Below, piece after piece: positions 1 through 64,000 of a DNA stretch of 64,000 nt. Within the stretch, counting starts at the first letter, position 1, and each line of letters opens with the position of its first letter. This DNA is from an uncultured Bacilli bacterium (lineage in GTDB: Bacteria; Bacillota_I; Bacilli_A; RF39; UBA660). The position numbers and the translations under genes were made by a program. The stretch is taken from assembly GCA_910579535.1 (NCBI GenBank), contig CAJTUR010000001.1, forward strand, positions 26,587 through 90,586, in the 5' to 3' direction. Under the pieces are notes generated by a model. The model was not told the DNA's origin and ran no database searches. It worked only from the letters and a program-made list of their open reading frames with translations.

Positions 1-1004
1 TGTAATTCTGAAGTTGGATTAAATTCAAAATTGCTAACTGTTAAAGTATTATTCATTGTATTATCCTCACTTTTTTCTACATAATCGTCTAATATTTCAA
101 CTGGTGTTGCTAATGGCGTTGTCTCTTGATTAAATATATCTATTTTTTCTTCTTCAGCGGAAACATTCATATTAGCTTCTTCGTCTTCTAGAAAATTAAA
201 AAATTTATTAGGCATTTTTTCAGGAGGTTCTGGTATGACAAAAGTGGTTTTGTGTTCTTCTTGTTTTCCACCTTCTGGAATTAAAAAACTAGCAACGTCA
301 TGTGGTTCACGTGTTCTATTAATATCTTCAGCATTATTCATAATGTTTTCAATATCTGGGTTGATGTTTACTAAAGGAATAATATCGTCTTCCATTACTT
401 CTCCACTTTTTATTTTTTTCAATTCAATTTCTAAATCTCTAACATTTAGTCGTTCATTAATAATTTTCTGAAGCCATTTTTTCTGATCATCTTTAGTTAA
501 AGATATTAAAGATCTAGCATGACGTTCAGATATCTGTTCATTAATTAATGCTTCTTGAACTTCTTCATCAAGTTCTAATAATTTTAATTTATCCGCAATG
601 GCTATTTGAGAAACTCCCATTTTGCTTGAGAGTTGTTCTTGTGTCAAATATCCTCTATCTAAAAGATTTTTTAAAGATTTAGCTTCTTCGATCACTGAAA
701 GATTCTTTCTTTGAATATTTTCTGAAAGAGCGACTTCAGCTGTTTGTTCTTCATTCATTTCTGATAAAATAACTGGAACCGTTTGGAGTCCTGCTTGCAT
801 CGCCGCTTTATAACGTCTTTCTCCCGCAATAATCTCATATTTGTCATTTTGTTTTCTTACAATTAGGGGTTGAATAATCCCAAATTGCTTGATAGATTCC
901 GCAAGTTCGCTTAAACCTTCCTCTTCAAAATTTACTCTTGGTTGATAGCGATTTGGAATTATATCTTTTACTGATACTTCTAGGATGTTTTTATCCATAT
1001 TCAT
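1..1004 (-). CDS. parB: ParB/Noc-family chromosome partitioning protein; 3' end runs off the window start, long acidic C-terminal extension
   Basis: Minus-strand translation from ATG at 1004 (RBS aaagggg 9 nt upstream): MNMDKNILEVSVKDIIPNRYQPRVNFEEEGLSELAESIKQFGIIQPLIVRK..IIAGERRYKAAMQAGLQTVPVI, then an HTH region. No stop inside the window, so it is absent from the ORF track. Position directly downstream of rsmG matches noc/parB synteny. Confidence 0.8.
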   Translation of the reverse strand, partial: MNMDKNILEVSVKDIIPNRYQPRVNFEEEGLSELAESIKQFGIIQPLIVRKQNDKYEIIAGERRYKAAMQAGLQTVPVILSEMNEEQTAEVALSENIQRKNLSVIEEAKSLKNLLDRGYLTQEQLSSKMGVSQIAIADKLKLLELDEEVQEALINEQISERHARSLISLTKDDQKKWLQKIINERLNVRDLEIELKKIKSGEVMEDDIIPLVNINPDIENIMNNAEDINRTREPHDVASFLIPEGGKQEEHKTTFVIPEPPEKMPNKFFNFLEDEEANMNVSAEEEKIDIFNQETTPLATPVEILDDYVEKSEDNTMNNTLTVSNFEFNPTSEL

Positions 1005-1039
1005 ACTTTTCAGCCCCTTTATCTTATTTCTAATATAAC

Positions 1040-1762
1040 CTATTTAGAATTATTTTTCAATGTTTTTTTTAGAATTTTATCATAAGATCTAGGGTAGGTG
1101 AGTGGAGTCTTTTCCTTATGTTTAATAATTAAGATAGTTCTTTGGCTCATTTCAACAGGTAAAAGATACTTTTCAATTGATTCAATTTGACCTCCTAAAA
1201 TTTCTATTGTTTCTTTGGAGTTTTCTAATTCAGTTGTTATGTTTGCTTTAAGAGGAAGAAATAGACCTCCTATTTTTAAAGCTGGAAGAGAAAGTTCTGA
1301 TAGGATTCTTAAATCCGCTACTGCGCGCGATGTGACTAAATCAAAAGTTTCTAAATTATTTTTTACATAGACTTCTGCACGAGCATGTATTAATTCTACG
1401 TTTTTTAAATCAAGTTTTTTAACTAGTTCTTCTAGAAATTTAATTTTTTTATTATTGGAGTCTAATAAAATAAAATGAGTTTCTGGATTTAACAAAGCTA
1501 AAACACATCCTGGAAAGCCAGCACCTGTTCCTATATCTAATATCCTTTGTTTTGGCTTAATGTAAGGATTTAATACAAGAGAATCGTAAAAATGTTTTAA
1601 ATATATCTCTTTTTTTTCTTTTATAGCGGTTAAGTTCGTATGTTCATTGTATTTTATTAAAAAATCAGCGTAAACGTCTAATTGTTTCTGTTGGTTTTCA
1701 TTTATTTCAATTTCTATTTTTTTTAATTCTTCTACCAATTCTTCTTTATTCATTTTTACCAT
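1040..1762 (-). CDS. rsmG: 16S rRNA (guanine527-N7)-methyltransferase RsmG (GidB)
   Basis: 240-aa ORF with a SAM-binding DIGTGAGFPG motif; downstream of mnmG as in the conserved oriC operon. Confidence 0.9.
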   Translation of the reverse strand: MVKMNKEELVEELKKIEIEINENQQKQLDVYADFLIKYNEHTNLTAIKEKKEIYLKHFYDSLVLNPYIKPKQRILDIGTGAGFPGCVLALLNPETHFILLDSNNKKIKFLEELVKKLDLKNVELIHARAEVYVKNNLETFDLVTSRAVADLRILSELSLPALKIGGLFLPLKANITTELENSKETIEILGGQIESIEKYLLPVEMSQRTILIIKHKEKTPLTYPRSYDKILKKTLKNNSK

Positions 1763-3611
1763 ATTCTTTCTTTAAATAAATCGCTAATATAGAAAGATCA
1801 CTTGGATTGACCCCACTAATTCTTGAAGCCTGGGCTAAGGTTAAGGGTCGAACGATTTCTAATTTTTGACGAGCTTCACTGGCTAAATTTTTTACATTTT
1901 GGTAATCGATATCTTTAGGTATTTGTTTTTCTTCTAATTTCAACATTTTTTCTATTTCTTTTTCTGTTTTTTTTATGTAACCTTCATATTTTATTTCTAT
2001 ACTTACAATTTCCTTTATATCATTAGAAAAGGGAAAGGTAAGAAAATGAGACAAAAAGTCTATCGTTATTTCAGGACGTTTTAATAAATCAAATAAAGTG
2101 GGTTTATTTAAAGGTATGGAGAAATGATGTGATTCAAATTCCTTTTTGACGTCTTCATTTATTTCTAATTTTGTTTCTTTTAAAAAATCATTTAACGCTT
2201 TTATTTCTTTTTCTACTTTTTGATAAGTGACCCACATTTCTTCGGTAATGGTTCCTAAGTGATAGCCATATTTTCTTAAACGAAGTAAGGCGTTATCATG
2301 TCGAAGAATTAATCGATATTCTGCTCTAGAGGTCAACATACGGTAGGGTTCTTTGGTTCCTTTTGTGACTAAGTCGTCAATTAGAACGCCAAGATAAGAT
2401 TCATTTCTTTTTAATATTAGGGGTTCTTGTCCTCTTAATTTTTGTACCGCGTTGATTCCCGCTAATAAACCTTGCCCAGCTGCTTCTTCATAACCACTGG
2501 TTCCATTTATTTGTCCTGCTGTAAAAAGATTTTCAATGATTTTCGTTTCTAAAGAAGGTTTTAATTCAAGTGGATCAATGGCGTCGTATTCTATTGCATA
2601 GGCGTACTTAGTGATTTTAGCGTTTTCTAAACCTCTTAAACTATGAACCATTTTCTCTTGTATCTCCTCAGGCATACTGGTTGAAAAACCTTGTAAATAC
2701 CATTCATCATAAGAAAGACTTTCTGGTTCTAAAAAAAGTTGATGTCTTTCTTTATCATTGAAACGTACGATTTTATCTTCAATGGATGGACAATATCTTG
2801 GACCTATACCTGTGACGTAACCCCCATACATACTGGATTTGTCTAAATTATCTAAAATAAGCTTATGAGTGGTTTCATTTGTATAAAGGAGATAACATTT
2901 TTGTTGTTCTTTGGGATTATAAATAGGGGCTAAGTCATGAGAAAAAGAATAGGGAAGTTCATCTCCATGTTCTTCTTGCATTTTTGAAAAATCAATGGAA
3001 CTGGCTTTAATTCTCGGTGGAGTACCTGTTTTTAATCTTTGTATGGTAAAACCTAATCGTTTTAAATTGTTACTTAAAAAGTTACTTCTCGCTTCACCAT
3101 GAGGACCACCTTCTATGTTTTTATCACCTCTTAAAATATTACTTTTTAAGTAGGTTCCTGTTGTTAATATTAAAGTTTCACCTTCTATTTTTTCCTGATT
3201 AGATAAAACAATACCTTTTATTTTATTTTCTTCTGTTAAGAGATCTTCTACCATTCCTTCTTTGATTTCAAGGTTAGGTGTATTTTGTAAAGCATTTAGC
3301 ATGTTTTTAGGATACGTTATTTTATCTGCTTGACAGCGAAGGCATCTTACTGCTGGACCTTTTTTGCTGTTTAGCATTTTCATTTGAAAATGAGATTGAT
3401 CTGCAATTCTCCCCATTAGTCCCCCTAAAGCATCAATGTCTCTTACAATGACACCTTTAGCGGTTCCACCAATCGAAGGGTTACATGGCATGTCCGCAAT
3501 ATTGTTTATATTCATGGTAATTAAAAGCGTTTTTTTCCCCATGAAGGCGGTTATGTGTGCGGCTTCACATCCAGCATGTCCTCCTCCAACCACTATACAA
3601 TCGTATTTCAT
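1746..3611 (-). CDS. mnmG: tRNA uridine 5-carboxymethylaminomethyl modification enzyme MnmG (GidA)
   Basis: 621-aa ORF with an N-terminal FAD motif (DCIVVGGGHAGCEAA); conserved position. Confidence 0.95.
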   Translation of the reverse strand: MKYDCIVVGGGHAGCEAAHITAFMGKKTLLITMNINNIADMPCNPSIGGTAKGVIVRDIDALGGLMGRIADQSHFQMKMLNSKKGPAVRCLRCQADKITYPKNMLNALQNTPNLEIKEGMVEDLLTEENKIKGIVLSNQEKIEGETLILTTGTYLKSNILRGDKNIEGGPHGEARSNFLSNNLKRLGFTIQRLKTGTPPRIKASSIDFSKMQEEHGDELPYSFSHDLAPIYNPKEQQKCYLLYTNETTHKLILDNLDKSSMYGGYVTGIGPRYCPSIEDKIVRFNDKERHQLFLEPESLSYDEWYLQGFSTSMPEEIQEKMVHSLRGLENAKITKYAYAIEYDAIDPLELKPSLETKIIENLFTAGQINGTSGYEEAAGQGLLAGINAVQKLRGQEPLILKRNESYLGVLIDDLVTKGTKEPYRMLTSRAEYRLILRHDNALLRLRKYGYHLGTITEEMWVTYQKVEKEIKALNDFLKETKLEINEDVKKEFESHHFSIPLNKPTLFDLLKRPEITIDFLSHFLTFPFSNDIKEIVSIEIKYEGYIKKTEKEIEKMLKLEEKQIPKDIDYQNVKNLASEARQKLEIVRPLTLAQASRISGVNPSDLSILAIYLKKEYGKNE

Positions 3612-4135
3612 TTTTCTTCACCTATTTCTTTTTCATAATAAATATAAGTTCCAGGGTAATCGTCATAATTAAAGGTCCCTTTTTCTATATAATTTAATTT
3701 TTTAAAAAAGTGATTCATTTTTAAATTCCTTTTTTCGGTATCCGCTTTTAAGACTTTAATCTTTTCTTTTTTAGCTTTTTGTTCGGCAAATTGAAAGAGG
3801 CTACTCGCAAAACCTTGATTTTGACAAGATTTTTTAATAGCCAAACGATGAAGAATAAAAGCCTCTTTTTTACTATTTTCAATTAGGTCATCGTATTCTC
3901 TTGTATCTTTTTCAATAACAATAAATCCCTTAATTTTATCTTTTTCTTTATAAACAAATAAGTTTCCTTTTTCAATATCATTTGGGATTTTACATTCTGG
4001 ATAATTCTCTTCACTCCATTGAGGGTTATTGTTTTCATCCATTTCTAATTTTGATTCATCGATAATGGCTAGGATTTCTCTTATATCGTTTTTTTGGGCT
4101 TTTTCAATCATTTTTATTCCTACTTTCCTAAGCAA
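3608..4135 (-). CDS. GNAT-family N-acetyltransferase (alternative start at 4111)
   Basis: 175-aa ORF; HRLAIKKSCQNQGFASSLF matches the acetyl-CoA binding motif A of GNATs; sits between mnmE and mnmG. Confidence 0.7.
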   Translation of the reverse strand: MLRKVGIKMIEKAQKNDIREILAIIDESKLEMDENNNPQWSEENYPECKIPNDIEKGNLFVYKEKDKIKGFIVIEKDTREYDDLIENSKKEAFILHRLAIKKSCQNQGFASSLFQFAEQKAKKEKIKVLKADTEKRNLKMNHFFKKLNYIEKGTFNYDDYPGTYIYYEKEIGEEK

Positions 4136-5469
4136 AAATTTTTAAAGAGTTTATCAATTAATTCATCTTCATAACATTCTCCAATGAGCTTTCCTAGATT
4201 ATCAAAAGCATTTCTTAAATGAATTTCTATCATATCGATTGGAATACTCTTTTCGATGTCTAGTAATGCTTCTTCAATTTGCTTAAGGGATTTTGATACT
4301 AGGTCTATTTGTCGGGCATTAGATAAATAAGTTAAGTCTTTTAAAGCAATTTGATCTAATTGATACATTTCTATTATTTTTTCTTTCAAAGCTTCCATTC
4401 CATCTAAAGTCATGGTGTTTCCAAATACGACGGTTTTACCTTTAGGAAGGTTTATGTGCGATTCTAAATCGTTTTTATTAATAAATAAGATATGTGTTTT
4501 TTCTTTTACTTTTTCTAATAATGCTAAATCGTCGTCATTCAATTTTTCATTATTATTTAAAACTAAAATTACTAAATCTGATTTTTCAAGCATTTCTTTA
4601 CTTTTATCTATTCCGATTTTTTCGACGTAATCATTTGCTTCTCTAATTCCAGCGGTGTCAATTAAATTAATTTCAATCCCATTTAAATTCATTTTTCCTT
4701 CAATCACATCTCTAGTTGTGCCTGATATATCAGTAACAATGGCTTTTTCTTCATTTAATAAAGCATTTAAAATACTACTTTTTCCTACATTAGGTCTTCC
4801 TACTAAAGCTACATCGATTCCATTACGAATGATTTCTCCAATGCTAGCGTTTTTTAATAAAATTTCTAAATCATTTTTTATTTTATCTAATTCTTTATTT
4901 AAGTAGTCTTGTGTGACTTCTATCGCATCTTCATATTCTGGGTAATCAATGTTTACAGCTATATTTGCTATAAGATTTAAAAGTGTTTCTCTTATTTTTT
5001 TTACTATTGTACCCAATCTTCCGTTGACACCATTTAACGCTAATGTACGCTGCTTGTCACTCTTTGACATAATTAAATCGCTGACGGATTCAGCTTCAAT
5101 TAGATCAATTCGCCCATTTAAAAAAGCTCTTTTAGTAAATTCTCCAGGCTCAGCTAAGCGTGCTCCATTTTTTAATAGTAATTCTAAAACTTTATTGGTT
5201 GTTGCTATGCCTCCATGACAATTTATTTCAACAATATCTTCAGTAGTATACGTTTTTGGAGCTAACATGACGCTTATTAATACTTCATCTATTAAGTTTT
5301 CATTTTCTTTTATAAAACCATAATGGATGGTATGTGAGTCAACTTTCATTAAATCTGGCCCATTAAACAGTTTATTGGTAATCGAGAGTGCTTCTTTTCC
5401 ACTTAATCGGACGATGGAAATGGCTCCTGTTCCAACTGATGTGGATATTGCCGCTATGGTCTCCTCCAT
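4120..5469 (-). CDS. mnmE: tRNA modification GTPase MnmE (TrmE); start taken at the internal Met (MEETIAAISTSVG); the longest ORF extends to 5502
   Basis: GTPase motifs GRPNVGKSS and DTAGIR; C-terminal CLGK typical of MnmE. Confidence 0.9.
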   Translation of the reverse strand: MEETIAAISTSVGTGAISIVRLSGKEALSITNKLFNGPDLMKVDSHTIHYGFIKENENLIDEVLISVMLAPKTYTTEDIVEINCHGGIATTNKVLELLLKNGARLAEPGEFTKRAFLNGRIDLIEAESVSDLIMSKSDKQRTLALNGVNGRLGTIVKKIRETLLNLIANIAVNIDYPEYEDAIEVTQDYLNKELDKIKNDLEILLKNASIGEIIRNGIDVALVGRPNVGKSSILNALLNEEKAIVTDISGTTRDVIEGKMNLNGIEINLIDTAGIREANDYVEKIGIDKSKEMLEKSDLVILVLNNNEKLNDDDLALLEKVKEKTHILFINKNDLESHINLPKGKTVVFGNTMTLDGMEALKEKIIEMYQLDQIALKDLTYLSNARQIDLVSKSLKQIEEALLDIEKSIPIDMIEIHLRNAFDNLGKLIGECYEDELIDKLFKNFCLGK

Positions 5470-5688
5470 TTTTATCACTTCTTTTCTCGTGTATTGTATC
5501 AAATTGAGGCTTTTTAGTCTATCCTTTTTCTTTTATGAAAGAAAAAAACAATTTTAACACTGTTTTTTAGATTTTTAAACTTAACATTTTTTTTAATTCA
5601 TTTTAGTTTTTCCATTAAATTTAAAAAATTCAAGATATAGGCTCATTTCTTCGTTCATTTCAGTTCTCCTCTAACTATAAAAACCTAC

Positions 5689-6297
5689 TTACTCAGTAGG
5701 TTTGATAATGACATGACGATTAGGTTCTTCTCCTTCGCTTAACGTTTTAATTCCCTTAAAGTTTGTTAAGGCATTATGAATAATTCTTCTTTCAAAGGAA
5801 TTCATATTTTCTAATGATGCTTCTACTTTGGTACTTCTCACTTCTCGAGCAGTCTTTTTCGCTAATCTTTCTAAATTTTCAGTTCTTTTTAATTTATAAT
5901 TTTCTATATCTAAATTTAGTTTAATAAAGCAATTGTATTCTTGATTGATTTTTTGTTTTGCTAATATTTCTAAAGCTTTTAAAGTTTCACCATTTTTTCC
6001 AATTAATAAGCCACTTTTATCTGTATACATATTTATGTTAATTGTTTTATCGCGAATGTTCGATTCAAAATTCACATCGATTCCTAAATTTGTGATTACT
6101 TGAAAAAGAAACTTTTTTAGTAATTCTACTACATGTACTCGTGTGGTGGCTTTAATACTATAACTTGTTGATTTAAAAAGACTTCCTTTTTCTTCAGTAA
6201 TGTTATAAATTATTTCTTCTTCATTCGCATTTAATGCTTTCATTGCTTTTAAAATCGCTTCTTGTTTTGATTTAGCTTCTAAGACTACTTCATTCAT
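5689..6297 (-). CDS. jag: Jag/KhpB RNA-binding protein (KH + R3H domains)
   Basis: 202 aa; GIDV..IDKT KH-like and C-terminal R3H region; conserved position after yidC. Confidence 0.8.
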   Translation of the reverse strand: MNEVVLEAKSKQEAILKAMKALNANEEEIIYNITEEKGSLFKSTSYSIKATTRVHVVELLKKFLFQVITNLGIDVNFESNIRDKTININMYTDKSGLLIGKNGETLKALEILAKQKINQEYNCFIKLNLDIENYKLKRTENLERLAKKTAREVRSTKVEASLENMNSFERRIIHNALTNFKGIKTLSEGEEPNRHVIIKPTE

Positions 6298-6299
6298 TT

Positions 6300-7301
6300 T
6301 TATTTACCTCTTTTCTTATTTTCCTTTTTATCTTTACTTTTTACTGGTTTAATTAAATTGGATTTTTTCTCATTTATTTTTTTAAAGATAAAATTTTGAA
6401 GAACAACAAACCCATTGGTAACCACCCAATATAGAGCTATTGCTGTAGGTAAACTAAATGACGCAATGGAAATCATAACAATCATAAAGATTAAAGTAAA
6501 TCGCATCTGACTTTCTATTGCGCTGTTGACGCTTTGATTTTTCATTGAATTTTTAAATGAAAAATAAGTTGTTCCTACTATCAAGATAATTAATAGTATA
6601 TAAACGTATTTTCCTTGACTAATTCCTACCCAAGGTGTCATGCCTAGTTTCATACCCAGTAAACTGTCTTCAAAAATAGCTGGAACACGATTAATAGCTT
6701 GAAGAAAGGCAAAGAATAGGGGTAATTGAATAAAAGCAAGTAAACATCCAGATACAGGATTGATTTTATATTTTTTATAGATCAACATGGTTTCTTGACT
6801 TTTCATCATCATGGCATCTGAGTCTGTACGTCCCATATATTTCTTTTCAATTTTTTGAATTTCAGGAGCAGCTTTTTTCATATTCTCTGATTGATCCATT
6901 GTTTTTTTAGAAAATGGTAAAAGAATTAATCGAATACCCATTCCTATTAACATAACAGAAATACCAAAGTTTTTTATTAATATTCCTAATTTTAAGATGA
7001 TATACGCTAAGGGTTTTACAAATAGAGATTCCCATAAACTTTTGTATTTTATATCACTAGGTTTAAATGCTTCACAGGAAGGAAGGTCTTCAAGTTTTAT
7101 TGTTAACTGATCATTGTATTTTTCATAGACTTCATAAAGTTTTTGTTCTCTTGGTTTACAAAGAATATTATTTTGAAGACTTTGACCTGTTTCTTCAAAA
7201 GTAACAATATTCTTATCCTCTTTTAAGTAAGTTTTATTTCCACAGCCTGTTGTTAATAATAAAATACTGATTGTTAATACCGCTATTTTTTTTATTTTCA
7301 T
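6300..7301 (-). CDS. yidC: Membrane protein insertase YidC/OxaA/SpoIIIJ (lipoprotein type)
   Basis: 333 aa; lipobox LLTTGC; multi-pass hydrophobic core; conserved position between rnpA and jag. Confidence 0.85.
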   Translation of the reverse strand: MKIKKIAVLTISILLLTTGCGNKTYLKEDKNIVTFEETGQSLQNNILCKPREQKLYEVYEKYNDQLTIKLEDLPSCEAFKPSDIKYKSLWESLFVKPLAYIILKLGILIKNFGISVMLIGMGIRLILLPFSKKTMDQSENMKKAAPEIQKIEKKYMGRTDSDAMMMKSQETMLIYKKYKINPVSGCLLAFIQLPLFFAFLQAINRVPAIFEDSLLGMKLGMTPWVGISQGKYVYILLIILIVGTTYFSFKNSMKNQSVNSAIESQMRFTLIFMIVMISIASFSLPTAIALYWVVTNGFVVLQNFIFKKINEKKSNLIKPVKSKDKKENKKRGK

Positions 7302-7609
7302 TTTATCTCCTCTATTAATTGTATTAGATTGATTTTCATTTCTTGAAAATTAATTTCTAAACAATTTCTTTTTATCATTATAATATAATCTCTTCCTTTT
7401 GGAAAGGTTTCTTTTATATTATCAATTAAAGCTCTTACTTGTCTTTTTAATTTATTTCTGACTACTGCGTTACCTACTTTTTTACTAATCGCCAGGCCAA
7501 ATTTTATTTCACTGTCTTTTCTTTTCCTTATATATATAGTGTAGTAATTATTTTTAAAAAATCGGGCGTTATTTATGATAGAATTAAAGTCTTTTTTTTC
7601 TTTGACCAT
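7298..7609 (-). CDS. rnpA: RNase P protein component RnpA (start at internal ATG 7609; the longest ORF begins at 7663)
   Basis: Contains the FGLAISKKVGNAVVRNKLKRQVR RnpA signature; an N-terminal length comparable to B. subtilis RnpA favours the internal start. Confidence 0.8.
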   Translation of the reverse strand: MVKEKKDFNSIINNARFFKNNYYTIYIRKRKDSEIKFGLAISKKVGNAVVRNKLKRQVRALIDNIKETFPKGRDYIIMIKRNCLEINFQEMKINLIQLIEEIK

Positions 7610-7673
7610 TTCATATTTTTTTATAAAAATTCCTTCTTTCTTGATAGAAGCAAAAAAAACCACATATTGTGGC

Positions 7674-7799
7674 TTATTTGGTAATTAAATTTTTACGACC
7701 TTTTTTTCTTCTATTTTTTAATATTTTTGTTTCTTTACGAGCAAAAAAGCCATGTTTCTTTGCTTTTCTTCTTTTATTTGGTGTATAAGTACTAAACAT
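7674..7799 (-). CDS. rpmH: 50S ribosomal protein L34
   Basis: 41-aa ORF, MFSTYTPNKRRKAKKHGFFARKETKILKNRRKKGRKNLITK; below the ORF-track size cutoff; classical rpmH-rnpA arrangement. Confidence 0.85.
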   Translation of the reverse strand: MFSTYTPNKRRKAKKHGFFARKETKILKNRRKKGRKNLITK

Positions 7800-8464
7800 T
7801 TTTCTTCCTCCTTTAAATTTAAAAGCTTCCTTATTATAATATTAATATTTAAAAAAAGTCAAGAATTATTCTTTTCTTTCTAAATAGTTCTGATTTGTTT
7901 ATAAAATAAATTAGCAAACTTTTTTTAAAAAAGCTAGTTTTAATTGAGGGAAAAATTGTGTTTAAAATTGTTTTATAACAATAATGATTTATTTGATTCC
8001 ATTTAAGAAAAAGTGTTAAAAAATGAAGAAGTCTATGAAAAAATTAATTTATGAATATTAACTTATCAGAAGAAATTGATAAATTAAACCATTTTTTGTA
8101 TGATCAGAAAAAGAAAATTGAGGAATTTTATTGCAAATCATTTAGAGGGTGTGCTAATTATACTTGGAAAGTACTTTGTATACTGCAACAAATGAAAATG
8201 AAATTTTAGAGATTATACAAAATAAAACTGCTGCTTCTTATCACTATTTTTCTTTTTTGTTGATTTTGATATTAAACCTTTTCTTGACCAACAGCATTCC
8301 CTTAATAAAATTGTTAAGCCTTAATCTAACTATAGAAGAGAGTCCCTCTCTTTTTTTTATTTAAGTTATTAACCTCTACTTGTTTTTATTTTCTTTTTTT
8401 ACAATATAAATTTAAGAATTGTTTATTTTTTGTTAATAACTTTACTTGTTTTTTATACTTATAA

Positions 8465-8615
8465 ATCACTTTATTCACATTATTAACATCTCTGTTGATA
8501 ATTGTTATGCACATTGTTGATAAAAATTGTCGTATTTTTGTTAATAATGTTGATAAATGTCGTAAACTTAGTTAAAATAAGGTCAAATTATTGTTTATAA
8601 CTTGTTAATAAGTTG
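8465..8615. promoter_or_regulatory. oriC DnaA-box cluster upstream of dnaA
   Basis: At least seven 9-mers within 1 mismatch of TTATCCACA/TGTGGATAA: TTATTCACA at 8471, TGTTGATAA three times, TGTTAATAA twice, TGTTTATAA; in an AT-rich untranslated 0.9-kb rpmH-dnaA spacer. Confidence 0.6.
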
Positions 8616-8709
8616 TGTCTAATTGTTTTAATCTTTTCATTTAAATCAAATTGAGCTACAATGAAATTGGTTAGATGGTACAGAATGCGGGGTGAGGATT
8701 TTGGACGTC

Positions 8710-10092
8710 ATGGTTGATAACTTATGGAATAACTTCCTAGAAAATATGAAACTCGAAGTTAATTCGGCTTCTTATAACACTTGGTTTAAAGATTTAAAAT
8801 TATTAAAAATTGAACAGAACAATATGATTGTCCAAGTCCCTACAGATTTTCATAAAAAGTGGTTAAAAGACAATTATTATAGTCTAATTGAAGAAGTTCT
8901 CTCTAAACTTTCTGGGATTTCATACGATATTCAGTTTCTTTTGGAAGAAGAAATAGAAGAACTCATGGCCAAACCTGAACCTGTACCTATTGAAACGGTA
9001 GAACCTGAAGTTATTACAAAAGAAACGATTAATACTGAAGAAGTTTGGAATAGTAATTTAAAATCAGAATTAAACTTTGATAATTATATTGTAGGTGACA
9101 CCAATCGACTTGCTAAAATGGCTGGAATGGCTGTAGCGGAAGAACCGGGTAAAATACATAACCCTTTATTTATTTATGGTAAAAGTGGTCTTGGAAAAAC
9201 ACATCTCATGCACGCTATAGGGAATTTTATTACTGAACACACAAACAAAAGGGTTTTATATACAACCAGTGACATGTTTATGAATGACTATATTGGCATT
9301 GCTAATCAATCTAAGGGACAAAATACGATTGATTATGCTAATAACTTTAAAAAGAAATATCGAAATGTTGATGTCTTAATTATTGATGATATTCAATATT
9401 TAGTAGGAGCCGAAAAAACACAAGAGGAATTCTTTTATACCTTTAATGAACTTCATCGTTCCAATAAACAATTAATTATTAGTTCTGATCGAAGTCCTAA
9501 TGATTTAAAACTTCTGGAAGAAAGACTTAGAAGTCGGTTTATGTGGGGACTTCCTGTTAACATTTCACCGCCAGATTTTGATCTTCGTTGTCGAATTGTT
9601 AAACAGAAAATTTCGGGATTTAATATTGAAGCTAAAATCAATGAAGATGTTATTGAATTTATTGCCAACAGTTGTCCTAATGATGTTCGTTTTTTAACTG
9701 GAACTATTAATCGATTGATGGCTTATACAGCCATGATTGTTCCAAAAGTGATTGACCTTGAATTTGCTAATGAAGCTTTAAATGATTATGTTAATAAAAA
9801 CATTTACTCAGACAATACGATTGAAAATATTCAAAAAGTGGTGGCGGATTTTTATCATATTACAGTCGAGAATCTGAAAGGAAAAAGAAGAACTCAAAAT
9901 ATTGCGAATGCACGGCTTGTTGCTATGTATCTTTGTCAAATGTTAACAGAAGAAACGACTTCGAGAATTGGGTTAGAATTTGGCGGTAAAAACCATGCGA
10001 CAGTCATCCATGCTCGTAATAAAATAAGTAATTCTTTAAAAGTGGATAAAAAATTGGAGTTGGAGATTAATGAAATAAAAAGTAAATTGTGA
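8710..10092 (+). CDS. dnaA: Chromosomal replication initiator DnaA (ATG at 8710 preferred; the ORF track uses GTG at 8692)
   Basis: Walker A GKSGLGKTHL, AAA+ box, C-terminal DNA-binding domain; RBS GGTGAGGA upstream of 8710. Confidence 0.95.
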   Translation: MVDNLWNNFLENMKLEVNSASYNTWFKDLKLLKIEQNNMIVQVPTDFHKKWLKDNYYSLIEEVLSKLSGISYDIQFLLEEEIEELMAKPEPVPIETVEPEVITKETINTEEVWNSNLKSELNFDNYIVGDTNRLAKMAGMAVAEEPGKIHNPLFIYGKSGLGKTHLMHAIGNFITEHTNKRVLYTTSDMFMNDYIGIANQSKGQNTIDYANNFKKKYRNVDVLIIDDIQYLVGAEKTQEEFFYTFNELHRSNKQLIISSDRSPNDLKLLEERLRSRFMWGLPVNISPPDFDLRCRIVKQKISGFNIEAKINEDVIEFIANSCPNDVRFLTGTINRLMAYTAMIVPKVIDLEFANEALNDYVNKNIYSDNTIENIQKVVADFYHITVENLKGKRRTQNIANARLVAMYLCQMLTEETTSRIGLEFGGKNHATVIHARNKISNSLKVDKKLELEINEIKSKL

Positions 10093-10211
10093 AAATGTGA
10101 ATAATTATTCACAAGTTATTCTTGTCTCCATGCTAGAATATAAAAGAAAAAAAAGGGTTATAAACATTATCAACAGTATAATAATAAAAAAATAAGAAAG
10201 AAGGAACCAAA
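10093..10211. promoter_or_regulatory. dnaA-dnaN intergenic DnaA boxes and AT-rich DNA-unwinding-element candidate
   Basis: TTATTCACA (inverted GTGAATAAT) and TTATCAACA near-consensus boxes followed by a run of over 30 A/T. Confidence 0.5.
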
Positions 10212-11330
10212 ATGAAATTTACAATTGATAAAAATATTATATTAGAAAATTTAAACCATGTTATTAAAGCTATCTCAACTAAAAATGTTATCCCCGTTTT
10301 AAATGGTATTAAATTTGAGTTAACAAGTGAAGGATTATCCTTAACTGCAAGTGATAGTGACTTAACGATTAATTCTTTTATTCCACAAAAAGAAATTAAA
10401 AATGTGGAAAGTGAAGGAACTATTGTTATTCAAAGTAAGTTTATTTTAGACATAATAAGAAAATTGCCTAGTGATATCATCAATTTTGAAGTTATTGATC
10501 GTTTGAAAATTAGAATTTATACTGATTTTGCTCAATATCATTTAAATTGTTTAGATGCGAATGATTATCCTAACCTTAGAATGGATGAACATAAAGACCC
10601 TATTTTATTAAAAGGAGAGATATTAAAATCTTTAATTAATCAAACGGTTTTTGCCATTTCAACACAAGAGTTAAGACCCTTATTGACTGGAGTAAACGTT
10701 ACAATTGCTGGGAATTTATTAGTGTTTATTGCAACGGATTCTTATCGTTTAGCTAAAAAGACCATTGAACTTTCTCATCCTATTGATACTGATATTAACA
10801 TTGTTATTCCAGGAAAAAATATTTTAGAACTTGAAAAAATTCTTACTGATGATGAAATGGTGGAAATGCATATTTTTAATAATAAGGTCTTATTTAAATA
10901 TAAGAATATTAAATTTCAAACTAATTTATTGTCAGGACAATATCCGAATACTTCTAATCTTATTCCTAGTGAATTTGGTATGGAAGTAAAGTTGAATAAA
11001 GATGATTTTGGTTCTAGTGTTGATCGTGCAGCATTATTGATTCAAGGAAAAGATAAAAATATTATAAGAATGAGTATTGCTAAACAAGAAATGACGATTA
11101 CTTCTTATGCCAGTGAAAGTGGAAAACTTGAAGAAAAACTTCAAATTGATACTGATGAAGGGGCAATGATTGATATTTCTTTTAGTGCTAAATATATGTT
11201 AGAAGCTTTAAAAACAATAAAGGACGATAAAATTGTTTTGTTATTAACTAATGATATTAAGCCTATTATTGTAAAATCTGTAGAGGATGAGTCCCTTATT
11301 CAACTTATTTTACCTATTAAAACTTTTTAA
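10212..11330 (+). CDS. dnaN: DNA polymerase III beta sliding clamp
   Basis: 372 aa with the typical three-domain beta clamp; conserved position. Confidence 0.95.
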   Translation: MKFTIDKNIILENLNHVIKAISTKNVIPVLNGIKFELTSEGLSLTASDSDLTINSFIPQKEIKNVESEGTIVIQSKFILDIIRKLPSDIINFEVIDRLKIRIYTDFAQYHLNCLDANDYPNLRMDEHKDPILLKGEILKSLINQTVFAISTQELRPLLTGVNVTIAGNLLVFIATDSYRLAKKTIELSHPIDTDINIVIPGKNILELEKILTDDEMVEMHIFNNKVLFKYKNIKFQTNLLSGQYPNTSNLIPSEFGMEVKLNKDDFGSSVDRAALLIQGKDKNIIRMSIAKQEMTITSYASESGKLEEKLQIDTDEGAMIDISFSAKYMLEALKTIKDDKIVLLLTNDIKPIIVKSVEDESLIQLILPIKTF

Positions 11331-11425
11331 AAAATGAACTTTTTGTTCGTTTTTTTCTTTTTCGACATTTTTCTTTCTTTTTATTCGATAGGATAGGACG
11401 CAATTATTTATGAGGAGAGGATTAT

Positions 11426-11872
11426 ATGGAAAATTATAAAATTAATGATAAAACGATGGCTTTGTATTCTTTAAATGCAAAAACAAGAGTATATGAAGAA
11501 GAAAAGTGTTTTGAGGTTGAGGAAACGGCGAATCATATTATGGAAAATAGCTGTTCTTATTATGGGAGTAGTTTAGAAGGAAGAAAAAAAGGGTCTACTT
11601 CTTTAATTGGAGCAAAGTATAAAGTTCCAGTTATAGTGGAAGAAAGTAAAAATATTATCTTTTTTCCTACAGACTCATCTAAAAAGAAAAATTGTACGTG
11701 GATTCGGTTTAATAAAATAGATACGTATTATTATCATCAAGGACGATTGGTTCTTTGTTTTAAAAATGGAGATAAATTAGTATTGGATCATTCTTTACCT
11801 GTTATTGAAAATCAAATTTTACGTTCTACTCGATTAGAAGCACTTATAAGAGAAAGAAAAAATGGTGAATAA
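11426..11872 (+). CDS. ComK-family protein (competence transcription factor family)
   Basis: SCSYYGSSLEGRKKGSTSL and KVPVIVEESKNIIFFPTDSSKKKNCTWI align with B. subtilis ComK SCRFFGSSYAGRKAGTYEV and KPPIMVDPSNQIFLFPTLSSTRPQCGWI; it sits in the dnaN-recF slot. Confidence 0.7.
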   Translation: MENYKINDKTMALYSLNAKTRVYEEEKCFEVEETANHIMENSCSYYGSSLEGRKKGSTSLIGAKYKVPVIVEESKNIIFFPTDSSKKKNCTWIRFNKIDTYYYHQGRLVLCFKNGDKLVLDHSLPVIENQILRSTRLEALIRERKNGE

Positions 11873-11980
11873 GTATGAAAAAATCTTTTAAATAGGTTAA
11901 TAAGTATGGTATAATTTAGTTAGGTATAGGAGTACATATTACCTATTATTTTTATTATATGGGCATAAAAGAGGTAAAAT

Positions 11981-13075
11981 ATGCAAATTCAAGAATTAAA
12001 ATTGCTTAATTTCCGTAATTACGATCGAGTTCAGGTTTCTTTTGATTCGCATTTAAATATTATTTATGGAAAAAATGGGAGTGGAAAAACCAATTTAGTA
12101 GAATCTATTTATTTTCTAGCTTTAACTAGATCGTTTAAACAATCTAATGATAGAGTTTTGATTCGAAGTCATACCAATTTAACTAAAGTAGAGGGGGTTA
12201 TCTATAATCAATATCAAACTACTTATAAAGTCATTTTATCCGATGAGGGCAAGACTGTAAAAATTGACAATAATAAAATTTCTAAAATTAGTGATTATAT
12301 ATCAAAAATTAATGTTGTTTTGTTTAGTCCAAATGATTTAAAAATGATTAAGGATACACCAAGTGTACGACGTAAATATTTAAATATTTTGGTTTCACAA
12401 TTAGATGTTTCTTATTTAAAAGAGTTAAATCAGTATAATAAATTACTTAAGGTGAGGAATGCTTATTTAAAAAAAATGTATTTAAATGGAAATGCACTTA
12501 TGATTTACTTAGATGTTGTTACTGAAAAACTAGTAGAAGTTGGATTAAGTATTTATGAGATACGAAAGAAATGTCTTTTTGAAATTAATTCTTTTATTGG
12601 GGAAATCTATAAAGATATAGCCTTAAATGATGAATTAAAAGTAAAGTATGTTAGTGATTATGAAAATAAAACAAGAGAGGAAATTCTTGATTATTATAAG
12701 AAAACTAAGAGTAAAGATATTAGTTTTGGTAAAACCAATTTTGGTATTCATCATGATGATTTTCTTTTTCTTTTAAACGATTATGATATAAAGGATTATG
12801 GAAGTCAAGGACAACAAAAAAATGCTGTAATCGCTTGGAAATTTAGTGAAATGATGCTGTTTAAACAATTAAAATCGATTTTGCCTATTTTGATTTTAGA
12901 TGATTTATTAAGTGAGTTAGATAAGGAAAAGATTAAAAATATTCTTTCGTTTATTGATGATAAAATTCAGACTTTTATTACTACTACTGAGATTGAAAAA
13001 ATAGAATCTTTACTTATAGATAAAACCTATAAAAAAATAAATGTGTCAAATGGACAACTGGAGGAGGTATTATAA
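11981..13075 (+). CDS. recF: DNA replication and repair protein RecF
   Basis: Walker [13 protein letters not shown]-like signature; conserved position. Confidence 0.95.
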
Positions 13076-14997
13076 TGAAAGAAAATGAAGTGCATTATAA
13101 TGATGATGATATTCAAGTTCTAGAAGGGTTAGAAGCTGTACGTAAAAGACCAGGCATGTATATAGGAACCACAAGTGAAAAAGGATTGCATCATTTAGTT
13201 TGGGAAATAGTTGATAATGCGATAGATGAAGCTCTTGCGGGGTATTGTGATGATATTGAAGTTGTTATTGGTAAAGGAAATACGATTACTGTTAAAGATG
13301 ATGGTAGAGGTATGCCTACAGGAATTAACAAAAAGACAGGGTTATCAACAGTAGAAACTATTTTTACAGTGCTGCACGCTGGTGGTAAGTTTGGTGGTGG
13401 TGGCTACAAAGTAAGTGGAGGATTACATGGTGTTGGAGCGAGTGTTGTTAATGCATTATCTTCTTGGCTTGAAGTTACCGTTTATCATGATGGGAAAATT
13501 TTTTATCAAAAGTATCAAGATGGTGGAAAGCCTGTTGAACCTTTAAAAGAAATTGGTGTGTGCGAAGAAAATCGTACTGGTACAACTGTAACATTCAAAG
13601 CAGATCCAGAAATTTTTACGGAGACAACTATTTATAATTATGATGTTCTTGCTAAACGATTACAAGAATTGGCTTTTTTAAATAAAGGGATAAGAATTAT
13701 TCTTTTTGATGAAAGAGAAGAAGAGAAACATCATGAATTTTTATATAATGGGGGAATTATAGAATATGTCCAGATGCTTAATAAGAATAAAGACCCCATT
13801 CATAAAGACGTCATTTATTTTGAAGGAACAGAAGATGGAATAGAACTTGAAGTGGCCATGCAATATAACGATTCTTATAATGCCAGTGTTTATAGCTTTA
13901 CAAATAATATTAATACATATGAAGGTGGAACTCACGAAGATGGTGTAAAAAGAGCTTTAACTCGTATTATTAACAATTATGCTAAAAATAATAAAATTTT
14001 AAAAGAAAATGATGAAGCATTAACAGGAGAGGATGTAAGAGAAGGTTTAACAATGATTATTTCTTGTAAACATCCTGATCCTCAATTTGAAGGACAAACA
14101 AAGACAAAACTAGGAAATGCTGAAGTTCGTAAGATTGCTGATGATGTATTTAGTGAGGGCTTTGAACGATTCTTAATGGAAAATCCTAACGAGGCACGAC
14201 TTATTGTGGATAAAGCTTCTACAGCTGCTAGAGCAAGATTAGCAGCGAAAAAGGCTAGAGAGTTTACAAGGAGAAAAAGTGGTTTAGATACGTTTAACAC
14301 ACTTGGTAAACTTACAGATTGTACGAGTAAAGATGCGAGTGTGTCAGAAATATTTATTGTCGAAGGAAATAGTGCAGGTGGTAATGCGAAAGATGCACGT
14401 ATTCCTAAAACTCAAGCGATTCTTCCATTAAGAGGAAAGATACTCAATGTAGAGAAAGCAAGACTAGATCGAGCTCTTTCTAATGAAGAAATACGAACGA
14501 TGATTACCGCTTTTGGTACGGGTATTGGGGATGATTTTGATATTAGTAAACTTCGTTATCATAAAATTATTATTATGACTGATGCCGATGTTGACGGATC
14601 ACATATTCAAATCTTGTTATTAACATTATTCTATCGTTTTTTTAGACCCATTGTGGAACAAGGGTATGTTTATGTTGCTAATCCTCCATTATTTAAGGTT
14701 ACTTATGGAAAGAATATTAAGTATGTTCTTACGGAAGAGGAATTAAATGAATATCGAGCTACGTTGCCAGTAAACTCTAAGCCAATGATTAATCGTTTTA
14801 AAGGACTTGGAGAAATGGATGCTGTGGATTTAAGAGAAACGACTATGCATAGCGATAATCGTATTCTAAGAAAAGTTACCGTGGAGGATGCAATGGCAGC
14901 CGATAAGATTATTACCGATTTTATGGGTGATGAAGTTTTTCCAAGAAAAATGTTTATTGAAGAGCATGGCCATGAATATACGGATTTAGATGTTTAG
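13075..14997 (+). CDS. gyrB: DNA gyrase subunit B
   Basis: 640 aa; GHKL ATPase, [21 protein letters not shown] motifs. Confidence 0.97.
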
Positions 14998-15010
14998 GAG
15001 GTGAGCAAAA

Positions 15011-17476
15011 ATGGAAAAAATAATTGATAGTAGTATAATTAAAGAGTTTACAGAGTCTTTTGGACGTTATTCGATGAGTGTTATAATTGCTCGTGCTATT
15101 CCGGATTTAAGGGATGGTTTAAAACCTGTTCATCGCCGTATTTTATATTCCATGTATGAATCAAATTATACGCCTGATAAGCCACATAAGAAGTGTGCAA
15201 GAATTGTTGGTGATGTTATGGGTAAATATCATCCTCATGGCGATTCTTCTATTTATGAGGCATTAGTTGGCATGGCACAGGATTTTACGTTCCGACATAT
15301 GTTAGTGGATGGACATGGTAATTTTGGTAATATGGATGGTGATGATGCCGCAGCTATGCGTTATACTGAAGCAAGACTTTCTAAGATTGCTTTAGAAATG
15401 GTTCGAGATTTGAATAAAGAAACGGTTAATTTGGTGCCGAATTTTGATGAAACGGAAGAAGAACCTACGATTTTACCAAGTCGTTTCCCTAATATTTTAG
15501 TGAATGGAACGATGGGTATTGCTGTTGGAATGGCTACTAATATTCCGCCACATAATTTAGGGGAAGTTATTGATGGCTGTGTTGCTTATATTGATAATCA
15601 TGATATTGATACAATGGGACTTATGAACTTTATTAAAGGTCCTGACTTTCCAACAGGAGCTTCTATTTTAGGAAATAGTGGTATCCGAAAAGCTTATGAA
15701 ACAGGAAAAGGTACTATTACTATACGAGGTACGGCAAGTATTGAAGATGTTAACGGAAAGACTCGTATTGTGGTTACAGAGTTACCTTATAAGGTAAATA
15801 AAGCGGAGTTTCAAACGAGAATTGGAGAATTAGTTCGTGATAAAATAATTGATGGAATTAGTGAACTTCATGAGGAATCGAATCTAGAGAACCCTGTTCG
15901 CGTGGTAATTTATTTGAAAAAAGATGCCAACGCTAATGTTATTCTTAATAATTTGTATAAGTATACACAATTACAAACAACGTATGGTATTAATTTATTA
16001 ATGATCGATCAAAATAGTCCTAAGGTCTTGCCTTTAAAGGATATAATTGTAAAATATATTGATTATCAAAAGGAGATAATTATTAGAAGAACGCAATTTG
16101 ATTTAAAGAAGGCTTTGGATCGCGTTCATATTTTAGAGGGTTTAAAGATTGCGCTTGATCATTTAGATGAAGTAATTAAGACGATTCGAGAATCTAAAAC
16201 CGATGTGGTTGCAAAAGAGCAATTAATGTCTAAGTTTGGATTAGATGAAATTCAGGCTAATGCGATTTTAGAAATGAAATTACGTCGTTTAACAGGTCTA
16301 GAACGTGAGAAAATTGAAAATGAATATGCTGAATTAATGAAACTTATTGATGAGTTACGTGCGATTTTAGCGAGTGAAGAAAAAGTACTTGCTGTAATAC
16401 GTGAAGAATTATTGGAAATTAAAGAAAAGTATGCGGATGAACGTCGTACGAATATTGATATGTCAGCGATTGAGTTTATTGAAGATGAGTCCTTGATTCC
16501 TGAGGAAGATATAATTATAGCACTTACTCACAATGGTTATATTAAGCGTACTACAAGTGATACATTTAAACTACAAAATCGTGGTGGAGTAGGTGTTAAA
16601 GGGATGAATACTCACGAAGAAGATTTTGTTGAACATATTGTCAGCTTATGCACTCATGATTATATTTTATTCTTTACAAATAAGGGTAAGGTTTATCGTT
16701 TAAAAGGGTATGAAATACCTGAATTTAGTAGACAATCTAAAGGGTTACCAGTTATTAACTTGCTTCAAATCGAAAAAGATGAAAAGATAAATTCAATATT
16801 AAGTATTGAAAGAGAAGATCAAGCTAAATATTTACTATTTGCGACTAAACAAGGAATTGTTAAACGTACTGCTATTGCTGAGTTTGATAATATTCGTAAC
16901 AATGGTAAGATTTGCATTAGTTTAAGAGAAACAGATGAACTTATTTCAGTACAAAAAACTACTGGAGAAGATTCTATTTTGCTTGGTTCTAGTGATGGGC
17001 GAATGGTTAAATTTATCGAAGATGAAGTACGTGTTATGGGAAGAACCGCTAGTGGTGTTCGTGGTATTACTTTAAATGGTAGTGAATGTATTGGTGCTGA
17101 AAAAGCAATGGAAAATGATTCATTAATTATTGTTACTAAAAAAGGTTATGGAAAACAAACCAATATTTGTGATTATAGACAAACTAAACGCGGAAGTAAG
17201 GGTGTTAAAGCCTTAAATGTTACAGAAAAGAACGGAGATTTAGCTGCATTTAAACTTGCTAAAGAAAATCACGATTTAGTCATTGTTACAAATACAGGCA
17301 TGATTATTAGAGTACCTTTAGATCAAATCAATGTTTTAGGTCGTGTTACTCAAGGTGTTCGACTTATAAACCTTAAGGATAATCAAGAAGTATCTAATAT
17401 TAGCTTAGTTGAAAAGAATAACGAAGAAAATATTGAAACTTCAGAAAACGAAGCAAGTGGTAATGCCAAAGAATAG
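15011..17476 (+). CDS. gyrA: DNA gyrase subunit A
   Basis: 821 aa; active-site AAMRYTE tyrosine, QRDR HPHGDSS. Confidence 0.97.
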
Positions 17477-17498
17477 AGATGTTTCACGTGAAACATCT
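17477..17498. repeat. Perfect 22-bp palindrome AGATGTTTCACGTGAAACATCT plus T-run (copy 1); also acts as the gyrA terminator
   Basis: Self-complementary sequence with a central CACGTG, followed by T8. Confidence 0.8.
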
Positions 17499-17693
17499 TT
17501 TTTTTAATTTAAAATGTTTTATAAATAATGTGAGTTTGATTAAGTCTTTTTTATATTTTTTAAATAACCTATTTATAGAAATAGTATGTAGTTATATCTT
17601 CTATATTTTATAAGTTGAATAAATATTTTTTTGAAATTGATGCAAGGTATGATAAATCTGTTAGTTAACTATTATTGAATTGAAGGTGTTTAA

Positions 17694-18023
17694 ATGTATA
17701 AAGAAATATGGGACAGTTTAATTAGAAAATATGGCGAAGATTTTTATTGGGGATGGTGGAATAGTGAAATGTATATGGAAGAACTTAATAACGAATTATG
17801 TGAGAAACATCCCTTGTACAATAATATAGAATGTTTTGTAGGAAAGTCTTTTGCAGATGACGATGCTTTATATTTAACGAAAAATGGGCATGCTGTAATT
17901 GTTCATTTGGGATGGCCAAACAAAAAAAAGATGTGTCTGGAATTTTCCTACTTATACAGAATTTCCAAATTTAGAAAGTGCAATACTGCACATAGAAAAA
18001 GAATTTGTAAAATTGAAAAATAA
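17694..18023 (+). CDS. Hypothetical small protein (109 aa) bracketed by palindrome copies 1 and 2
   Basis: Intact ORF, Trp/Tyr-rich, no recognisable family; accessory-looking. Confidence 0.4.
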   Translation: MYKEIWDSLIRKYGEDFYWGWWNSEMYMEELNNELCEKHPLYNNIECFVGKSFADDDALYLTKNGHAVIVHLGWPNKKKMCLEFSYLYRISKFRKCNTAHRKRICKIEK

Positions 18024-18027
18024 AAAA

Positions 18028-18051
18028 TAGATGTTTCACGTGAAACATCTA
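18028..18051. repeat. Perfect 24-bp palindrome TAGATGTTTCACGTGAAACATCTA (copy 2)
   Basis: Identical core to copy 1, 552 bp downstream. Confidence 0.8.
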
Positions 18052-18074
18052 TTTATAATGCTTATGATTGCCTT

Positions 18075-18540
18075 TAACATCGTATCCAACTATTTTCAAC
18101 TTTAATATCAATTTCACAAGACACGAATAGATAGTCATTATACTTTAATTCTTCTTCACATATAAATTCTAATTGAAAAATTACTGGATTATCGAAAAAG
18201 TTACATTTTACGTAATACTCATCATTTTCATTTGATACCTTTTCTAATATTTTAATTGGTACTTTTTCTAAATATTAACTATTAGTCTTTTGTATATTCG
18301 TTATAATCTGATTCTGTGCATTTTTCTAAGTATTTTTCTAAAAAATATATGATGTTAGTATTTAATATTTCATCTTTATCAAATTTGTCTTTACTGTTTC
18401 TGTGTACAAATGAAGCATTGAATTGTTTTCCATTAAATTCAAAAATTGTATCTGATTATCCTGTTATATCATCTTTAGCATAATACTTTATAAATTTTAT
18501 TTTATTATAATATTGATAATGGTTATTGATTTTAAATCTC
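18075..18540 (-). pseudogene. Decayed gene of unknown function (frameshifted with internal stops)
   Basis: Minus-strand translation gives protein-like segments (KFIKYYAKDDITG, stop, SDTIFEFNGKQFNASFVHRNSKDKFDKDEILNTNIIYFLEKYLEKCTESDYNEYTKD, then a frame switch, then YLEKVPIKILEKVSNENDEYYVKCNFFDNPVIFQLEFICEEELKYNDYLFVSCEIDIKVENSWIRC) interrupted by stops and one frameshift; no intact ORF over 60 aa. Confidence 0.4.
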
Positions 18541-18596
18541 TCCTTTTTTCATTGATGAAATACTAATTTAAATTCTATAATTTTAAATTATATTTC

Positions 18597-18616
18597 AATG
18601 TTTCACGTGAAACATT
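18597..18616. repeat. Perfect 20-bp palindrome AATGTTTCACGTGAAACATT (copy 3), immediately upstream of the SRP RNA
   Basis: Same 18-bp core ATGTTTCACGTGAAACAT, 568 bp after copy 2. Confidence 0.8.
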
Positions 18617-18644
18617 TGCTATTTTTTTATATTATTGATATTAT

Positions 18645-18722
18645 TTGTTTGTGCAACGAATATATTGTAAACTGGTCAGGATCGGAAGATAGCAGCCACG
18701 TCAGTCCCTATTCGTGTGCACT
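18645..18722 (+). ncRNA. ffs: Small (4.5S-type) signal recognition particle RNA
   Basis: GGTCAGGATCGGAAGATAGCAGCCACG matches the universally conserved SRP RNA domain IV (E. coli GGUCAGGUCCGGAAGGAAGCAGCCAAGG); closing helix TGTGCAACGAATA/TATTCGTGTGCAC; followed by T8; lies upstream of tadA-dnaX as scr does in Bacillus. Confidence 0.6.
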
Positions 18723-18741
18723 TTTTTTTATAGGTGATTTT

Positions 18742-19161
18742 ATGAATGATTTAGATATTGTAGATACATTATTAAATTTAGCCAGAAAAGCTTCATTAAA
18801 AGGCGAAATTCCAGTTTCGGCAATTATAATATGTAATGATAAGATAATATCTAAAAAATTTAATTTGAAAGAAAAGAAAAAAGATAGTATGGCCCACGCT
18901 GAAATCCTAGCTATAAAAGAAGCTACTAAAAAATTAAAACGTTGGAATTTAAATGATTGTAGTCTTTATGTTACATTAAAACCGTGTGCTATGTGTGAAG
19001 AAGTGATTAAACAAAGTCGAATTAAAACCGTTTATTATCTGTTAGATAAGTTGGATTATAAGCATGATTTTACTGGTACGTCTTTTGAAAAAATGAATTT
19101 GAAAGAGTACAAAGATAGTTATCAACAATTATTGTCAGCTTTTTTTAAAAATATGCGATAG
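18742..19161 (+). CDS. tadA: tRNA-specific adenosine deaminase TadA (start at internal ATG 18742; the track ORF from 18598 reads through the SRP RNA)
   Basis: HAEILAI and PCAMC zinc-binding CDA motifs; RBS AGGTGA 5 nt upstream of 18742. Confidence 0.85.
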   Translation: MNDLDIVDTLLNLARKASLKGEIPVSAIIICNDKIISKKFNLKEKKKDSMAHAEILAIKEATKKLKRWNLNDCSLYVTLKPCAMCEEVIKQSRIKTVYYLLDKLDYKHDFTGTSFEKMNLKEYKDSYQQLLSAFFKNMR

Positions 19162-19206
19162 TAATTGTTTTTTTTATGTTATAATACAATTCAGTGAGGG
19201 AAGCTT

Positions 19207-20889
19207 ATGGAAAACGATTACAAAGTACTCTATAGAAAATATCGACCTTTTTCTTTTGATGAAGTTATTGGCCAAACGTATTCTATTAAAATGCTAAAAA
19301 ATGCTGTAGTTAGTAATAAAATTTCTCATGCTTATATTTTTACAGGACCAAGAGGAACAGGAAAAACAAGTACTGCGAAGATTTTTGCTCGAACTATTAA
19401 TTGTGAAAATCCAAATTCAGGCATTCCTTGTGGAAAATGTCATAGTTGTCTTAATGTCAATAATAGTGCTGATATTATAGAAATTGATGCTGCTTCTAAT
19501 AATGGCGTAGATGAAGTAAGAGAACTTATTAACAATGTTAAAGTCGCTCCTTCTTTTAGCAAATATAAAGTTTATATTATTGATGAAGTTCATATGCTTT
19601 CTAAAAGTGCATTTAATGCTTTGTTATTGACTTTAGAAGAACCCCCTAGTCATGTTGTATTTATTTTGGCTACAACGAATATAGAAAGTGTTCCAATTAC
19701 TATTTTGTCTCGATGTCAAAGATTTGATTTTAAAAAGATTAGTTTTGAAGAATTGGTTTCCCATTTAAACTGGGTTGCTTCCAAAGAAAAAATTTCAATA
19801 ACTGAAGAAGCGATTGAGGAGATTGCCTATTTATCTGAAGGCGGTTGTCGTGATGCTTTAAGTATATTGAACCAGTTATCAACAAGTAACGATGAAATAA
19901 ATTTAGAGGTTGTATTGACAAACTATGGGTCTGTTTCATTTGTTCAAATTAAGAATATTATTTCTTATTTTTTAACAGAAAATTATTCTTCATTAAAAAA
20001 TGCGTTTGATGATTTAAAACTTTCATCTATAGATTATAAATTTTTTTTAAAGAAGATGATAGATCAACTTTTTTTACAAGCTATTGATTTAAATGAAAAA
20101 GGGCACAAAGAAGAATTTTTAAAGATAAAGAGTGTTATTTTTGATTTAAATGCTCTTATTAATCAAATAAATATTACAATTGATCCTTTTTTACTCATAT
20201 TTTTAGTTTTTGTGAAGTATATGACTCTTGATAAAAATGAAACGTTAAAAAGAGAAGAATCTTTAGAAAATTTAAGTGAAAAAGAAGATTTAAAAGAGAT
20301 ACCTGAAGTTAAAGAAGTTGAATCACAAAAAGAAGGGGTTGTAGAAGTTTCAAACGAAAAAATTCTAGAAGAAAAAGAGGAAATCATTGAAAAAAAAGAA
20401 GTGGATTTTGATTATATAAAGAATTTAAAGGAAATACGTATTAATAACTGTTTTGCTCAAGCAGATAAAAAGTTACTAACGTCATTTAAAGAAAAATGGC
20501 AAATTTTTAATGAAAATATTGTGGATACACATGAAATAAAAGCAGTGATTATGGACACAGAGGTCGTTTTAGCTTCAGAAAACATAAATATTGTTACGCA
20601 TATGCAAGCTTCTATGGTAGAATTATTTAATAGAGAACTTGAAAAAATTGAATCTGAATATCAAAAGATGGAAAAATTATCAATTAAATTTATGGCGTGT
20701 TCAAAAGAAGAATGGGATAAGTTGAAAAAGGAATATGTTAAACGACTAAAAGAAAATCATCCTTATGAAATGATTGAAGAGCCTATTTATCAACACAGTT
20801 CAGTTCATTCTATAACGCCTTCAAAAGAAGATAAAGATTTGAAAGAAGTTTTTGCCATTTTTGATGAAGAGAAGCTAGAAGTTCAATAA
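19207..20889 (+). CDS. dnaX: DNA polymerase III subunits gamma/tau
   Basis: 560 aa; Walker A GPRGTGKTS, zinc module CGKCHSC, SRC motif. Confidence 0.95.
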   Translation: MENDYKVLYRKYRPFSFDEVIGQTYSIKMLKNAVVSNKISHAYIFTGPRGTGKTSTAKIFARTINCENPNSGIPCGKCHSCLNVNNSADIIEIDAASNNGVDEVRELINNVKVAPSFSKYKVYIIDEVHMLSKSAFNALLLTLEEPPSHVVFILATTNIESVPITILSRCQRFDFKKISFEELVSHLNWVASKEKISITEEAIEEIAYLSEGGCRDALSILNQLSTSNDEINLEVVLTNYGSVSFVQIKNIISYFLTENYSSLKNAFDDLKLSSIDYKFFLKKMIDQLFLQAIDLNEKGHKEEFLKIKSVIFDLNALINQINITIDPFLLIFLVFVKYMTLDKNETLKREESLENLSEKEDLKEIPEVKEVESQKEGVVEVSNEKILEEKEEIIEKKEVDFDYIKNLKEIRINNCFAQADKKLLTSFKEKWQIFNENIVDTHEIKAVIMDTEVVLASENINIVTHMQASMVELFNRELEKIESEYQKMEKLSIKFMACSKEEWDKLKKEYVKRLKENHPYEMIEEPIYQHSSVHSITPSKEDKDLKEVFAIFDEEKLEVQ

Positions 20890-20907
20890 AGAAAAGAGGA
20901 AAAAAAT

Positions 20908-21204
20908 ATGAATATGCAAAATTTGATGGCTCAAGCTCAAAAAATGCAACGCGATTTACAAAAGAAAAAGGAAGAAATTGATAAAACAACTTTTACTGGG
21001 AAATCTGAAATGGTTGAAGTTATTTATAATGGTAAAAAGGAAATGGTTTCTATTAAAATTCTAAATAGAGAATTGACTTCGGAAGATTTAGAAATATTAG
21101 AAGACATGATTGTTCTTGCTTCAAAAGATGCAATTAGTAAAATTGATAAAGAGATGGAGGAAAAATTAGGTTCTCTTGGATCAGGTCTAGGTGGATTATT
21201 TTAA
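20908..21204 (+). CDS. ybaB: Nucleoid-associated protein YbaB/EbfC
   Basis: 98 aa; conserved dnaX-ybaB-recR arrangement. Confidence 0.85.
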   Translation: MNMQNLMAQAQKMQRDLQKKKEEIDKTTFTGKSEMVEVIYNGKKEMVSIKILNRELTSEDLEILEDMIVLASKDAISKIDKEMEEKLGSLGSGLGGLF

Positions 21205-21205
21205 G

Positions 21206-21808
21206 ATGGTTTATCCTAAAAAATTAGAGACTATACTTGAGTATTATAAAAAATTGCCTGGTATAGGAGAAAAAAATGCTGAACGTTTGGCTTTAGCAAC
21301 GCTTGATTTTACAACTGAACAAATTTCAGAATTTAGCGATGCTTTGATTGAAGCAAAAGAACATCTTCGTCCTTGTAAAATTTGTGGGCACCTGACTGAT
21401 CAGGAAATTTGTTCAATCTGTAGTGATGATGGTCGTAATAAAAACATTATTTGTGTTTTAGAAGACTATAAAAGTGTTTTTGCTTTTGAAAAGGCTGGAA
21501 ATTTTAAAGGTGTTTATCATGTCCTTAATGGTCTTATTTCTCCTACAGATGGCATTAGTTATGAAGATATTAATTTGAATAGCTTGTCAATGCGTGTTGA
21601 TACTTTAGATAATCCAGAATTAATCTTAGCCTTAAAATCAAGTATTGAAGGGGAAACCACAACTCTGTTTATCAAAAAAATCTTTGAAGATAAAGATGTT
21701 TTAATTTCTAGATTATCCTATGGTATTCCTATGGGAGCAGATATTGATTATATGGATGTGGTTACTTTAGATAAAGCCTTAGATGATCGTAAGAAAATTT
21801 CAGACTAA
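21206..21808 (+). CDS. recR: Recombination protein RecR (ATG 21206; the track uses GTG 21191)
   Basis: HhH LPGIGEKNAERLA, C4 zinc finger CKICGHLTDQEICSIC, Toprim. Confidence 0.9.
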   Translation: MVYPKKLETILEYYKKLPGIGEKNAERLALATLDFTTEQISEFSDALIEAKEHLRPCKICGHLTDQEICSICSDDGRNKNIICVLEDYKSVFAFEKAGNFKGVYHVLNGLISPTDGISYEDINLNSLSMRVDTLDNPELILALKSSIEGETTTLFIKKIFEDKDVLISRLSYGIPMGADIDYMDVVTLDKALDDRKKISD

Positions 21809-21851
21809 TAATTTTCTAGTTTGTCCATATACATTAATAAAGGTGATTTGG

Positions 21852-22040
21852 ATGATAAAGAAATTTATTTCATTAGTAAAAAAAGTAATTTTTTCATTTT
21901 TGTTGTTGTATGGATTGAATTTATGTATTAATTCTTTAAATATAGTCATTCCTATTAATGTTTTTACTTTAGGAACGGTGACATTTTTAGGGGTTCCAGG
22001 TCTCGTTTCCTTAATTACATTATTTTTTATGACAAAATGA
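21852..22040 (+). CDS. bofA: BofA-like small membrane protein (pro-sigmaK processing inhibitor family); internal start MIKKFISL
   Basis: LNIVIPINVFTLGTVTFLGVPGLVSLI resembles B. subtilis BofA LGIHVPINLVTTAISGILGIPGIAALV; position after recR matches B. subtilis (recR-yaaL-bofA). Confidence 0.6.
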   Translation: MIKKFISLVKKVIFSFLLLYGLNLCINSLNIVIPINVFTLGTVTFLGVPGLVSLITLFFMTK

Positions 22041-22059
22041 TTTTTGGTAGGGTGGTATT

Positions 22060-22881
22060 TTGATAAAAAATGATGCTATACTTTCACTTGTAAAAAAATA
22101 TAATGAGAATAAAATGTCTCATATCTTTTTGATTGAAACAAATGATAAGGAACAAACTTTAAAGGATTTACTTGAGTTAATAAAAATTCTTAATTGTGAA
22201 AAAGAGTACGTAGAAAATTGTGTTAAATGCAATTTATGTCATTTAATTACTCAAAGCTCTTTGCCTTCTTTAAAAATCATTTCTCCTGATGGACAAAATA
22301 TAAGAAAAGAACAAATGGAAGAACTTAAGACTACTTTTTCAAGTCAACCTTATTTTTCTAAATATAACGTTTATGTTATTAATGATGCTGAAAAATTTAA
22401 TGCTTCGAGTGCAAATACTATGTTGAAGTTTATTGAAGAGCCAGAAAAAAATATTATTGGTTTTTTAATTACTAATAATAAAGAGAATGTCATTAATACC
22501 ATTAAAAGTCGTTGTGAAATTGTTAAGGCCCATTATTCAGAAAATAAAAAGGAAGTTGATCAACGCCTTTATGATTTAGCGGTACAATATTTAAAAAGAA
22601 TTGAGATTATAAAAGAAGAAAGTATTCTTTACAATCAAGATTTACTAAATGAAAAATTAGAAAAAGAAGATTTTCTTGTTTTTTTTGAAATACTTTTGTC
22701 CTTCTATTTAAAACTTTTAAATCAAAAGGAAGTTCCAAAGGATTTGATTGAACTTAGAGATCAAGAGATAAAAGAAATTTTAAGAAAAATTCAATTAATT
22801 ACTGAAATTATTGAAAAGTTAAATTATAATGTAAATATGAATTTATTACTGGATGATTTTGTTTTGAGGATGGAGGCGTAA
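22060..22881 (+). CDS. holB: DNA polymerase III delta-prime subunit
   Basis: 273 aa; degenerate AAA+ clamp-loader fold, SRC-type motif; synteny. Confidence 0.8.
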   Translation: MIKNDAILSLVKKYNENKMSHIFLIETNDKEQTLKDLLELIKILNCEKEYVENCVKCNLCHLITQSSLPSLKIISPDGQNIRKEQMEELKTTFSSQPYFSKYNVYVINDAEKFNASSANTMLKFIEEPEKNIIGFLITNNKENVINTIKSRCEIVKAHYSENKKEVDQRLYDLAVQYLKRIEIIKEESILYNQDLLNEKLEKEDFLVFFEILLSFYLKLLNQKEVPKDLIELRDQEIKEILRKIQLITEIIEKLNYNVNMNLLLDDFVLRMEA

Positions 22882-22883
22882 TA

Positions 22884-23669
22884 GTGGCGATTTATGGGGT
22901 TAAATTTGGGGATAGTGGCAAAGAATATTATTTTGAGGGTCAAAATTTAAAAATTCATAATAATGTTTGCGTTATTGTAGAAACTGAAAAAGGTTTGCAA
23001 TATGGTAAAGTAATAAGAAAAGTTAAAGAAACAGATATTAAAAGCGAAGAAGTATTAAAAAAAATTCTTCGTTTAACGACAAAAGAAGATTATAAACAGC
23101 ATCTGATCAATTTAAAAGAGGCGGAGGTTGCTTTAAAGAATGCTCAACAAATTGCTAATGATTTGCGTTTAGGTATGCATTTTTTATCTTCAAGTTTTAC
23201 TTTTGATCGAAAACAACTTTTATTTAATTTTACCGCGGATGAAAGAGTGGATTTTAGAGAATTAACTCGAAAGTTAGCGGCACTTTATAAAACTCGTATT
23301 GAACTACGTCAGATTGGAGCTAGGGATAAGGCGTGTAGTGTAGGAGGAATAGGTCAATGTGGAAGAGAACTTTGTTGTTCTACGTTTTTACAATCTTTAG
23401 AATCTGTATCCATGACTATGGCTAAAAATCAAAATTTAGCGTTGAATCCAACAAAGATAAATGGTTCTTGTGGAAGACTTTTGTGTTGTTTGGCTTATGA
23501 GGATAGCGAGTATCAAAGATGCGGAAAAGGATTACCCAGTGTAGGTGACCATGTGGTTATGGATAAAATAAATGGTAAAGTTATTAGTGTGGACGTTTTA
23601 AATCGTAAAATAAAAGTATTTTGTGAGAATGAACTAAAAGAAGTGGATTTAAATAATGAAAGTCATTAA
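22884..23669 (+). CDS. ricT: PSP1-domain protein RicT/YaaT (stage 0 sporulation, RNase Y regulator)
   Basis: 261 aa; Cys cluster CSVGGIGQCGRELCC..CGRLLCC typical of RicT; synteny after holB. Confidence 0.8.
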   Translation: MAIYGVKFGDSGKEYYFEGQNLKIHNNVCVIVETEKGLQYGKVIRKVKETDIKSEEVLKKILRLTTKEDYKQHLINLKEAEVALKNAQQIANDLRLGMHFLSSSFTFDRKQLLFNFTADERVDFRELTRKLAALYKTRIELRQIGARDKACSVGGIGQCGRELCCSTFLQSLESVSMTMAKNQNLALNPTKINGSCGRLLCCLAYEDSEYQRCGKGLPSVGDHVVMDKINGKVISVDVLNRKIKVFCENELKEVDLNNESH

Positions 23670-24363
23670 TGATTTATATGATTATGAGGGATTTAAAATT
23701 GTACAAGATCAGGAAAGTTTTAAATTCTCTTTGGATTCGATATTGCTGGCTGAATACATCATACTTAAAGATTCTAAATTGAAAGTTCTTGATTTGTGTA
23801 CAGGAAATGCGGCGATTCCTCTTATTTTATCCTATTATTATTCTAATGAAATCGTGGGATTTGAAATACAAAAAAGTAGTTTTGATTTGGCTTTAGAAAG
23901 TATTAAAATAAATGGTAAGGAACAACAAGTTCGAATTATTAATGATGATGTTCGTAATTTGAAAAATTATTATTCAGCTCAATCTTTTGAAGTGGTTTTG
24001 GCTAATCCGCCTTATTTTAAACTTAATAAACAATCCTTGATTAATCAAAATGATTGTAAAGCTCTTGCACGTCATGAAATTTCTTTATGCTTAGAAGATT
24101 TGTTTAAAATTTCTAAATATATTTTAAAGGAAAAAGGTGAACTTTATTTGGTTCATTTACCAGACCGTTTAGAAGAAATTTTATTCTTTTGTGAAAAATA
24201 TAAAATTCGAGCTAAAAAGATTCATTTTATTTTTTCTAAAGGGAAAGCTAAAGCTCAGATGGTTCTTATTAAATGTGTAAAAGGGGGAAATAATAAGTTA
24301 GATGTACATAGTATAGAAGCTATTAATTTATATAAAAGTTATAAAAATCTATTTAGGATGTGA
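23656..24363 (+). CDS. tRNA (adenine37-N6)-methyltransferase-like class I SAM MTase (YabB/TrmN6 family)
   Basis: DLCTGNAAI SAM motif and NPPY (LANPPYF) N6-adenine MTase catalytic motif. Confidence 0.75.
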   Translation: MKVINDLYDYEGFKIVQDQESFKFSLDSILLAEYIILKDSKLKVLDLCTGNAAIPLILSYYYSNEIVGFEIQKSSFDLALESIKINGKEQQVRIINDDVRNLKNYYSAQSFEVVLANPPYFKLNKQSLINQNDCKALARHEISLCLEDLFKISKYILKEKGELYLVHLPDRLEEILFFCEKYKIRAKKIHFIFSKGKAKAQMVLIKCVKGGNNKLDVHSIEAINLYKSYKNLFRM

Positions 24364-24368
24364 TTTTG

Positions 24369-24920
24369 TTGAAATTAATTGTTGGTTTAGGAAATCCAGG
24401 AAAAGAATATGAAAATACTAGACATAATGTGGGATTTATGGTAATAGATTCTTTTTTTGGTGAGAATGATTTTCAAAAAAAATTTGATGGTTTAGTAAAA
24501 ATAGTCTCGATAGGAAAAGAAAAAGTTTTAGTGTTGAAACCACAGACTTTTATGAATTTGTCGGGAAATTCCATCATTAAAGCTGTTAAATATTATGATA
24601 TTGCTTTAGATGATTTATTGGTTATTCAAGATGATATGGATTTGGATTTTGGAACGTTTAAAATTAAGAAGAATAGTTCTTCTGGAGGACATAATGGGAT
24701 TAAATCGATTATTGGTGCTTTAGGTAGTGAAAGTTTTGCGAGGTTAAAGATAGGTATTTCACATGATATTCATCACGATACCATCCATTATGTTTTAGGA
24801 AAGTTTTCTAAAAGTGAATTGCAACTATTAGAAAAAAATATGGTAGAGCTTCATAAAATAATAGAAACGTTTATTAATAAATCTGTTGATGCTGCCATGC
24901 AACTGGCGAATTCTAGGTGA
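24369..24920 (+). CDS. pth: Peptidyl-tRNA hydrolase (TTG start giving MKLIVGLGNPG; the track starts at 24360)
   Basis: LIVGLGNPG and HNGIKS motifs. Confidence 0.9.
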   Translation: MKLIVGLGNPGKEYENTRHNVGFMVIDSFFGENDFQKKFDGLVKIVSIGKEKVLVLKPQTFMNLSGNSIIKAVKYYDIALDDLLVIQDDMDLDFGTFKIKKNSSSGGHNGIKSIIGALGSESFARLKIGISHDIHHDTIHYVLGKFSKSELQLLEKNMVELHKIIETFINKSVDAAMQLANSR

Positions 24921-24925
24921 AGGCT

Positions 24926-27900
24926 ATGAAATGGTTGGAAGAAAAGTTTAGTGTTAAACGAAATGTGCATATACAAGGATTAACAAAAGAGTTAAATGTT
25001 TTATATTTGAATTCATTGTTTAATAAGACTCAGAAAAATTTATTAGTTGTTACTAACTCATTGTATGAGTGTAATCAGTTGTATTCTCTACTCAGAACGT
25101 ATAGTGATAAAGTTCTGCTTTTTCCAATGGATGAATTTATGCAAAGTGTAGCTTTAGCTGTTTCTCCAGATTTAAAAGTAAAAAGGTTAGAAACTTTAGA
25201 GAAAATTAATGATGGACCGTCAATAGTGGTTACTAATTTAATGGGGTATTTGAAGTTTTTGCCAAGTTTAGAGATGGCGAGTCAAAATAAACTTCAATTA
25301 AAATGTGAAATGGAAATTTCACGTGATGAAATTGTTCGTTCTTTAGAGCATTTTGGATATAGTAGAGATTCTTTGGTTACTTCTACAGGTAATTATGCGG
25401 TTCGTGGCTTTATTATTGATATTTTTCCTACTTTTTTTAATCATCCTATACGAATTGAGTTTTTTGGTAACGCTATTGAGTCGATTCGTTATTTTGATGA
25501 AGATACGCAAAGGTCTTTAGATAATATCACAGAGGTTACATTATCCCCTTTTGATGAAGTTTTAAGTGGCGATAATAGTTCTTTGTTTCAGTATTTAAAT
25601 GAGCCTTTAGTTATTTTTTATGATTATCAACAAATAATGGCTGGATATGAAAAACTTACTAATGATATTTTGGAATATCAAAAAAGTGATGAAAGTCATC
25701 AAAAGCAATATATGTTTCTTTTTGAAGAGATAAAAATGAATGATCGAATTTATATTGATACGATCGAAAATGAAAGAAAAGATGCTTTAGAAGTCATTAC
25801 TTATGAAACTAAAGAAATTGATAATTTTCATTCGAATTTTAAATTGTTAGAAGAGAAAGTGAATCATTGGATTCAAAATAAGAAGACTGTTCTCTTTTGC
25901 TTGTCAAGAGAAAATCAGGTAAGGGAAATACAAGAACTTTTTGTTAATAGTCATTTAGTTAAAAGTGAAACTTTAAGTAATGGTATTAATATTTTAAATA
26001 AGAAATTAAATAAAGGATTTATTATAGATGATTATGTTGTTCTTACAGAGTATGATATTGAAGAGATTAGAGAAGAAAGTAAGCATTATCAAAATTTGCT
26101 TAAAATTGGTAAACGAGTTCATTCGTTAGATAATTTAGAAATTGGTGATTATGTCGTTCATAGAACTCATGGGATAGGTATTTATAATGGCGTTGTGACC
26201 TTAAATCAGAAAGATTTGAAGAAGGATTTTATTCAGATTAATTATTTAGGGGATGATAAGGTTTATATTCCTGTAGAGAAAATTTCTAATATTTATAAAT
26301 ATACGGAAAAAGAAGGTTTAAAACCGAAGATTAATAAATTAAATAGTACCGCTTGGGAGTTAAAGAAAAGGCAGGTCCAAAAAAAGATAAAAGATATTTC
26401 TCAAGAACTTATGAGACTCTATGCTATTCGTAGTAGTACTAAAGGGGAGGCTTATATCGATTATCCCATGGAAGACTTGTTTGCGATGGAGTTTCCTTAT
26501 GAAGAGACGAAAGACCAATTAAAAGCAATACAAGATATTCAAAATGATTTAAGGAGTCCTGTACCGATGGATCGACTTCTTTGTGGGGATGTTGGGTTTG
26601 GAAAAACAGAAGTGTCTTTTCGAGCTATTTTTAAAACAGTAGTAAATAACCATCAAGTGATGTATTTATGTCCAACAACTATTTTATCGAAGCAGCAATA
26701 CCTTTCAGCTAAAAGTAGATTTGGTAATTATCCTATTGAAATTGCTTTATTAAATCGTTTTACGTCTAAAAAAGATTCCAAGCGCATTTTGGAAGATTTT
26801 AATAAAGGAAAAATTGATATTTTGTTTGGAACGCATCGTCTGTTAAGTGAGGATGTGGTTCCTAAGCGTTTAGGCTTACTTGTTGTTGATGAAGAACAAC
26901 GCTTTGGTGTTACGCATAAAGAAAAAATAAAAAAGCTTAAAAATAATGTTAATGTCCTTACTTTATCAGCGACTCCTATTCCAAGAACGCTTAAGATGGC
27001 AATGAGTGGACTTAGGGATTTATCGGTTATTGATACGGCTCCTGTTAATCGTTATCCTATTCAGACTTATGTGGTTAGTGAACAGGAAATATTGGTAAAA
27101 GATGCTATTTATAAAGAGCTATCAAGAAAAGGTCAAATTTTTATTTTATATAATAAAGTGGCTAGTATAACTGATTTTGCTGATAAAATAAAAGCTTTGG
27201 TTCCTGAGGCAAGAGTTAGTTTTGCTCACGGACAAATGAGCAAAAATGAATTAGACGCGATTATGGAAGCGTTTGTGGGATTTGAATTTGACATTTTAGT
27301 TTGTACGACCATTATAGAAACAGGAATTGATATTCAAAATGCTAATACTTTGATTATTTATGATGCTGACCATTTTGGACTTAGTCAGCTTTATCAGATA
27401 AGGGGACGAGTGGGTAGAAGTGACCGAATTGCCTATGCGTATTTGTTATATAATAAAAGTAAAGTTTTAAATGATATTGCGGTGAAAAGACTTCAAGCGA
27501 TTAAGGATTTTACGGAACTTGGAAGTGGATATCGAATTGCCATGCGAGATTTGTCTTTAAGAGGTGCTGGGGATCTTTTAGGAAGTGAGCAAGCGGGTTT
27601 TGTTGATGCTATTGGTTTATCTTTGTATATGAAAATGATTGAAGAGGAGATAAAAAGACTTAATGGTGAAGAAGTGACGGAAGAAGATACAGATAGTAAA
27701 GCTCTTATAAATGTTAGTACGCATATTAGTGATGAGTATGCAAGTGATATGGATATTAAAATTGAAATTCACAAATTAATTAATGAGATTGATTCTAAGT
27801 CGTCTTTAGAAAGAATTAAAACGCTATTAGAAGACCGTTTTGGAAAAATAAGCGTAGAAATGGAAATTTATATGTATGAGGAATGGTTTGAAAAAATAGC

Positions 27901-28153
27901 GAAGCATTTAGAAATTAGCACTGTTAGTCAAAGTGAGAGAAAGATTGATATTGAAATACCTGAAAAGTATTCAACTCATGTAAAAGGTGATAAACTTTTT
28001 TTAGAAGCTTTTAATATCAGTCCGAATTTTAATTTTAAATATGTTAATAAAAAAATAGTTATTTCTTACTTGATTAAACCAAATTCTAAACATTTTTTAT
28101 ATTATGTTGTCCCTTTATTAGAACTCCTGTACGAAGATGTGAAAGATTTATAA
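24926..28153 (+). CDS. mfd: Transcription-repair coupling factor Mfd (ATG 24926; the track uses GTG 24917)
   Basis: About 1075 aa; UvrB-like N-terminus, RNAP-interaction domain, superfamily-2 helicase motifs GDVGFGKTEV and DEEQRFG, TRG motif. Confidence 0.95.
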   Translation: MKWLEEKFSVKRNVHIQGLTKELNVLYLNSLFNKTQKNLLVVTNSLYECNQLYSLLRTYSDKVLLFPMDEFMQSVALAVSPDLKVKRLETLEKINDGPSIVVTNLMGYLKFLPSLEMASQNKLQLKCEMEISRDEIVRSLEHFGYSRDSLVTSTGNYAVRGFIIDIFPTFFNHPIRIEFFGNAIESIRYFDEDTQRSLDNITEVTLSPFDEVLSGDNSSLFQYLNEPLVIFYDYQQIMAGYEKLTNDILEYQKSDESHQKQYMFLFEEIKMNDRIYIDTIENERKDALEVITYETKEIDNFHSNFKLLEEKVNHWIQNKKTVLFCLSRENQVREIQELFVNSHLVKSETLSNGINILNKKLNKGFIIDDYVVLTEYDIEEIREESKHYQNLLKIGKRVHSLDNLEIGDYVVHRTHGIGIYNGVVTLNQKDLKKDFIQINYLGDDKVYIPVEKISNIYKYTEKEGLKPKINKLNSTAWELKKRQVQKKIKDISQELMRLYAIRSSTKGEAYIDYPMEDLFAMEFPYEETKDQLKAIQDIQNDLRSPVPMDRLLCGDVGFGKTEVSFRAIFKTVVNNHQVMYLCPTTILSKQQYLSAKSRFGNYPIEIALLNRFTSKKDSKRILEDFNKGKIDILFGTHRLLSEDVVPKRLGLLVVDEEQRFGVTHKEKIKKLKNNVNVLTLSATPIPRTLKMAMSGLRDLSVIDTAPVNRYPIQTYVVSEQEILVKDAIYKELSRKGQIFILYNKVASITDFADKIKALVPEARVSFAHGQMSKNELDAIMEAFVGFEFDILVCTTIIETGIDIQNANTLIIYDADHFGLSQLYQIRGRVGRSDRIAYAYLLYNKSKVLNDIAVKRLQAIKDFTELGSGYRIAMRDLSLRGAGDLLGSEQAGFVDAIGLSLYMKMIEEEIKRLNGEEVTEEDTDSKALINVSTHISDEYASDMDIKIEIHKLINEIDSKSSLERIKTLLEDRFGKISVEMEIYMYEEWFEKIAKHLEISTVSQSERKIDIEIPEKYSTHVKGDKLFLEAFNISPNFNFKYVNKKIVISYLIKPNSKHFLYYVVPLLELLYEDVKDL

Positions 28154-28224
28154 AAAATTATGTGAACGTTTGCATAATTTTTTTTTAAGAAAACATACTA
28201 AATTTTGTAAGGAGCTGTTAACGA

Positions 28225-28740
28225 ATGAAGTCAACTGGTGTGATACGAAGAATTGATGAACTCGGACGTATTGTTTTACCAAAAGAAATAAGAAGAAATT
28301 TAGGGATTAGAGAAGGGGAAAATTTAGAAATTTTTGTTGAAGAAGATAAAATGATTTTAAAGAAGTTTTCTAAAATAAAAGATTATGAAGAAATTATTAA
28401 AAGTATTGGAGAAATTGTAGCGAATATTTATGATCATAAAATTATTGTAACTGATAGAGAAAAAGTAATATATAGTAATATAGAAAATATAGAAAGTGTC
28501 AGTCTTGATAAAAATTTGATAAATTTTATTCAAAATCGTGAAAGTGTTTTAAAAAATAGTTTGCAAGCTTATCATTTTAATGAGGAATTAAAAGGGTATT
28601 ATTTTATTATGCCAATTATTACATCAACGGATTGCTTGGGCTTAGTTTTAATTTATAGTGAAAAAGAACTTAAAGAAGAAAATATTAATTTATTAAAATT
28701 AGTCACTGTTTTGATAAGTAGTAAGATTGATATTGCTTGA
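28225..28740 (+). CDS. spoVT: Stage V sporulation regulator SpoVT (AbrB-type N-domain + GAF-like C-domain)
   Basis: N-terminal swapped-hairpin motif RRIDELGRIVLPKEIRRNLGIREGE; 171 aa; position after mfd as in B. subtilis. Confidence 0.8.
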   Translation: MKSTGVIRRIDELGRIVLPKEIRRNLGIREGENLEIFVEEDKMILKKFSKIKDYEEIIKSIGEIVANIYDHKIIVTDREKVIYSNIENIESVSLDKNLINFIQNRESVLKNSLQAYHFNEELKGYYFIMPIITSTDCLGLVLIYSEKELKEENINLLKLVTVLISSKIDIA

Positions 28741-28759
28741 AAATAAAAATGAATTATGA

Positions 28760-28972
28760 TAAGATACCTTTAATTAACGAAGAAGGAAAGAGTACTGTTT
28801 TGGACTTTTGTAGAGAATTTGCGTTTGGTGAAAGCAAATAAAGAAAAAAGTAGGAAGATGGGTCTGGAGTTAAATCGATTAATTCTCGTTACGAAGGAAA
28901 GTGCGTGTTAAAATCACGAATTAAGGTGGTACCACGGGTAAATTGCTCGTCCTTAATTTGTGATTTTTTTTG
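28760..28972 (+). promoter_or_regulatory. T-box riboswitch leader (antiterminator/terminator)
   Basis: Canonical T-box sequence AATTAAGGTGGTACCACGG at 28919-28937; mutually exclusive terminator AAATCACGAATTAAGG / CCTTAATTTGTGATTTT followed by T8; AGAGA-like element in stem I; RBS GGGAG then ATG 28984. Confidence 0.75.
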
Positions 28973-28983
28973 TTTAAAGGGAG

Positions 28984-30091
28984 ATGAAAGTTATGAATTT
29001 AAGTGAAATTAATCAAAGAATCAGTGATAGAAGCGATTGTTTTTATTGGCAAACTGATAGAAAAATAAGTGCTCAAGAAGCATCTATGATATGGAAAGAT
29101 AGACATTCAGCTATAATTAATGAAGAATTATTAGATAAAGTCAATTTAGAATTAAAGGGTGATCGAGTCATTTCAATTGATTTTGATGAAAAGATTCAGA
29201 TGAGTTCCAGCAATGTTAATTCAATAAGAGTTGGAGTTTTAGAAAGTGGAAAAGAAGTCATTATAAGGTGCCATCCTAAAGGAGTTAAAAATGGGTATTT
29301 TTATGTTGAAAGTTTAGCTTCTCAAATTGCATTAGAAAATGGACTTCCTTCATATAAAACTTATTGTATTCATGAATTAGAAAATGAGAATGATATTTCT
29401 TATCAAGTTATAGAGAAGTTAAGTGGAGATACCGTTCAATTTTGTTTAAAAGAACACCCTGAAAAAGAAGAACGACTTGTTATGGAAATGGGTAAAACAA
29501 TGGCAAGACTTCATAAAATAAAAATTAATGGATTTGGTCCTTTTGATAATGAACAAGCTAAAAATGGTAAACTTGTAGGAAAATATGAATCATTAAAATG
29601 CTGGATTAGAAGAAAATCTTGAAAGATTAGTAAAATATAATATTTTAAGTAAAGATATGGCTGATAAAATGAAAGCATTATTTGATGATAATGAATTACT
29701 TAATTCAGATGTATCAGTTTTAATTCATAATGATTTTGCTGATTGGAATTTGTTAACTGATGGTAATTCAATTACAGGTATTATAGATTGGGATGAATGT
29801 GTTGCCGGAAATCCTATAGAGGAAATCGCTTGTTGGTCAACATTTTTTGAACCAGAAAGAATAAAACCATTTTTAAAAGGTTATTTTAGTGACATTCCAA
29901 TATATGACCATTTTGATGAGATGTTTCAATTAATGAGATTAAGGTATACTATTTCAAAAATGGCATTAAGAATTAAAAGATATACTTATGAACAAACACC
30001 TTTTTTAGAAAGTATGATTGAAAAAGGTAAAAAGCATTTGGATGAGTTAATAGAAATATTTCAATTAAATGATTGTAATAAAAAAATATAA
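28984..30091 (+). pseudogene. Phosphotransferase-family (APH/choline-kinase fold) gene split by a frameshift near 29597-29620
   Basis: ORFs 28984-29622 and 29657-30091 are N- and C-halves of one kinase-fold protein (Brenner motif IHNDFADWN, IDWDE). The downstream reading frame is already open from 29597 and reads ..AGLEENLERLVKYNILSKDMADKM.., so a 1-nt indel in a short A-run joins the two halves. Confidence 0.6.
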
Positions 30092-30136
30092 TTTAAATAA
30101 AAAAGGTTTACAAATATAATAGTAGGAGGATTGCTT

Positions 30137-30870
30137 GTGAATAAAGTTGCTATGATTACTGGTGCTAGGAGAGGCTTAGGTCTTGCAGTTGCTAAAAAAT
30201 TTGCGGGGGGGGGTATAATATTGTTTTAAATGATAGAGAAGAGTACGAAGAATTACTAGAAATACAAAAAGAATTGGAAGAAAAGTATTCCGTTTCTTGT
30301 TTCGTGTGTTTTGGAGATGTTGCTAATGAAGATGACGTCATGAAAATGTTAGAAAATGTAAAGAGTGCGTTTGGTAGACTTGATGTTTTAGTAAATAATT
30401 CGGGAATTGTCTATGATATGGAACTAGATGAGCGACCTACAAGCATTTTTGAGGAAACCATGCATAATAATGTAACAGGAACCTATTTGATGAGTAAGTA
30501 TTTTGGGCATTTTATGTTTGAAAGTGAGAAAACAACAAGAATTATAAATGTTGCAAGTACAAATGGAATGGATTGTAATTTTCCAACAAGTATTGATTAT
30601 GATGCTTCTAAGGCAGCAATTATTTCTCTAACAAAAAACTTTGCTCTTGAATATGCACCAAGAATTCTTGTGAATGCAGTGGCTCCTGGATGGATTAAGA
30701 CAGAAATGAATTCTGATTTACCTGAAGATTTAGTTTTGGAAGAAGCCTCTAAAATATATTTGAAAAGATTTGCTGAACCGAGTGAAATAGCGAGTTTAAT
30801 TTATTATTTAGGTAGTGATGAAAATACTTTTGTAAATAATGAAATTATTAAAATTGATGGTGGTTATTAA
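30137..30870 (+). pseudogene. Short-chain dehydrogenase/reductase (FabG-like) frameshifted at a 9-G homopolymer (30195-30203)
   Basis: GTG 30137 gives MNKVAMITGARRGLGLAVAKKFAGGG (Rossmann TGxxxGxG), then a frame change in GGGGGGGGG continuing into ORF 30274-30870 (NNSG, catalytic YDASKAA). One extra G would restore a single roughly 245-aa SDR. Confidence 0.65.
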
Positions 30871-31006
30871 AAAGACTAAAAATAGAATATTTTTATAAAA
30901 TAATACAGAATCTTCTATTGAATTTTTAGTAATGTAAAAGAAAAATGAATTTTTAATTGATAAATGAATTTAAAAAATAGAGTATAAATTAGAAAAGAGG
31001 TAAGAA

Positions 31007-32521
31007 ATGAAAGAAAAATATTATATTACAACAGCGATAGCGTATACATCAAGTAAACCTCATATTGGAAATACGTATGAAGTTGTTTTAGCAGATGCTA
31101 TTGCAAGATATAAAAGATTAAAGGGGTATGATGTTTATTTTCAAACTGGAACAGATGAACACGGAGAAAAAATTGAGAAAAAAGCAAAAGAGGCAGGCAT
31201 TACCCCTCAAGAGTATGTCGATAAAGTAGCAAGAGAGATAAAAAGTATTTGGGATTGTATGAATACTTCTTATGATAAATTTGTGCGTACTACTGATAAG
31301 AACCATGAACGAGTAGTTCAAAAGATTTTTAAAAAAATGTTTGATAAAGGAGATATTTATTTAGATTCGTATGAAGGGCCTTATTGTGTTCCTTGTGAAT
31401 CTTTTTGGACAGAAAGCCAACTGGTTGATGGTAAGTGTCCTGATTGTGACAGAGAAGTGGAATTAAAAAAAGAAGAAGCTTATTTTTTTAAGTTAAGTAA
31501 GTATCAAAAAAGGTTGATGGAGTATATCGAAAGTCATCCAGAATTTATACAACCTGAAGCGCGAAAAAATGAGATGATAAATAATTTTCTGAAACCTGGC
31601 TTGCAAGATTTATGTGTTTCTAGAACGTCCTTTGATTGGGGGATACCTGTTTCCCATAATCCGAAGCATAATGTTTATGTTTGGCTTGATGCTCTCACGA
31701 ATTATATTACGAATATTGGTTACGATATAGATGAGTCAAGTCCGGAATTTAATAAATGGTGGCCAGCTGATTTGCATTTAATTGGAAAAGATATTATTCG
31801 TTTTCATACGATTTATTGGCCTTGCTTTTTAATGAGTTTGAATTTACCTTTACCTAAACAAGTTTTTGGTCATCCGTTTCTTATTATGAGTGATGGCAAG
31901 ATGAGTAAATCCAAAGGAAATGTTATTTATGCGGATGATTTAGTTAATGAATTTGGCGCAGATGCGATTCGTTATTATATGCTTCATGAGATTCCATTTG
32001 CAAGTGATGGTGTTTTTTCAAGAGAACTATTAATCGAAAGAATTAATGGTGATTTAGTAAACATTTTAGGTAATTTAGTGAATCGAACATTAGCGATGAG
32101 TAAAAAGTATTTTTCTAATCATTTAGAGAATAAGGGAGTAGGAACTTCTTATGATGTGCAACTTCTATCAATGGTTAATGCTTTGGAAATGAGAGTGGAA
32201 GAGAAAATGAATACTCTAGAAATTGGAAGTTCTATTGACGAAATCTTTGAAGTTCTTAGAAGGTGTAATAAATACATTGATGAAACCACGCCTTGGGTTA
32301 TAGCTAAAGATGAGAGTAGGAAAGCGTGTTTGGAAACTGTTCTTTATAACTTAGTTGAAGCAATACGAGTTTGTGCTTTATTTTTAGAACCGTTTTTACC
32401 AAACACAAGTGAAGAGATTATTAAACAAATAAATATAAAGGATAAGAATAGGCAGTTTAATAAAGAAAACGTTTATGATTTAAATGAAGCTAAAATTTTA
32501 TTTCAAAGAATTGAAGTTTAA
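31007..32521 (+). CDS. metG: Methionyl-tRNA synthetase (short form without the C-terminal tRNA-binding domain)
   Basis: HIGN (HIGH) and KMSKS motifs, zinc knuckle CVPC..CPDC. Confidence 0.95.
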   Translation: MKEKYYITTAIAYTSSKPHIGNTYEVVLADAIARYKRLKGYDVYFQTGTDEHGEKIEKKAKEAGITPQEYVDKVAREIKSIWDCMNTSYDKFVRTTDKNHERVVQKIFKKMFDKGDIYLDSYEGPYCVPCESFWTESQLVDGKCPDCDREVELKKEEAYFFKLSKYQKRLMEYIESHPEFIQPEARKNEMINNFLKPGLQDLCVSRTSFDWGIPVSHNPKHNVYVWLDALTNYITNIGYDIDESSPEFNKWWPADLHLIGKDIIRFHTIYWPCFLMSLNLPLPKQVFGHPFLIMSDGKMSKSKGNVIYADDLVNEFGADAIRYYMLHEIPFASDGVFSRELLIERINGDLVNILGNLVNRTLAMSKKYFSNHLENKGVGTSYDVQLLSMVNALEMRVEEKMNTLEIGSSIDEIFEVLRRCNKYIDETTPWVIAKDESRKACLETVLYNLVEAIRVCALFLEPFLPNTSEEIIKQINIKDKNRQFNKENVYDLNEAKILFQRIEV

Positions 32522-32575
32522 ATTATTTATTGACTTGATTTTTTAGAAGAAATAAAATAATTTTTGGGGGTTTTT

Positions 32576-33487
32576 ATGGTTAAATTTGATTTTAAAAGAG
32601 ATTTGCTTCATGCTAAAAATGTCATTTTAAAGAATGATGAGCAAGCGTGTATTTATAAAAAATATTGTAGAATTCCTATTAAAGGGACAGAAAATGTGAA
32701 AGAGCTTTTTAAAAAAATGTTTGATTTTAATACTATTTTAATCGTCACAGGAAGTGGGGATCAAATTTTGGAAGCCATTCTTTTAGGGGCGTCTAGAGTT
32801 CAAGCATTTGATATTAATAAATTAGCAAAATATGGTTGTGTTCTTAAAATAGCTTCTATTAAAGCTTTAGAATACGATGAATTTGTTGATTTTTATTCTA
32901 GTCAATTCTATAATTCTTATTATAAAAAAATTAGAAAATTTTTGACTGGACATTATTTAAGATTTTGGGATATTTTGTTTCAATCTTTTTCACCTTTTCA
33001 AATTTTCTTTTCCCTTTTTGATTCGGTGAATCATGATGGAGAGATTATAGATAATAATTTTTCCATCTATTCAAGGAATGAGTATGAACTTATAAAAAAA
33101 AGAATTCCGCATGTTTCTATTCATTTTACAGACTTAGATTTAATGCATATTAAACAGGAGGTGAATGATTCATTTGATTTTATTTATCTTTCCAATATTT
33201 ATCAGTATTTATCCTCTACACCTAAAAATTTTAGCGAATTTATAAAGCAAAATTTATGGTGTTTATTAAGAAATAATGGAGAACTAATTTTTAATTATTA
33301 TTATGGTGCGGCAGGTGAATTACGAAAAAATTTTTTTCCAGCAAGTGCTTATTCTTATATGAGTTCTGTTAAAAATGAATGTGATGCATTTAATCATTAT
33401 TTTGATGTTCAAAAATATGAAGTCTTGCCTTCTGGGTATGGTCAATCTTATTTTACAAAAGATTTGGTTTTGTCATTAAAAAAGTGA
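32576..33487 (+). CDS. Hypothetical protein with Rossmann-like VTGSGDQ motif (possible SAM-dependent or DUF3419-like)
   Basis: ATG 32576 with a GGGGG RBS (the track starts at TTG 32564); no confident family. Confidence 0.5.
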   Translation: MVKFDFKRDLLHAKNVILKNDEQACIYKKYCRIPIKGTENVKELFKKMFDFNTILIVTGSGDQILEAILLGASRVQAFDINKLAKYGCVLKIASIKALEYDEFVDFYSSQFYNSYYKKIRKFLTGHYLRFWDILFQSFSPFQIFFSLFDSVNHDGEIIDNNFSIYSRNEYELIKKRIPHVSIHFTDLDLMHIKQEVNDSFDFIYLSNIYQYLSSTPKNFSEFIKQNLWCLLRNNGELIFNYYYGAAGELRKNFFPASAYSYMSSVKNECDAFNHYFDVQKYEVLPSGYGQSYFTKDLVLSLKK

Positions 33488-33536
33488 TTTTACATCTTTT
33501 TAAGTTTTTGTTATAGTATTTTTGGAAGTGAATTTT

Positions 33537-34283
33537 ATGTTTTGTGATACGCATTGTCATTTATTTAAAGAATATTATGAAAATATAGAAGAAATTTTGC
33601 AAAGTGCGAAAGATAATATGGTTAATCGTTATATAGTAGCTGGATGTGATTCAAAAACAAATAGAGAAGTTTTGAATCTTTTAAAAGTTAAAGAAATATA
33701 TGGTTGTTTGGGGATTCATCCTGAAGAAGTGTGTCGCTATACAGAGGAAGATTTAGAGTTTATTGAAGAAAATTTAAATCAAAAAAAAATAATTGCGATT
33801 GGAGAAATAGGCTTAGATTATCATTATGATAAGGAAACTAAGCAAAAACAGATGGAGTTATTTGAGCGTCAATTGAAACTGGCTGAACTTTCACAAAAAC
33901 CTGTTGTGATCCATTCTAGAGAAGCAACCAATGATACGATTGAAATTTTGAAAAAATATAATGTTAGAGGGGTTATTCATTCTTTTAGTGGAAGTTTAGA
34001 AGTAGCGAATATTTATATTAAAATGGGTTTTTTATTGGGAATTAATGGTGTCATTACTTTTAAAAACAGTCATTTAAAGGAGGTCATAGAAAAACTTGAC
34101 TTATCTTCAATTATACTTGAAACCGATAGTCCTTATTTGACTCCTACTCCTTTTAGAGGAAAACCAAACGATCCTAGTAAAGTTAAAACGATAGCTGAAT
34201 ATATTTGTAATTTAAAACATATAAGTATGGAAGAACTAGCAAATATTACCAATCAAAATATAAAGCGTCTTTTTGACATTTAA
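33537..34283 (+). CDS. tatD: TatD-family metal-dependent DNase/hydrolase
   Basis: MFCDTHCHL start motif and the conserved His/Asp ligands; follows metG as yabD does in B. subtilis. Confidence 0.9.
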   Translation: MFCDTHCHLFKEYYENIEEILQSAKDNMVNRYIVAGCDSKTNREVLNLLKVKEIYGCLGIHPEEVCRYTEEDLEFIEENLNQKKIIAIGEIGLDYHYDKETKQKQMELFERQLKLAELSQKPVVIHSREATNDTIEILKKYNVRGVIHSFSGSLEVANIYIKMGFLLGINGVITFKNSHLKEVIEKLDLSSIILETDSPYLTPTPFRGKPNDPSKVKTIAEYICNLKHISMEELANITNQNIKRLFDI

Positions 34284-34324
34284 TAGGGCTTTTGATAAAA
34301 TAAGGTATAAATTGAGGTGATCAA

Positions 34325-34870
34325 GTGATTCATAATACTCTCAAAATTTGTTTTAAATTATTACAAACGGGGTTACTGGTATTACTTGTAATTATTGTTG
34401 AGTCAAGTACTAATATCAAAGAAACAAAAGTACTAAATGATAATTATAATAAGAGTATTGATTTATCAACAATGGCTTTAAAATTAAAAGAAGATATTAA
34501 GAATGACTTGTATAGTGCTAAGGATACTTTTACAGGTGATTTAACTGGTTACGTGGCAACGTGTCCTTTATGTAGTGGTAAGCTTGCTTGTTTACCTAAT
34601 TACTATGTTTTAGATGGAACTGATACTTATCAAGATATTAGTTATGGAGAAGTCAGAATTGTTGCGTCAAGTAAAAATTTACCATGTGGAAGTATCATTC
34701 GTTTTAATAAACCTAGTGTATCACAGGATCCTATCTTAGCGATTGTTTTAGATCGAGGCGTTTTAAATAATGATATCGATTTGTTAACGCCTGAACTTAG
34801 TTATGCTTTATCTTACGTAGGAAGAAGTAGCATTACTTATGATGTTTTAAGAAGTGGATGGCAAAAATGA
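34325..34870 (+). CDS. 3D-domain protein (YabE/YuiC-like cell-wall-binding)
   Basis: N-terminal TM segment; C-terminal 3D-domain-like Asp pattern (GEVRIVASS..GSIIRF..LDRG..DIDL); synteny with yabE. Confidence 0.6.
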   Translation: MIHNTLKICFKLLQTGLLVLLVIIVESSTNIKETKVLNDNYNKSIDLSTMALKLKEDIKNDLYSAKDTFTGDLTGYVATCPLCSGKLACLPNYYVLDGTDTYQDISYGEVRIVASSKNLPCGSIIRFNKPSVSQDPILAIVLDRGVLNNDIDLLTPELSYALSYVGRSSITYDVLRSGWQK

Positions 34871-35640
34871 TTGAAGCAAAGAAAAAATTTGGTCAAAATT
34901 TTTTGAAAAATAAGGACATTTTACAAAAAATAAGTGATTCTATTGAAGTTTCTGAAAGCGATTTAATTATTGAAATTGGTCCTGGTATGGGTGCTTTAAC
35001 AAATTTTTTAGCTCAAAAAGGGTGTTCTTTATTGTGTTATGAAATAGACCAACGTATGAAAGATTATTTAAATTCCTATGTCTGTGATAAAGTTCAAATT
35101 CTTTATGGTGATTTTTTAAAGCGAAATGTTAAAGCGGATATTGAAAAAATTCCTTATAGACAAGTTTATGTTGTTTCTAATATTCCTTATTATATTACCA
35201 CGCCTATTTTACTTAAATTGATGGATTTAGATTGTTTCACTTCTATTGTTTTACTTGTTCAAAAAGAGTATGGTGAAAGAGTTGTAGCGAAAGAGAAAAG
35301 TAAAAACTATAATGCTTTAACTTTATTAGTAGATTATGGTTACAATAGTGAAATTATTATGGATGTAGACAAAAGAAATTTTACACCTGTTCCTAAGGTA
35401 GACAGTGTGGTTTTGAAATTAAATAAAAAAACACCTCTAGGTGTTGATAAAGAAAAATATATTTCTTTTATTAAAATGTGTTTTAAAAATAAAAGAAAAA
35501 CTTTAAAAAATAATTTGTCTTTGGAGGCATTTATTAAAATTAAGGAAAAACTAAGAAGTTTGGGTTATAGTGAAAATGTACGGGCTGAAGAAATCCGTCG
35601 GGAAGATTATAAGGAATTGTTTTTATTTTTGATAAAATGA
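34858..35640 (+). CDS. rsmA: 16S rRNA (adenine1518/1519-N6)-dimethyltransferase RsmA/KsgA
   Basis: FGQNFL start motif, SAM-binding EIGPGMGALT, catalytic NIPY. Confidence 0.9.
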   Translation: MAKMIEAKKKFGQNFLKNKDILQKISDSIEVSESDLIIEIGPGMGALTNFLAQKGCSLLCYEIDQRMKDYLNSYVCDKVQILYGDFLKRNVKADIEKIPYRQVYVVSNIPYYITTPILLKLMDLDCFTSIVLLVQKEYGERVVAKEKSKNYNALTLLVDYGYNSEIIMDVDKRNFTPVPKVDSVVLKLNKKTPLGVDKEKYISFIKMCFKNKRKTLKNNLSLEAFIKIKEKLRSLGYSENVRAEEIRREDYKELFLFLIK

Positions 35641-35662
35641 TTTAATGATTTTTTTATGGAGT

Positions 35663-35690
35663 AGGCTTTCATGCCTTTTTTATTTTTTAT
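35663..35690 (+). terminator. Weak intrinsic terminator after rsmA
   Basis: AGGCTTTCATGCCT hairpin followed by a T-run. Confidence 0.4.
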
Positions 35691-35843
35691 CGAAATTAGA
35701 CGAACGAAAATGCTTGAAAAAAATTTTGATTTTTGTTAAGTTTGTTTTTAATGAATTTTAGTCTGTATCATTAATAGGAGGGAAAAAGAGAAATTTTGGA
35801 ATGAAATGTTTTTTTTAGAATATAAATTATATAGGTGAAGGAG

Positions 35844-36620
35844 ATGCAAATAAAAAAGGGAGACTTGGTTACTCGAAATAGTTATCAACATGATACGCTT
35901 TTTAAGGTCATGAATATTAAGGGAAATATCTGTTATCTAAAAGGTATAGATGTTCGTCTTTATGCCGATAGTGAAGTAGATGATTTGGTTCTGGTTAGTG
36001 AAGAAGAACAAGGAAACTTACGAATTGAAGTTGATGAGGAAGAGGATGACTTGGATCGAAGTGAGTTTTTTTATTTACCTGGAAAGGTTTTGCATATTGA
36101 TGGAGACAGTGAGTATTTAACTCGTTGTTTGAATTATTATAAAAAACATAATGTTTTAGCTATAGGAAAAAAAATCATGGAAGTGGAAATTGCTTCAAAA
36201 GTCCGTGGATTGTTAGAAGATTTTAAACCTGATTTAGTTATTATTACAGGTCATGATGCTTATTATAAAAAGAAGGGTAATGCTAGTGATTTAAGAAATT
36301 ATAAAAATACAGAAAATTTTGTTAAAGCAGTAAGAGAATGTCGTAAATATGAAAAAAGTCATGAAAAATTAGTGATTATTGCGGGTGCTTGTCAGAGTAA
36401 TTATGAAGAGTTAATTAAAGCAGGTGCTAATTTTGCTTCAAGTCCTAAAAGAGTAAATATTCACTGTTTGGATCCAGCAATTATTGCAACTCATCTTGCT
36501 TTAACGGAAAGGAATAAAGAAGTGGATTTGATTGCTTTGCTTGAAAAGACAAAATATGGTAGTGATGGGGTTGGTGGGTTGTTTTCAAAAGGGCTTATGT
36601 ATGTTGGATACCCTAGATAA
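35844..36620 (+). CDS. yabG: Sporulation-specific protease YabG
   Basis: About 258 aa, homologous over its length to the YabG peptidase family; position after rsmA as in B. subtilis (ksgA-yabG-veg). Confidence 0.75.
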   Translation: MQIKKGDLVTRNSYQHDTLFKVMNIKGNICYLKGIDVRLYADSEVDDLVLVSEEEQGNLRIEVDEEEDDLDRSEFFYLPGKVLHIDGDSEYLTRCLNYYKKHNVLAIGKKIMEVEIASKVRGLLEDFKPDLVIITGHDAYYKKKGNASDLRNYKNTENFVKAVRECRKYEKSHEKLVIIAGACQSNYEELIKAGANFASSPKRVNIHCLDPAIIATHLALTERNKEVDLIALLEKTKYGSDGVGGLFSKGLMYVGYPR

Positions 36621-36630
36621 GGAGAAAAGA

Positions 36631-36843
36631 ATGAATATTAATATAATAAAAGAGGAAGTTAGAAAACATTTGAATAAATCTGTTGAGATAGCAGTACATG
36701 GTATGAGAAATAAAAGTTATATTGTGAAAGGAACGATTACACATGTTTATCCAAGTATTTTTATAGTAAACGAGGAACAGGTTGAAAAGAGTTTTAGTTA
36801 TTCGGATTTAGCAACAGGTGAAATAAATATCAAGTATTTGTAA
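36631..36843 (+). CDS. veg: Veg protein (biofilm/sporulation-associated small DNA-binding protein); the track ORF from 36532 has a spurious N-extension
   Basis: MNINIIKEEVRKHLNKSVEI..HVYPSIFIVN..SFSYSDL aligns with B. subtilis Veg (ETYPSVFVIQLD..SYSYADIL); RBS AAGGAGAA. Confidence 0.8.
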   Translation: MNINIIKEEVRKHLNKSVEIAVHGMRNKSYIVKGTITHVYPSIFIVNEEQVEKSFSYSDLATGEINIKYL

Positions 36844-36920
36844 AAAGCTCTTGATAAACTTACAAATATGTCATAAAATGGTATTAAGTTACTAGAGAAC
36901 TTTAGAAGGAGAATCATAAT

Positions 36921-37184
36921 ATGGAAATTACATCAGTAACCGTTCGTAAATTTGAAAAAGATGGAAACAGAATGAAAGGAATCGCAACAGTAGTGATTGA
37001 TAATTCATTTGCTATTCATGATATTAGAATTATTGAAGGTGATAATGGCTTATTTATAGCTATGCCTAGTAGAAAAACAGCTACTGGGGAATATAAAGAT
37101 ATTGCACATCCAATTAATACAGATGTTCGTAATATGTTTCAAGATGTTATTTTAGAAGAATTTAAAAAAGAAACAGCTGAATAA
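36921..37184 (+). CDS. spoVG: Septation protein SpoVG
   Basis: MEITSVTVRKFEKDGNRMKGIATVVIDNSFAIHDIRIIEGDNGLFIAMPSRK is the hallmark SpoVG sequence. Confidence 0.9.
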   Translation: MEITSVTVRKFEKDGNRMKGIATVVIDNSFAIHDIRIIEGDNGLFIAMPSRKTATGEYKDIAHPINTDVRNMFQDVILEEFKKETAE

Positions 37185-37275
37185 GTTTAAATTTTAGATA
37201 GCAAAAAATTGTTATCTTTTTTTTGGCATAATTATTTTAATTCATCATATTCTTTATTAGGAAGGAATATAGAAT

Positions 37276-37566
37276 ATGGATAAAGAAATGGATACAATAA
37301 TTTTAGGTGGTCATGAAATCAAAATTAGTGATCGAAGAGAAATCTTTTTAACTGGTATTAAAAAAATTTCTAGTTTTGATAATGAAGAGTTTTTATTAGA
37401 AAGTAATATGGGGATTATTTTAATTAAAGGGAGTGGCTTAGAAATTCTTAGATTGGATACTCATGATGGAAATGTGAAAATAAAGGGAAAAATAAATAGT
37501 TTTACGTATCTAGATAGTGATAAAAAAGAAGATAAAGAAAGTTTTTTTAATAAATTATTTAAATAA
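37276..37566 (+). CDS. yabP: Sporulation protein YabP
   Basis: 96 aa; ESFDNEEFLLESNMGIILIKGSGLEI and C-terminal SFFNKLFK match YabP; followed by yabQ with a 1-nt overlap. Confidence 0.75.
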   Translation: MDKEMDTIILGGHEIKISDRREIFLTGIKKISSFDNEEFLLESNMGIILIKGSGLEILRLDTHDGNVKIKGKINSFTYLDSDKKEDKESFFNKLFK

Positions 37567-37871
37567 TGAATTATAAAATTCAGTTAATTTCCTTTTTATT
37601 TTCTTTTTTGTTTGGTGTATTTTTGTATTTAACTAGTTTATTAAATTATAAATTTATAAAAAAACACTCCATTTTTATAAAATATTTGGTTACTTTTGTT
37701 TATGTTGTCGATGTAGCTCTTTTATATGTTTTATTAATGTATAAAGTTAATTATGGTGTGATTCATATTTATTTTTTATTAGTGATGGGCATTGGTTTTC
37801 TTCTTTCTTGTTTTTATTATAAACGAATTTATAGACTGGGTAAAATCATGCTTCAAAAATTTAAAAAATAG
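37566..37871 (+). CDS. yabQ: Spore cortex biosynthesis membrane protein YabQ
   Basis: 101-aa multi-pass membrane protein directly after yabP. Confidence 0.6.
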   Translation: MNYKIQLISFLFSFLFGVFLYLTSLLNYKFIKKHSIFIKYLVTFVYVVDVALLYVLLMYKVNYGVIHIYFLLVMGIGFLLSCFYYKRIYRLGKIMLQKFKK

Positions 37872-38029
37872 TTAATTTATGGTTTAGTTGTATCTGTAAA
37901 AAGAAAGGTTTTGTATTTTTATTTAAAATCAATTTGTCAAAATTTATGTAAATTGTGTCATTTAAAAGAATATAAATTGAAAGTTTTTTAAAGAAATGGT
38001 ATAATTCATGAGAATAGTAGGAGGATGTC

Positions 38030-38332
38030 ATGGATAAAAAGATTACTAAAAAAACCAAAAGACGTTTAACTTTTTTGGCTAGTGTCATTCTTCTTTTAGT
38101 AGGGGTAATTATATCAAGTGTGTTTAACGATTTATGTCAAATTATTGATAACAGAAATGAAGTGGCGGTTTTAAGTGAGAAATATAATCAGTTACTAAGA
38201 GAAGAGGAGTCACTACAGTCTGAAATTACAAAATTACAAGATAGTAATTATGTTGCAAGATACGCTAGAGAGAAGTATTTATATTCTTACCCAAATGAGG
38301 TGATTATTAAACTTCCTGATAGTAAGGATTAG
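38030..38332 (+). CDS. divIC: Septum formation initiator family protein (DivIC/FtsB)
   Basis: N-terminal TM helix then coiled coil (LREEESLQSEITKLQD) and the YARE..L tail typical of FtsB/DivIC; yabP-yabQ-divIC synteny. Confidence 0.65.
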   Translation: MDKKITKKTKRRLTFLASVILLLVGVIISSVFNDLCQIIDNRNEVAVLSEKYNQLLREEESLQSEITKLQDSNYVARYAREKYLYSYPNEVIIKLPDSKD

Positions 38333-38356
38333 ATATTTTAAAGAGAGTTTTGTGTT

Positions 38357-39082
38357 ATGAGGTATTTTATAAAGTTTTGTTATGATGGAAGTTCATTTTA
38401 CGGTTTTCAAAGACAGAAAGATAAAGTGACAGTACAGGGAGAATTAGAAAAAGCTTTAAGCATTATAAGTAAGAAAAAAGTATGTATTAAAGGCGCTGGA
38501 AGAACAGATGTTGGTGTTCATGCTTTAGGACAATGTGCTCATTTTGATTTGCAAGTTTCTATACCTGTAGAACGTTTAAAAAAAGCAATTAATCGAATCG
38601 TTGCTCCTTATATTTTAATATTAGAGTGTAAAAATGTGGGTATGGATTTTCATGCTCGTTTTTCAGTAAAAAGTAAAAAGTACATCTATAAAATTAATAT
38701 CGGAAGCTTTATACCTTTTAAATATCGTTATTATTATTTTTATGAAAATACTTTAAATTTAAATAAATTAAGAGAGTGCGCTGATTTATTTATAGGAAAA
38801 CATAATTTTCATAATTTTGTTTCTGGTGATCGAGAACATTTTAATGGTAGTATAGAAGATATTGAAATTCATGTTAATCATGATGAGGTCGCTATTGTTT
38901 TTAAAGGAAGAAGTTTTTATCGATATATGGTTAGAAACTTAGTGGGAGCAATGCTTGATTATAATGAAGGTAAATGCGATCTTTTTTTAATAAAGAAAAT
39001 GTTAGAAGAGGATCATTTTAACTATCAATTAAGATGTGCCCCGGCTAGAGGGCTTTATTTAGAAGGCGTGTATTATGAATAA
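38357..39082 (+). CDS. truA: tRNA pseudouridine38-40 synthase TruA
   Basis: YDGSSFYGFQRQ and catalytic GAGRTDVGVHALGQCAHFD motifs. Confidence 0.9.
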   Translation: MRYFIKFCYDGSSFYGFQRQKDKVTVQGELEKALSIISKKKVCIKGAGRTDVGVHALGQCAHFDLQVSIPVERLKKAINRIVAPYILILECKNVGMDFHARFSVKSKKYIYKINIGSFIPFKYRYYYFYENTLNLNKLRECADLFIGKHNFHNFVSGDREHFNGSIEDIEIHVNHDEVAIVFKGRSFYRYMVRNLVGAMLDYNEGKCDLFLIKKMLEEDHFNYQLRCAPARGLYLEGVYYE

Positions 39083-39231
39083 AGATTGGATATTTGATTT
39101 ATAGTTGTTTGGTGGAAAGAATCGACTTTGGAATAAAAGAATTATGAATTATTAGTAAAATAGAAGAGATATTTTTTTTTGATACGCATAGTATTTGATG
39201 GATACAATTTGTCTTAAAGGAGAAAAAATTT

Positions 39232-40974
39232 ATGGAAAATACTATGACTCTAGAGGAGAGAATGGTTCGTGGGCAAGCTTTGTTCATAGGAAGAGTTTAT
39301 TTTTGTACCAATGGAAGATATTTAGTAAAAGAATTTGATGAAAAAATGGGTGAAGTATTTCAAAATTTGAAATTTGATTCTTATGAAAGTCAGTTTTTAA
39401 AAGATTCAGCGTTGTTTACTCCTACTGTTTACTTGTATGCGTTGAAAGGTCATCATTTAAGTTTTGTTGATTTTAAAGAAAATATTAAAAGTTACCGAAG
39501 AGCTTTACTTCTTGAATTGACGCATAATTTTTTTATGAAAAAAGATAAAAATGGAGAGGTCTTGTCTTGTGGATTACAAATTACGATAAATAAAAATCAA
39601 GAATTTGAAAAATATTTAGATTTAAGTCAAGTTGAATCATTTTTAAAAAAGTATCATTATTTTTGTGTGCCTCTTTTTAATACGCATTTTCCTTCTGAAT
39701 TTTTTGGGATGGGGGCCAATCAAGGGTTTATTGAATGGTTTCAATTTAGTGTTTTAAAAAATGAGGAAGAGTTAAAGTATCCAAATTTAGCAAGTGTTTT
39801 TTTTAATATTCAAAAAAATTTAGATTTTAAAGAAGAAGAGACGCTTAAAATTATGAAACGATTTGCTAATGGGAATTATGATTTTATTTTTAAACAATTA
39901 AATTTATCTAAAGAAGTGGGGATTTTATTTATTCGTTTTTTAGATTATTTTTATATAAAAGAATATGAATATGAAATTATACAGAGATATTTAGATGATA
40001 AAAAAGAAGAGCAGCGTTTGTTGGATTTAGAGCAAGGTACTAGTGTGGAACCACAATTAAAAGATATTCAATTTTTTTGTGAAAAGGTTGAAAAACAGTT
40101 TAATGACACATTTAAGAATAGATATGGAACAATTGTTAGTAAAAATGATTTTCAATTGATTTTTAATTCTATACTTTCTAAAAATAAGAATTCACTGATT
40201 CGAGATTTTTTAAATGACCTAATTAATCAAAGTTTTAAGAAAAAAGACAAGAATAAAAAATTAGAATTTAAGGACATTTCTTTAGTGAAATTATTTCAAT
40301 GTTTAGACTGGAAAGAATTTTTAATATCTATAAGTAATCAATTTGGAATGATAAAAGATGTTTTTGGAACTCAAAATGAGCAAAATGAGTTGTATAAGAT
40401 TAAAAGAATACGTCAAACAAAATTTAAAGGCTCTAAAAAATTGATAAATATGAGTTTAATTCTTTCTTATCTTGTATTTAATTTATTTATTTGTGATGAA
40501 GTAAATGAAATGAAAAATAAATATCTTGATTCAGAAACAGCAAATTTAGATGATTTCGTTTTGGAAAATATGGAAAAAAATTATCGAAAAGAAAAAGTTT
40601 CTACCTCTTTAATGGAGTTGATTACTCAGGGGAATGATTTAAATGGCTCCTATTCTTTTGATGAACTGATTTTGAAAAAAGGACAAAAGGTTTATAAGAC
40701 GAGTTATGATACAGAGCCTGTATTTTTAAATTATGATTATCAGAATGTTATTTGCGACTCTGTTAGACTTATAAAGGATGGGAAGACTATTTATAAAGGA
40801 ACAATAGAGGATATTGATGCGTTTATTGTTGCTAATCAAGAAATAAATGGAAGAATAAGGCTTAGAATGGTTACTTATGTTACGCATGATTTTATTGCTT
40901 GGTTGGATTTGGAGACGTTTCAAAATGATTGTTCTTTCTTTAATGAATCTAAACTTATCTTAAAAAAAGAGTAA
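39232..40974 (+). CDS. Hypothetical 580-aa protein, no recognisable domain
   Basis: Intact ORF with a strong RBS AAAGGAGAAAAAA; inserted between truA and the rplM promoter, where Bacillus has nothing. Confidence 0.5.
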   Translation: MENTMTLEERMVRGQALFIGRVYFCTNGRYLVKEFDEKMGEVFQNLKFDSYESQFLKDSALFTPTVYLYALKGHHLSFVDFKENIKSYRRALLLELTHNFFMKKDKNGEVLSCGLQITINKNQEFEKYLDLSQVESFLKKYHYFCVPLFNTHFPSEFFGMGANQGFIEWFQFSVLKNEEELKYPNLASVFFNIQKNLDFKEEETLKIMKRFANGNYDFIFKQLNLSKEVGILFIRFLDYFYIKEYEYEIIQRYLDDKKEEQRLLDLEQGTSVEPQLKDIQFFCEKVEKQFNDTFKNRYGTIVSKNDFQLIFNSILSKNKNSLIRDFLNDLINQSFKKKDKNKKLEFKDISLVKLFQCLDWKEFLISISNQFGMIKDVFGTQNEQNELYKIKRIRQTKFKGSKKLINMSLILSYLVFNLFICDEVNEMKNKYLDSETANLDDFVLENMEKNYRKEKVSTSLMELITQGNDLNGSYSFDELILKKGQKVYKTSYDTEPVFLNYDYQNVICDSVRLIKDGKTIYKGTIEDIDAFIVANQEINGRIRLRMVTYVTHDFIAWLDLETFQNDCSFFNESKLILKKE

Positions 40975-41011
40975 ATATGTCAAATTTGAACTAAAATAAT
41001 GCTTAAATTGG

Positions 41012-41040
41012 CTATTTTTGTTTGACTTTTAGTCAATTTT
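41012..41040 (+). promoter_or_regulatory. SigmaA-type promoter of rplM-rpsI (TTGACT, 17 nt, TATAAT) with a structured L13-leader-like 5' UTR downstream
   Basis: Consensus -35/-10 hexamers with 17-bp spacing; about 95-nt leader before rplM. Confidence 0.5.
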
Positions 41041-41135
41041 TCCCTATAATTTAGATTGGTACATTTTATTTGTTATGAAGCACCAAGCTGTGGGAAAGTT
41101 TAGTGTGATGAATAGCTTATGAAAGGAAAAGATTC

Positions 41136-41567
41136 ATGAAAACATTCATGCAAAGAAAAGAAGATATTGAACGTAAGTGGTATGTTATTGATGCTGAAGG
41201 AAAGAATTTAGGTCGAATTGCTACTAAAGCTGCAACTGTTTTAAGAGGTAAACATAAAGTTACTTATACACCACATGTTGATTGTGGAGATTATGTAATT
41301 GTTATTAATGCTTCTAAGGTTAATTTAACAGGAAATAAGTTAAACGATAAGATGTATTATAATCATAGTGGATACCCAGGAGGTCTTAGAGAAAGAAATG
41401 CTAAGACAATGATTGAGAGTTATCCAGAAGAAATGTTGGAAAGAGCAATTAAAGGAATGCTTCCTCATGGAAGACTTGGAAGAGCCATGGGTAAGAAGTT
41501 GTTTGTTTATAAAGATACTAATCATAAACATGAAGCTCAAAAACCAATAGAAATGAAAGTTGATTAG
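41136..41567 (+). CDS. rplM: 50S ribosomal protein L13
   Basis: [30 protein letters not shown] is near-identical in pattern to E. coli L13. Confidence 0.95.
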
Positions 41568-41576
41568 GAGGGTATT

Positions 41577-41999
41577 ATGGCTACAAAAAAACAATGTTGG
41601 TCTGCAACAGGACGTAGAAAACGTTCTAGTGCACAAGTAAGATTAACAAGTGGTACAGGAATTATTACTGTTAATGGCGTAGATGTTAATGAATATATGC
41701 CTTATCAAACACTTGTTATGGATTTAAAACAACCTTTAACTATGACAAACAATGAAAATAAATTTGATGTTGAAGTTACAGTTAAGGGCGGTGGCTTTTC
41801 AGGACAGACTGGAGCTATTCGTTTAGGTATTACTAGAGCTTTAGTCCTATTTGATGCTAATTCTGATCAATCAAGCGATGATTCTTATCGTAAAATCTTA
41901 AAAACAGCTGGATTTGTTACTAGAGATCCAAGAGTTAAAGAACGTAAAAAACCAGGTCTTAAAAAAGCACGTAGAGCACCACAATTTAGTAAACGTTAA
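41577..41999 (+). CDS. rpsI: 30S ribosomal protein S9
   Basis: [14 protein letters not shown] and C-terminal [12 protein letters not shown]. Confidence 0.95.
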
Positions 42000-42014
42000 T
42001 CTATTTTCTTTAAA

Positions 42015-42040
42015 CCTCATAATTTCTTTATGGGGTTTTT
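42015..42040 (+). terminator. Intrinsic terminator of rplM-rpsI
   Basis: CCTCATAA/TTATGGGG hairpin followed by T5. Confidence 0.6.
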
Positions 42041-42175
42041 ATTTGTAATAATCTTTAATAAATTTAAGAAATAAAAAATGATTAATTCTTAGAAATGGTT
42101 TTTTTTGAAGAATGTTTTAGATGAAGTGACCTAAATTTTATTTTTTCATAAAATATTTTGAGGAGGAAATCTAAA

Positions 42176-42220
42176 ATGGCAAAAAAAATTGTAATTGATC
42201 CAGGACATGGAGGATACTGA
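42176..42220 (+). pseudogene. 5' fragment (13 codons + stop) of a CwlC-like sporulation N-acetylmuramoyl-L-alanine amidase, cut by element insertion (attL side)
   Basis: RBS GAGGAGG then MAKKIVIDPGHGG-Y-stop. B. subtilis CwlC begins MVKIFIDPGHGGSDPGA. The reading frame resumes at 53408 with TDPGTIANGITEKD.. Confidence 0.6.
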
Positions 42221-42269
42221 AAAATCCAAAAATAAAAGAATGGCTATAAAGTAAGTAAATACAAGGAAA

Positions 42270-42300
42270 TTAAGGTACTTTGGTAGGAAAGTATCTTTTT
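42270..42300 (+). repeat. 31-bp direct repeat copy A (TTAAGGTACTTTGGTAGGAAAGTATCTTTTT), terminator-like hairpin
   Basis: Copy B at 42680-42710 differs by 1 nt; the two flank the tRNA. Confidence 0.8.
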
Positions 42301-42339
42301 TATAGAAAATAATAAAAAAATATTGTATAATACGAATAT

Positions 42340-42410
42340 GGGGATATAGTTTAATGGTAGAATAGTAATCTCCAAAATTAAAGATGTGGGTTCGATTCCC
42401 ATTATCTCCA
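42340..42410 (+). tRNA. tRNA-Trp (anticodon CCA) carried on the element
   Basis: Cloverleaf folds; GGGGATA/TATCTCC acceptor, GTTTAATGGTAGAAT D-arm, anticodon loop CTCCAAA, TGGGTTCGATTCCCA T-arm. Closely parallels B. subtilis tRNA-Trp (GTTTAACGGTAGAAC..CTCCAAA..TGGGTTCGATTCC); one G:A mismatch at the top of the anticodon stem; no encoded CCA end. Confidence 0.8.
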
Positions 42411-42679
42411 TTTTTATTAAACTAGCAATTCTCGATTCCTTGGTGTCTATAGCAACACTAGTTTTGCCTATGAGTATTTCCATTATAATTGTTATGATAA
42501 ATCTTATCATAAAGCTATTAGTTGAAAAGAAAGAGGGTACTATGATAACAATAAAAGGTGTAAACTGCAGTGTTTATGTAGGTAACCTATATGTTGGTTG
42601 TTATTGTAAAGGATAGAGTTTTGTATAGATTTGCAGTTGAGGTGTGAATCCTCTTACCTACACCATTTTTGGGTATTAA

Positions 42680-42710
42680 TTAAGGTACTTTGATAGGAAA
42701 GTATCTTTTT
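42680..42710 (+). repeat. 31-bp direct repeat copy B (TTAAGGTACTTTGATAGGAAAGTATCTTTTT)
   Basis: See copy A. Confidence 0.8.
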
Positions 42711-42744
42711 TGATGGTATAATATTTAATGATTTGGTGAAAAAT

Positions 42745-43746
42745 ATGTATTTAGATGAAGATAAAATAAAAGATTATAATTTTTTGATGTTATGTAATAA
42801 CTATATCGTTAGTATTTTGGAACGAGCTGATTTAAAAAAATGGTCTGAAGAGAAGATAGATTTCAAAGATAAGGATAAAAAGAAACTTGATTCAAATAAG
42901 TATGATATTTTCTATTTTAGAAATCATGGATATGCTACAGTAATAAATAAAAGTCTATATAAGCATATAATTTTTTCATTAATTTCTGATTATAATATCT
43001 ATGTTAAAGATGCAATTGATTGTTGTTTAAAAGGTCATTTTAGTGTAGCATATACTCTTTTAAGGAAACCATTTAAGGATGATTTGTTTATGATAGAATT
43101 ATTTTATGTTTCTGGCTATAGAATAATTTCTAAGTTTGCAAATAGTTCTATAGAAAATTTTAGAATTGAGAGTTATTCTGAAAATGAAAAGAAAAAAGTA
43201 TTAAGAAAGGTTTGTAAAAAGATAAATTTTTTTACTGCTAAAAAATTATACGACTTACGATATTCATCTAACTCATATGAAGGGTTAGAAAAATTTTGGA
43301 ATAAAGCTATACACATAGTAACGAGTAGAAAAAATTATAAAACTGAAGATGCTAATTTCAATATGATATTTTATGATGATAATGTTGTAGCTGAGCAGAT
43401 TACCTATATCTACAAAGTATTATGTTCTATTCAATTATATTTTATTGTTCTCATCTCAAACATTTTGTTAGAAGAACAATTAATAACTGAAAATGAGTAT
43501 AATTTTAATATTAACAATTTGTTTTATGCTTTTTGCATTACTTTAGACAATTATAATTTAACATCTGAACAAAAAGATTCTTTAATATATGTATGCAAAT
43601 ATTGTGGTTGCCAAAATATATTTAATCATGAACAATTTATGAATAATTATAATAAAGGAATTTTTAAGAGAAAATGCGGTAAGTGCAATAAGACTTATGA
43701 AATAAGAAAATTTGATTTCTATGATTTTAAGGATAAAGTTAATTGA
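42745..43746 (+). CDS. Hypothetical protein with a C-terminal Cys4 zinc-ribbon (CKYCGC..CGKC)
   Basis: ATG 42745 with a GGTGA RBS (the track starts at TTG 42733); no family recognised. Confidence 0.5.
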   Translation: MYLDEDKIKDYNFLMLCNNYIVSILERADLKKWSEEKIDFKDKDKKKLDSNKYDIFYFRNHGYATVINKSLYKHIIFSLISDYNIYVKDAIDCCLKGHFSVAYTLLRKPFKDDLFMIELFYVSGYRIISKFANSSIENFRIESYSENEKKKVLRKVCKKINFFTAKKLYDLRYSSNSYEGLEKFWNKAIHIVTSRKNYKTEDANFNMIFYDDNVVAEQITYIYKVLCSIQLYFIVLISNILLEEQLITENEYNFNINNLFYAFCITLDNYNLTSEQKDSLIYVCKYCGCQNIFNHEQFMNNYNKGIFKRKCGKCNKTYEIRKFDFYDFKDKVN

Positions 43747-43756
43747 AAACTATTAG

Positions 43757-43786
43757 GAGATACTTGAAGAAAGTATCTTTTATTAT
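43757..43786 (+). terminator. Hairpin AGATACTTgaagaAAGTATCT + T4 (terminator and possible oriT-type inverted repeat upstream of the relaxase gene)
   Basis: Perfect 8-bp stem; shares the AAAGTATCTTTT arm with the 31-bp repeats. Confidence 0.5.
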
Positions 43787-43816
43787 GCAAATTTAAGAAA
43801 GCGAGGAATGATATGT

Positions 43817-45097
43817 ATGAATTATGGAATATTTAGAAGTCAACCAATAATGACTATAAATGATTTAGCACAAATAGGATCACACAATAAACGAGATAAA
43901 AAAGCCTATAAAAGTAATCCAAATATTAAATTAGAATTAACTAAAAATAATATAGAATTAGTACCCTTATCAGAAAAGTATGTTAAGGGTTTTAAATTGC
44001 TTGTAAAAGATTATGAAAAAGAACACAATGAACGAATGAAAACTGAACGACCTGAAAGAAAAAAGACCTTTAATGAAATGTTAAATAAATCTAAAAGTGT
44101 TGTAGCTGATGAACTCATGTTTACTGCAACCCATAAATTCTTTGATAATATGAGTAATGATGAAATAATGAGATGGGCTGATACTTGTATGGATTTTGTT
44201 TACAACGATTTAGGTTATAAGAAAGAACAGATATTACACGCAACAATACACATGGATGAACTAACACCTCATATTCATTGTGTAGTTGTACCACTTGTTA
44301 AAAAGTTAGATAAAAGAACAAATATTGAAAGATTAACTATTTCTAAAAAGCAATATATTAGAGATAATATTCATTTATCAGAATTACAAGATATTTATAA
44401 TTTAAGATTAAGAGAAAATGGTTTCGAACTAGAACGAGGTATTAAGGGTAGTAATAGAAAACATGAAAAAGTAAAAGAGTTTAAGAAAACAACTAGATAT
44501 TATGAAGATAAGGTAACCACTATCAATAAAAGTCTTGATAATGCTATGAATGAATTTGAAGAAAAAATGAAAACTACTAAAAATACTTTAATAGATAAAG
44601 AATATGTAAAAGTACGAAAAGATACTTTTGATAGTATGAAAAATGTAATAAAAGAAACTAAAAAGATTATGGAATTTCAACCCAAAATGGAGCAATTATT
44701 TAATGAGGTAAATACTTTTAGCAAAAGTCATCAAACATTAGAAAAAGAAAATGCAAATTTACAACGAGAAGTAAAAGCACTTACTACTAGAAATCAAAAC
44801 TTAACGAAAGAGAATAACCATCTTAAAGACTATTTAAAAGCCATTTTGGAGGCAATAAAGCACTTTTTTAGGGAATTACTACAAATTGGTAATGAACCTA
44901 CAAAAGAAGTCACTACAACTGAAATAAAAGACTATTTTGATAACAACGACTTTGATATGAATGATGTTGTTGAAATATCAAGAGGAACTACCAAAGAAGA
45001 TGAATTATTTGATTATGTAAAAGCACCTAGTTATTTAAAAACTAATAAAAAAGCTTATAACAATAAAGACAAGGAGGATTATGAGTTATCTTTATAG
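43817..45097 (+). CDS. MobV-family relaxase (Mob/Pre plasmid recombination enzyme)
   Basis: N-terminal MNYGIFRSQPI..HNKRD (compare MobM MSYMVARMQKM..HNER) and the metal-binding HATIHMDELTPHIHCVVVP (MobM SVHLDESTPHMHMGVVP); long coiled-coil C-half. Confidence 0.8.
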   Translation: MNYGIFRSQPIMTINDLAQIGSHNKRDKKAYKSNPNIKLELTKNNIELVPLSEKYVKGFKLLVKDYEKEHNERMKTERPERKKTFNEMLNKSKSVVADELMFTATHKFFDNMSNDEIMRWADTCMDFVYNDLGYKKEQILHATIHMDELTPHIHCVVVPLVKKLDKRTNIERLTISKKQYIRDNIHLSELQDIYNLRLRENGFELERGIKGSNRKHEKVKEFKKTTRYYEDKVTTINKSLDNAMNEFEEKMKTTKNTLIDKEYVKVRKDTFDSMKNVIKETKKIMEFQPKMEQLFNEVNTFSKSHQTLEKENANLQREVKALTTRNQNLTKENNHLKDYLKAILEAIKHFFRELLQIGNEPTKEVTTTEIKDYFDNNDFDMNDVVEISRGTTKEDELFDYVKAPSYLKTNKKAYNNKDKEDYELSL

Positions 45098-45398
45098 CAA
45101 AACTTACAAAATCCGAAATTTGACAAGATAGTGTAAATGTGATAAAATTTAGTTGATTTTTGAAAAGGAGAGATTGTTATGTTAAAAATTAATAATATAG
45201 TTAGACAACATCATCATAATAATCTGCACTTGTTAATACGACATTAAAATTTGATCGTAGGCACAAGTGCTATTTGTGGTGCTTGTTGCCTGTATTAAAT
45301 ATAGAAATGAACTATACAGGTAAATAAAATCTGTATAGTTTTTATTTTAGGTAATTAGCATCACTTAAAAAATATTATATGAAAGAGAGATGCTAATT

Positions 45399-46874
45399 AT
45401 GGAAAGAAATATTATGATAGCTGGAAGCTATCCAACGATTATCACTAGTGGAGGAAATCCAAGAGTGAATAAAGATTTAATTGATAATATATTTTTAAGA
45501 AAATATGTATCTTTATTAGGAGAGTTATTAAAAGTAAAAGGAAATTTAAGTGATATTAAAATTGCATATATTGGTGGATATTCAAAAGAAGATAACATTA
45601 GTAGAGCAAAGCTATATATTAGTGCATATAACTATTATTTAAATTGTTTAGGATATGAATCATTAAGCAAAACCAATTTAACAGTAATTGATACTGATAA
45701 CATTGATGAGGTATCAGAAAATATTGAACAATGTGATTTATTATTTTTAGGAATTGGTGCTGATAGTAAATTTGCTAGTATTCTTTATGCATTAGAATCA
45801 AAAGGAATTAAATTTAATGAATTAATAAATAATAAAAATATACTAATTTCTTCAATTTGCTCAGGGAGTGTAATGTCAGCAGAAAGAATATATGGAGGAA
45901 AGTATGACAATTATTACTATGGGAAAGATCCATACGAATATCCTTTAAATATTAGGTCACTAAGTATTAATCCTATTACCATGGAAACCGATTTTTGTCC
46001 TAATGATGCTACACTACAAAAAAATGAAATATTTGTTGAAAACTATTTGAAACCAGATAGTAATAAATGTGTATTCTTTGCTTGCAAGCCTAATAGTTTG
46101 TTTTTAATAGGTGAAGATAAAATATATTCATATGGAGAAATGTATTTGTTTGTTGATGGTGAATGTTTACAAATTGAAAATGAACTTGAGAAAGCAGATG
46201 TAACTGAGTTAGTTGCATTGGTTAATGAGTATAATAAAGTAAAGAATAAAAGTAATATACTTAATAATGAGATGTTAACAGTCATTAAAAGTAAAGTTCA
46301 ATCATTAGTAAAAATGAAAATTGAAGTTGAACTAAAATCAGAGAAAGAAAATATTGTTAATGAATTTGTTCAAAAAGAAGTTGTAAAGGATGAACAAAAT
46401 AAAATGCGAGTAAATGAGTGGAAGCAAGCTTTAAAATCAAAATTAAATTATCTATTTAGTGAAGAAAATCTTGGAAATTTTGCAACAGACTTAGAATTAC
46501 AAGAAAGATATAAAAGATTAAATGAAAATATTGTAGAAAGCTATAATGTTGGTAGATCTAAAGATTATTTAGAAGAGTTATATTTGAAAATGAATTTAGT
46601 TAGTTTAATTAAGGTGTCTTATATTGATTATCAAGGTTACTATTCAGATTTTAAAGGTGATTTATACGATTTGCTTTGTGAATATATCTCAGTTAATAAT
46701 AGACTTGTCTATTATTCGATAGATACATGTGGTTGTTTATTTTCTAACAGAGAATTAAAGAAAATATTAAATGTTATAAAAATCGAAAATATAAAAAGAC
46801 CACAACAATTTATAAATTCTACTGAACAACAATTAAAACTTTTTAGAAGGGAGATTAAATATGAAAGAAGTTAG
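45399..46874 (+). CDS. Two-domain protein: N-terminal class I glutamine-amidotransferase-like / peptidase S51-like domain, C-terminal unknown
   Basis: Nucleophile-elbow-like SSICSGSV after a beta-strand DLLFLGIGAD; first gene of a three-gene operon overlapping the next gene by 14 nt; the track start 45390 has no RBS spacing, ATG 45399 preferred. Confidence 0.5.
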   Translation: MERNIMIAGSYPTIITSGGNPRVNKDLIDNIFLRKYVSLLGELLKVKGNLSDIKIAYIGGYSKEDNISRAKLYISAYNYYLNCLGYESLSKTNLTVIDTDNIDEVSENIEQCDLLFLGIGADSKFASILYALESKGIKFNELINNKNILISSICSGSVMSAERIYGGKYDNYYYGKDPYEYPLNIRSLSINPITMETDFCPNDATLQKNEIFVENYLKPDSNKCVFFACKPNSLFLIGEDKIYSYGEMYLFVDGECLQIENELEKADVTELVALVNEYNKVKNKSNILNNEMLTVIKSKVQSLVKMKIEVELKSEKENIVNEFVQKEVVKDEQNKMRVNEWKQALKSKLNYLFSEENLGNFATDLELQERYKRLNENIVESYNVGRSKDYLEELYLKMNLVSLIKVSYIDYQGYYSDFKGDLYDLLCEYISVNNRLVYYSIDTCGCLFSNRELKKILNVIKIENIKRPQQFINSTEQQLKLFRREIKYERS

Positions 46875-47823
46875 ATTAATAGCTCCATCAATGAGTTTAT
46901 CCGAAAACGATAAAGCCAAAATATTAAATGCTGAAAAATATTTCAAAAGTTTAGGATATTCATTAACAGTAGGAAAATACATTTTTGATAAAGATACTTA
47001 TTTTGGATGCTCTAGTATAAAAAATAGAGTTGAAGATTTAATGAATGCATTTTTAGATAAAAATGTGGAAATAATCGTGTGTGCAGATGGAGGCTATAAT
47101 GTAAATCAAATACTTCCATATCTGGATTATAAGATTATCAAACAGAATCCTAAAATAATTATTGGCTATTCTGATATTACAGCATTATTAATTGCAATTA
47201 TGAAGAAAACAAATTTAACTACATACTATGGACCGATGTTAAGTGGTTTTAGTTCTGATAATGAATATACTCTACAATATTTTGAGAAAATATTAAAAAA
47301 TAAGGATTTTATGATTCATTCATCAAAGGTAATATATGACTATAAAAAAGTAAATAATAAAATGGAAAAAGCTACTTTAAAAAATGATGGTATGATACCA
47401 ATCCAAAATGGTGAATCTTTTGGAAAAATTATTGGTGGTAATTTATGCACTATCAACTTATTGCAAGGCACAGAATATATGCCCAATTTAAATGATAGTA
47501 TATTGTTTCTTGAAGATGATGCTGATGATTTTGGAAATGATGTATTTTTATTAGAATTTGATAGAAACTTAGAATCATTATTACAATTACCTAATTGCAA
47601 AATAAAAGGAATTGTTTTTGGCAGATTCCAGTTATGTAGTAATATGACTATTGATAAGTTAAAAACTATCATTAAAAATAAGAAAAAGTTAAAAGATGTT
47701 CCGATTGTATGTGGAGCTGATTTTGGACATACAAATCCAATGTTTACAATTCCAATAGGTGCATATTGTAACTTGCAGATAAAGAATAATGATATAGAAA
47801 TAAAAATAGAAATGGGGAAATGA
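46861..47823 (+). CDS. Peptidase S66 LD-carboxypeptidase / MccF-like (microcin C7 self-immunity peptidase family)
   Basis: IAPSMSL N-terminus, GYSDITALL (nucleophilic Ser in GxSD), later GHT motif (ADFGHTNP), the S66 Ser-His-Glu architecture. Confidence 0.75.
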   Translation: MKEVRLIAPSMSLSENDKAKILNAEKYFKSLGYSLTVGKYIFDKDTYFGCSSIKNRVEDLMNAFLDKNVEIIVCADGGYNVNQILPYLDYKIIKQNPKIIIGYSDITALLIAIMKKTNLTTYYGPMLSGFSSDNEYTLQYFEKILKNKDFMIHSSKVIYDYKKVNNKMEKATLKNDGMIPIQNGESFGKIIGGNLCTINLLQGTEYMPNLNDSILFLEDDADDFGNDVFLLEFDRNLESLLQLPNCKIKGIVFGRFQLCSNMTIDKLKTIIKNKKKLKDVPIVCGADFGHTNPMFTIPIGAYCNLQIKNNDIEIKIEMGK

Positions 47824-47824
47824 T

Positions 47825-49114
47825 ATGAAAATTCAAAATGTAAAAGGTGGCTATGATTTTTTACCTAAAGAACAAAGAATCAGAAATTATATAAATGATA
47901 CATTAAGAAAAATTTTTGAAGAGTATGGATATAATCCAATTGAAACTCCACTACTATGTTACTATGACATTTTAAGTGATAAGTATGATGAGGATAATGA
48001 TATATTAAATGAGATTTATAAATTAAGTGATCAAGGGGAAAGACAATTAGGATTAAGATACGATCTAACTGTACCTTTTGCAAAATTTATTGCATTAAAT
48101 AAAAATAAAATAAATATACCATTTAAACGCTATGAAATAGCAAAGGCTTTTAGAGATGGACCTATTAAGGTTGGAAGGGATAGAGAATTTACGCAATGTG
48201 ATGTTGATGTTGTTGGTTTATCTGGGCAAATGATAGAAGCTGAATTGATGACCTTATTTACTAGAGCATTTAAAGAATTAGGCATTGATATTATTATCAA
48301 ATATAATAGTAGAAATTTGATGAATGGTTTGATTCTAGAATGTGGTGTTGATGAAAATTTAGTTTCGCTAGTTACTACCAATATTGATAAGTTGGAAAAA
48401 ATAAGTAAAGATGAATTTAAAAATAATTTACTTAATATTGGATTAAAAACACAACAAATCGACTTACTTTTAGAGTATTTTAGCTTATCCTTATGTGAAT
48501 TAAATAATAAGTTTGAAACTACCAAAAATGAAAAAATTATTTTGGGATTAGATGAATTAAATCAATTAACAAGTTATTTAGAAGCACTAAATATTAATGA
48601 TTTATGCATATTTGCATCATCATTAGCAAGAGGACAAAATTATTATACAGGTAATGTATTTGAAGTATATGAAAAAAATGGAAAAATAACTTGTAGTATA
48701 GGTGCAGGTGGAAGATATGATAAAATGATTACTAATTTTATTGGTGATGGTAATGAATATCCAACAGTAGGAATAAGTTTTGGCTTATCATCAATTTATG
48801 AATTACTAAAAGATAAAGAAATGTTTGAAAATGAATCTAATGTAGACATTTATATAATTCCGATGGAAACAAATCTTGAAAGTTTAAAATTAGCAAATAA
48901 TTTAAGAGATTTAGGGTACAAAGTTGAAATACAAATGCAGAATAAAAAATTAAAGAAAAGTCTAGACTATGCTAATAGAGAAAATATTCCTTATGTAATT
49001 ATATTAGGAGAAGATGAATTATCTAAAGGAGAGATTGTTATTAAAAGTATGTTGAATAATAATGATATTGAGTTATCATTAAATGATTTAGAAAAAATAA
49101 AACAATTTATTTAA
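47825..49114 (+). CDS. hisS: Histidyl-tRNA synthetase, element-borne second copy (full length with anticodon-binding domain)
   Basis: KGGYDFLP N-terminus, class II motif 2 RYEIAKAFRDGPIKVGRDREFTQCDVDVVG, motif 3 GAGGRYDKM, C-terminal class II anticodon-binding domain; 429 aa. Confidence 0.85.
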   Translation: MKIQNVKGGYDFLPKEQRIRNYINDTLRKIFEEYGYNPIETPLLCYYDILSDKYDEDNDILNEIYKLSDQGERQLGLRYDLTVPFAKFIALNKNKINIPFKRYEIAKAFRDGPIKVGRDREFTQCDVDVVGLSGQMIEAELMTLFTRAFKELGIDIIIKYNSRNLMNGLILECGVDENLVSLVTTNIDKLEKISKDEFKNNLLNIGLKTQQIDLLLEYFSLSLCELNNKFETTKNEKIILGLDELNQLTSYLEALNINDLCIFASSLARGQNYYTGNVFEVYEKNGKITCSIGAGGRYDKMITNFIGDGNEYPTVGISFGLSSIYELLKDKEMFENESNVDIYIIPMETNLESLKLANNLRDLGYKVEIQMQNKKLKKSLDYANRENIPYVIILGEDELSKGEIVIKSMLNNNDIELSLNDLEKIKQFI

Positions 49115-49123
49115 TACTATGGA

Positions 49124-49171
49124 AAGCCGAAATCCAAAAGAAACTTCGTAACTAATGGATTTCGGTTTTAA
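49124..49171 (+). terminator. Terminator of the HisRS operon
   Basis: AAGCCGAAATCC/GGATTTCGGTTT stem followed by T4. Confidence 0.5.
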
Positions 49172-49434
49172 CTAACTTTTAGACAAGTTAGTAACACACT
49201 ACGATATTGGCAAGCCAATAACGATGTGTGCCAAGGGAATTTTCCCTTTGGAAACCCTAGAAGCAACTTATATTGCAAAGTTTCACAATGTAATATAGTT
49301 GCCTTTTTATTTCACTATCGCTACATAAAAAGAAAAAGATTATCGCTGCGTTCATTTGCTAAAGCAAACAAAACGCACCCCACCTTTTTATAAAAAAAAT
49401 AGTCTAATCGCTAATCTTACGAAAAGCGAAAAGA

Positions 49435-49881
49435 CTATTTTTTCTTATTGTATGTTTTCTCTAATAATCTTGCAGTATCTCTTTTGGCTACATATATAGC
49501 TAAGTAAGTTATAAGTTCATAAGTAATCATTACTACAAAGAAGATTATGATTACTATTGAATTATTTGTTAATCCCTTTTTTACATAATCTATAAATTGT
49601 ATTGTTAGATATATTATTCCAAAAACTACTGTTGATATAGTTGTTGAATCATCAAAAGATCGTTGTATCACTCTCGATTCTTCTTTATCAGCATTTAACC
49701 CTCTTACACTCCATCTACCTATTACCATTAACACCAATACCATTAGAAATGGAGTAATAACCCAATACAAATTATAGCCATAATCATTTTTCTGAAATAA
49801 AACTAATACTAAGCTTACTACCATAAAAATATTTAATAATATGATTCCAATATTTCTTATTATAATTTTACTTTTTTGCAT
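49435..49881 (-). CDS. Hypothetical 4-TM membrane protein co-transcribed with the XRE regulator
   Basis: Hydrophobic segments; overlaps the XRE gene by 14 nt. Confidence 0.5.
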   Translation of the reverse strand: MQKSKIIIRNIGIILLNIFMVVSLVLVLFQKNDYGYNLYWVITPFLMVLVLMVIGRWSVRGLNADKEESRVIQRSFDDSTTISTVVFGIIYLTIQFIDYVKKGLTNNSIVIIIFFVVMITYELITYLAIYVAKRDTARLLEKTYNKKK

Positions 49882-50371
49882 TTTTGTTTCTCTCCTTTAC
49901 TTTTAAACTTTGAATCAAAATAATAATTTCTTTAGAAGTATTGATTTGATATTCAGTATCTTCTATTGTATGTAGCAGTAATTCTCTTTCGCTTTCCAAT
50001 ATGTTTTTATTTTCTAAATTTTCTCTACAAGCATTAACAAGCTTTGTTGAATTTTCAATACTACCTAAAACATTGATTTCAGCCTCATTTAATTCATCTA
50101 ACTTCATTTTTTCATAATAAGCTTTGATAAATGGATTTAAAGAACTAACTTCCATGCCTAAACCTATTTTATACATCATCTCGTTATAATTAACATTTAT
50201 AAACTTACTTATCTTTCTTAATGTTTTAGGATTAGGTACTTCTCTTTCTCCTGATTCAATTTTAGATAATTCAGCATTACTAATGTTTGCTTCTTTAGCA
50301 AGTTGTCTTTGTGAGTAACCTGCTTTTTCTCGTGCTTCAGCGATTATTTCGCCGATTTTTTTTTCTTGCAT
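49868..50371 (-). CDS. XRE-family HTH transcriptional regulator (CI/ImmR-like), start at ATG 50371
   Basis: HTH GYSQRQLAKEANISNAELSKIESGER; RBS GAGGTG 7 nt upstream of 50371. Confidence 0.75.
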   Translation of the reverse strand: MQEKKIGEIIAEAREKAGYSQRQLAKEANISNAELSKIESGEREVPNPKTLRKISKFINVNYNEMMYKIGLGMEVSSLNPFIKAYYEKMKLDELNEAEINVLGSIENSTKLVNACRENLENKNILESERELLLHTIEDTEYQINTSKEIIILIQSLKVKERNKNAKK

Positions 50372-50386
50372 TGTAATACACCTCAC

Positions 50387-50549
50387 AAATACATAATAGC
50401 ATATATGTTAACTAAAATCAACAAAATAAATAAAATTGTTTCTAAAAGTGTTGACAATATAGTAATTATCATGTAGTATAGTATGTGTTTCCAAACATTA
50501 ACATTAAATCAAAAATGTTAACAAGTAAGAGAAAGGAGGAAAACTATGA
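50387..50549. promoter_or_regulatory. Divergent promoter/operator region with repeated ATGTTAAC half-sites
   Basis: TTGACA, 17 nt, TAGTAT promoter toward 50550; ATGTTAAC / GTTAATG / ATGTTAAC motifs at about 50405, 50498 and 50516. Confidence 0.4.
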
Positions 50550-50813
50550 ATGAATAAAAGACATCAAGGAATTCCAACAAAGATTTTAAAAGATAAGAGA
50601 ATCAAGCCTGAGGGGAAGTTAATATATTCTTATATATATTCTAAAGGGCAAGATAGGATTATCACAGATCTAAATGTTGGAGAATTACAACAAGTAGTGA
50701 AGATAAATAATCAAGGACTTAGAAAAAACCTTGAAAGATTGGAACAATCAAAGTATCTAATCTATAAAGAATATGATGTAGGAATGTACACAATAAATCT
50801 ACTAGGTTGTTAA
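50550..50813 (+). CDS. Small winged-helix DNA-binding protein (paralogous to 51027 and 57731 proteins)
   Basis: Shared pattern K(x)L..(x)KL(I/L)YSY..S..(I/T)..(L)..L..S...(I)...L..L...(Y)(L/I) with the other two. Confidence 0.5.
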   Translation: MNKRHQGIPTKILKDKRIKPEGKLIYSYIYSKGQDRIITDLNVGELQQVVKINNQGLRKNLERLEQSKYLIYKEYDVGMYTINLLGC

Positions 50814-51026
50814 ATAACTCCTAGTAGATATGGTACAGTAAGATATAAGGCTTATGTTAGTACCTTTTCTATAAAGATAGAATAAACTTCATTTAATCCG
50901 AGAGACAGGATTTAAAATAAAGTCTTAGGGATAACTTTGCCTATTTTATAGGTAAAAGAAAAGCCTATTATTATCATTTTAAATTTAAGGAGAATAATTA
51001 TTTTAAAGTTAGATTGTGAATTTATC

Positions 51027-51482
51027 ATGACTCCACGAATATTATTTAGAGATAAGAAATTATCAAGAACTGAAAATGATGTTTTAAGTCTTATCATATC
51101 ACTTGCCTTAAATAAAGAGTATTGTTATGCTACGAATGATTATCTAAAAGAGTATATAAATTCATCTGATAGAACGATAAATTATTCATTGTCTAAATTA
51201 AAGAAACTTTGCTATATTATAGTAAAACATGAAAGTAGCAAAAGAAGAATATATCTTAATACAGAAAAGATACCAACAAAAGTTGCAGATGAGGGTGCAG
51301 AAAATTGCAGTAATGAGAGTGCAAACAGTTGCACCCATAATATAAATAATAATAAATATAAAAAGAATAAAAGAAATGAAATTATTCCTGAATGGATGAA
51401 ACATCCAGAAATGTGTGTTTCTATTCCATTAAGTGAAGAAGAACAAAAAGAAATGGATGAACTAATGAAAGATTATAAATGA
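51027..51482 (+). CDS. Winged-helix (HTH_36 / replisome-organiser-like) DNA-binding protein
   Basis: N-terminal wHTH region similar to 57731-58024; acidic C-terminus. Confidence 0.5.
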   Translation: MTPRILFRDKKLSRTENDVLSLIISLALNKEYCYATNDYLKEYINSSDRTINYSLSKLKKLCYIIVKHESSKRRIYLNTEKIPTKVADEGAENCSNESANSCTHNINNNKYKKNKRNEIIPEWMKHPEMCVSIPLSEEEQKEMDELMKDYK

Positions 51483-51752
51483 GAGGAGAGATGTGTATGA
51501 TTGGAGGATTTAGTTTATAGAATATGAAAAAAGGGGGAAGTAAGAAAATGGAGGTAGTATATAATGTAAAATATAAATTTAAGACAAATGAAAATCGAAC
51601 TAAGGATGAAATAAAAAGTATATTTAATAACAAATTATTAAATGTCATAATGATTTTAGAAAATCATGAGTTAGCATTTAAAGAATCCTAAATATGAGAT
51701 ATAATATACTTGTATTTACAAATATTTATAGCTGTTCTCATACGTTGGAGGA

Positions 51753-53360
51753 ATGGCTATGATAGAAAAGGTAGGTGTATATTGTAGATTATCTGATGAA
51801 GATAGAGATAAGTTAAATAAAAATGATGATAGTGATAGTATAGTAAATCAAAGAAGTATGTGTTTAAAATATGCTAATCAAAATGGATGGAATGTTGTAG
51901 ATATTTATTCAGATGATGACTTTTCAGGAGCAGGAACTTATAGACCTGACTTTGAAAGGCTTATCAAAGATTGCGAAAGTGGAAAAATAAATTTAGTTTT
52001 ATGTAAAAGTCAATCAAGATTTTCAAGAGATATGGAAGTTATTGAAAGATATTTGCACAATAAGTTTATTGAGTGGGGAGTAAGATTTGTAAGTATTGTT
52101 GATAATGCTGATACAAGTATTGAATCTAACAAGAAATCAAGACAAATAAATGGACTTATCAATGAATGGTATTTAGATGATTTATCAACAAATATTAAAA
52201 AGTCTTTAAAGAATAAACGAGAAGATGGCTTATTTATGGGAAGTTTTGCTCCTTATGGTTATGATAGAAGTGAAGAAGATAAACACAAATTAGTTGTTGA
52301 TCCTGTGGCTGCTGAAGTTGTTAAAAAGATATTTCAAATGTATGCAGAGGGAAATGGCTATCATAAAATATGTGAATATCTAAATAACAATAATATTCCA
52401 CCAAGATCGGTATATAAGAAACAAAAAGGTAGTAAGTTTGTATGTTCTAATTGTGATTATAAAAATGTAAGATGGAATCCTGATACAATAGCTCAAATGC
52501 TTAGAAATGAATTTTATATTGGTAATCTAGTACAAGGTAAAATAACTTCTATGGGGTATAAAGTTCATAAGTTTAAGAAAGTTGCAGAAAAAGATTGGTG
52601 CAGAATAGAAAATTCACACGAGCCAATTATTGATATGGAAACTTGGAACAAAGTACAAAAGATACTTGGTACACATTTAAGTCCTACTAAAACTGGAGAG
52701 ATACACTATTTAAGTAGAAAAGTTTATTGTATGGAATGCGATAAGGTTTTTATGAGAAATGTGTATAGTGTAAAAGGAGAAAAGACAGGAAAAAGAGCAT
52801 ATTTACAATGCAAAGGTGCTAAAAAATATCACACTTGCGATAATAACAAAGCAATTAGAATGGATGAATTAGAAACTATACTACTTAATGCAATTAATGA
52901 TTTACTAGATAATTACTACGATCAAAATAATTTACAAGAACTCTATAACAAAAGAAATCAACAAGACACAAGTAATTGTGAAATAATAAAAGTTTTAGAA
53001 AAAGAAAAGTATAACCTCAATAAAAAGATAGATGATAATAAAACCTTTTATAGAAATCTTTATGAAGATAAGGTAAAAGGAACTATTACAGAAGATATGT
53101 TTAGTATAATGTCTAGCGATTATTTAAGAGAGATAGAATCGATGACAAAAAGAGTTGAAACGATTGATAACGAGATAAATAACCTACAAGTTGTTAAAGA
53201 AGAACGAAAACAAGCTGATGAAATACTAAAGAAATATAAGCATATTAAAGAATTAAATAAAGTAATAGTTGATGAATTTATTGATAAGGTTTATGTTGGT
53301 GTTTATGATAAAGAAACGAAAACACGAGATATTGAAATAGAATGGAACTTAGAATTTTAA
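51753..53360 (+). CDS. Large serine recombinase (integrase/excisionase for the element)
   Basis: N-terminal resolvase catalytic domain VGVYCRLSDEDRD..SRFSRD, recombinase domain, zinc-ribbon CSNCDYK..CMECD, C-terminal coiled coil; 535 aa; adjacent to the right junction. Confidence 0.9.
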   Translation: MAMIEKVGVYCRLSDEDRDKLNKNDDSDSIVNQRSMCLKYANQNGWNVVDIYSDDDFSGAGTYRPDFERLIKDCESGKINLVLCKSQSRFSRDMEVIERYLHNKFIEWGVRFVSIVDNADTSIESNKKSRQINGLINEWYLDDLSTNIKKSLKNKREDGLFMGSFAPYGYDRSEEDKHKLVVDPVAAEVVKKIFQMYAEGNGYHKICEYLNNNNIPPRSVYKKQKGSKFVCSNCDYKNVRWNPDTIAQMLRNEFYIGNLVQGKITSMGYKVHKFKKVAEKDWCRIENSHEPIIDMETWNKVQKILGTHLSPTKTGEIHYLSRKVYCMECDKVFMRNVYSVKGEKTGKRAYLQCKGAKKYHTCDNNKAIRMDELETILLNAINDLLDNYYDQNNLQELYNKRNQQDTSNCEIIKVLEKEKYNLNKKIDDNKTFYRNLYEDKVKGTITEDMFSIMSSDYLREIESMTKRVETIDNEINNLQVVKEERKQADEILKKYKHIKELNKVIVDEFIDKVYVGVYDKETKTRDIEIEWNLEF

Positions 53361-53407
53361 GATAAAAGATGATAATTTGGACTTTTCCGATTCCTGCACA
53401 TGGAGGA

Positions 53408-53668
53408 ACTGATCCTGGAACTATTGCGAATGGAATAACAGAGAAAGATTATACTTTAAAAATAAGTCAATATATGCATGAAAGGTTAAATGATTTGGGT
53501 ATTGAAAATCGTATGACTCGTACAAATGATGAAACCTTGTCTCCAAGTGTGAGACCAGATAGAGCACAAAGTTTTTTTGGAAAGGGTAATGATGTGATTT
53601 TAGTATCTAATCACATAAATGCAGGAGGTGGCGACACATATTTTGTGATTAAAAGTAATTGTGTATAA
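53408..53668 (+). pseudogene. 3' continuation (attR side) of the CwlC-like amidase, itself truncated after about 99 aa of the catalytic domain
   Basis: TDPGTIANGITEKDYTLKIS..MTRTNDE..VILVSNHINAGGGDTYF matches the Amidase_3 catalytic domain (CwlC SDPGATGNGLQEKTLTLQIA..FLSIHVNSGGGTGFESY); stops at 53668 with the C-terminal half missing. ORF-track 53369 start MIIWTFPIPAHGG is element-derived read-through. Confidence 0.6.
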
Positions 53669-54183
53669 TTGTTCATAAGCTTCCTGAAATTATACAACTA
53701 TAGACAAAAGTAAATTAAAAAGGTAGATTTTAGAGTTGAAAAATACAATAATACTATAAAAACTAAATATCTTAACAAATAAATACGATGTTCATGTAAA
53801 AGTATAGGATTTTTTATGATTATGATCATAAAGATTATAATCATAAGTTAAAAGATAAAATTTATATTAATTTGTCACGAAAAATGCTATTTGAGTGTAC
53901 ATACCAAAGCAATCGATGTTAATATGATTCAATCGGGGTCAGAGGGAAATTATTTTACACTGTTTGACTATAATTGAAATAAAAAATATTTGTGTAGCAT
54001 TATATACAACATGCGCAGAATGTGGTATATTAAAGCAAATCGTGTCGTTTGGTATTGCTGACAAGATATCATACACCAATCTAGAGTAGCTTTTTACTCA
54101 TAGCAGATAGATGTTTTTCGATAATATAGTATTTTTAGTGTGAAAGTTAAGACACAGATTATAATGGAGAGGAGATTTTAAAA

Positions 54184-56127
54184 TTGAAGAATAATATTTT
54201 TGAAAATATGGAATTCCTCGGGTCACTTTCAAAAAAGTTTGATGGACAAGAACAGATTATGGAATCTCTCCATTTAGCAGCGAAGCAACTAGAACTTTCC
54301 GGTATTGCAAAATATGCTAATTTAGCTACTGCCATGTCATCTAAGCAGATTGGAGCTATTGGTTCTGCCTATCTTAGCGGTGCATTTCAATTTGAAAAAA
54401 AATTAGCTCAAAAATTACATGATATTTATGCCCCGCTAGAAAAGGCGTTTGACAATATTGCCACAGTTGAAAATCTGTTAGGCATGCACTTTAAAGAACT
54501 TGTGCAACCATCATTTTATTTGCCAGATATAAGTGGAATCCTTGCTACAGTGAATAGTTGTTCATCGGCATTATCAAGGTCGGCATCAGTACTAGATACA
54601 TCTTGGGTGCAACAAGTGAATCCATGGCTAACGGATGTTTCGCGTTTTAATACTATGGATACTAGTGCACTTATAGGCATGAATACAGAATTTTCAAAGC
54701 TTATTAAATTAGAACAAGAAACATCTGGTCTTGCATTAATTGCTGAGAGTTTTTCAAAAATTACGAGTGCGTCAGCTCAATTGGCTTCTATAGAAAATTT
54801 GCTTTCTGGTCTTGCAGAACAATGGCGTGATGTAATTGTTCCGCTCCGATTTTTAGATGATTATGGTAACTTTGCGTTACGACAATATACTTTGATTCAA
54901 AAAGCAGCCAGTGAAAATGATGATAAGTCAGTTGAATGGCGTTTAGATTTGTTAGATGCCACTTCCAAATTTGTTGATAGACAAATTACATGGGCAAGTG
55001 ACTTTTCAGTGGACATTCAAGAGGATATTGATTCCAAGAATTTACCTGTTATTGAAAATGAATTAGATATTGCATTAATTCCTCAGTACATTGGATATTC
55101 TAAACGTGATGCTAAGGTAGTTGAGAAAGCTCTTGTAGAATCAGATATTTCAATCATTACAGAAAAAGGTAAGTTAATTGTCAACAAGGCTCGACTAATT
55201 AAAAAAATTTGCAAAGTAAATAATAGAGAATTGCTTTTTGAAAATACAGATTTTTATGTTGGAAGTTATATAACACTCGCAGGGACTTTCTGCAGGAATA
55301 CAGATTCTCTTAAAAGTGTAGTAGATGCTTTATATCATTTGTTATTTTCTCAAAAAGAAGTACTTTCTGTATTTATAGATTTAGATGATTTTGAATGCAT
55401 AGAACTAATCAGTAATCTGAAAGATAAGGAACTATATCCAGAGCAATCTAAGGAAATATCAGATTTACAAAATAGAGTGTATGATTACTTTCTCAACTTG
55501 GAAGATGCTATTATTGAAAAAATTGAAATTGATTCATCGTTTGGTCAGTCAACAGTTTCAGCTACTACAATGTTGTCCGAAGATAACTGGACTGAAGAAA
55601 CAGTGAGTAAAAATATCTTAAAAGCATTACTCAAGGTACAAGGTAACAAAACTTTTTATGGAAAAAAAGAGGATGAATTAAACGATTGCATTAGAGATAC
55701 TCTTAGCATGGTCTATGAGATGAAAGATCAATCCAGACAAGGAGTCTCTCCTAGTGGAAAAGATGCTGGTGAAGTGGATTTACAAATATGTAGAGATGGA
55801 TTTCCTATTGCTATAATAGAAGGTTTAAAAGTTAATTCTTTAGATCGGAACTACATACAGAACCATATTGACAAAGTTCTTACATGTTATGACCCCTTTG
55901 GTTGTCCATATAGTTATGTAGTAATTTATGTAACAGTTAAGAAGTTTGAAGATTTTTGGGTAAACTGTCTAAACTATATACGAGATGAATATAGTTTTCC
56001 CTATACAATAAAAAAAGAAATCCAAGAACTAAATCATATGTATTCATCTTCGAGACATGCTAAAATAGTGTTATTACGTGATGGCAGAGAAGTATCAGTT
56101 CATTTTTATGCATTATCAGTACAGTAA
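54184..56127 (+). CDS. Hypothetical 647-aa protein, GC-richer than the genome, C-terminal PD-(D/E)xK-like nuclease motif
   Basis: TTG start with GGAGAGGAG RBS; Ala/Ser/Leu-rich helical N-region; GEVDLQICRDGFPIAIIEGLKV resembles a D...ExK nuclease core; first gene of the second island. Confidence 0.5.
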   Translation: MKNNIFENMEFLGSLSKKFDGQEQIMESLHLAAKQLELSGIAKYANLATAMSSKQIGAIGSAYLSGAFQFEKKLAQKLHDIYAPLEKAFDNIATVENLLGMHFKELVQPSFYLPDISGILATVNSCSSALSRSASVLDTSWVQQVNPWLTDVSRFNTMDTSALIGMNTEFSKLIKLEQETSGLALIAESFSKITSASAQLASIENLLSGLAEQWRDVIVPLRFLDDYGNFALRQYTLIQKAASENDDKSVEWRLDLLDATSKFVDRQITWASDFSVDIQEDIDSKNLPVIENELDIALIPQYIGYSKRDAKVVEKALVESDISIITEKGKLIVNKARLIKKICKVNNRELLFENTDFYVGSYITLAGTFCRNTDSLKSVVDALYHLLFSQKEVLSVFIDLDDFECIELISNLKDKELYPEQSKEISDLQNRVYDYFLNLEDAIIEKIEIDSSFGQSTVSATTMLSEDNWTEETVSKNILKALLKVQGNKTFYGKKEDELNDCIRDTLSMVYEMKDQSRQGVSPSGKDAGEVDLQICRDGFPIAIIEGLKVNSLDRNYIQNHIDKVLTCYDPFGCPYSYVVIYVTVKKFEDFWVNCLNYIRDEYSFPYTIKKEIQELNHMYSSSRHAKIVLLRDGREVSVHFYALSVQ

Positions 56128-56225
56128 CTATAGTAAGCTATTACATTTAGAGGTAATATAAACGTTAGGTATGAATATTAGAGTAGTATTTTACAAGCCA
56201 TCATTAATATAATAGCTTAATATTC

Positions 56226-56477
56226 TTGAAATATATATCTGATTCTTTTGAAGAAAGACACAAAGTGCTCGTTGATGAAAGAATTGCCCTAGACGAAGAG
56301 AAAGATAGTTATACTGAGAGGAATATATTTTATGTTCTTAAGAATACTAGATGGAATTATCTAGTAGAATATTCTAAAGATGAAAATGTTGGTGTGATTA
56401 TTGATGATGCTCTCACTCTGATTGAGAAAGACAATTCATCATTTAAGAATGTGAGAAATTTGATAATTTCAATTTAA
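56226..56477 (+). CDS. Hypothetical small protein (TTG start), weak call
   Basis: 83-aa ORF only; no RBS or homology support. Confidence 0.25.
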   Translation: MKYISDSFEERHKVLVDERIALDEEKDSYTERNIFYVLKNTRWNYLVEYSKDENVGVIIDDALTLIEKDNSSFKNVRNLIISI

Positions 56478-56853
56478 GCATCTATGATATAGTGTAAGTA
56501 GTAAATGAAAGGAAAAAACTATTTATGTACTATAATTATAATTTGTTTATGCAAAGTTTAGATAATTTAGTAAACAATTAGAAAAAAGTAACAATGAAAG
56601 TGATAAAAAGATTCTAGATACTTTAAAGAAAACTATTGATGCTTTAAAGTCAGTTTCTGAGCTAAATCAAAATGAAACTCAAGCATTTTTAAATCTATTA
56701 TCATTCTCTGTAGGTAGTTCTGTAGTTTTAACTAATAATCAGCAATAAAGGTATTTGAATTGATACCTTTTTTTGCAGTTAAAATAGCTTTAGAATAGTG
56801 ATTATTTGCACAAAATTTGATATAATAGATATAACAAAAAAGGAGGCAATTCT

Positions 56854-57666
56854 ATGGTTGAAATAACTTATGATAGAGTTCAAGAGGAAAATAATCCCAA
56901 AGTAAAACAATTATATTGGGACATAGCTTTTGGACTTCAAGATGTTGATGGATTAAAGCCATCACAATATATGAAAGATCTATCCGAAGAACATATAAGC
57001 GGGAAAAAGACTTATGAGCAAGTTCAAAATGAAATAACTTCTTATTATAGTAAAAACAAAGATAATCATGAAGATGATGATGAAGAAGAAGCAGATGAAG
57101 TTGCAACTGCTATATATGAAATATTAAGCGATAGATCATTTAGATTTGATTTTCTTACGTTAAAGAATTATCACAAAAGATTGTTTATTAATTTAGATAA
57201 AGAAAAATATAATCCTGGTAATTTTAGAGATTATAATTTTACAAAAGATGAACCAGTATTAAAAGGAGATACAGTTCAATATCAGTCTTATGATTTAATA
57301 GAAGAAACTTTAAAATATGATTTTAATGAAGAAAAAGATATTGATTATTCTAGTTTTAGTGAAGAAGAGTTAATTGATCGAATTACTGAATTTACTTCTC
57401 GAATTTGGCAAGTACATCCATTTCAAGAAGGCAATACTAGAACAACTGCTGTATTTATTCAAAAATATTTAATTAGCATGGGATTTAATATTAATAATGA
57501 GTTATTTAAAGATAATGCTTTATACTTTAGAAATGCTTTAGTAAGAGCTAATTATACTAATTATTCTGTGAGCGTTAAAGAAACAAAAAAGTATTTAATT
57601 ATGTTTTTTGAAAACTTGTTATTAAATAAAAATAATGATTTAAATAACGATGATTTAAAAATTTAA
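56854..57666 (+). CDS. Fic/DOC family protein
   Basis: Fic motif HPFQEGNTRTT (HxFx[DE]GNxR); RBS AAAGGAGG. Confidence 0.75.
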   Translation: MVEITYDRVQEENNPKVKQLYWDIAFGLQDVDGLKPSQYMKDLSEEHISGKKTYEQVQNEITSYYSKNKDNHEDDDEEEADEVATAIYEILSDRSFRFDFLTLKNYHKRLFINLDKEKYNPGNFRDYNFTKDEPVLKGDTVQYQSYDLIEETLKYDFNEEKDIDYSSFSEEELIDRITEFTSRIWQVHPFQEGNTRTTAVFIQKYLISMGFNINNELFKDNALYFRNALVRANYTNYSVSVKETKKYLIMFFENLLLNKNNDLNNDDLKI

Positions 57667-57730
57667 AAATAAATGAAAGTTTGTGTGAATAACATGAACT
57701 TTTTTGTTTGCAAGAAAAGGAGAAAGAACA

Positions 57731-58024
57731 ATGAAAATAAGAACTATAAAGGATAAAGATTATACTGTTATGAGTAACTATCATTTTAAAGATAAAAGGT
57801 TAAGTTTAAGAGCAAAAGGACTTTTATCTATGATGTTATCATTACCAGATGAATGGATATATTCACTTAATGGGCTAAATAGCATATGTACTGAAAGTAG
57901 AACAACTATTAGAAATGTGATTAAAGAATTAAAAGAGTTTCTTTATTTGGATGTAATTGAAAAACGAAGAGAAGATGGAAAAATTTATTATGAATACACT
58001 ATATATGAAAATCCTTTTAAATAA
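57731..58024 (+). CDS. Winged-helix DNA-binding protein (paralogue of 51027 protein); internal start MKIRTIKDKDY
   Basis: RBS AAGGAG 8 nt upstream of 57731; the track ORF starts at 57704. Confidence 0.5.
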   Translation: MKIRTIKDKDYTVMSNYHFKDKRLSLRAKGLLSMMLSLPDEWIYSLNGLNSICTESRTTIRNVIKELKEFLYLDVIEKRREDGKIYYEYTIYENPFK

Positions 58025-58220
58025 TCCATGGCTACGTTTTCTACCACTGGATTTACCGTATACGGTATTTTAGTACACTATAAAGTATTTAGTAAATAAA
58101 ATATTAAATAACAAATAGATAAAATAGATAAAACCAAATTTGAAAATTTGAATTTAAACTGTTTCAAAGTTTGTCAAAATATGATATACTTATTAAGTAA
58201 GGAAAGTAAGGAATAATGAA

Positions 58221-58436
58221 ATGAAAAATAATAATTTATTAGCTTCGGCAAAACTAACATCAAAAGGGCAAATTACTATTCCAAAGATAGTAAGAGACAC
58301 TTTAGCACTTGGAGTAGGAGATTCTGTAATCTTTTATTTGGATGATAAAAAGAATATAAAAATATCTAATAGAAAAGATTGCAAAATTGAGTCTGATATA
58401 AAAAAAGAACAGATAGTTGTTAGGAGCGGTAAATAA
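58221..58436 (+). CDS. AbrB/MazE/SpoVT-domain DNA-binding protein (regulator or antitoxin-like)
   Basis: SKGQITIPKIVRDTLALGVGDSVIFY swapped-hairpin motif; directly precedes hsdM. Confidence 0.6.
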   Translation: MKNNNLLASAKLTSKGQITIPKIVRDTLALGVGDSVIFYLDDKKNIKISNRKDCKIESDIKKEQIVVRSGK

Positions 58437-60535
58437 TGAAAGAAACAATGAATATAAATAAAGAAGTTGCTATGGTATGGAGTATAGCAAATAAACTTAG
58501 AGGAGTATACAAAAGCGATAAATATAAAGATGTAATTATTCCTATGGTTATAATACGTAGATTTGAATGTGCATTAGCAAAAACAAAAAACAAGGTAGTT
58601 GAAGCATACTCAAAAGATAAAACTATACCTGAAAAAATATTATGTAAATTATCGGGGCACTCATTTTATAATACGAGTAAATTTGATTTAAAAGAGTTAT
58701 TAAACGACTCAGACCATATTTCAGCAAATTTTAAATCTTATATAAATGGATTTTCGACAAATGTTAAAACCATTTTATTAAAAGATGGCTTAGATTTTGA
58801 ACCTGATATAGATAAAATGGCAAAAAACAATAGATTATTAGGAATTATAAAAGAATTTAGTAATCTGGATTTAAATCCCGAGACAGTTAACAATCATAAG
58901 ATGGGATATATTTTTGAAGATATTATTAGAAGATTTTCTGAAAATGCTGAAGCTGGTGATCACTTTACTCCAAGAGAAGTAATTAAACTTATGGTAAAAA
59001 TCTTATTATCTGAAAGCTGCGATGATTTAGCTACTCCAGGTAAAACTATTACAGTATTAGATGCTGCTTGTGGAACTGGTGGAATGCTAAGTACAACTAG
59101 AGAATCAATTATGGAATTAAATCCAAATGCGGATGTTCAACTATTTGGGCAAGAAGTTAATCCTGAGTCGTATGGTATTTGTTTAGCTGACATGTTAATT
59201 AAAGGCCAAGATGCAAAAAACATTAGGTTTCAAGATACTATGAAAGCTGATTGTTTTTCTGCAACTCTGAACGATAGAGAACAAAAAATGAGATTTGTTA
59301 TTATGAATCCACCATTTGGTCAACCATGGGGCGGAAAAGATGCAGCAGATGGAGTTGAATCTGCAGTCAAAAAAGAATATGAAAAGGGCTTTAAAGGTAG
59401 GTTTGTCGCTGGACTGCCAGGAACTGGAGATATGCAGTTGTTATTTATGCAACATGCAATTTCTAAATTGGATGATAATGGTCGAGCAGCAATAATAACT
59501 AATGGATCTCCACTGTTTTCTGGAGGAACTTCTTCTGGGGAAAGTCAAATAAGAAGATGGATGATAGAAAATGATTTAATTGAAGCTATTATTGCGCTAC
59601 CGACCGATTTGTTCTACAACACCAATATTGGAATATATGTATTTATATTATCCAAACCTGATATTAAATTATCTAAACGTAAAGGGAAAATTCAGTTAAT
59701 AAATGCTACTGACGAAAATTTTTGGACTCCATTAAGAACATCTTTAGGTAAAAAAAGAAAAGAAATATCTGATAATCGAGATAATAATCAAATAAAGAAA
59801 ATAGTAGATTTATATGCTGAATTTAAAGAGAATAAATATTGTAAAATATTTGATAAAGAAGAATTTTTATATAGGGAATATGCAGTTTATCAACCATTGC
59901 AGAGAAGTTATGCAATAAATGATGAAAGAATAGAAAATTTAAGAAATAATGGATATTTAGATAATTTCTATAATCAAGATAAAATAGATGAATACTTATT
60001 GTTAGATCCAATACCCACAAAGCAAAAGAAAGAGTTAGATAAATACTTATTAAATAAAAATACTTATGAATCTATATTTGAAATATTGGAAAGAAATAAA
60101 TCAAATAAAGTATATAAAAAAGAAAGAGAGTTTAATGATTATATTAAGACCATATTAGATATACCAAAAAATATATTAGAGAAAGTAATAGATGGATTAT
60201 CTATGATGGACAAAACTGCAGAAATACATAAAGATAATAAGGGCAATATAATAATAGATAAACAAACAAAGGATACGGAAATTGTTAAATATACAAAGGA
60301 TATTGATGAATATATGAAAGAGGAAGTATTACCTCATGTACCGGATGCTATGTATTTTTTTGAAGAAGATACAAGTGCAAAGAAACCAATTATTAAGACA
60401 GGTGCAGAAATTCCATTTACTAGATATTTCTATGAATATAAAGAACCTAAAAATTCTGAAAAATTAGAAAGAGAGTTTTTAGAATTAGAGGCATCTTTAA
60501 ATAAAAGAATAGAGGATTTGTTTAAGGAGGTATAA
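58436..60535 (+). CDS. hsdM: Type I restriction-modification system methyltransferase subunit
   Basis: N6-adenine MTase motifs DAACGTGGML (motif I) and NPPFG (motif IV); 699 aa. Confidence 0.9.
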   Translation: MKETMNINKEVAMVWSIANKLRGVYKSDKYKDVIIPMVIIRRFECALAKTKNKVVEAYSKDKTIPEKILCKLSGHSFYNTSKFDLKELLNDSDHISANFKSYINGFSTNVKTILLKDGLDFEPDIDKMAKNNRLLGIIKEFSNLDLNPETVNNHKMGYIFEDIIRRFSENAEAGDHFTPREVIKLMVKILLSESCDDLATPGKTITVLDAACGTGGMLSTTRESIMELNPNADVQLFGQEVNPESYGICLADMLIKGQDAKNIRFQDTMKADCFSATLNDREQKMRFVIMNPPFGQPWGGKDAADGVESAVKKEYEKGFKGRFVAGLPGTGDMQLLFMQHAISKLDDNGRAAIITNGSPLFSGGTSSGESQIRRWMIENDLIEAIIALPTDLFYNTNIGIYVFILSKPDIKLSKRKGKIQLINATDENFWTPLRTSLGKKRKEISDNRDNNQIKKIVDLYAEFKENKYCKIFDKEEFLYREYAVYQPLQRSYAINDERIENLRNNGYLDNFYNQDKIDEYLLLDPIPTKQKKELDKYLLNKNTYESIFEILERNKSNKVYKKEREFNDYIKTILDIPKNILEKVIDGLSMMDKTAEIHKDNKGNIIIDKQTKDTEIVKYTKDIDEYMKEEVLPHVPDAMYFFEEDTSAKKPIIKTGAEIPFTRYFYEYKEPKNSEKLEREFLELEASLNKRIEDLFKEV

Positions 60536-60538
60536 TTC

Positions 60539-61879
60539 ATGACTAAAATTAAGTACAGTGGATCACAATGGATAGGTGCTATACCAATTGAATGGAAAGT
60601 CAATAGGCTTAGATATAATTGTGATTTTAAAACAGGAGGAACTCCTCCTGATAAATATGGTATTAATTTAATAGGAGATGGATATCCTTGGATAACAGCT
60701 CAGGATATGGGAAATGGTTTTGAAATAACAAAATATACTCAATATATTTCTGATGATGCAATTAAGCTATGTAAATATAAATTGTTTCCTGCCGGCTCAA
60801 TTTTACTTGTGTGTATAGCATCAGTTGGAAAGATTGGATACTCTTTGGAAAAAACATATTCTAATCAACAAATAACTTCATTAAAATCTAAAGCTCATTT
60901 GTTTGATAAATATCTTTTATACTTAGTTATATCTTTATCACCCATGATAGAAAAAGATGCTTCAAGTAATGTAGTTTCTATAATAAATACACAATATCTT
61001 AAAAATATTAATTGTTGTTTCCCAATATATAAAGAACAACAATTAATAGCAAATTTTCTTGATGAAAAAGTCAACAAAATTGATAAGATAATAAATGATT
61101 TAAATAAACAAATAGATATAATTAATGATTATCGTAAATCTCTTATTATAGAAACTGTTACAAAGGGATTAAGAAACAAAATAAAACTTAAAGATACAAA
61201 AATAAATTGGATAGGATATATTCCACAACATTGGAATGTTAAAAAAATAAAGCATTCATTTGTTGATAATAATTTTGGTATAAAGGTAGGCCCTTTTGGC
61301 AGTTCATTAACTGATTGTGTAGTTAGCGAATCGGAGGGTGACTATAAAATATATGGACAGGCGAATTTAATAAGAAGGAATTTTTTGTTTGGAGATAACT
61401 ATATAACAAAAAAGGACTTTAATAGATTAAAAAATTATGAGGTTATAGCGGGCGACATAGTTGTATCAATGATGGGTACTATTGGAAAATGTAGAGTTGT
61501 ACCAAATAATATTGAAAGAGGAATAATGGATTCACATTTAATTAAGATAAGACTAGACAAAAAAATAATGAACTCTAAGTACTTTGAATATCAATATGAA
61601 GGAAACAATATATATGAACAACTTTTATATTATAGTAATGGAAGTATTATGAGTGGGCTAAATTCAACTATTATCAAAAATGTATATTTTGTTTATCCAC
61701 CAATAGATGAACAAAATGAAATAGTTAAATATTTAGATAGTAAATGCGCTAAAATAAATAAAATATTAGAAGAAAAAAACAAACAGATTGAGCAAATGCA
61801 ACAATATAAAAAATCAATAATATATGAATATGTAACAGGTAAGAAGAGAGTGAGAGGAGCAGAAGAACTATATGGATAA
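60539..61879 (+). CDS. hsdS: Type I restriction-modification specificity subunit (two target-recognition domains)
   Basis: 446 aa with duplicated TRD and conserved-helix architecture (..KQIDIINDYRKSLI.. and ..KQIEQMQQYKKSII..). Confidence 0.85.
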   Translation: MTKIKYSGSQWIGAIPIEWKVNRLRYNCDFKTGGTPPDKYGINLIGDGYPWITAQDMGNGFEITKYTQYISDDAIKLCKYKLFPAGSILLVCIASVGKIGYSLEKTYSNQQITSLKSKAHLFDKYLLYLVISLSPMIEKDASSNVVSIINTQYLKNINCCFPIYKEQQLIANFLDEKVNKIDKIINDLNKQIDIINDYRKSLIIETVTKGLRNKIKLKDTKINWIGYIPQHWNVKKIKHSFVDNNFGIKVGPFGSSLTDCVVSESEGDYKIYGQANLIRRNFLFGDNYITKKDFNRLKNYEVIAGDIVVSMMGTIGKCRVVPNNIERGIMDSHLIKIRLDKKIMNSKYFEYQYEGNNIYEQLLYYSNGSIMSGLNSTIIKNVYFVYPPIDEQNEIVKYLDSKCAKINKILEEKNKQIEQMQQYKKSIIYEYVTGKKRVRGAEELYG

Positions 61880-64000
61880 TTTCTTTAAAGAAAGAGAAGA
61901 ATATCAAAGATATATAATTAATTATTTGGTTAATAACAATGGATATAAAGAAAGAAAGTTTTCTGAAGGAAAATATAATCCGTTATATGCAATGGATACT
62001 GAATTGCTTCTTCAGTTTTTAGAGACTACTCAATCTGATACAATTGCATATTTGAGAGATTTATATCCAAATGCTGATGAATTAATTATTAAAAAGATTA
62101 ATGAAAGTATTACTAGGAGAGATAGCAGTTTAATTAGCAAATTAAAAAATGGTATATATTTTGATAACACTACACATTTAGATTTAATGTATGATAAACC
62201 AGCAACTTCTATAAATGAAGATTTGATGGAAAAATATAATAGTAATATTTTTTCCATTATGGAAGAAGTTTATCATAAAGATGGAGAAAGAATAGATTTA
62301 GTAATATTTTTAAATGGTATTGCGATTATCACTATTGAATTAAAGAGTAATCAGTCTGGTCAAAATTATGAAGATGCTATTGAACAATATAAAAATGATA
62401 GAGATTATACTACGAGACTATTATCATTTAAAATTGGTGCATTAGTTAATTTTGCAGTGGATACTAAAGAAGCATATATGTGTACTGAATTAAAAGGTAG
62501 GTCATCTTTCTTTTTGCCATTTAATAAAGGAACAGAAGATGGTGGGAAAGGCAATCCACATAATGATAATGGATTAAATGTTTCTTATATGTGGGAAGAT
62601 ATATTAACTAAAGATACTTTATTATATTTAATTAAAAACTTTATATTTGTAGAAAAAGAGGAGAAAGAAGATCCTAATACTGGAAAATTAAAAATAAAAG
62701 AAAGTTTAATTTTTCCTAGATATCATCAATTAGATGCAATAAGAAATTTACTTTCTGACTTTAAAATTAATAGGACTAGAAAAAATTATTTAATTGAGCA
62801 TAGTGCGGGTTCTGGAAAAACTAAAACTATTGCTTGGTTAGCCTACAGATTACAGTGCTTGCATGATGTAAATGAAAAAAATATATTTGATTCTGTACTA
62901 ATTATTACAGATAGAATAGTTGTTGACCAACAACTCCAAGATGCAATTAAATCTTTAGACCATGATCCAAGTTTAATAAAAGTGATGGACGAAGATTGTA
63001 GTTCTGCAGATTTAGGTGATGCTATAAAAAATGGTTATAAAATAATTGTTTCAACTATTCAAAAGTTTAGATACATATTAGATGAAACTAAAAACATTAC
63101 AGATAAAAGTTTTGCAATAATTATTGATGAAGCACACTCATCTACTTCTGGAAAGAATATGTCTGCTGTTACTACTGTTTTATCCGATGAAACAGAAGAA
63201 GACTTAGATTCTATTGAAGATCAAATGGTAGAAGAAATTAGTAAAAGTGGAAAGCAAAATAATATATCAATGATAGCATTTACCGCAACTCCTAAAAAAC
63301 AAACTCTTCAATTATTTGGAACTCCAAATGAAGATGGTAAGACAGCCCCGTTTCATGTATATGGAATGAAGCAGGCTATACAAGAAGAATTTATATTAGA
63401 TGTACTAACTAATTACACAACTTATAAAACTTTCTATGAAGTAACTAAAAAAATTGAAGATAATCCAGAAGTATTTAAAAGTTTTGTAAAAAAGAAACTT
63501 AATCGTATTGTTGATTTAGATCCACATAATATAGGTCAAAAAGTTGAAATAATTATAGAGCATTTTAGAGATTGTATTATGAGAGAACTTGGTGGAAAAG
63601 CTAAAGCAATGGTGGTTACATCTTCTAGAGAAGCAGCAGTACGTTATAAATTAGCATTCGAAAGATACATTGTAGAACATAATTATACAGATATAAAAGC
63701 ATTGGTAGCATTTTCTGGAAAGGTTCCTGTGGATGGAATTGAATATTCTGAGGTTGGTATAAACAAAATACCAGAAAAAGATTTAAAAGCAGAATTTGAT
63801 AAAGATGATTATCAAGTTTTACTAGTTGCCAATAAATATCAAACAGGCTTTGATCAACCAAAATTAGTTGCAATGTATGTTGATAAAAAACTAAAAGGAA
63901 TAGCAGCTGTTCAAACACTATCTAGGTTAAATAGAATATGCCCTCCTTATGATAAAAAGACTTTTATATTAGATTTTAAAAATGATTATGTGGATATAAA
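61872..64000 (+). CDS. hsdR: Type I restriction enzyme R subunit, 3' end beyond the window
   Basis: ATG 61872 overlaps the hsdS stop (ATGGATAA). Open frame to the window end with N-terminal nuclease motif DLVIFLNGIAIITIELK, helicase motif I EHSAGSGKT, DEAH box IIDEAHSS, Q-tip region. Absent from the track because it has no stop. Confidence 0.85.
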   Translation, partial: MDNFFKEREEYQRYIINYLVNNNGYKERKFSEGKYNPLYAMDTELLLQFLETTQSDTIAYLRDLYPNADELIIKKINESITRRDSSLISKLKNGIYFDNTTHLDLMYDKPATSINEDLMEKYNSNIFSIMEEVYHKDGERIDLVIFLNGIAIITIELKSNQSGQNYEDAIEQYKNDRDYTTRLLSFKIGALVNFAVDTKEAYMCTELKGRSSFFLPFNKGTEDGGKGNPHNDNGLNVSYMWEDILTKDTLLYLIKNFIFVEKEEKEDPNTGKLKIKESLIFPRYHQLDAIRNLLSDFKINRTRKNYLIEHSAGSGKTKTIAWLAYRLQCLHDVNEKNIFDSVLIITDRIVVDQQLQDAIKSLDHDPSLIKVMDEDCSSADLGDAIKNGYKIIVSTIQKFRYILDETKNITDKSFAIIIDEAHSSTSGKNMSAVTTVLSDETEEDLDSIEDQMVEEISKSGKQNNISMIAFTATPKKQTLQLFGTPNEDGKTAPFHVYGMKQAIQEEFILDVLTNYTTYKTFYEVTKKIEDNPEVFKSFVKKKLNRIVDLDPHNIGQKVEIIIEHFRDCIMRELGGKAKAMVVTSSREAAVRYKLAFERYIVEHNYTDIKALVAFSGKVPVDGIEYSEVGINKIPEKDLKAEFDKDDYQVLLVANKYQTGFDQPKLVAMYVDKKLKGIAAVQTLSRLNRICPPYDKKTFILDFKNDYVDI

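Follow-up and report, generated by a model that had tools for sequence, protein, structure and literature searches.

A short ComK-family gene in the dnaN-recF slot of the origin region of an RF39 bacterium

What is the gene of a competence-family regulator doing between dnaN and recF, and what could control it there? In Bacillus the genes of this region follow the order dnaA-dnaN-yaaA-recF-yaaB-gyrB-gyrA, and comK of B. subtilis maps far from dnaN-recF. The question arose in a stretch of 64,000 nucleotides (the window) from an uncultured member of RF39, a group that, with its sister orders, is abundant in the gut, has small genomes and, to our knowledge, has no cultured representatives. A sequence-only reading of the window had placed a ComK-like ORF in the gap between dnaN and recF, where the gene map indeed puts it:

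8471..8556, oriC part 1: five clustered DnaA-box-like 9-mers, upstream of dnaA
8692..10092, + strand, dnaA (ORF; Pfam families of homologous genes)
10041..10175, oriC part 2: four clustered DnaA-box-like 9-mers where dnaA meets dnaN
10212..11330, + strand, dnaN, sliding clamp
11412..11420, + strand, Shine-Dalgarno sequence of comK, GAGGAGAGG, upstream of the ATG
11426..11872, + strand, comK-family gene, short form, 148 aa, ATG start (ORF, profile, homologues and model)
11981..13075, + strand, recF, its stop overlapping the gyrB start
13075..14997, + strand, gyrB
15011..17476, + strand, gyrA

The genes rpmH-rnpA-yidC-jag were also present, divergent from the dnaA side, and this arrangement together with the DnaA-box clusters identified the region as the replication origin. 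Compared with the Bacillus cluster, the comK locus had neither an S4-like small ORF nor yaaB/remB, and recF abutted gyrB. The comK gene seems to take the slot held in B. subtilis by yaaA/rlbA, an S4-like gene whose protein is unrelated to ComK; visual inspection of the small unassigned ORFs, some of which were Pfam-scanned, revealed no S4-like gene elsewhere in the window.

The ORF is real and encodes an intact, full-length protein of the ComK family. No overlapping ORF of at least 40 aa on either strand competes with it, and its Shine-Dalgarno sequence and start codon are kept among relatives. The PF06338 profile, proposed for this check by the sequence-only reading, matched the protein with E=1.3e-36 and 126.1 bits (Pfam cut-off 22.3), placing it firmly in ComK, and residues 1-144 covered positions 1-150 of the 152 in the model, which is the whole domain and not a fragment. 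ComK was the only family matched, since searches of NCBIfam and of PDB sequences returned nothing meaningful. The motifs that had been listed along the protein were all found, their residues (C43, G47-S48-S49, G52-R53, P81-T82, S84, C90, W92 and N129-Q130) being invariant or conserved in at least 90% of 23 homologues, whose alignment contained 19 invariant columns. Modelling with AF2 gave a confident single domain (pLDDT 89.6, pTM 0.85). The protein is kept by hundreds of relatives, homologous clusters number in the thousands, and public MAGs already carry an automatic ComK annotation for it.

As the product has about 44 aa fewer than B. subtilis ComK, it could have been taken for a decaying, truncated remnant, or the ORF for a chance one. 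However, ComK lengths were 146-162 aa in all 88 related loci, and this uniformity, the complete Pfam domain, the invariant motif residues, the confident fold, the retained translation signals and the thousands of homologous clusters refute such a reading, to which we attach practically no probability.

The position of the gene is equally well conserved. The order dnaA-dnaN-comK-recF-gyrB recurred in the 88 related loci compared (L001-L088), among which ComK was 40-85% identical and DnaN identity went down to about 45%. DnaA of the window was 99% identical to DnaA of L002, which is the gut MAG MGBC121705, classified in order RF39, family CAG-1000 and genus UMGS1217 (PMC8763404 supplement). Among loci with enough flank, dnaN lay upstream of comK in 72 of 73 and recF downstream in 61 of 65; the four downstream exceptions corresponded to two relocated comK genes, one IS insertion and one recF with a start that could not be placed, so the only real departures were the two loci with comK beside gatCAB. 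The earlier claim that this position is unusual is therefore correct only against model Bacilli, because within the lineage it is the rule. The GC content of comK (0.26-0.28) was that of dnaN and recF, and the pairwise identities of ComK and DnaN were correlated (Spearman 0.52). Horizontal acquisition was considered and rejected, as no compositional anomaly was found and the position is conserved; comK appears to have been inherited vertically at a fixed place in RF39 and its deeply diverged relatives. We found no paper connecting ComK with the dnaN-recF position and none dealing with ComK in RF39. The gene encodes a known type of regulator in a previously undescribed yet lineage-typical position and is not a new kind of system.

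The sequence-only reading had also described comK as embedded in the replication operon, which goes too far in view of the elements found around the gene:

11329..11355, + strand, terminator-like hairpin that begins in the dnaN stop codon and is followed by a T-run (-9.2 kcal/mol, z = -3.8)
11361..11367, + strand, TTCGACA heptamer, ending 21 nt upstream of the putative comK -10
11384..11390, + strand, degenerate box TTCGATA
11389..11394, + strand, putative comK -10 hexamer TAGGAT, inferred from alignment with relatives
11887..11915, + strand, recF-gyrBA promoter: TTTAAA, 17 nt, TG-n-TATAAT
11923..11935, + strand, conserved motif GGTATAGGAGTAC with core GTATAGGAGTAC, 8-10 nt past the recF -10

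Judging from these elements, comK is not simply part of a dnaN-recF transcript, and it would be a separately regulated unit in which the dnaN hairpin and T-run are followed by a conserved promoter region of its own. The promoter proposed for the group has an extended -10, no canonical -35 and one to three TTCGACA heptamers on the same strand before the -10. The TAGGAT hexamer of the window aligned with the extended -10 of the relatives (TGnTATAAG / TGATAGAGT) and lacked the TG extension. Transcription of recF-gyrBA would start from its own promoter right after comK, whose extended -10 was present in 64 of the spacers from 66 dereplicated relatives. Relatives such as L029 had a strong comK terminator (-14.7 kcal/mol); none that was convincing was found 3' of comK in the window (-1.3 kcal/mol), suggesting that read-through into recF is possible.

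The TTCGACA heptamer is the exact reverse complement of the '0A box' of Spo0A, whose core is TGTCGAA (PMC3485338). Relatives carried one to three copies at 10-bp intervals in the dnaN-comK spacer, and the spacer of the window had one exact box only, plus the degenerate one. We evaluated 71 dereplicated dnaN-comK spacers against shuffles and a second-order Markov control. Exact copies were found in 39 of the 71, when 0.16 were expected from shuffles and 7.4 (maximum 12) from the Markov control; 58 had the box with up to one mismatch and 32 had two or more boxes, against 0.23 expected, while 13 lacked it even with one mismatch allowed. The density was 6.3 per kb in this spacer and at most 0.13 per kb in other spacers or CDS, and the reverse strand of the dnaN-comK spacer never carried the heptamer. 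Successive boxes were phased, with start-to-start distances of 10 bp in 25 pairs and 20 bp in 13 (38 of 43 pairs), and the last box was separated from the -10 by 11 nt in 14 loci and by 21 nt in 9 others. A degenerate copy of this phased architecture accompanied comK relocated beside gatCAB. In the window as a whole, TTCGACA occurred 5 times against 4.5 expected, the copy at comK being the only intergenic one, and a search for tandem boxes gave 7 matches against 4.6 expected, none of them convincing.

This pattern leads us to infer that Spo0A is the protein that binds the heptamers. The best-conserved positions, C3, G4 and C6, correspond on the other strand to G5, C4 and G2 of TGTCGAA, the bases with which Spo0A makes contact (PMC3485338). 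In B. subtilis, Spo0A~P binds directly to the comK promoter, where three of its boxes activate and two repress (PMC3297582), and an equally direct link is likely, as a prediction, in RF39. Promoters controlled by Spo0A (abrB, spoIIG and comK) share with the RF39 comK spacers the exact 7-bp core, a poor -35 whose region is covered by the boxes and, in the relatives, the same-orientation boxes one helical turn apart. The 0A boxes of abrB and spoIIG likewise come in several copies at helical-turn spacing. In contrast with these promoters, the dnaN-comK spacer of the window carries a single exact box, and binding to it is predicted from the sequence. Phosphorylated Spo0A, bound head-to-tail, would gate comK transcription, by activation, repression or both; from a location near -24 to -30, the boxes could bring repression instead of activation. 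RF39 bacteria are predicted to be spore-forming, and spo0A is absolutely required for sporulation (PMC10868615); the supplement text of that paper held no family-level data on spo0A or comK. The 64-kb window contained the sporulation genes BofA, SpoVT-like, YabG, SpoVG and YabP, with a weak match to YabQ, and no spo0A.

Instead, the short ComK itself might bind the phased heptamers and regulate its own gene, positively or negatively, or they might serve some other regulator that binds repeats. B. subtilis ComK activates its own promoter (PMC3297582), and in RF39 the boxes go with comK to its alternative location. Canonical A4-N5-T4 K-boxes were absent upstream of the RF39 comK, so that autoregulation would need another site and the DNA specificity of ComK in this clade would have to differ from that of B. 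subtilis. The search for such boxes suggested by the sequence-only reading was negative throughout the window (A4N5T4 pairs with 8- and 18-bp spacers, up to one mismatch). AT-boxes were enriched in the 71 spacers over mononucleotide shuffles, but not over the second-order Markov control, and their matches sat at variable positions in the A/T tracts of terminators, so they were rejected as evidence of autoregulation. A further point for binding by ComK comes from the model, whose best matches among solved structures were LytTR domains (AgrA, ComE and 3d6w of B. cereus, this last with E=1e-3; range 1e-3 to 5e-2, probability 0.94-1.0). However, the fold match is weak, with a TM of only 0.4-0.5 and 10-15% identity, and Pfam LytTR gave no match in the 148-aa protein; the likeness would be one of fold and not of family membership. 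LytTR sites have a repeat period of about 21 bp, unlike the 10-bp head-to-tail period found here. A 2026 preprint also groups ComK by fold with AgrA-LytTR, RemA and SwrD (PMC13232269). The heptamer, on the other hand, agrees with the 0A-box core at 7 of 7 positions and is best conserved at the bases that Spo0A contacts, and it was absent from the other spacers sampled, a sample without ComK target promoters. We consider binding by ComK or another regulator unlikely, and Spo0A remains our candidate for the heptamers.

What the short ComK does depends in part on the missing C-terminal tail, which the sequence-only reading had pointed out and the alignment confirms. Residues 1-144 aligned with residues 9-157 of B. 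subtilis ComK (29% identity, E=1e-21), the B. subtilis sequence used being 76% identical to the database representative P0288. Both proteins have the SC..GSS..GRK.G, FPT.S....C.WI and ENQ motifs and the whole PF06338 domain, while the RF39 protein lacks the 8 N-terminal and about 34 C-terminal residues and stops 3 residues past the domain, where the B. subtilis protein continues for 34. Shortness is a trait of the subfamily: tail-less proteins made up 108 of the 135 full-length family representatives (the closest ones), and short forms flanked the long ones in a neighbour-joining tree, suggesting that the tail may be an addition of Bacillales that is not generally required for activity.

The missing segment corresponds to the MecA/ClpC degron and the activation region of B. 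subtilis ComK. The degron has been described as FMLYPKEERT...GERY (PMC8138137), and its absence suggests that control of the short ComK is probably transcriptional. B. subtilis ComK without its last 25 residues still binds DNA but has lost the activation of comG, and ComK2 of B. cereus, also tail-less, reduces comG expression (PMC3128618), implying that a ComK without tail need not be an activator. ComK2 (BC5250) is naturally tail-less like the RF39 protein, with 22 aa fewer at its C-terminus (PMC3128618); it is, however, a second copy beside full-length ComK1, whereas the RF39 short form is lineage-wide and the sole copy seen at its locus.

These observations make room for the view that the short ComK is no activator of competence, but a DNA-binding repressor or anti-repressor, or a protein with a replication or repair role tied to its neighbours, acting for example on GTATAGGAGTAC at the downstream recF-gyrBA promoter. 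The failure of both tail-less proteins to activate comG speaks for it, as does the fixed place of the gene beside dnaN and recF across deep divergence, even if conservation of gene order by itself does not prove functional coupling. The recF motif is locus-specific and highly conserved: it was unique within the window and was present, with up to two mismatches, in 43 of 64 spacers against 4 of 3200 shuffled ones. A structured RNA in the recF leader was rejected, since there was no Rfam family, the hairpin energy was ordinary (z=0.01) and RNAalifold over the 64 sequences gave no consensus structure, which favoured a sequence motif; lacking a conserved RNA fold, it may be a DNA or protein-binding site. 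It could equally be a promoter or leader feature of the gyrase operon that is independent of ComK, and the predominance of short forms among the closest representatives, with their place in the tree, also weighs against the non-competence view, which we hold to be doubtful.

Family membership is what points to a competence regulon for the short ComK, whose output would most likely be the control of genes for DNA uptake and recombination in other parts of the genome; the 64-kb window contained no com genes and no ComK target. Proximity to the origin may add to the transcriptional control, because a comK gene in this place would have a high, replication-sensitive copy number. In pneumococcal competence, regulators next to the origin rise in copy number under replication stress (review PMC5034851). 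The comCDE genes of S. pneumoniae resemble RF39 comK in being competence-control genes next to oriC, but they encode the two-component system ComDE and a peptide, unrelated to ComK, and it is by analogy with them that a gene-dosage effect on comK may be supposed.

The best reading of these results is a vertically inherited, origin-proximal and probably Spo0A-gated short ComK. In its full form, namely an intact, functional DNA-binding transcription factor made of the ComK domain only, transcribed as a separate unit, gated by Spo0A and with a competence output, we regard it as somewhat more probable than its negation. A bolder version, which we offer as improbable, would make the dnaN-comK-recF arrangement itself functional, as a replication-coupled developmental switch, in RF39 and uncultured Bacilli related to it, that reads origin copy number together with Spo0A~P, escapes MecA/ClpCP control and steers DNA uptake, recF-gyrBA via GTATAGGAGTAC, or both, the tail-less ComK being ancestral and the Bacillus form derived.

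No new type of system is revealed by this locus. That comK is intact and apparently held by purifying selection suggests the persistence in RF39 of a programme controlled by ComK, and the conserved Spo0A-type boxes suggest that this programme is connected, as in Bacillus, to the master regulator of sporulation. The textbook ComK of 192 aa with a MecA degron is a minority among the closest family representatives. The 95-bp promoter, the 148-aa protein and the conserved element of 12 nt at the promoter of the gyrase operon supply test material suited to the study of how a tail-less ComK acts and of whether its proximity to the origin is relevant.

The comK open reading frame (ORF) is real. It runs from 11426 to 11872 on the plus strand (148 codons, ATG start), a strong Shine-Dalgarno sequence, GAGGAGAGG, was found at 11412-11420, six bases 5' of the start, and there was no competing ORF at this position on either strand. 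The sequence-only reading had placed the gene between dnaN and recF, and this location was borne out. Its neighbours are the classical origin cluster (with Pfam labels taken from the equivalent genes):

upstream of dnaA, divergent: rpmH-rnpA-yidC-jag
8471-8556 and 10041-10175: clusters of DnaA-box-like 9-mers
8692-10092: dnaA, preceding the comK ORF
10212-11330: dnaN, preceding the comK ORF
11329-11355: terminator-like hairpin, then a T-run, 3' of dnaN (-9.2 kcal/mol, z = -3.8)
11361-11367: exact TTCGACA box, 21 nt before the putative -10
11384-11390: degenerate copy of the box
11389-11394: putative comK -10, TAGGAT
11426-11872, plus strand: comK
11887-11915: recF promoter in the comK-recF spacer (TTTAAA, 17 nt, TGgTATAAT, an extended -10)
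11924-11935: 12-nt core GTATAGGAGTAC, 8-10 nt 3' of the recF -10
11981-13075: recF, 3' of comK, its stop overlapping gyrB
13075-14997: gyrB
15011-17476: gyrA

The two clusters of DnaA-box-like 9-mers form the bipartite pattern of Firmicute origins. The remaining genes are arranged as in the origin region of B. subtilis: tadA, SRP RNA, dnaX, ybaB, recR, bofA, holB, pth, mfd, spoVT-like, metS and tatD, followed by ksgA, yabG, veg, spoVG, yabP, yabQ-like, divIC, truA, rplM and rpsI. A tRNA gene and then a mobile island come next. No competence genes were found in the 64-kb window. A T-box leader (113 bits) lies ahead of a 212-aa ORF that no Pfam family matched, and a short APH-like (phosphotransferase) fragment comes after that ORF (28771-28957 and 28984-30091); no aminoacyl-tRNA synthetase and no clear amino-acid gene stands behind the leader, metS lying further 3' (31007-32521). 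The island, probably integrative and mobilisable (42340-62000), is directly 3' of the tRNA gene (42340-42410); several further ORFs in it had no Pfam match, and the recognised ones were as follows:

43808-45097: Mob_Pre relaxase
49868-50386, minus strand: HTH regulator
51753-53360: large serine recombinase
56854-57666: Fic protein
58436-61879: type I restriction-modification hsdM/hsdS

The closest genome matches of the window were two metagenome-assembled genomes with identical gene order, one of which, MGBC121705, is classified as Firmicutes; Bacilli; RF39; CAG-1000; genus UMGS1217 in the Mouse Gastrointestinal Bacteria Catalogue (PMC8763404, supplement). Its DnaA and that of the window are 99% identical, so the window belongs to this RF39 genus or to one very near it. 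RF39, RFN20, ML615J-28, Erysipelotrichales, Acholeplasmatales and Mycoplasmatales make up one fast-evolving clade (PMC10868615). Protein search yielded 43 ComK homologues of 145-178 aa and one 95-aa fragment, profile search 2248 clusters at 90% identity, and a metagenome scan at least 491 ComK-encoding loci; the 80 top-ranked ones were used. When the window DnaA, DnaN, ComK, RecF and GyrB were compared by tblastn with all 88 related loci (L001-L088), the order dnaA-dnaN-comK-recF-gyrB was found nearly everywhere, down to 40% identity for ComK and about 45% for DnaN. When only loci with flanks of 700 nt or more were counted, dnaN was 5' of comK in 72 of 73 and recF was 3' of it in 61 of 65. The position, described earlier as unusual, is real in the window but is the rule across the lineage, comK filling the dnaN-recF gap in nearly all 88 loci. 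An IS30-like transposase is inserted 3' of comK in L088 (3947-4906, minus strand) and an ORF of 600 codons between dnaN and comK in L030 (1998-3800), and the recF start of L021 could not be set; in L001 the comK-recF spacer is longer by about 260 bases (6448-6813). Only in L038 and L055, which represent one lineage, was comK found elsewhere, a short form (100-549 and 718-1170, respectively), either relocated or a second copy, adjoining a small membrane protein and gatC-gatA-gatB. Pairwise identities of ComK and DnaN were correlated (Spearman 0.52) and the GC content of comK was that of its neighbours, which fits long vertical inheritance in place. Contig names point to rumen and to the guts of termites, mice and humans among the sources of the loci.

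The 148-aa protein belongs to the ComK family, as had been proposed: it covered the Pfam profile end to end (model 1-150 of 152, 126 bits with a cut-off of 22.3, E=1.3e-36), and matched no other Pfam or NCBIfam family. It was 29% identical (E=1e-21) to residues 9-157 of B. subtilis ComK; the B. subtilis sequence used is at least approximately right, being 76% identical to database representative P0288. The shortness and the missing tail were likewise confirmed, with 3 residues after the domain compared with 34 in B. subtilis ComK. Scoring the profile against 1.84 billion representative proteins gave 1715 ComK-family clusters at 50% identity; 135 full-length sequences were aligned, namely the window protein, this B. 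subtilis sequence and 133 representatives from the 150 best. At most 12 residues followed the domain in 108 of them and at least 25 in 22, so that a short ComK is the norm among these sequences. In a neighbour-joining tree the long forms made up one group flanked on both sides by short forms, hinting weakly that the tail may have been added in the Bacillus branch. The full domain, the commonness of the short form and a confident AF2 model (pLDDT 89.6, pTM 0.85) show that the protein is not a truncated remnant.

Exact copies of the heptamer TTCGACA, often two or three on the same strand (for example TTCGACAAAATTCGACAAATTTCGACA in L059, L082 and L084), were present in 39 of 71 dereplicated dnaN-comK spacers, against 0.16 in shuffles and 7.4 (maximum 12) under a second-order Markov control trained on the same spacers. 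Allowing one mismatch raised the count to 58 of 71, and 32 of 71 spacers had at least two boxes (0.23 expected). The forward strand had 6.3 boxes per kb and the reverse strand none, and box density did not exceed 0.13 per kb in any other sampled spacers or coding regions. The start-to-start spacing was 10 bp in 25 cases and 20 bp in 13, and the distance from the end of the last box to a -10 of the TGnTATAAG type was 11 nt in 14 loci and 21 nt in 9; the window spacer has a single exact box. Upstream of the comK genes beside gatCAB, degenerate phased boxes and a TGnTAAT -10 were found, so the boxes go with comK and not with the origin region. In one sub-lineage (L051, L053, L057, L061, L063, L064, L072, L075-L078 and L080) the dnaN terminator hairpin is built of inverted GTGGATA...TATCCAC and followed by TGTGGA(A/T)AA, placing DnaA-box-like sequences outside the two usual oriC clusters, directly 5' of the comK promoter boxes.

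On the opposite strand TTCGACA reads TGTCGAA, identical to the core of the Spo0A box, in which G2, C4 and G5 are contacted by Spo0A (PMC3485338). The best-conserved positions of the box matrix, C6, G4 and C3, are the complements of these contacted bases, and lineage variants such as TTCGACC and TTCGTCG keep them as well. Spo0A binds head-to-tail at boxes one helical turn apart, and at the spoIIG promoter its boxes overlap a poor -35. In B. subtilis the comK promoter is a direct target of Spo0A~P, which binds three boxes there that activate and two that repress (PMC3297582). RF39 is predicted to be spore-forming, spo0A being indispensable for spores (PMC10868615); no spo0A gene was found in the 64-kb window. 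In agreement with this prediction, the small-genome RF39 organism retains sporulation-specific genes in its origin region:

21783-22040: bofA
28225-28740: SpoVT-like regulator
35835-36620: yabG (YabG protease)
36921-37184: spoVG
37276-37566: yabP
37566-37871: yabQ, weak match

The core match, the B. subtilis precedent, the sporulation genes and the spore prediction together make Spo0A the most economical candidate for the protein binding these boxes. Alternatively, the boxes may be bound by ComK itself or by some other factor. The solved structures closest to the ComK model (11426-11869) were LytTR DNA-binding domains, namely 3d6w (E=1e-3), AgrA and the streptococcal competence regulator ComE, all weak matches (E=1e-3 to 5e-2, TM 0.4-0.5), and a search of solved structures by sequence gave no match; a LytTR-like fold is also noted for another ComK in a 2026 preprint (PMC13232269). 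A search for ComK boxes, suggested with the original reading, found no canonical B. subtilis K-box in the window, and K-boxes were not enriched in dnaN-comK spacers under the fair (Markov) control.

The gene had also been described as embedded in the replication operon. Its slot is indeed within the replication genes, but the hairpin and T-run after dnaN and the recF promoter indicate that comK is not simply one cistron of a dnaN-recF message. A strong terminator follows comK in many relatives (-14.7 kcal/mol in L029) and none was found in the window (-1.3 kcal/mol). The extended -10 of recF (TGnTATAAT) was kept in 64 of 66 dereplicated loci; with gyrB abutting recF, the recF promoter effectively serves the gyrase operon. 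With up to two mismatches allowed, 43 of 64 loci had the GTATAGGAGTAC core, compared with 4 of 3200 shuffled controls, with G6, G7, T2, T10 and A11 nearly invariant in the comK-recF spacers of L001-L088. It occurs once in the window, matched no Rfam family and showed no conserved RNA fold, and may be a control element of the gyrase operon, such as a supercoiling-sensitive promoter, an operator or a 5'-end stabiliser.

Judging from sequence, comK most likely encodes a short-form transcription factor made from its own promoter, which would be weak unaided (extended -10, no canonical -35) and would be bound by Spo0A~P, which would sit on one to three phased boxes. This would tie entry into the ComK programme to the signal governing sporulation, as in Bacillus; Spo0A acts at the comK promoter in B. 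subtilis, and 0A-type boxes precede comK here. The missing C-terminal part bears on the mechanism. In B. subtilis ComK it holds the MecA/ClpC degron, FMLYPKEERT...GERY (PMC8138137), and a protein cut short by its last 25 residues still binds DNA and no longer activates comG (PMC3128618). Lacking the MecA degron, unlike B. subtilis ComK, the window protein would have a level that follows transcription and also the copy number of comK, among the first-replicated genes. In pneumococcus, whose competence genes are origin-proximal as comK is here, distorted gene copy-number distributions account for competence activation (PMC5034851). By its family membership, a competence regulon would be the default output. 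With no activation tail, the protein may instead have a repressor-like role or one linked to replication or repair; B. cereus ComK2, also naturally tail-less, lowers comG expression (PMC3128618).

In terms of its family the protein is unremarkable, and public pipelines already label it 'competence protein ComK'. Our literature search found no paper linking ComK with dnaN and recF in a positional sense and none treating ComK in RF39. Three features appear to be undescribed: comK is fixed between dnaN and recF across the lineage, phased boxes of the 0A type precede it, and a conserved element lies at the neighbouring recF-gyrBA promoter. Each ingredient has a precedent, in the tail-less ComK2, in Spo0A at the comK promoter and in the origin-proximal competence genes of pneumococcus; it is the conserved context of comK that is noteworthy.

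Follow-up and report, generated by a model that had tools for sequence, protein, structure and literature searches.

Three palindromes between gyrA and ffs match the parS centromere in an uncultured gut Bacilli bacterium

Three identical palindromes lying between gyrA and ffs in the genome of an uncultured Bacilli bacterium were assigned, with high confidence, to chromosomal parS, the centromere-like loading site of ParB/Spo0J, and would form a small origin-proximal cluster in this interval. They are an ordinary, already known element and not a new repeat. The analysed stretch of DNA, hereafter the window, is 64 kb long. The exact 18-mer ATGTTTCACGTGAAACAT was present at 17479–17496, 18031–18048, and 18598–18615 and nowhere else in the window, even when up to three mismatches were allowed. 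By chance, 0.05 copies were expected in the window, and three copies were reached in no shuffle out of 100; the recurrence of one palindrome between gyrA and ffs, first pointed out in an earlier note on this DNA, is therefore real. A scan of the window with the 16-mer consensus returned the same three sites and left the other 63 kb empty. The palindromes were perfect, as the note had stated, and measured 22, 30, and 20 bp instead of 18–24 bp. Alignment of the copies and a repeat search indicated that they are alike over an 18–22-bp core only. A T-run had been described after every copy, and this was correct for copy 1, where T8 (17499–17506, plus strand) directly follows the 3′ side of the palindrome and the site lies 3 nt past the gyrA stop codon. 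At copy 2, located between the convergent ORF109 and a gene remnant, the T-rich tail was on the minus strand, and at copy 3 the T-run began 6 nt past the palindrome. The coordinates of these and other features are summarized in Table 1.

Table 1. Coordinates of the predicted parS sites and other features in the window, and in related loci where a locus name is given.
Feature	Position	Strand	Description
ParB-family (Noc-like) gene, 5′ two-thirds	1–1004	−	Directly after rsmG; runs off the window start; full product 606 aa (L121:10759–12579)
rnpA	7298–7663	−	
Replication-origin region	7664–8691		rnpA/rpmH–dnaA intergenic stretch; GC skew sign change
dnaA	8692–10092	+	
comK homologue	11426–11872		PF06338, E = 1e-36; between dnaN and recF
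gyrB	13075–14997		
gyrA	15011–17476	+	821-aa ORF; PF00521, PF03989; upstream boundary of the predicted centromere interval
Predicted parS site 1	17480–17495		Perfect 16-bp consensus TGTTTCACGTGAAACA within a 22-bp perfect palindrome (17477–17498)
Small ORF (ORF109, 109 aa)	17694–18023	+	Between parS 1 and parS 2; no Pfam family
Predicted parS site 2	18032–18047		Perfect 16-bp consensus within a 30-bp perfect palindrome (18025–18054)
Gene remnant	18055–18590	−	Between parS 2 and parS 3; stop codons and frameshifts in three-frame translation
Predicted parS site 3	18599–18614		Perfect 16-bp consensus within a 20-bp palindrome (18597–18616)
Putative ffs promoter	18616–18644		TTGCTA at 18616–18621, 17-nt spacer, TATTAT ending at 18644, with TG; site 3 abuts the −35
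ffs, small SRP RNA	18640–18737	+	RF00169 Bacteria_small_SRP, 54.8 bits vs gathering score 40; downstream boundary of the interval
tadA, then dnaX and ybaB	18743 (true start of tadA)		Downstream of ffs
T-box leader	28771–28957		113 bits; upstream of an ORF at 28984
Long open frame	~61900–64000		Leaves the right edge of the window
Tandem parS array	L136:12660–13117		12–13 predicted sites between gyrA and ffs
Perfect NBS	L133:17909; L134:18575; L135:1093, 18486; L136:15455, 18456; L138:919		

The core of the palindrome, TGTTTCACGTGAAACA, was an exact match to the published parS consensus TGTTNCACGTGAAACA, which has been tabulated for B. subtilis, C. glutamicum, Hyphomonas, and others (PMC7022226). 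As three exact TGTTTCACGTGAAACA matches, the sites fit the 16-bp palindromic pattern tGTTNCACGTGAAACa by which parS is recognized. Full-text matches to GTTTCACGTGAAAC in the literature, among the matches listed, mostly concerned ParB–parS or the paralog Noc. The 18-mer was also searched for more widely, in one genome per bacterial species, and at least 120 loci of up to 8 kb each were obtained. Among the matches listed, the exact 18-mer occurred in Alpha-, Beta-, and Gammaproteobacteria, Actinobacteria, Bacteroidota, Firmicutes, Spirochaetes, Chloroflexi, Acidobacteria, and Saccharibacteria; a ParB-family ORF lay within the locus in 46 of 120 cases, and several loci carried 2–4 copies in about 1 kb, such clusters being common. 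The identity of the sequence with the canonical parS centromere had been missed in the earlier note. Among its proposals, the operator of a regulator came nearest: ParB, which binds parS, is a helix-turn-helix protein, and parS is a centromere site.

The location of the cluster agreed with this assignment. GC skew turned from −0.15 (4–8 kb) to +0.18 (8–12 kb), with the flip at about 8 kb, and rpmH was located between rnpA and dnaA. The gene order was rsmG-mnmG-(GNAT)-mnmE-jag-yidC-rnpA-rpmH on the minus strand and dnaA, dnaN, comK, recF, gyrB, and gyrA on the plus strand, which is the standard firmicute origin arrangement. The three sites are 9–10 kb from dnaA and the skew switch, on the right replichore. 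The skew flip and the gene order therefore place the cluster inside the origin domain, where parS is expected. The cluster would in turn be a marker of the origin domain that depends on neither dnaA nor GC skew, and the gyrA–ffs interval could be annotated as the chromosome centromere of this uncultured gut lineage.

Two side observations were made in the origin region. The oriC stretch between rpmH and dnaA was polymorphic: it holds a 696-aa ORF with no Pfam family in other strains (L122–L124, 1702–3792), a 576-aa ORF in L131 (1590–3320), and only a 52-aa ORF in the window (7664–8691), and the adjoining 5′ part of dnaA showed 91% identity between strains vs 99.4% elsewhere. In addition, the comK homologue was kept between dnaN and recF in all relatives examined; in Bacillus, this position is that of yaaA/remB.

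Established knowledge of ParABS systems suggests how the sites would work. A ParB dimer would recognize each 16-bp palindrome in double-stranded DNA via its helix-turn-helix, and ParB with CTP would then close as a clamp and slide to the adjoining DNA. The resulting partition complex would recruit SMC condensin, and ParA where present, by which newly replicated origins would be organized and separated. ParB binding, spreading, and SMC loading are thus predicted for the three sites by analogy.

For comparison, 22 kb was taken around the gyrA of each of six relatives (L131–L136), whose GyrA homologues were 96, 91, 86, 85, 82, and 78% identical to that of the window. Synteny from mnmE to mfd was the same in all six. 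With up to two mismatches allowed, 28 of the 29 16-mer sites in L131–L136 fell within the gyrA–ffs interval, which makes up 3.5% of the DNA examined, and the copy numbers, from the closest relative to the most distant, were 3, 3, 2, 2, 5, and 13. Four sites each, directly after gyrA, were found in two more distant relatives (L012 and L099; GyrA 65–66%). Eight related uncultured gut Bacilli, with GyrA identities of 65–96%, thus carry 2–13 parS sites, conserved independently of their flanks. Six assemblies of the same species (L125–L130) were uninformative on conservation because they are at least 99.8% identical to the window.

The surroundings of the sites varied. Among L131–L136, the interval was about 200 to 1260 bp long, and it contained ORF110 and a pseudogene, a NUDIX gene (L134), or almost nothing (L133). 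The sequence around each 16-mer differed between species, and the inter-site spacing ranged from 40 to 1144 bp. The regular spacing of about 560 bp, emphasized in the earlier note, holds for the window (552 and 567 bp, start to start), but it was rejected as a feature since it is not conserved in the relatives. Substitutions within the 16-mer were confined to known permitted variants, TGTTCCACGTGAAACA and its mirror (TGTTCC..., ...GGAACA). In L136 (GyrA 78% identical), the sites formed a strict tandem array with a 40-bp period, in which the TGTTTC and TGTTCC variants alternate. The first parS was 3–33 nt past the gyrA stop codon in seven of nine loci (the window and six close relatives). The last parS adjoined the ffs promoter or lay within about 30 nt of it in all relatives with ffs in view, and in most of them it touched the −35 hexamer. 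This pattern represents the classic footprint of selection on a protein-binding site. A constant 16-mer amid changing flanks, spacing, and cargo cannot be reconciled with a mobile repeat, scars of insertion, or terminators that evolved independently; on the last point, the relatives bear out the earlier argument that identical long palindromes are not independent terminators.

We then considered which protein would read the sites. The closest solved relatives of the 606-aa ParB-family protein encoded at the start of the window were Noc (7NG0, E = 1e-50), and its best NCBIfam match was nucleoid_noc with 264 bits, under the cut-off of 315. It aligned as GVSQ..ADK..SERHAR vs GKSR..ANH..SMGHGR of Spo0J. 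At positions 173, 179, 184, and 201 (Caulobacter ParB numbering) it has Q, K, E, and R, which are of the Noc type, and Q-K-x-R was present in 120 of its 120 nearest homologues. The substitutions R173Q, T179K, A184K, and G201R switch ParB from parS to the Noc site (Jalal et al.). The 606-aa protein is therefore predicted to bind NBS, not the parS sites described here. Seven perfect NBS ATTTCCCGGGAAAT were found in the related loci L133–L136 and L138, where every CCCGGG was inside one; these would provide the Noc-like protein with its own target, distinct from the parS sites. The single NBS match in the window, at 24556 with two mismatches, was no better than chance.

When the ORFs of the window and of L121–L125 were searched with phmmer, only the Noc-like gene was detected. 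The 74 kb of this genome that were covered (the window and 10 kb further left) thus showed no second ParB-family ORF and no ParB with the parS-type residues R173 and G201, the sole ParB-family gene being of the Noc type (Q-K-E-R). Beside the Noc-like gene of two more distant relatives, rsmG and a convergent PBP were seen, and no parA or parB. The same genomes keep parS and NBS clearly apart, which argues for two separate binders. The upkeep of two distinct palindromes suggests that a canonical ParB is encoded elsewhere in the genome. If complete genomes were to lack it, parS would be read by the atypical 606-aa Noc-like protein, with its repeat-rich insert, or by another factor; in a milder version, parS would have been co-opted as both centromere and gyrA terminator, with ParB occupancy coupled to gyrA/ffs transcription. 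We consider this very unlikely, and a non-canonical reader of parS, if true, would contradict the published R173/G201 specificity rule.

A related explanation is that a local transcription factor for ffs, ORF109, or gyrA uses the palindromes as operators, or that the neighbouring Noc-like paralog itself binds them. The Q173, K179, and R201 of that paralog, residues of the kind that switch specificity from parS to NBS, speak against the latter, as do the perfect NBS of the relatives and the sharp separation of the two site types, which points to two binders. The position of site 3 against the ffs −35, repeated in most relatives, would fit an operator, and near the origin of this lineage the Noc-like protein was found but no other ParB-family member, canonical ParB included. 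On balance, this explanation appears very improbable.

Some further features of the Noc-like system were recorded. The 606-aa protein lacks an N-terminal amphipathic helix, as it starts with MNMDKNILEV only a few residues ahead of the ParB N domain. Its DNA-binding and C-terminal domains are separated by about 300 aa of inserted sequence containing about seven [DN][IV][SA][NQ]F.[IF][ND] repeats, and its homologues in the relatives are 300–356 aa long. Four of the seven perfect NBS are at the same place inside a 235-aa methyltransferase gene.

In addition to the predicted binding of ParB, the palindrome may also be used at the RNA level, because the parS sites are located in AT-rich intergenic DNA. 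In a terminator scan, site 1 was terminator-like on the plus strand, with 11 pairs, a 4-nt loop, and then T8, and its RNA hairpin had a folding energy of −13.7 kcal/mol (z = −4.5); this form fits the earlier suggestion that copy 1 is the gyrA terminator. For site 2, the scan gave a terminator-like structure on the minus strand (13 pairs, tail TTTATTTTTC), and the folding energies of this site were −14.2 kcal/mol on the minus strand and −14.7 kcal/mol on the plus strand. The hairpin of site 3 was weak (−6.5 kcal/mol) and was not terminator-like. A GC-containing hairpin with a U-tract, the form of an intrinsic terminator, was thus present at sites 1 (plus) and 2 (minus) but not at site 3. Site 1 is likely to be the intrinsic terminator of gyrA, and site 2 is likely to be a terminator for minus-strand transcription; these roles, and the promoter next to site 3, are predicted from consensus scans and folding. 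As site 3 is immediately upstream of the ffs −35, bound ParB could modestly influence ffs transcription.

Similar contexts were seen in other genomes. In a descriptive survey of the sites from the 18-mer scan, without a matched control, 40 of 48 sites in genomes with less than 36% GC were outside long open frames and 21 of 48 had a T-run on one side, whereas 79 of 97 sites in genomes with more than 50% GC were inside long open frames (among the matches listed in both cases). Terminator-like parS therefore looks like a general habit of AT-rich genomes and not a peculiarity of this locus. A literature search for parS acting as a terminator found no relevant precedent, and the RA3 plasmid paper makes no claim of parS as a terminator.

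The overlap raises the question of whether the palindromes are mere intrinsic terminators, with hairpins that are only incidentally identical, for example through gene conversion, and with no DNA-binding protein involved. Copies 1 (plus) and 2 (minus) do pass the scan, with about −14 kcal/mol beside T-runs, and six of the seven close loci (the window and six relatives) have a T-run behind the first site after gyrA, but the stem of copy 3 is weak and no T-run adjoins it. The 16-mer is invariant across the relatives while stem extensions and tails change, and 12–13 tandem copies at a 40-bp period, as in L136, make no sense for terminators. Moreover, the 16-mer is the universal parS, which co-occurs with parB in high-GC phyla, where most sites are in long open frames as noted above. 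The hairpin was found at no other gene end in the 64 kb. A generic terminator used throughout the genome, the outcome that the earlier note had set against its own proposal, was thus not what we observed, the motif being restricted to this locus in the window. We regard terminators without a binding protein as extremely unlikely.

Two ideas raised in the earlier note, a REP-like or miniature mobile element and scarring by repeated insertion at a gyrA–ffs hotspot, have next to no probability: the change of cargo between species (ORF109 and a pseudogene here, NUDIX in L134, almost nothing in L133) could suggest insertion activity, but the likeness between copies stops at the 18–22-bp core, no copies were found elsewhere in the 64 kb or in 130 kb of related DNA outside the interval, three copies in 1.1 kb are not the many dispersed copies, alike past a short core, of a REP or MITE, the identical sequence occurs in unrelated phyla, and eight related species carry the same 16-mer at this locus amid unrelated flanks.

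The remaining content of the interval was also inspected. The small ORF ahead of copy 2, the decayed gene between copies 2 and 3, and the SRP RNA next to copy 3 were all present as previously described, the last being identified by its Rfam match (Table 1). The remnant on the minus strand had no Pfam hit and no minus-strand ORF of 30 aa or more. Nor does the remnant correspond to the NUDIX gene of the L134 interval. ORF109 is frameshifted at an A8 run (~17921–17929) relative to the intact 110-aa ortholog (L132:12691–13023); its two frames combined matched this ORF110 in tblastn, and the conserved C-terminus FPTYTEF.NLESAILHIEKEF stands in the +1 frame (stretch 17694–18030). Since the shift is the same in all assemblies of the species, it does not stem from an error in one assembly but reflects either a true pseudogene or a site of slippage. 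ORF109 is variable cargo of the interval and not part of the centromere.

The palindrome also affects gene calling. The longest "tadA" ORF (18598–19161, 187 aa), which is the one in the public MAG annotation, begins at the ATG of parS site 3 and crosses ffs. TadA of the relatives is 135–140 aa long, and the true tadA start is therefore at 18743. Two further short ORFs starting with MFHVKH were artefacts of the ATG inside parS. ORFs called from this ATG (MFHVKH... peptides) should be regarded as spurious, as should the 187-aa "TadA" spanning ffs.

Apart from the assignment itself, three findings are modest leads rather than discoveries: parS copy number ranges from 2 to 13 between species, with a tandem array in one of them; parS overlaps a predicted terminator and promoter; and a Noc-like paralog but no canonical ParB was found in the origin region.

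Finally, we compared the cluster with known systems. In B. subtilis, Spo0J acts on parS with the consensus TGTTNCACGTGAAACA at 10 sites, 8 of which are in the origin domain. The sites described here share with it the identical 16-bp consensus, the origin-proximal position, and a firmicute host with a Noc paralog beside rsmG. Most parS sites of B. subtilis are inside genes and spread over several hundred kb, whereas all sites seen here are intergenic and packed in a 1.1-kb interval after gyrA. Unlike in B. subtilis, no soj-spo0J operon is next to noc here, the ParB gene not being found in the 74 kb.

Clustered parS sites are known from Corynebacterium glutamicum (10 sites), Streptomyces coelicolor (21), and Mycobacterium smegmatis (3) (Table 1 of PMC7022226). 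As in these arrays, near-identical parS sites are grouped near oriC in this clade, and their number varies (2–13). The gyrA–ffs position is, in contrast, specific to this clade, and the L136 array, strictly tandem with a 40-bp period, resembles plasmid centromeres.

Streptococcus pneumoniae has four origin-proximal parS sites and no ParA, and ParB spreading affects the neighbouring com genes (PMC4488948). The present bacterium, likewise a low-GC firmicute, also has few sites, close to the origin, and no parA was seen near the origin; the position of site 3 at the putative ffs promoter raises the possibility of a side effect on neighbouring transcription. The pneumococcal consensus AGTTTCACGTGAAACT differs in its outer bases. 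The NBS of Noc shares the palindromic architecture of parS, and its binder is likewise a ParB-family CTPase; both a Noc-like gene in the window and perfect NBS in the relatives recall that system. However, positions 1 and 6 of each half-site are A and C in NBS, whereas they are G and A in the sites described here, as in parS.

Follow-up and report, generated by a model that had tools for sequence, protein, structure and literature searches.

A methionine-type T-box leader with metG as its conserved partner, and decaying inserted genes between them, in an uncultured gut Bacilli lineage

Introduction

Why should a T-box leader stand in front of a broken kinase gene? The question arises from a 64-kb stretch of DNA of an uncultured bacterium (64 000 nt; ‘the window’ throughout), in which a first-pass annotation, made from the sequence alone, placed a T-box immediately before a frameshifted gene of the APH fold, followed by a frameshifted short-chain dehydrogenase/reductase (SDR) gene and then by metG. 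It treated a T-box before a gene without amino-acid function as an anomaly and offered two ways out: either the kinase is itself an enzyme of amino-acid metabolism, or the leader originally served metG, and a two-gene cassette was inserted between them and is now decaying. The anomaly is weaker than that wording implied, as T-box operons in which a tRNA ligase follows some other gene are documented (PMC2494555). About 8% of T-boxes precede genes of unknown or no amino-acid function (PMC2494555).

Here we characterize the leader, the genes 3′ of it and the corresponding loci of conspecific and related genomes. In our judgement the probability is about 0.8 that this is a methionine-specific (AUG) T-box attenuation leader whose conserved target is metG, and that the genes inserted between the two are now decaying.

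Results

The Rfam T-box model RF00230 matches the + strand at 28771–28957 with 113.3 bits (gathering score 93, E 2.8e-24) over its full length (1–219), directly 3′ of an AbrB/SpoVT-like gene recognized in profile searches (28225–28740), which bears out the initial reading of a T-box after spoVT. A promoter-like site found by consensus scan (28737–28765, + strand; TTGAAA, 17-nt spacer, TAAGAT, TG extension), the putative promoter of the leader, ends 6 nt upstream of the Rfam start. The leader is the sole T-box in the 64-kb window and, in a permissive Rfam scan of 28700–31100, the sole match at E ≤ 1; metG thus lacks a T-box of its own, as first annotated, and a degenerate copy before metG, which we had considered, is rejected on the same scan.

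The leader consists of Stem I, a IIA/B-like hairpin with an F-box, Stem III and an antiterminator. Within Stem I we find AGAGUA (28789–28794), AGAGA (within 28811–28817), UGGUGAAAG (28826–28834) and GAAGAUGG (28854–28861), and hence a GA/K-turn motif, an AG bulge, distal-loop motifs and a specifier loop, the last recognized by an AGUA...GAA S-turn and a purine after the codon. Stem II and a complete IIA/B pseudoknot are lacking: the CM alignment shows deletions across the Stem II columns, and this region retains just a IIA/B-like hairpin, CGAUUAAUUCUCG, and an F-box, CGUUA (28887–28891). Stem II is not a universal T-box feature, because glyQS leaders lack it too, an absence thought to be tolerable there through strong GGC:GCC pairing (PMC7583486). 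Such leaders likewise pass from Stem I almost directly to a IIA/B-like hairpin and Stem III, but the codon here is AUG. The discriminator motif is defined as 5′-RRRxG-Stem III-AA-3′ with helices A1 and A2 around a 7-nt bulge that starts with UGGN (PMC7583486); in the window it reads AAGUG-CGUG...CACG-AA, then AAGG/CCUU and ACGGG/CUCGU flanking the bulge UGGUACC (28927–28933), within the T-box sequence AATTAAGGTGGTACCACGG (= AAUUAAGGUGGUACCACGG; 28919–28937, + strand). In the established T-box mechanism, the UGGU of such a bulge is able to pair with the ACCA 3′ end of the tRNA (PMC7583486).

The 3′ strand of the specifier loop is GAAGAUGGGUCU, and the Rfam alignment sets AUG (Met; 28858–28860, + strand) and the purine G28861 at the codon-plus-purine position, 66 nt from the T-box sequence. 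Two other codons can be read in the same loop, GAAGAUGGG, namely UGG (Trp) and GAU (Asp). We collected 80 metG loci from species-representative genomes, and in 45 of them a leader could be located by the T-box motif and then aligned; ATG occupies the specifier position in 44 of these 45. The base 5′ of it varies freely (G, C, T or A), and GAU is rejected for that reason, while the base 3′ of it is G or, in three relatives (L075, L083, L092), A, so that the loop there reads AUGA and UGG is rejected as well. Because this pattern of conservation across the 45 leaders fits only AUG, the leader is, as judged from sequence, a methionine-specific T-box. The specifier codon, which the first-pass annotation had named as the thing to be read, thus points to methionine on both the Rfam alignment and the 45 leaders.

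The leader also has the terminator and the antiterminator that had been claimed for it. The predicted intrinsic terminator (28911–28971, + strand; 5′ strand 28911–28926, 3′ strand 28951–28966, U8 at 28964–28971) has a hairpin of −31 kcal/mol (28911–28966; z = −3.3), as stable as which none was found in 200 shuffles. The antiterminator helices are nested within this hairpin, and the structure with which it competes is Stem III (28904–28918). A transcript ending at 28960 folds as Stem III plus the bulged antiterminator (−15.0 kcal/mol), and its extension by 28961–28967 yields an extended hairpin of −24 to −25 kcal/mol whose lower 12 bp take up the 3′ strand of Stem III. In these folds the terminator leaves A1/A2 in place and displaces Stem III; its 5′ strand is not made up of the 3′ strands of A1/A2. 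This topology is not the textbook one; it is functionally plausible, and roughly 20 of the relatives’ 45 leaders have the same design. Folding and conservation together suggest the switching step.

Comparison of orthologous loci, another check that had been proposed, shows with what gene the leader is usually found. The T-box motif lies 62–102 nt 5′ of metG in 29 of the 80 related genomes, usually with a spoVT-like gene or mfd just upstream of the leader; insert-free loci thus do carry the leader, directly before metG. In 14 other genomes a single T-box stands 505–1649 nt 5′ of metG, with one to three unrelated ORFs between them: a dUTPase in ten, a NUDIX hydrolase in two, a YjjG-like HAD nucleotidase in one and an SDR in one, the last (L022, the closest species) 67% identical to the SDR of the window. 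These inserted ORFs end at most 5 nt from the metG start or overlap metG in 12 of the 14 genomes, and leave a gap of 22–25 nt in the other two (L022, L025). Exactly one T-box per locus is found at the Rfam gathering score in L022, L024, L027, L030, L048 and L052. In 44 of the related loci metG is the leader’s conserved partner. Because this pairing recurs across relatives, we regard the leader as the metG leader of this clade, and by comparison of these loci the leader–metG gap is a site of gene insertion. The AUG specifier and the 29 direct leader–metG loci uphold the second of the two initial proposals, that of a leader which originally served metG and of an inserted cassette in decay.

A side observation concerns the nature of the genes inserted in relatives: the dUTPase, NUDIX and HAD nucleotidase inserts are all nucleotide house-cleaning enzymes.

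The history of the locus within the species can be followed in conspecific contigs, defined here as those that encode an identical SpoVT protein; 24 were read, together with L107 from JGI. The majority form, present in 22 of the 24 and in L107, has the order T-box, PLP aldolase-like gene (PF01212, 346 aa), AlaXM-like editing-domain gene (225 aa), kinase (intact at 369 aa), SDR (244 aa) and metG, and Rfam finds its T-box at the same place with 113.1 bits. The form seen in the window is without the aldolase-like and AlaX-like genes and recurs in L008, L009, L011, L015 and L020. Against the left and right flanks of the majority form (L019) the window is 98.6–98.7% identical on either side of a 1896-nt gap, both ends of which fall in purine-rich ribosome-binding regions; the junction left in the window (28972–28992, + strand) accordingly lies in purine-rich Shine-Dalgarno sequences. 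Over the leader, the promoter-like site and the terminator, the window and the majority allele differ at one position, in the antiterminator loop, and the leader is identical or near-identical in L008, L011, L018, L019 and L021.

A second deletion lies in the kinase. Relative to intact conspecific copies, 11 nt (GATGCTATAAA) are missing between 29598 and 29599, which costs the protein residues of ...SLKDAINAGLE... and shifts its frame. This lesion is present in the window and in L008, L009, L011, L015 and L020 and absent from L001, L018, L019, L021 and L107; without exception it is carried on the 1896-nt deletion haplotype, and it occurs in no majority-form contig. The five further deletion-allele contigs come from at least four samples: L008 and L020 are two excerpts of one contig, and apart from this pair they differ in sample and assembler. 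Because the same lesions recur across samples and assemblers, we consider the kinase pseudogene real. The allele of the window would then be a derived minority allele, with parsimony suggesting that the four-gene form came first. The insertion and decay first proposed are thus borne out, while the supposed two-gene cassette is a set of four genes in the species, two of which were lost by the 1896-nt deletion.

A 65-nt BLAST overlap had hinted that, in the four-gene form, a remnant of the 5′-end of the kinase follows the T-box; this is rejected, as the best E in a blastx comparison with 120 kinase homologues is 2.7, and the overlap is AT-rich chance similarity plus two ribosome-binding sites. 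The cassette is not of foreign composition, its GC and GC3 being equal to those of host genes, and PADLOC gave no meaningful match to a defence role for its four proteins.

What remains of the kinase is an N-terminal fragment (28993–29622, + strand; PF01636), in which the frame is lost after 29598, and a C-terminal part (29600–30091, + strand) in the +1 frame, with an ORF from ATG 29657 and the motifs HNDFADWN and IDWDE. PF01636 scores 65.6 bits versus 23.2, and both motifs are invariant in 31 kinase homologues. The gene was therefore correctly placed in the APH fold and correctly seen as split, the 11-nt deletion separating the N lobe from the catalytic C lobe; it is no single-base frameshift. 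Homologues are numerous (618 matches), and the best 120 of these 618 are 70–98% identical and 363–397 aa long. Among solved structures, those nearest to it in sequence are hygromycin-B 4-O-kinase (E 2e-6), macrolide 2′-phosphotransferases, APH(2″) and capreomycin kinase. An AlphaFold model of an intact homologue (P0001) has an APH-like fold (pLDDT 81.7), with which Foldseek retrieves antibiotic kinases as well as FN3K and YtaA (14–16% identity, probability 1.0, TM-score 0.55–0.73). The family shares with the antibiotic kinases APH(4)-Ia, APH(2″)-IVa and Mph the PF01636 fold, the HxDxxxxN catalytic loop and the IDWD metal-binding motif, and some of its members adjoin recombinase and Mob genes as those do; it differs from them in its 14–16% identity and in some 70 extra residues.

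Homologues of the kinase at 74–84% identity occur in unrelated contexts: beside serine recombinases and a Mob relaxase (L002–L004), beside DUF2207 genes (L005–L007), between YibE_F genes (L102), and 3′ of a PBP5-type peptidase, a metallo-beta-lactamase-fold gene and a serine hydrolase (L103–L105). We had considered that the T-box might travel with the kinase, and reject this because Rfam finds none at the seven kinase loci scanned (L001–L007). The kinase and the SDR do not form a conserved module either, as the SDR that lies beside the kinase in L104 and L105 is 27% identical to that of the window. On sequence and structural models, the kinase would be a movable accessory gene without a detectable link to methionine, and a candidate antibiotic-kinase-like enzyme.

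The SDR gene (30137–30870, + strand; PF00106, PF13561) was likewise correctly seen as frameshifted: its ORF is broken at a run of nine G (G9; 30205–30213, + strand) that lies within Gly-Gly-Gly codons. Once the frame is repaired, PF00106 scores 157 bits and PF13561 167 bits, and the protein carries TGARRGLG (TGxxxGxG cofactor motif) and YDASK (YxxxK catalytic motif); either G10 or G7 would put it back in frame. The gene is intact, at 244 aa, in L008, L009, L011, L015, L018–L021 and L107. The tract is the sole G/C run of at least 6 nt in the 64 kb.

Beyond the SDR lies metG (methionine–tRNA ligase; 31007–32521, + strand; NF008900, 748.6 bits), which encodes a short form of 504 aa and is the conserved distal gene of the predicted unit; DUF3419, tatD and rsmA follow it in the window. 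It is on the same strand as the leader, and a consensus scan of 28972–31006 predicts no terminator or promoter. Because nothing of either kind is predicted in between, and because the inserts of relatives are packed against metG, we infer that metG is expressed from the leader. Co-transcription on this evidence is a prediction from sequence, and metG is probably still the regulated gene, reached by read-through across some 2 kb of decaying cargo. Owing to premature stops, some 640 nt 5′ of metG are not translated, which could cause polarity.

Discussion

In the mechanism that we propose, the anticodon of uncharged tRNA-Met would pair with the AUG of the Stem I specifier loop and its free ACCA end with the UGGU bulge, so that Stem III and the antiterminator would be stabilized and the extended terminator (28911–28966 plus U8) would fail to form; RNA polymerase would then continue past the leader into the downstream genes. 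The tRNA-sensing steps are carried over by analogy from the established T-box mechanism (PMC7583486). As to the history of the locus, the gap between leader and metG appears, in this low-GC clade of uncultured gut Bacilli, to have repeatedly gained genes that were all promoterless and all oriented alike. In the species of the window, the gain would have comprised four genes (PLP aldolase-like, AlaX-like, APH-fold kinase and SDR), after which a 1896-nt deletion between two ribosome-binding regions would have joined the leader to the kinase, an 11-nt deletion would subsequently have inactivated the kinase, and the loss of one G from G10 would have put the window’s SDR out of frame. Because that larger deletion fused leader and kinase, the kinase is the ‘immediate target’ of the T-box in position only.

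Two other accounts would assign the leader a different role. It may have evolved for the kinase as an enzyme of methionine or amino-acid metabolism, methylthioribose kinase-like or an APH-fold homoserine kinase; the kinase is after all the first ORF 3′ of the leader in the window’s allele, the methylthioribose kinase MtnK and type II homoserine kinase have the same APH fold, and the NCBIfam model for homoserine kinase PRK05231 does match weakly (18.5 bits, E 8e-4). That score, however, is far under the cut-off of 271, no MtnK model matches at E ≤ 0.01, and the kinase passes none of the NCBIfam equivalog cut-offs and approaches no resistance-family cut-off. Profile searches place the protein in PF01636 and go against the amino-acid role first suggested for it, as do the solved structures that it best resembles, those of hygromycin, aminoglycoside and macrolide kinases, of FN3K and of YtaA. 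Two other genes stand between leader and kinase in the majority allele, close homologues adjoin recombinase, Mob or unrelated genes, with no T-box at the seven loci scanned, and the kinase is dispensable, being inactivated in a circulating lineage; we thus hold a T-box evolved for the kinase to be highly improbable. Alternatively, metG may be expressed mainly from a promoter of its own in the SDR–metG spacer (30871–31006, + strand), which would leave the T-box stranded and in control of pseudogenes only. At 136 nt this spacer is long when compared with 22 nt in L022 and 0–5 nt after the inserts of other relatives, its GC content is 15%, and the untranslated stretches upstream might be expected to favour an internal promoter. 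Against this, the plain promoter region first annotated before metG is not borne out: Rfam and consensus scans find no T-box, + strand consensus promoter or terminator in the spacer, although a weak AT-rich promoter, the chief doubt about our reading, may escape such scans, and no + strand site there reaches 9 of 12 consensus matches, compared with 46 such sites across the 5.5-kb region. Moreover, neither the leader nor its promoter-like site or terminator is damaged, together they are one position away from the majority allele, and the inserts of relatives abut or overlap metG, which implies that read-through from the leader is the normal arrangement in the clade. An independent metG promoter as the main source of expression is therefore unlikely, if less so than a leader evolved for the kinase.

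The breaks themselves might be artefacts, and here the two genes fare differently. For the kinase, the lesion is single and the gene otherwise well conserved (98% identity to the intact P0001/L001 around the lesion site), as might be expected if assembly or sequencing had gone wrong. However, an 11-nt deletion is no homopolymer slip, and it is found in identical form in the window, L008, L009, L011, L015 and L020, across samples and assemblers and always with the 1896-nt deletion haplotype; we give an artefact almost no credence, and the assembly error that had been named as a possible undoing of the whole case fails for this gene because five more contigs, drawn from at least four samples, share the lesion. 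The same explanation is still a serious one for the SDR, whose G9 reflects either homopolymer slippage or assembly error. The window differs from L008 by this one base alone over 6 kb, 11 of 13 conspecific contigs have G10, among them the sole further one that a metagenome scan for poly-G alleles gave, and frameshifts occur elsewhere in such metagenome assemblies, for example in DUF3419 of L107. Set against these points, L013, assembled independently, shares G9, these codons carry a G8 in the sister species L022 that is likewise out of frame, and a second poly-G tract varies between G9, G10 and G11 in relatives. Moreover, with GGG at 12.9% of the window’s Gly codons, three of them in succession would not be expected, and their presence is consistent with a slippery tract that is maintained and truly heterogeneous in length. 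That the strain’s SDR is in truth intact, with G9 a homopolymer-length error, thus falls somewhat short of an even chance. The tract resembles the poly-G contingency loci of Campylobacter in being a G9–G10 run near the 5′-end of a coding sequence, here in a 28% GC genome, and in differing in assembled length between otherwise identical conspecific sequences; unlike at those loci, the gene is a cytoplasmic SDR and no surface or restriction-modification gene.

Our preferred reading, a metG leader with decaying inserts behind it, has precedents among methionine T-boxes, of which those of Bacillus cereus metS (predicted) and Staphylococcus aureus metICFE-mdh (characterized) are known (PMC3771891). 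A metS T-box in Bacillus subtilis as well was considered and is wrong: Table 1 of the same source lists no Met T-box for B. subtilis and one, metS, for B. cereus (PMC3771891). The B. cereus and S. aureus leaders share with that of the window the AUG specifier, the GA motif, AG bulge and distal loop of Stem I, the T-box bulge followed by an intrinsic terminator, and probably the control of a gene for methionine or tRNA-Met supply. Unlike in those systems, metG here comes last in its predicted unit, behind unrelated cargo, and the leader is without Stem II and has a terminator that would compete with Stem III, not with A1/A2. As in the T-box operons with a downstream ligase documented in 2008 (PMC2494555), the specificity of the leader matches a ligase that lies behind another gene. 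Unlike in those operons, the intervening genes vary among close relatives (dut, NUDIX, HAD, SDR or the four-gene set), and the inserts are polymorphic within one species and visibly decaying.

It may be asked whether the insertions are more than accidental. Taken together, the inserts could be read as marking the gap as a recurrent landing site at which unrelated genes come under the control of tRNA-Met charging, adaptively rather than by accident. We consider this joint reading improbable; were it true, nucleotide-pool sanitation (dUTPase, NUDIX, YjjG-like nucleotidase) would be tied to methionine or one-carbon starvation, an AlaX-like editing factor and an antibiotic-kinase-like enzyme would be tied to defects in tRNA charging, the SDR poly-G tract would be a slippage switch that also modulates metG via polarity, and the leader would represent a Stem II-less Met class in which the terminator displaces Stem III.

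The apparent anomaly of a T-box before a broken kinase dissolves when the operon is followed to its end and compared with relatives, and the correction it suggests is a general one: where a T-box precedes a gene without amino-acid function, the whole transcription unit should be read before a new member of the regulon is proposed. The leader itself may offer natural variants for the study of T-box mechanics, as it combines an AUG codon with the absence of Stem II and has a terminator that would compete with Stem III. For these bacteria, the locus, which occurs in four-gene, two-gene and broken form, would show within one species how cargo without promoters is acquired and lost again, in this case between a riboswitch-like leader and an essential gene.

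Architecture of the methionine T-box leader

The Met (AUG) T-box leader in the window departs from the canonical T-box arrangement in how its terminator is built. Within the terminator/Stem III region (window 28904-28971), the terminator is an extension of the antiterminator downward: its 3' strand (28951-28966) pairs with 28911-28926, a stretch that comprises the 3' strand of Stem III (the competing structure), an AA linker and the 5' strand of A1, so that the antiterminator helices A1 and A2 would be kept in the OFF state and Stem III displaced. A terminator of this design is found in about 20 of the 45 related metG leaders, the remainder having the canonical design, and the sequence of the terminator stem itself varies among leaders (CACG:GUG in the window versus CAUG:AUG in relatives), in what may be compensatory changes.

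The leader also lacks Stem II (window 28862-28900), retaining a IIA/B-like hairpin and the F-box, and its specifier-to-T-box spacing of 66 nt falls among the 59-69 nt measured in 17 of the 45 relatives. Leaders without Stem II are classically glycine leaders (GGC), whereas this one carries an AUG codon. Rfam and ARAGORN searches of the window matched, besides the T-box, only a tRNA-Trp with a CCA anticodon (42339-42411) and a small SRP RNA (18640-18737), and found no tRNA-Met gene in the window for comparison with the leader.

Gene content downstream of the leader, and poly-G tracts

In the majority allele, as represented by the conspecific contig L019, the Met T-box is followed immediately by a PLP aldolase-like gene and an AlaXM-like gene (L019 6913-8643), both absent from the window, and then by the kinase and SDR genes. 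The aldolase-like gene belongs to PF01212 and matches LtaE and GntG only weakly; in the AlaXM-like editing-domain gene the HxxxH and CxxxH motifs are intact. Between the terminator and the aldolase-like gene lies a 21-codon ORF, MVLIEKDKSNYYSGDGFSGWE (L019 6757-6822), with a good ribosome-binding site; its similarity to the kinase family is not significant.

The SDR gene contains a poly-G tract (window 30205-30213) that is G10 in 11 conspecific contigs and G9 in two, the window and L013. At the equivalent glycine codons the sister species has G8 (L022 6318-6325), with loss of the reading frame. The tract is the sole G/C run of at least 6 nt in the 64-kb window (28% GC), and GGG accounts for only 12.9% of glycine codon usage. 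A second poly-G tract occurs in a metallo-beta-lactamase-fold gene of three related contigs (L103-L105, about 3680-3701), which is intact or broken by turns with G9, G10 or G11. Such length variation could be phase-variable slippage or else assembly error.

Gene neighbourhood of metG

Downstream, metG is separated by 42 nt, including a promoter-like site (32530-32558), from a DUF3419 gene (BtaA-like, SAM-dependent fold; 32564-33487), which in the conspecific JGI contig L107 (5758-6679) is broken into two frames.

Among relatives, genes inserted between the T-box and metG (L024, L025, L026-L030, L033-L036, L048 and L075) encode a dUTPase in 10 genomes, a NUDIX hydrolase in two and a YjjG-like HAD pyrimidine nucleotidase in one, all tightly packed onto metG. 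Every one of these is a nucleotide-pool house-cleaning enzyme; if this theme is meaningful, it might reflect, for example, a one-carbon/thymidylate connection with methionine.

Follow-up and report, generated by a model that had tools for sequence, protein, structure and literature searches.

The 64,000-nt stretch analysed here (the window; uncultured Bacilli bacterium, RF39; UBA660; GCA_910579535.1, contig CAJTUR010000001.1, positions 26,587-90,586) contains an amidase gene whose first 13 codons are separated from their continuation by an 11-kb element. This raises the question whether the element is excised during sporulation in the manner of skin, or is an integrative mobilizable element (IME) under its own control with the amidase as safe harbour. 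The original prediction combined both in an IME doubling as a sporulation intervening element; its IME part stands, whereas sporulation-timed excision is plausible but unsupported. Coordinates are compiled in Table 1.

Table 1. Features at the split amidase locus (positions within the window)
Feature	Position	Strand	Basis or remark
rpsI ORF	41577-41999
Terminator-like hairpin of rpsI, followed by T run	42012-42038	+
sigmaK-type promoter: AC (42129-42130), 16-nt spacer, CATAAAATA (42147-42155)	42129-42155	+	consensus match
Amidase RBS GAGGAGG (42160-42166) and codons 1-13 (ATG at 42176)	42160-42214	+	5' end of relatives' LysM amidase
attL core ACATGGAGGA, site 1, within GHGG codons	42205-42214
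Element 1 (IME), 11,193 bp, one core copy counted in	42215-53407	+
tRNA-Trp (anticodon CCA), left end of element	42339-42411	+	ARAGORN
337-aa ORF, four Cys near C-terminus	42733-43746	+
MobV-family relaxase (Mob_Pre), coiled-coil C-terminus	43808-45097	+	PF01076, E 4.4e-29
Three-gene cargo, ORFs overlapping or abutting: 494-aa protein, S66 LD-carboxypeptidase, histidine-tRNA ligase	45390-49114	+
Divergent unit: 148-aa membrane protein (49435-49881), XRE/HTH_3 repressor-like protein (49868-50386)	49435-50386	-
Module 5' of recombinase: 87-aa protein, HTH_36 protein, ~50-aa ORF	50550-51691	+
HTH_36 replication-initiator-like protein	51027-51482	+
~50-aa ORF	51524-51691	+
Large serine recombinase, 535 aa, TndX-like	51753-53360	+	Resolvase, Recombinase, Zn_ribbon_recom, DUF4368
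attR core ACATGGAGGA; inferred crossover dinucleotide CA at 53399-53400	53398-53407		attP dyad axis
Amidase codons 14-89, middle piece, intact ORF	53408-53634	+	starts TDPGTIANGITEKD
Island 2, left part only, site 2 after HINAGGGD	53635-64000	+	runs off window

As predicted, the amidase stub (MAKKIVIDPGHGG, 42176-42214; next codons TAC TGA) lies behind a ribosome binding site after the rpsI terminator, and the same frame resumes at 53408. Both pieces derive from a single gene, which argues against the right piece being an unrelated lysin: (i) an intact gene for a 390-460-aa protein (Amidase_3 plus LysM) spans both junctions in many related genomes (e.g., 454 aa at 10001-11362 of L019), (ii) window positions 42136-42214 align with the promoter and 5' end of this gene and (iii) the fused 89 aa of both pieces match Pfam Amidase_3 (positions 1-79/174, E 1.5e-20). 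The middle piece shares 98 % identity with P0001, which was recovered from other samples. The gene is cut a second time at 53634/53635, 3' of HINAGGGD. Its C-half, supposed to follow beyond the second island, was not found within the 64-kb window, nor was a recombinase of island 2. The visible part of this island encodes a 647-aa protein, an HsdM_N fragment, Fic (PDC-S72), HTH_36 and MazE-like proteins as well as a type I R-M system (hsdM, hsdS). At the NAGGGD codon, at least eight arm families occur in other species, and the attL arm of island 2 is a member of one of them.

The split gene is not cwlD, which Bacillus has at this location. The LysM amidase gene resembles cwlD in lying near rpsI, but relatives possess a separate, true cwlD directly 3' of rpsI and carry the LysM amidase 5-7 kb beyond it (rplM-rpsI-cwlD-...-HtrA-...-LysM amidase in L009, L011, L013, L020 and L028). 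In this clade, CwlD measures ~218 aa and has an N-terminal hydrophobic segment; the cwlD block is absent from the window. The proposed likeness to CwlC proved partly correct. CwlC, the mother-cell lysis amidase of Bacillus subtilis, has an N-terminal Amidase_3 domain, no signal peptide and a sigmaK-type promoter; all three features recur here, but the C-terminus consists of 4-5 LysM repeats rather than a SPOR domain, and orthology with CwlC was therefore rejected.

Promoters were called as consensus matches in the AT-rich genome of an uncultured organism. When both window strands were searched for AC-N16/17-CATANNNTA, only two matches were obtained, the one in front of the amidase stub and one at 15277 inside an ORF (15011-17476). 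The sigmaK-type motif (AC-N16/17-CATAnnnTA) occupies the same place 5' of the gene in 62 of 68 species, with the AC at 16-17 nt spacing in 50 of the 68; the -10 motif was found in 6.2 % of control ORFs. In a position matrix of the 62 species, C at -17 is present in 60, while the G needed for a sigmaA -35 occurs at its position in only 7. Because of this conserved promoter and the CwlC-like N-terminus without signal peptide, the target resembles a late gene of the mother cell. The host indeed has sporulation genes, as had been claimed: YabP, YabG and SpoVG in the window exceed the NCBIfam cut-offs, and YabQ scores just below.

Element 1 is a non-phage IME. Its mobilizable, tRNA-bearing nature and its sole recombinase abutting the right junction (3' end 37 bp short of the core) were correctly foreseen. 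Neither phage structural genes nor an oriT were identified in the element, and the 337-aa ORF has no match in Pfam, NCBIfam, PADLOC or PHROGs. A sigma-70-like site (42303-42331) lies just 5' of the tRNA-Trp gene. Within the cargo, the S66 LD-carboxypeptidase (MccF/LdcA family) comprises Peptidase_S66 and S66C domains, and HisS reaches 347.5 bits with TIGR00442 (cut-off 286.75). The recombinase matches the phrog_95 integrase (E 5e-109) and shares 33 % identity with TndX over 99 % of the latter's length; its top NCBIfam match, CcrB, is far below cut-off. The order of the module genes and a homologous small ORF recur in L007, L025 and L063, and a small ORF directly 5' of the recombinase also in L058 and L075; the ~50-aa ORF may be a directionality factor. 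The 87-aa protein gene is preceded by a TTGACA-N17-TATAGT-type promoter.

The predicted 10-bp core occurs in only two copies in the 64 kb, one per junction. Their spacing of 11,193 bp is divisible by 3, and the reading frame is therefore literally the same across the element. Joining of the right and left element ends generates a 48-bp imperfect palindrome (attP) centred on CA, with 18 of 24 positions symmetric about an axis between C53399 and A53400 (18 reached in 0 of 2000 shuffles). The reconstructed attP is thus as expected for a serine integrase.

In roughly half of the related gut bacteria, islands have settled in the LysM amidase gene. More than half of 80 gene copies from species-representative genomes are cut, either after GHGG (site 1), after NAGGGD (site 2) or in a LysM repeat. 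With respect to sites 1 and 2, 33 copies are intact at both (empty sites), 31 carry a cut only at site 2, 5 carry one only at site 1 and 6 carry both cuts, with 3 left unassigned. Each of the three sites has its own recombinase clade: (i) that of the window (59-93 % identical) is located directly 5' of the GHGG junction in L007, L025, L063, L075 and L029, and with one extra gene in between in L058, (ii) a second (48-85 % identity among members, 31 % to the window's enzyme) at the NAGGGD junction, and (iii) a third (~36 %) at cuts in LysM repeats. In L029, the window's recombinase clade resides in the true sporulation amidase gene cwlD. Judged from DNA identities, the islands are spread horizontally between species, since island DNA is 75-98 % identical (at least 85 % in 10 of 12 pairs with substantial alignments), compared to 70-85 % in the host flanks of the same pairs. 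L087 shares 90 % DNA identity with the window over 49092-53634, homology ending exactly at 53634, and has the module in common with the window but other cargo and another site-2 island.

Element 1 is therefore probably a site-specific IME controlled by its own module, with the amidase serving as safe harbour. In this reading, the TndX-like recombinase recombined the palindromic attP (~50 bp) with an attB that consisted of the D-P-G-H-G-G codons of the Amidase_3-LysM gene. Crossover took place at the CA within the His codon, and the sigmaK-type promoter, RBS and 13 codons were thereby severed from the rest. Island 2, a different element with type I R-M and Fic genes, lies 75 codons downstream at a second hot spot, the NAGGGD codons. 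In consequence of the two insertions, the amidase is inactive in the chromosome as sequenced, and excision of element 1 alone cannot rebuild it. The same recombinase, perhaps with help of the ~50-aa ORF, may free the element as a circle and restore the codons exactly, and the MobV relaxase may allow a ride on a helper's conjugation pore. One scan of JGI metagenomes yielded no attP or restored attB of this strain, and no circular form was found; excision is therefore something that we infer rather than saw. Control would be exerted by the element's repressor-controlled, sigmaA-type module, not by the sporulation programme.

A tentative, less probable explanation is that the mother cell excises the islands at all three sites. 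The amidase would then be rebuilt shortly before its sigmaK promoter becomes active, and the islands would be retained in the forespore. It is favoured by the textbook promoter and the missing signal peptide of the target, by a host with yabP, yabG and spoVG, by the convergence of three recombinase clades on one gene (with that of the window also in cwlD of L029), and by a conserved ORF of ~30-55 aa, comparable in size to GirX, preceding the recombinases. Precedents are skin, SPbeta, vfbin, vrin, gin and yin (PMC4191935, PMC5595907, PMC10747680). Moreover, the cuts pass through catalytic motifs, yet all gene pieces examined are intact ORFs, with C-halves reaching the natural stop, and the gene is under purifying selection (dN/dS about 0.32), split copies being no more relaxed than intact ones. 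Intact pieces and purifying selection fit simple dispensability less well and leave room for programmed reconstitution; however, intact pieces can also be explained by the recent arrival and turnover of the islands. Programmed excision is further disfavoured by the promoters, since TATAAT-like and TTGACA-N17-TATACT-like sequences as well as an XRE repressor are associated with the recombinase modules, and the anticipated sigmaE/sigmaK-type (CATA-type) motif was sought 5' of the recombinase and the conserved small ORF and found in neither clade. Furthermore, TndX-like recombinases are of a type reported to excise without directionality factor (PMC5704250), each mother cell would have to carry out two or three independent excisions, and no excision product was found.

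Preservation of function by a replacement start (ATG at 53369, MIIWTFPIPAHGG...), with the amidase made from the recombinase transcript, is very improbable. The ORF 53369-53668, with its start in the element arm, imitates the hydrophobic strand and xHGG, and similar hybrid starts exist in L007 and L025; but there is no Shine-Dalgarno sequence 5' of 53369, the start is not conserved (none in L063 and L075), and the hybrid in L029 would lose the CwlD membrane anchor. Due to island 2, the window ORF stops at 99 aa, with half of the catalytic domain missing; for the window, this reading is thus already excluded by the second break (53634). Equally remote is an assembly chimera or a chance pairing of unrelated pieces, as might be suspected from the commonness of Amidase_3 genes in mobile elements and from an attL junction known from this window alone, given that promoter, 13 codons and middle piece align to one gene in relatives, that the homology to L087 spans recombinase module and middle piece up to the site-2 junction, that the attL arm is an inverted repeat of the attR arm (not expected of a chimera), and that the attR junction was found again in five other samples.

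In Firmicutes, IMEs with a serine recombinase insert within genes, which are disrupted as a result; this applies to many of the site-specific members. Tn4451 carries a recombinase of this kind together with a MobV relaxase and does without a directionality factor (PMC5704250). By description, element 1 resembles Tn4451/Tn4453-type IMEs (about 6-13 kb) in its single large serine recombinase, MobV (Mob_Pre) relaxase, lack of a conjugation pore and very short identical end sequences (PMC5704250). It differs from Tn4451, which has low target specificity and carries catP, in its specificity for one amidase coding motif and in possessing tRNA-Trp, hisS, the S66 peptidase and the repressor/HTH_36/small-ORF module. 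The closest named relative of the recombinase is TndX of Tn5397, with a C-terminal DUF4368 common to both and 33 % identity indicating a family-level relation only; unlike element 1, Tn5397 is a conjugative transposon.

With skin (sigK, SpoIVCA), SPbeta (spsM, SprA/SprB), gin (gerE, GirC/GirX), vfbin, vrin and yin, element 1 shares the location of a serine-recombinase element inside a gene with mother-cell promoter in a spore former, a small ORF by the recombinase, and an ORF that precise excision would rebuild (PMC4191935, PMC5595907, PMC5025042, PMC10747680). Like gin, it is non-phage; the gerE rearrangement requires the 42-aa GirX together with GirC (PMC5595907). In contrast to these systems, a single gene harbours as many as three independent elements, these are mobilizable and spread between species, and a sporulation-specific promoter of recombinase or directionality factor was not found. 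Within the literature searched, no amidase was found as target of a sporulation intervening element; compared to these elements, it is a new target gene. A pile-up of variable-cargo islands with large serine recombinases at one conserved gene is also known from SCC elements (Ccr, rlmH/orfX). These use a single site, located at the 3' end, and the gene remains intact, whereas here three sites, each with its own recombinase clade, lie inside the coding region.

With the amidase as safe harbour of an IME, insertions would be tolerated because the enzyme acts only late in the mother cell. Such late action may have made one gene, through three motifs, a safe harbour for three recombinase clades in this clade of uncultured gut Bacilli.

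Two amidase pieces in the same reading frame, 11.2 kb apart and with an identical 10-bp core at both junctions, had been proposed in the original prediction, and both features were borne out. The 5' piece starts at ATG 42176 and encodes MAKKIVIDPGHGG, followed by TAC TGA; the reading frame picks up at 53408 with TDPGTIANGITEKD..., and the joined 89 amino acids correspond to positions 1-79 of 174 of Pfam Amidase_3 (E 1.5e-20). The serine-recombinase island between the pieces (element 1, 42215-53407) is thus an intragenic insertion within the amidase coding region. The 10-mer core ACATGGAGGA is present at 42205-42214 and 53398-53407 and has no third copy in the window, the spacing of the two copies being 11,193 bp and so divisible by three. 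The attP reconstructed from the right end of element 1 joined to its left end has 24-bp arms, which match as inverted repeats at 18 of 24 positions and are centred on the CA of the His codon (0 of 2000 shuffles were as good). Since this dyad represents the attP anatomy of serine integrases, neither is the core repeat due to chance nor do the junctions stem from a chimeric assembly. In silico deletion of 42215-53407 brings amidase codons 1-89 back in frame, with predicted junctions at 42204/53408 (GHGG codons restored) and, for the excised circle, ...TTCCGATTCCTGCACATGGAGGATACTGAAAAATCC....

The same deletion leaves in place a second insertion (island 2), which starts at 53635, homology between the window and L087, the locus of a close relative of element 1, ending exactly at 53634. 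The genes of island 2 include hsdM and hsdS as well as those for a MazE-like and a Fic protein (PDC-S72). Neither its recombinase nor the C-terminal half of the amidase was found in the window: island 2 runs past the window end, and the remainder of the amidase gene lies outside. The complete MazE-like/hsdM/hsdS set is preceded by a fragment of 83 aa (HsdM_N, 56226-56477) and by an HTH_36 gene (57704-58024) with no recombinase gene behind it. Judged from its gene content, island 2 looks composite.

Features of the amidase upstream region and of element 1 (window positions)
Feature	Position	Remarks
rpsI ORF	41577-41999	
Terminator-like hairpin	42012-42038	after rpsI
RBS GAGGAGG	42160-42166	ahead of amidase ATG 42176
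tRNA-Trp(CCA)	42339-42411	inside element 1
337-aa ORF		element 1, between tRNA-Trp and relaxase; no assigned function
Mob_Pre/MobV relaxase	43808-45097	element 1
Tight three-gene unit	45390-49114	494-aa protein without assignment, S66 LD-carboxypeptidase, histidine-tRNA ligase
XRE repressor and membrane protein		element 1, divergent
Module of 87-aa protein, HTH_36 replication-initiator-like protein and ~50-55-aa ORF	51524-51691 (~50-55-aa ORF)	element 1
Large serine recombinase	51753-53360	535 aa; 37 bp from right core

A genome scan with one genome per species yielded 80 loci (designated by L numbers) from MAGs of uncultured gut 'Bacilli/Tenericutes', including Mycoplasma sp. CAG:776 and Ca. 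Ventrenecus, Caccenecus and Onthocola. In many of these the gene is uncut (390-460 aa, e.g., L019 10001-11362) and encodes an N-terminal Amidase_3 domain without signal peptide, followed by 4-5 LysM repeats. Both window pieces as well as 40 bp upstream of the start align to this intact Amidase_3/LysM gene. The impression that nearly all homologues are truncated proved to be a search artefact: matches were limited to ~1.7x the query length (up to 145 aa for the 89-aa and up to 261 aa for a 149-aa query), so that hit lengths for short queries do not reflect biology, and the truncation figure free of length bias is the one from the genome scan. When the full-length amidase was compared with PDB sequences, all matches were generic LysM and Amidase_3 ones.

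The gene order in the closest relatives is rplM-rpsI-cwlD-(333 aa)-Abi-HtrA-...-LysM amidase, with cwlD after rpsI coding for a separate ~218-aa protein with hydrophobic N-terminus. Compared to L009, L011, L013, L020 and L028, the block cwlD-(333 aa)-Abi-HtrA is absent at window position 41999-42176, and no member of it was found in the 64 kb. The amidase start therefore adjoins rpsI in the window, the block having been either deleted or relocated. Assignment of the split gene to cwlD is rejected by synteny and architecture (separate cwlD in the relatives, LysM repeats, no hydrophobic N-terminus); CwlD proteins are Amidase_3 enzymes of ~220-240 aa that begin with a hydrophobic segment and score as spore_cwlD (TIGR02883; cut-off 221.55), whereas the full-length homologue of the split gene reaches 65.8 bits. 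The N-terminal resemblance to CwlC stated in the original prediction agrees with the Amidase_3 domain without signal peptide (by sequence), and sigmaK dependence is predicted (by motif), but at the C-terminus CwlC has a SPOR domain where the homologue of the split gene has LysM; due to this LysM tail the split gene is not a CwlC orthologue. In the same neighbourhood, a 580-aa ORF between truA and rplM (39232-40974) has no Pfam, NCBIfam or PADLOC match and no homologue in the fetched loci, and appears to be a lineage-specific insertion among the conserved ribosomal protein genes.

The motif CATAnnnTA is located 4-7 nt upstream of the amidase RBS in 62 of 68 species, with AC 16-17 nt further upstream in 50 species; as a control, this -10 motif occurs in the upstream 70 nt of 6.2% of 887 ORFs. 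The full pattern AC-N16/17-CATAnnnTA has two matches on both strands of the window, one at the amidase gene and one at 15277 (inside ORF 15011-17476). According to the position matrix, the leading CA and trailing A of CATAnnnTA are near-invariant, and -17 is C in 60 of 62 sequences, the G required by sigmaA TTGACA being present in 7. These figures disfavour a sigmaA promoter (GTGACC-17-TAAAAT, 9/12), suggested by a sigma-70 scan. AC-N16/17-CATAnnnTA represents the sigmaK consensus of Bacillus and Clostridium, that of sigmaE being similar, and cwlC of B. subtilis is expressed late and specifically in the mother cell. The conserved sigmaK-type promoter predicts the same late, mother-cell-specific expression for the split amidase gene. 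Among the sporulation genes of the host, yabP, yabG and spoVG score over their NCBIfam cut-offs, and relatives carry cwlD. The yabP gene of the window (37276) has the sigmaE-like sequence GCATAAT-N13-CATATTCT upstream. In L009, L011, L020, L050 and others, the ATG of cwlD directly follows (G)CATAtAgTTtAAT and lacks a Shine-Dalgarno sequence, as if a CATA-type sporulation promoter gave rise to leaderless transcripts.

The recombinase at the right junction of element 1, as anticipated a large serine recombinase, contains an N-terminal resolvase catalytic domain (PF00239, E 1.8e-24), a recombinase domain (PF07508, E 4.7e-27), a zinc ribbon (PF13408, E 4.8e-9) and a DUF4368 C-terminus, and matches the phrog_95 integrase (E 5e-109). 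Its nearest named relative is TndX of Tn5397 (33% identity over 99% of its length), placing it in the TndX family; an exact-sequence look-up of the protein returned one 1.6-kb contig without context. The MobV relaxase and the tRNA (tRNA-Trp) named in the original prediction were likewise found in the sequence, and element 1 is putatively mobilizable. Conjugation proteins, such as those for type IV secretion or coupling, are matched by none of the other 10 ORFs, and no phage structural genes were found within the element. The pairing of a large serine recombinase with a MobV relaxase is typical of integrative mobilizable elements (IMEs) of the Tn4451 type. According to an IME review, the site-specific IMEs of Firmicutes that use a serine recombinase insert into genes, which are thereby disrupted, and the Tn4451 enzyme does not require a directionality factor (PMC5704250). 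Element 1 is most likely a site-specific IME that resides in a tolerated, late-acting gene.

The histidine-tRNA ligase of element 1 scores over the hisS equivalog cut-off. The cargo unit at 45390-49114 thus combines a bona fide hisS paralogue with an S66 (MccF/LdcA-like) peptidase and the 494-aa protein, accompanied by tRNA-Trp. One may speculate that this set might form an immunity cassette against an aminoacyl-nucleotide antibiotic. PADLOC, PHROGs and NCBIfam provided no match for the cargo ORFs of 337, 494, 647 and 580 aa.

Within the clade, the amidase gene is interrupted at three sites, each with recombinases of a separate clade. (i) Site 1 (after GHGG) is occupied in the window, L006, L007, L025, L049, L053, L057, L058, L063, L075 and L084, and wherever upstream sequence is available, the junction is closely preceded by a recombinase belonging to the same clade as that of the window (59-93% identical). 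(ii) Site 2 (after NAGG(G)(D)) is occupied in ~37 of 80 copies, with at least eight element-arm families and a second clade of recombinases (48-85% identical to each other, 31% to the window's enzyme). The islands with both ends in reach measure 5.5-8.7 kb. Among the cargo of site-2 islands are R-M systems (type I and others), an S8 peptidase with an adjacent AAA protein, Fic, AbiEi and methylases. In L022 and L044, the two site-2 arms form inverted repeats, those of L022 (ACACAATGACCATC / GATAGTCATTGTGT) being reverse complements at 13 of 14 positions. (iii) Site 3 (..SGD|T..) falls within a LysM repeat and is occupied in L014, L025, L058, L029 and in the homologous proteins P0145, P0188 and P0237. 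The break follows ..(S/K)GD and the sequence resumes with (T/R)(I/V/M)F.., mostly ..FMGNN(E/G)...; a recombinase of a third clade (~36% identity) is encoded downstream in L014 and L025. Among the 80 copies, 33 are intact at sites 1 and 2, so that an unoccupied attB does exist in relatives. A cut at site 2 alone was seen in 31 copies and one at site 1 alone in 5, while 6, including the window, are cut at both; 3 are not assignable.

In L029 (1-985), a recombinase (C-terminal part, 93% identical to the window's enzyme) directly adjoins the GHGG codons of the genuine sporulation amidase gene cwlD, yielding a hybrid ORF (MIIWTFPIPAHGG-VDPG...) without the hydrophobic N-terminus of CwlD. L053 (1-1774) contains two near-identical amidase N-halves (dS 0.045), 1.2 kb apart and with different site-2 arms, of which the second copy only has its own promoter.

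To our knowledge, almost all cases of intervening elements stem from cultured Bacillus and Clostridium. Such elements are known in the sporulation genes sigK, spsM, spoVFB, spoVR, gerE and yabG (PMC4191935, PMC5595907, PMC10747680). The setting of element 1 is similar to that of skin, SPbeta, gin and yin, the defining feature of which is sporulation-controlled excision. A corresponding programmed excision of the islands in the mother cell, as implied by the original prediction of a skin-like element, is plausible but the less likely reading. The sigmaK-type promoter, from which mother-cell expression of the target gene is predicted, conforms to it, as does the interruption of the catalytic motifs of the amidase by the insertions. 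Furthermore, the examined gene pieces are all intact ORFs with C-halves reaching the natural stop, and three recombinase clades meet on one gene, with cwlD also struck in L029. A conserved small ORF is located directly 5' of the recombinases in both clades and is comparable in size to GirX, a 42-aa factor needed together with GirC for the gerE rearrangement (PMC5595907). In the window (region 51440-51753) as well as in L007, L025, L058 and L063, the small ORF (~50 aa) is preceded by a micro-ORF of 7-10 codons with strong RBS (MIGGFSL-stop in the window); the analogous ORF of site-2 islands has 30-45 aa and the motif TFKDLILKYLIEEI.

The recombinase promoter, however, does not agree with developmental control: a consensus-motif test revealed no conserved sigmaE/sigmaK-type (CATA-type) motif inside element 1, before 14 site-2 recombinases or before the small ORFs of either clade. 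Instead, TATAAT-like and TTGACA-N17-TATACT-like, i.e., sigmaA-like, promoters and a divergent XRE repressor were found upstream of the recombinases and small ORFs of both clades. The TndX type of the recombinase counts against programmed excision or is neutral. Islands with the same arms are 75-98% identical between species (at least 85% in most pairs), compared to 70-85% for the host flanks; island similarity mostly far exceeding flank similarity points to recent horizontal arrivals, and turnover can therefore explain the intact pieces. The element 1 relative in L087 has different cargo and a different site-2 neighbour; such differing occupants, like the horizontal spread, hint indirectly at recombination activity. 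Pseudogenisation of the split copies is not indicated by dN/dS (~0.32, equal in split and intact copies), a figure also in line with programmed excision, though a weak test since the islands arrived recently. Homologue and JGI metagenome searches found no attP or restored attB of the window strain; the metagenomes, queried with one degenerate pattern (attP, restored attB, attL and attR of element 1), provided two distant attB-type amidase genes only.

Beside the most likely assignment of element 1 as an IME, one may tentatively, as a less likely reading, envisage the putative late mother-cell amidase gene as a multi-site dock for mobilizable defence and cargo islands throughout this clade of uncultured gut spore formers. 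Up to three independent elements per gene would be excised in the mother cell, thereby rebuilding the sigmaK-driven gene, while the spore inherits the islands. No amidase was found as target of an intervening element in the literature searched, which makes the target gene new; new as well are the cargo and the three-site, three-clade hot spot, at which over half of the clade's species carry an insertion. If all islands were indeed removed in the mother cell, regulated gene integrity would for the first time involve several elements at several sites, and for the first time intervening elements that are actively mobilizable between species. The locus lends itself well to testing: the target has a sigmaK-type promoter, each of the three insertion motifs pairs with a recombinase clade of its own, and empty as well as occupied alleles occur naturally by the dozen, all in gut Bacilli about which little is known. 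It also provides sets of serine recombinases together with their own, defined attB and attP sites. Even without developmental excision, the amidase gene would constitute a clade-wide safe harbour for the interspecies exchange of defence systems (type I R-M, Fic, Abi, methylases) and of unusual cargo such as hisS, tRNA-Trp and an MccF-like peptidase.
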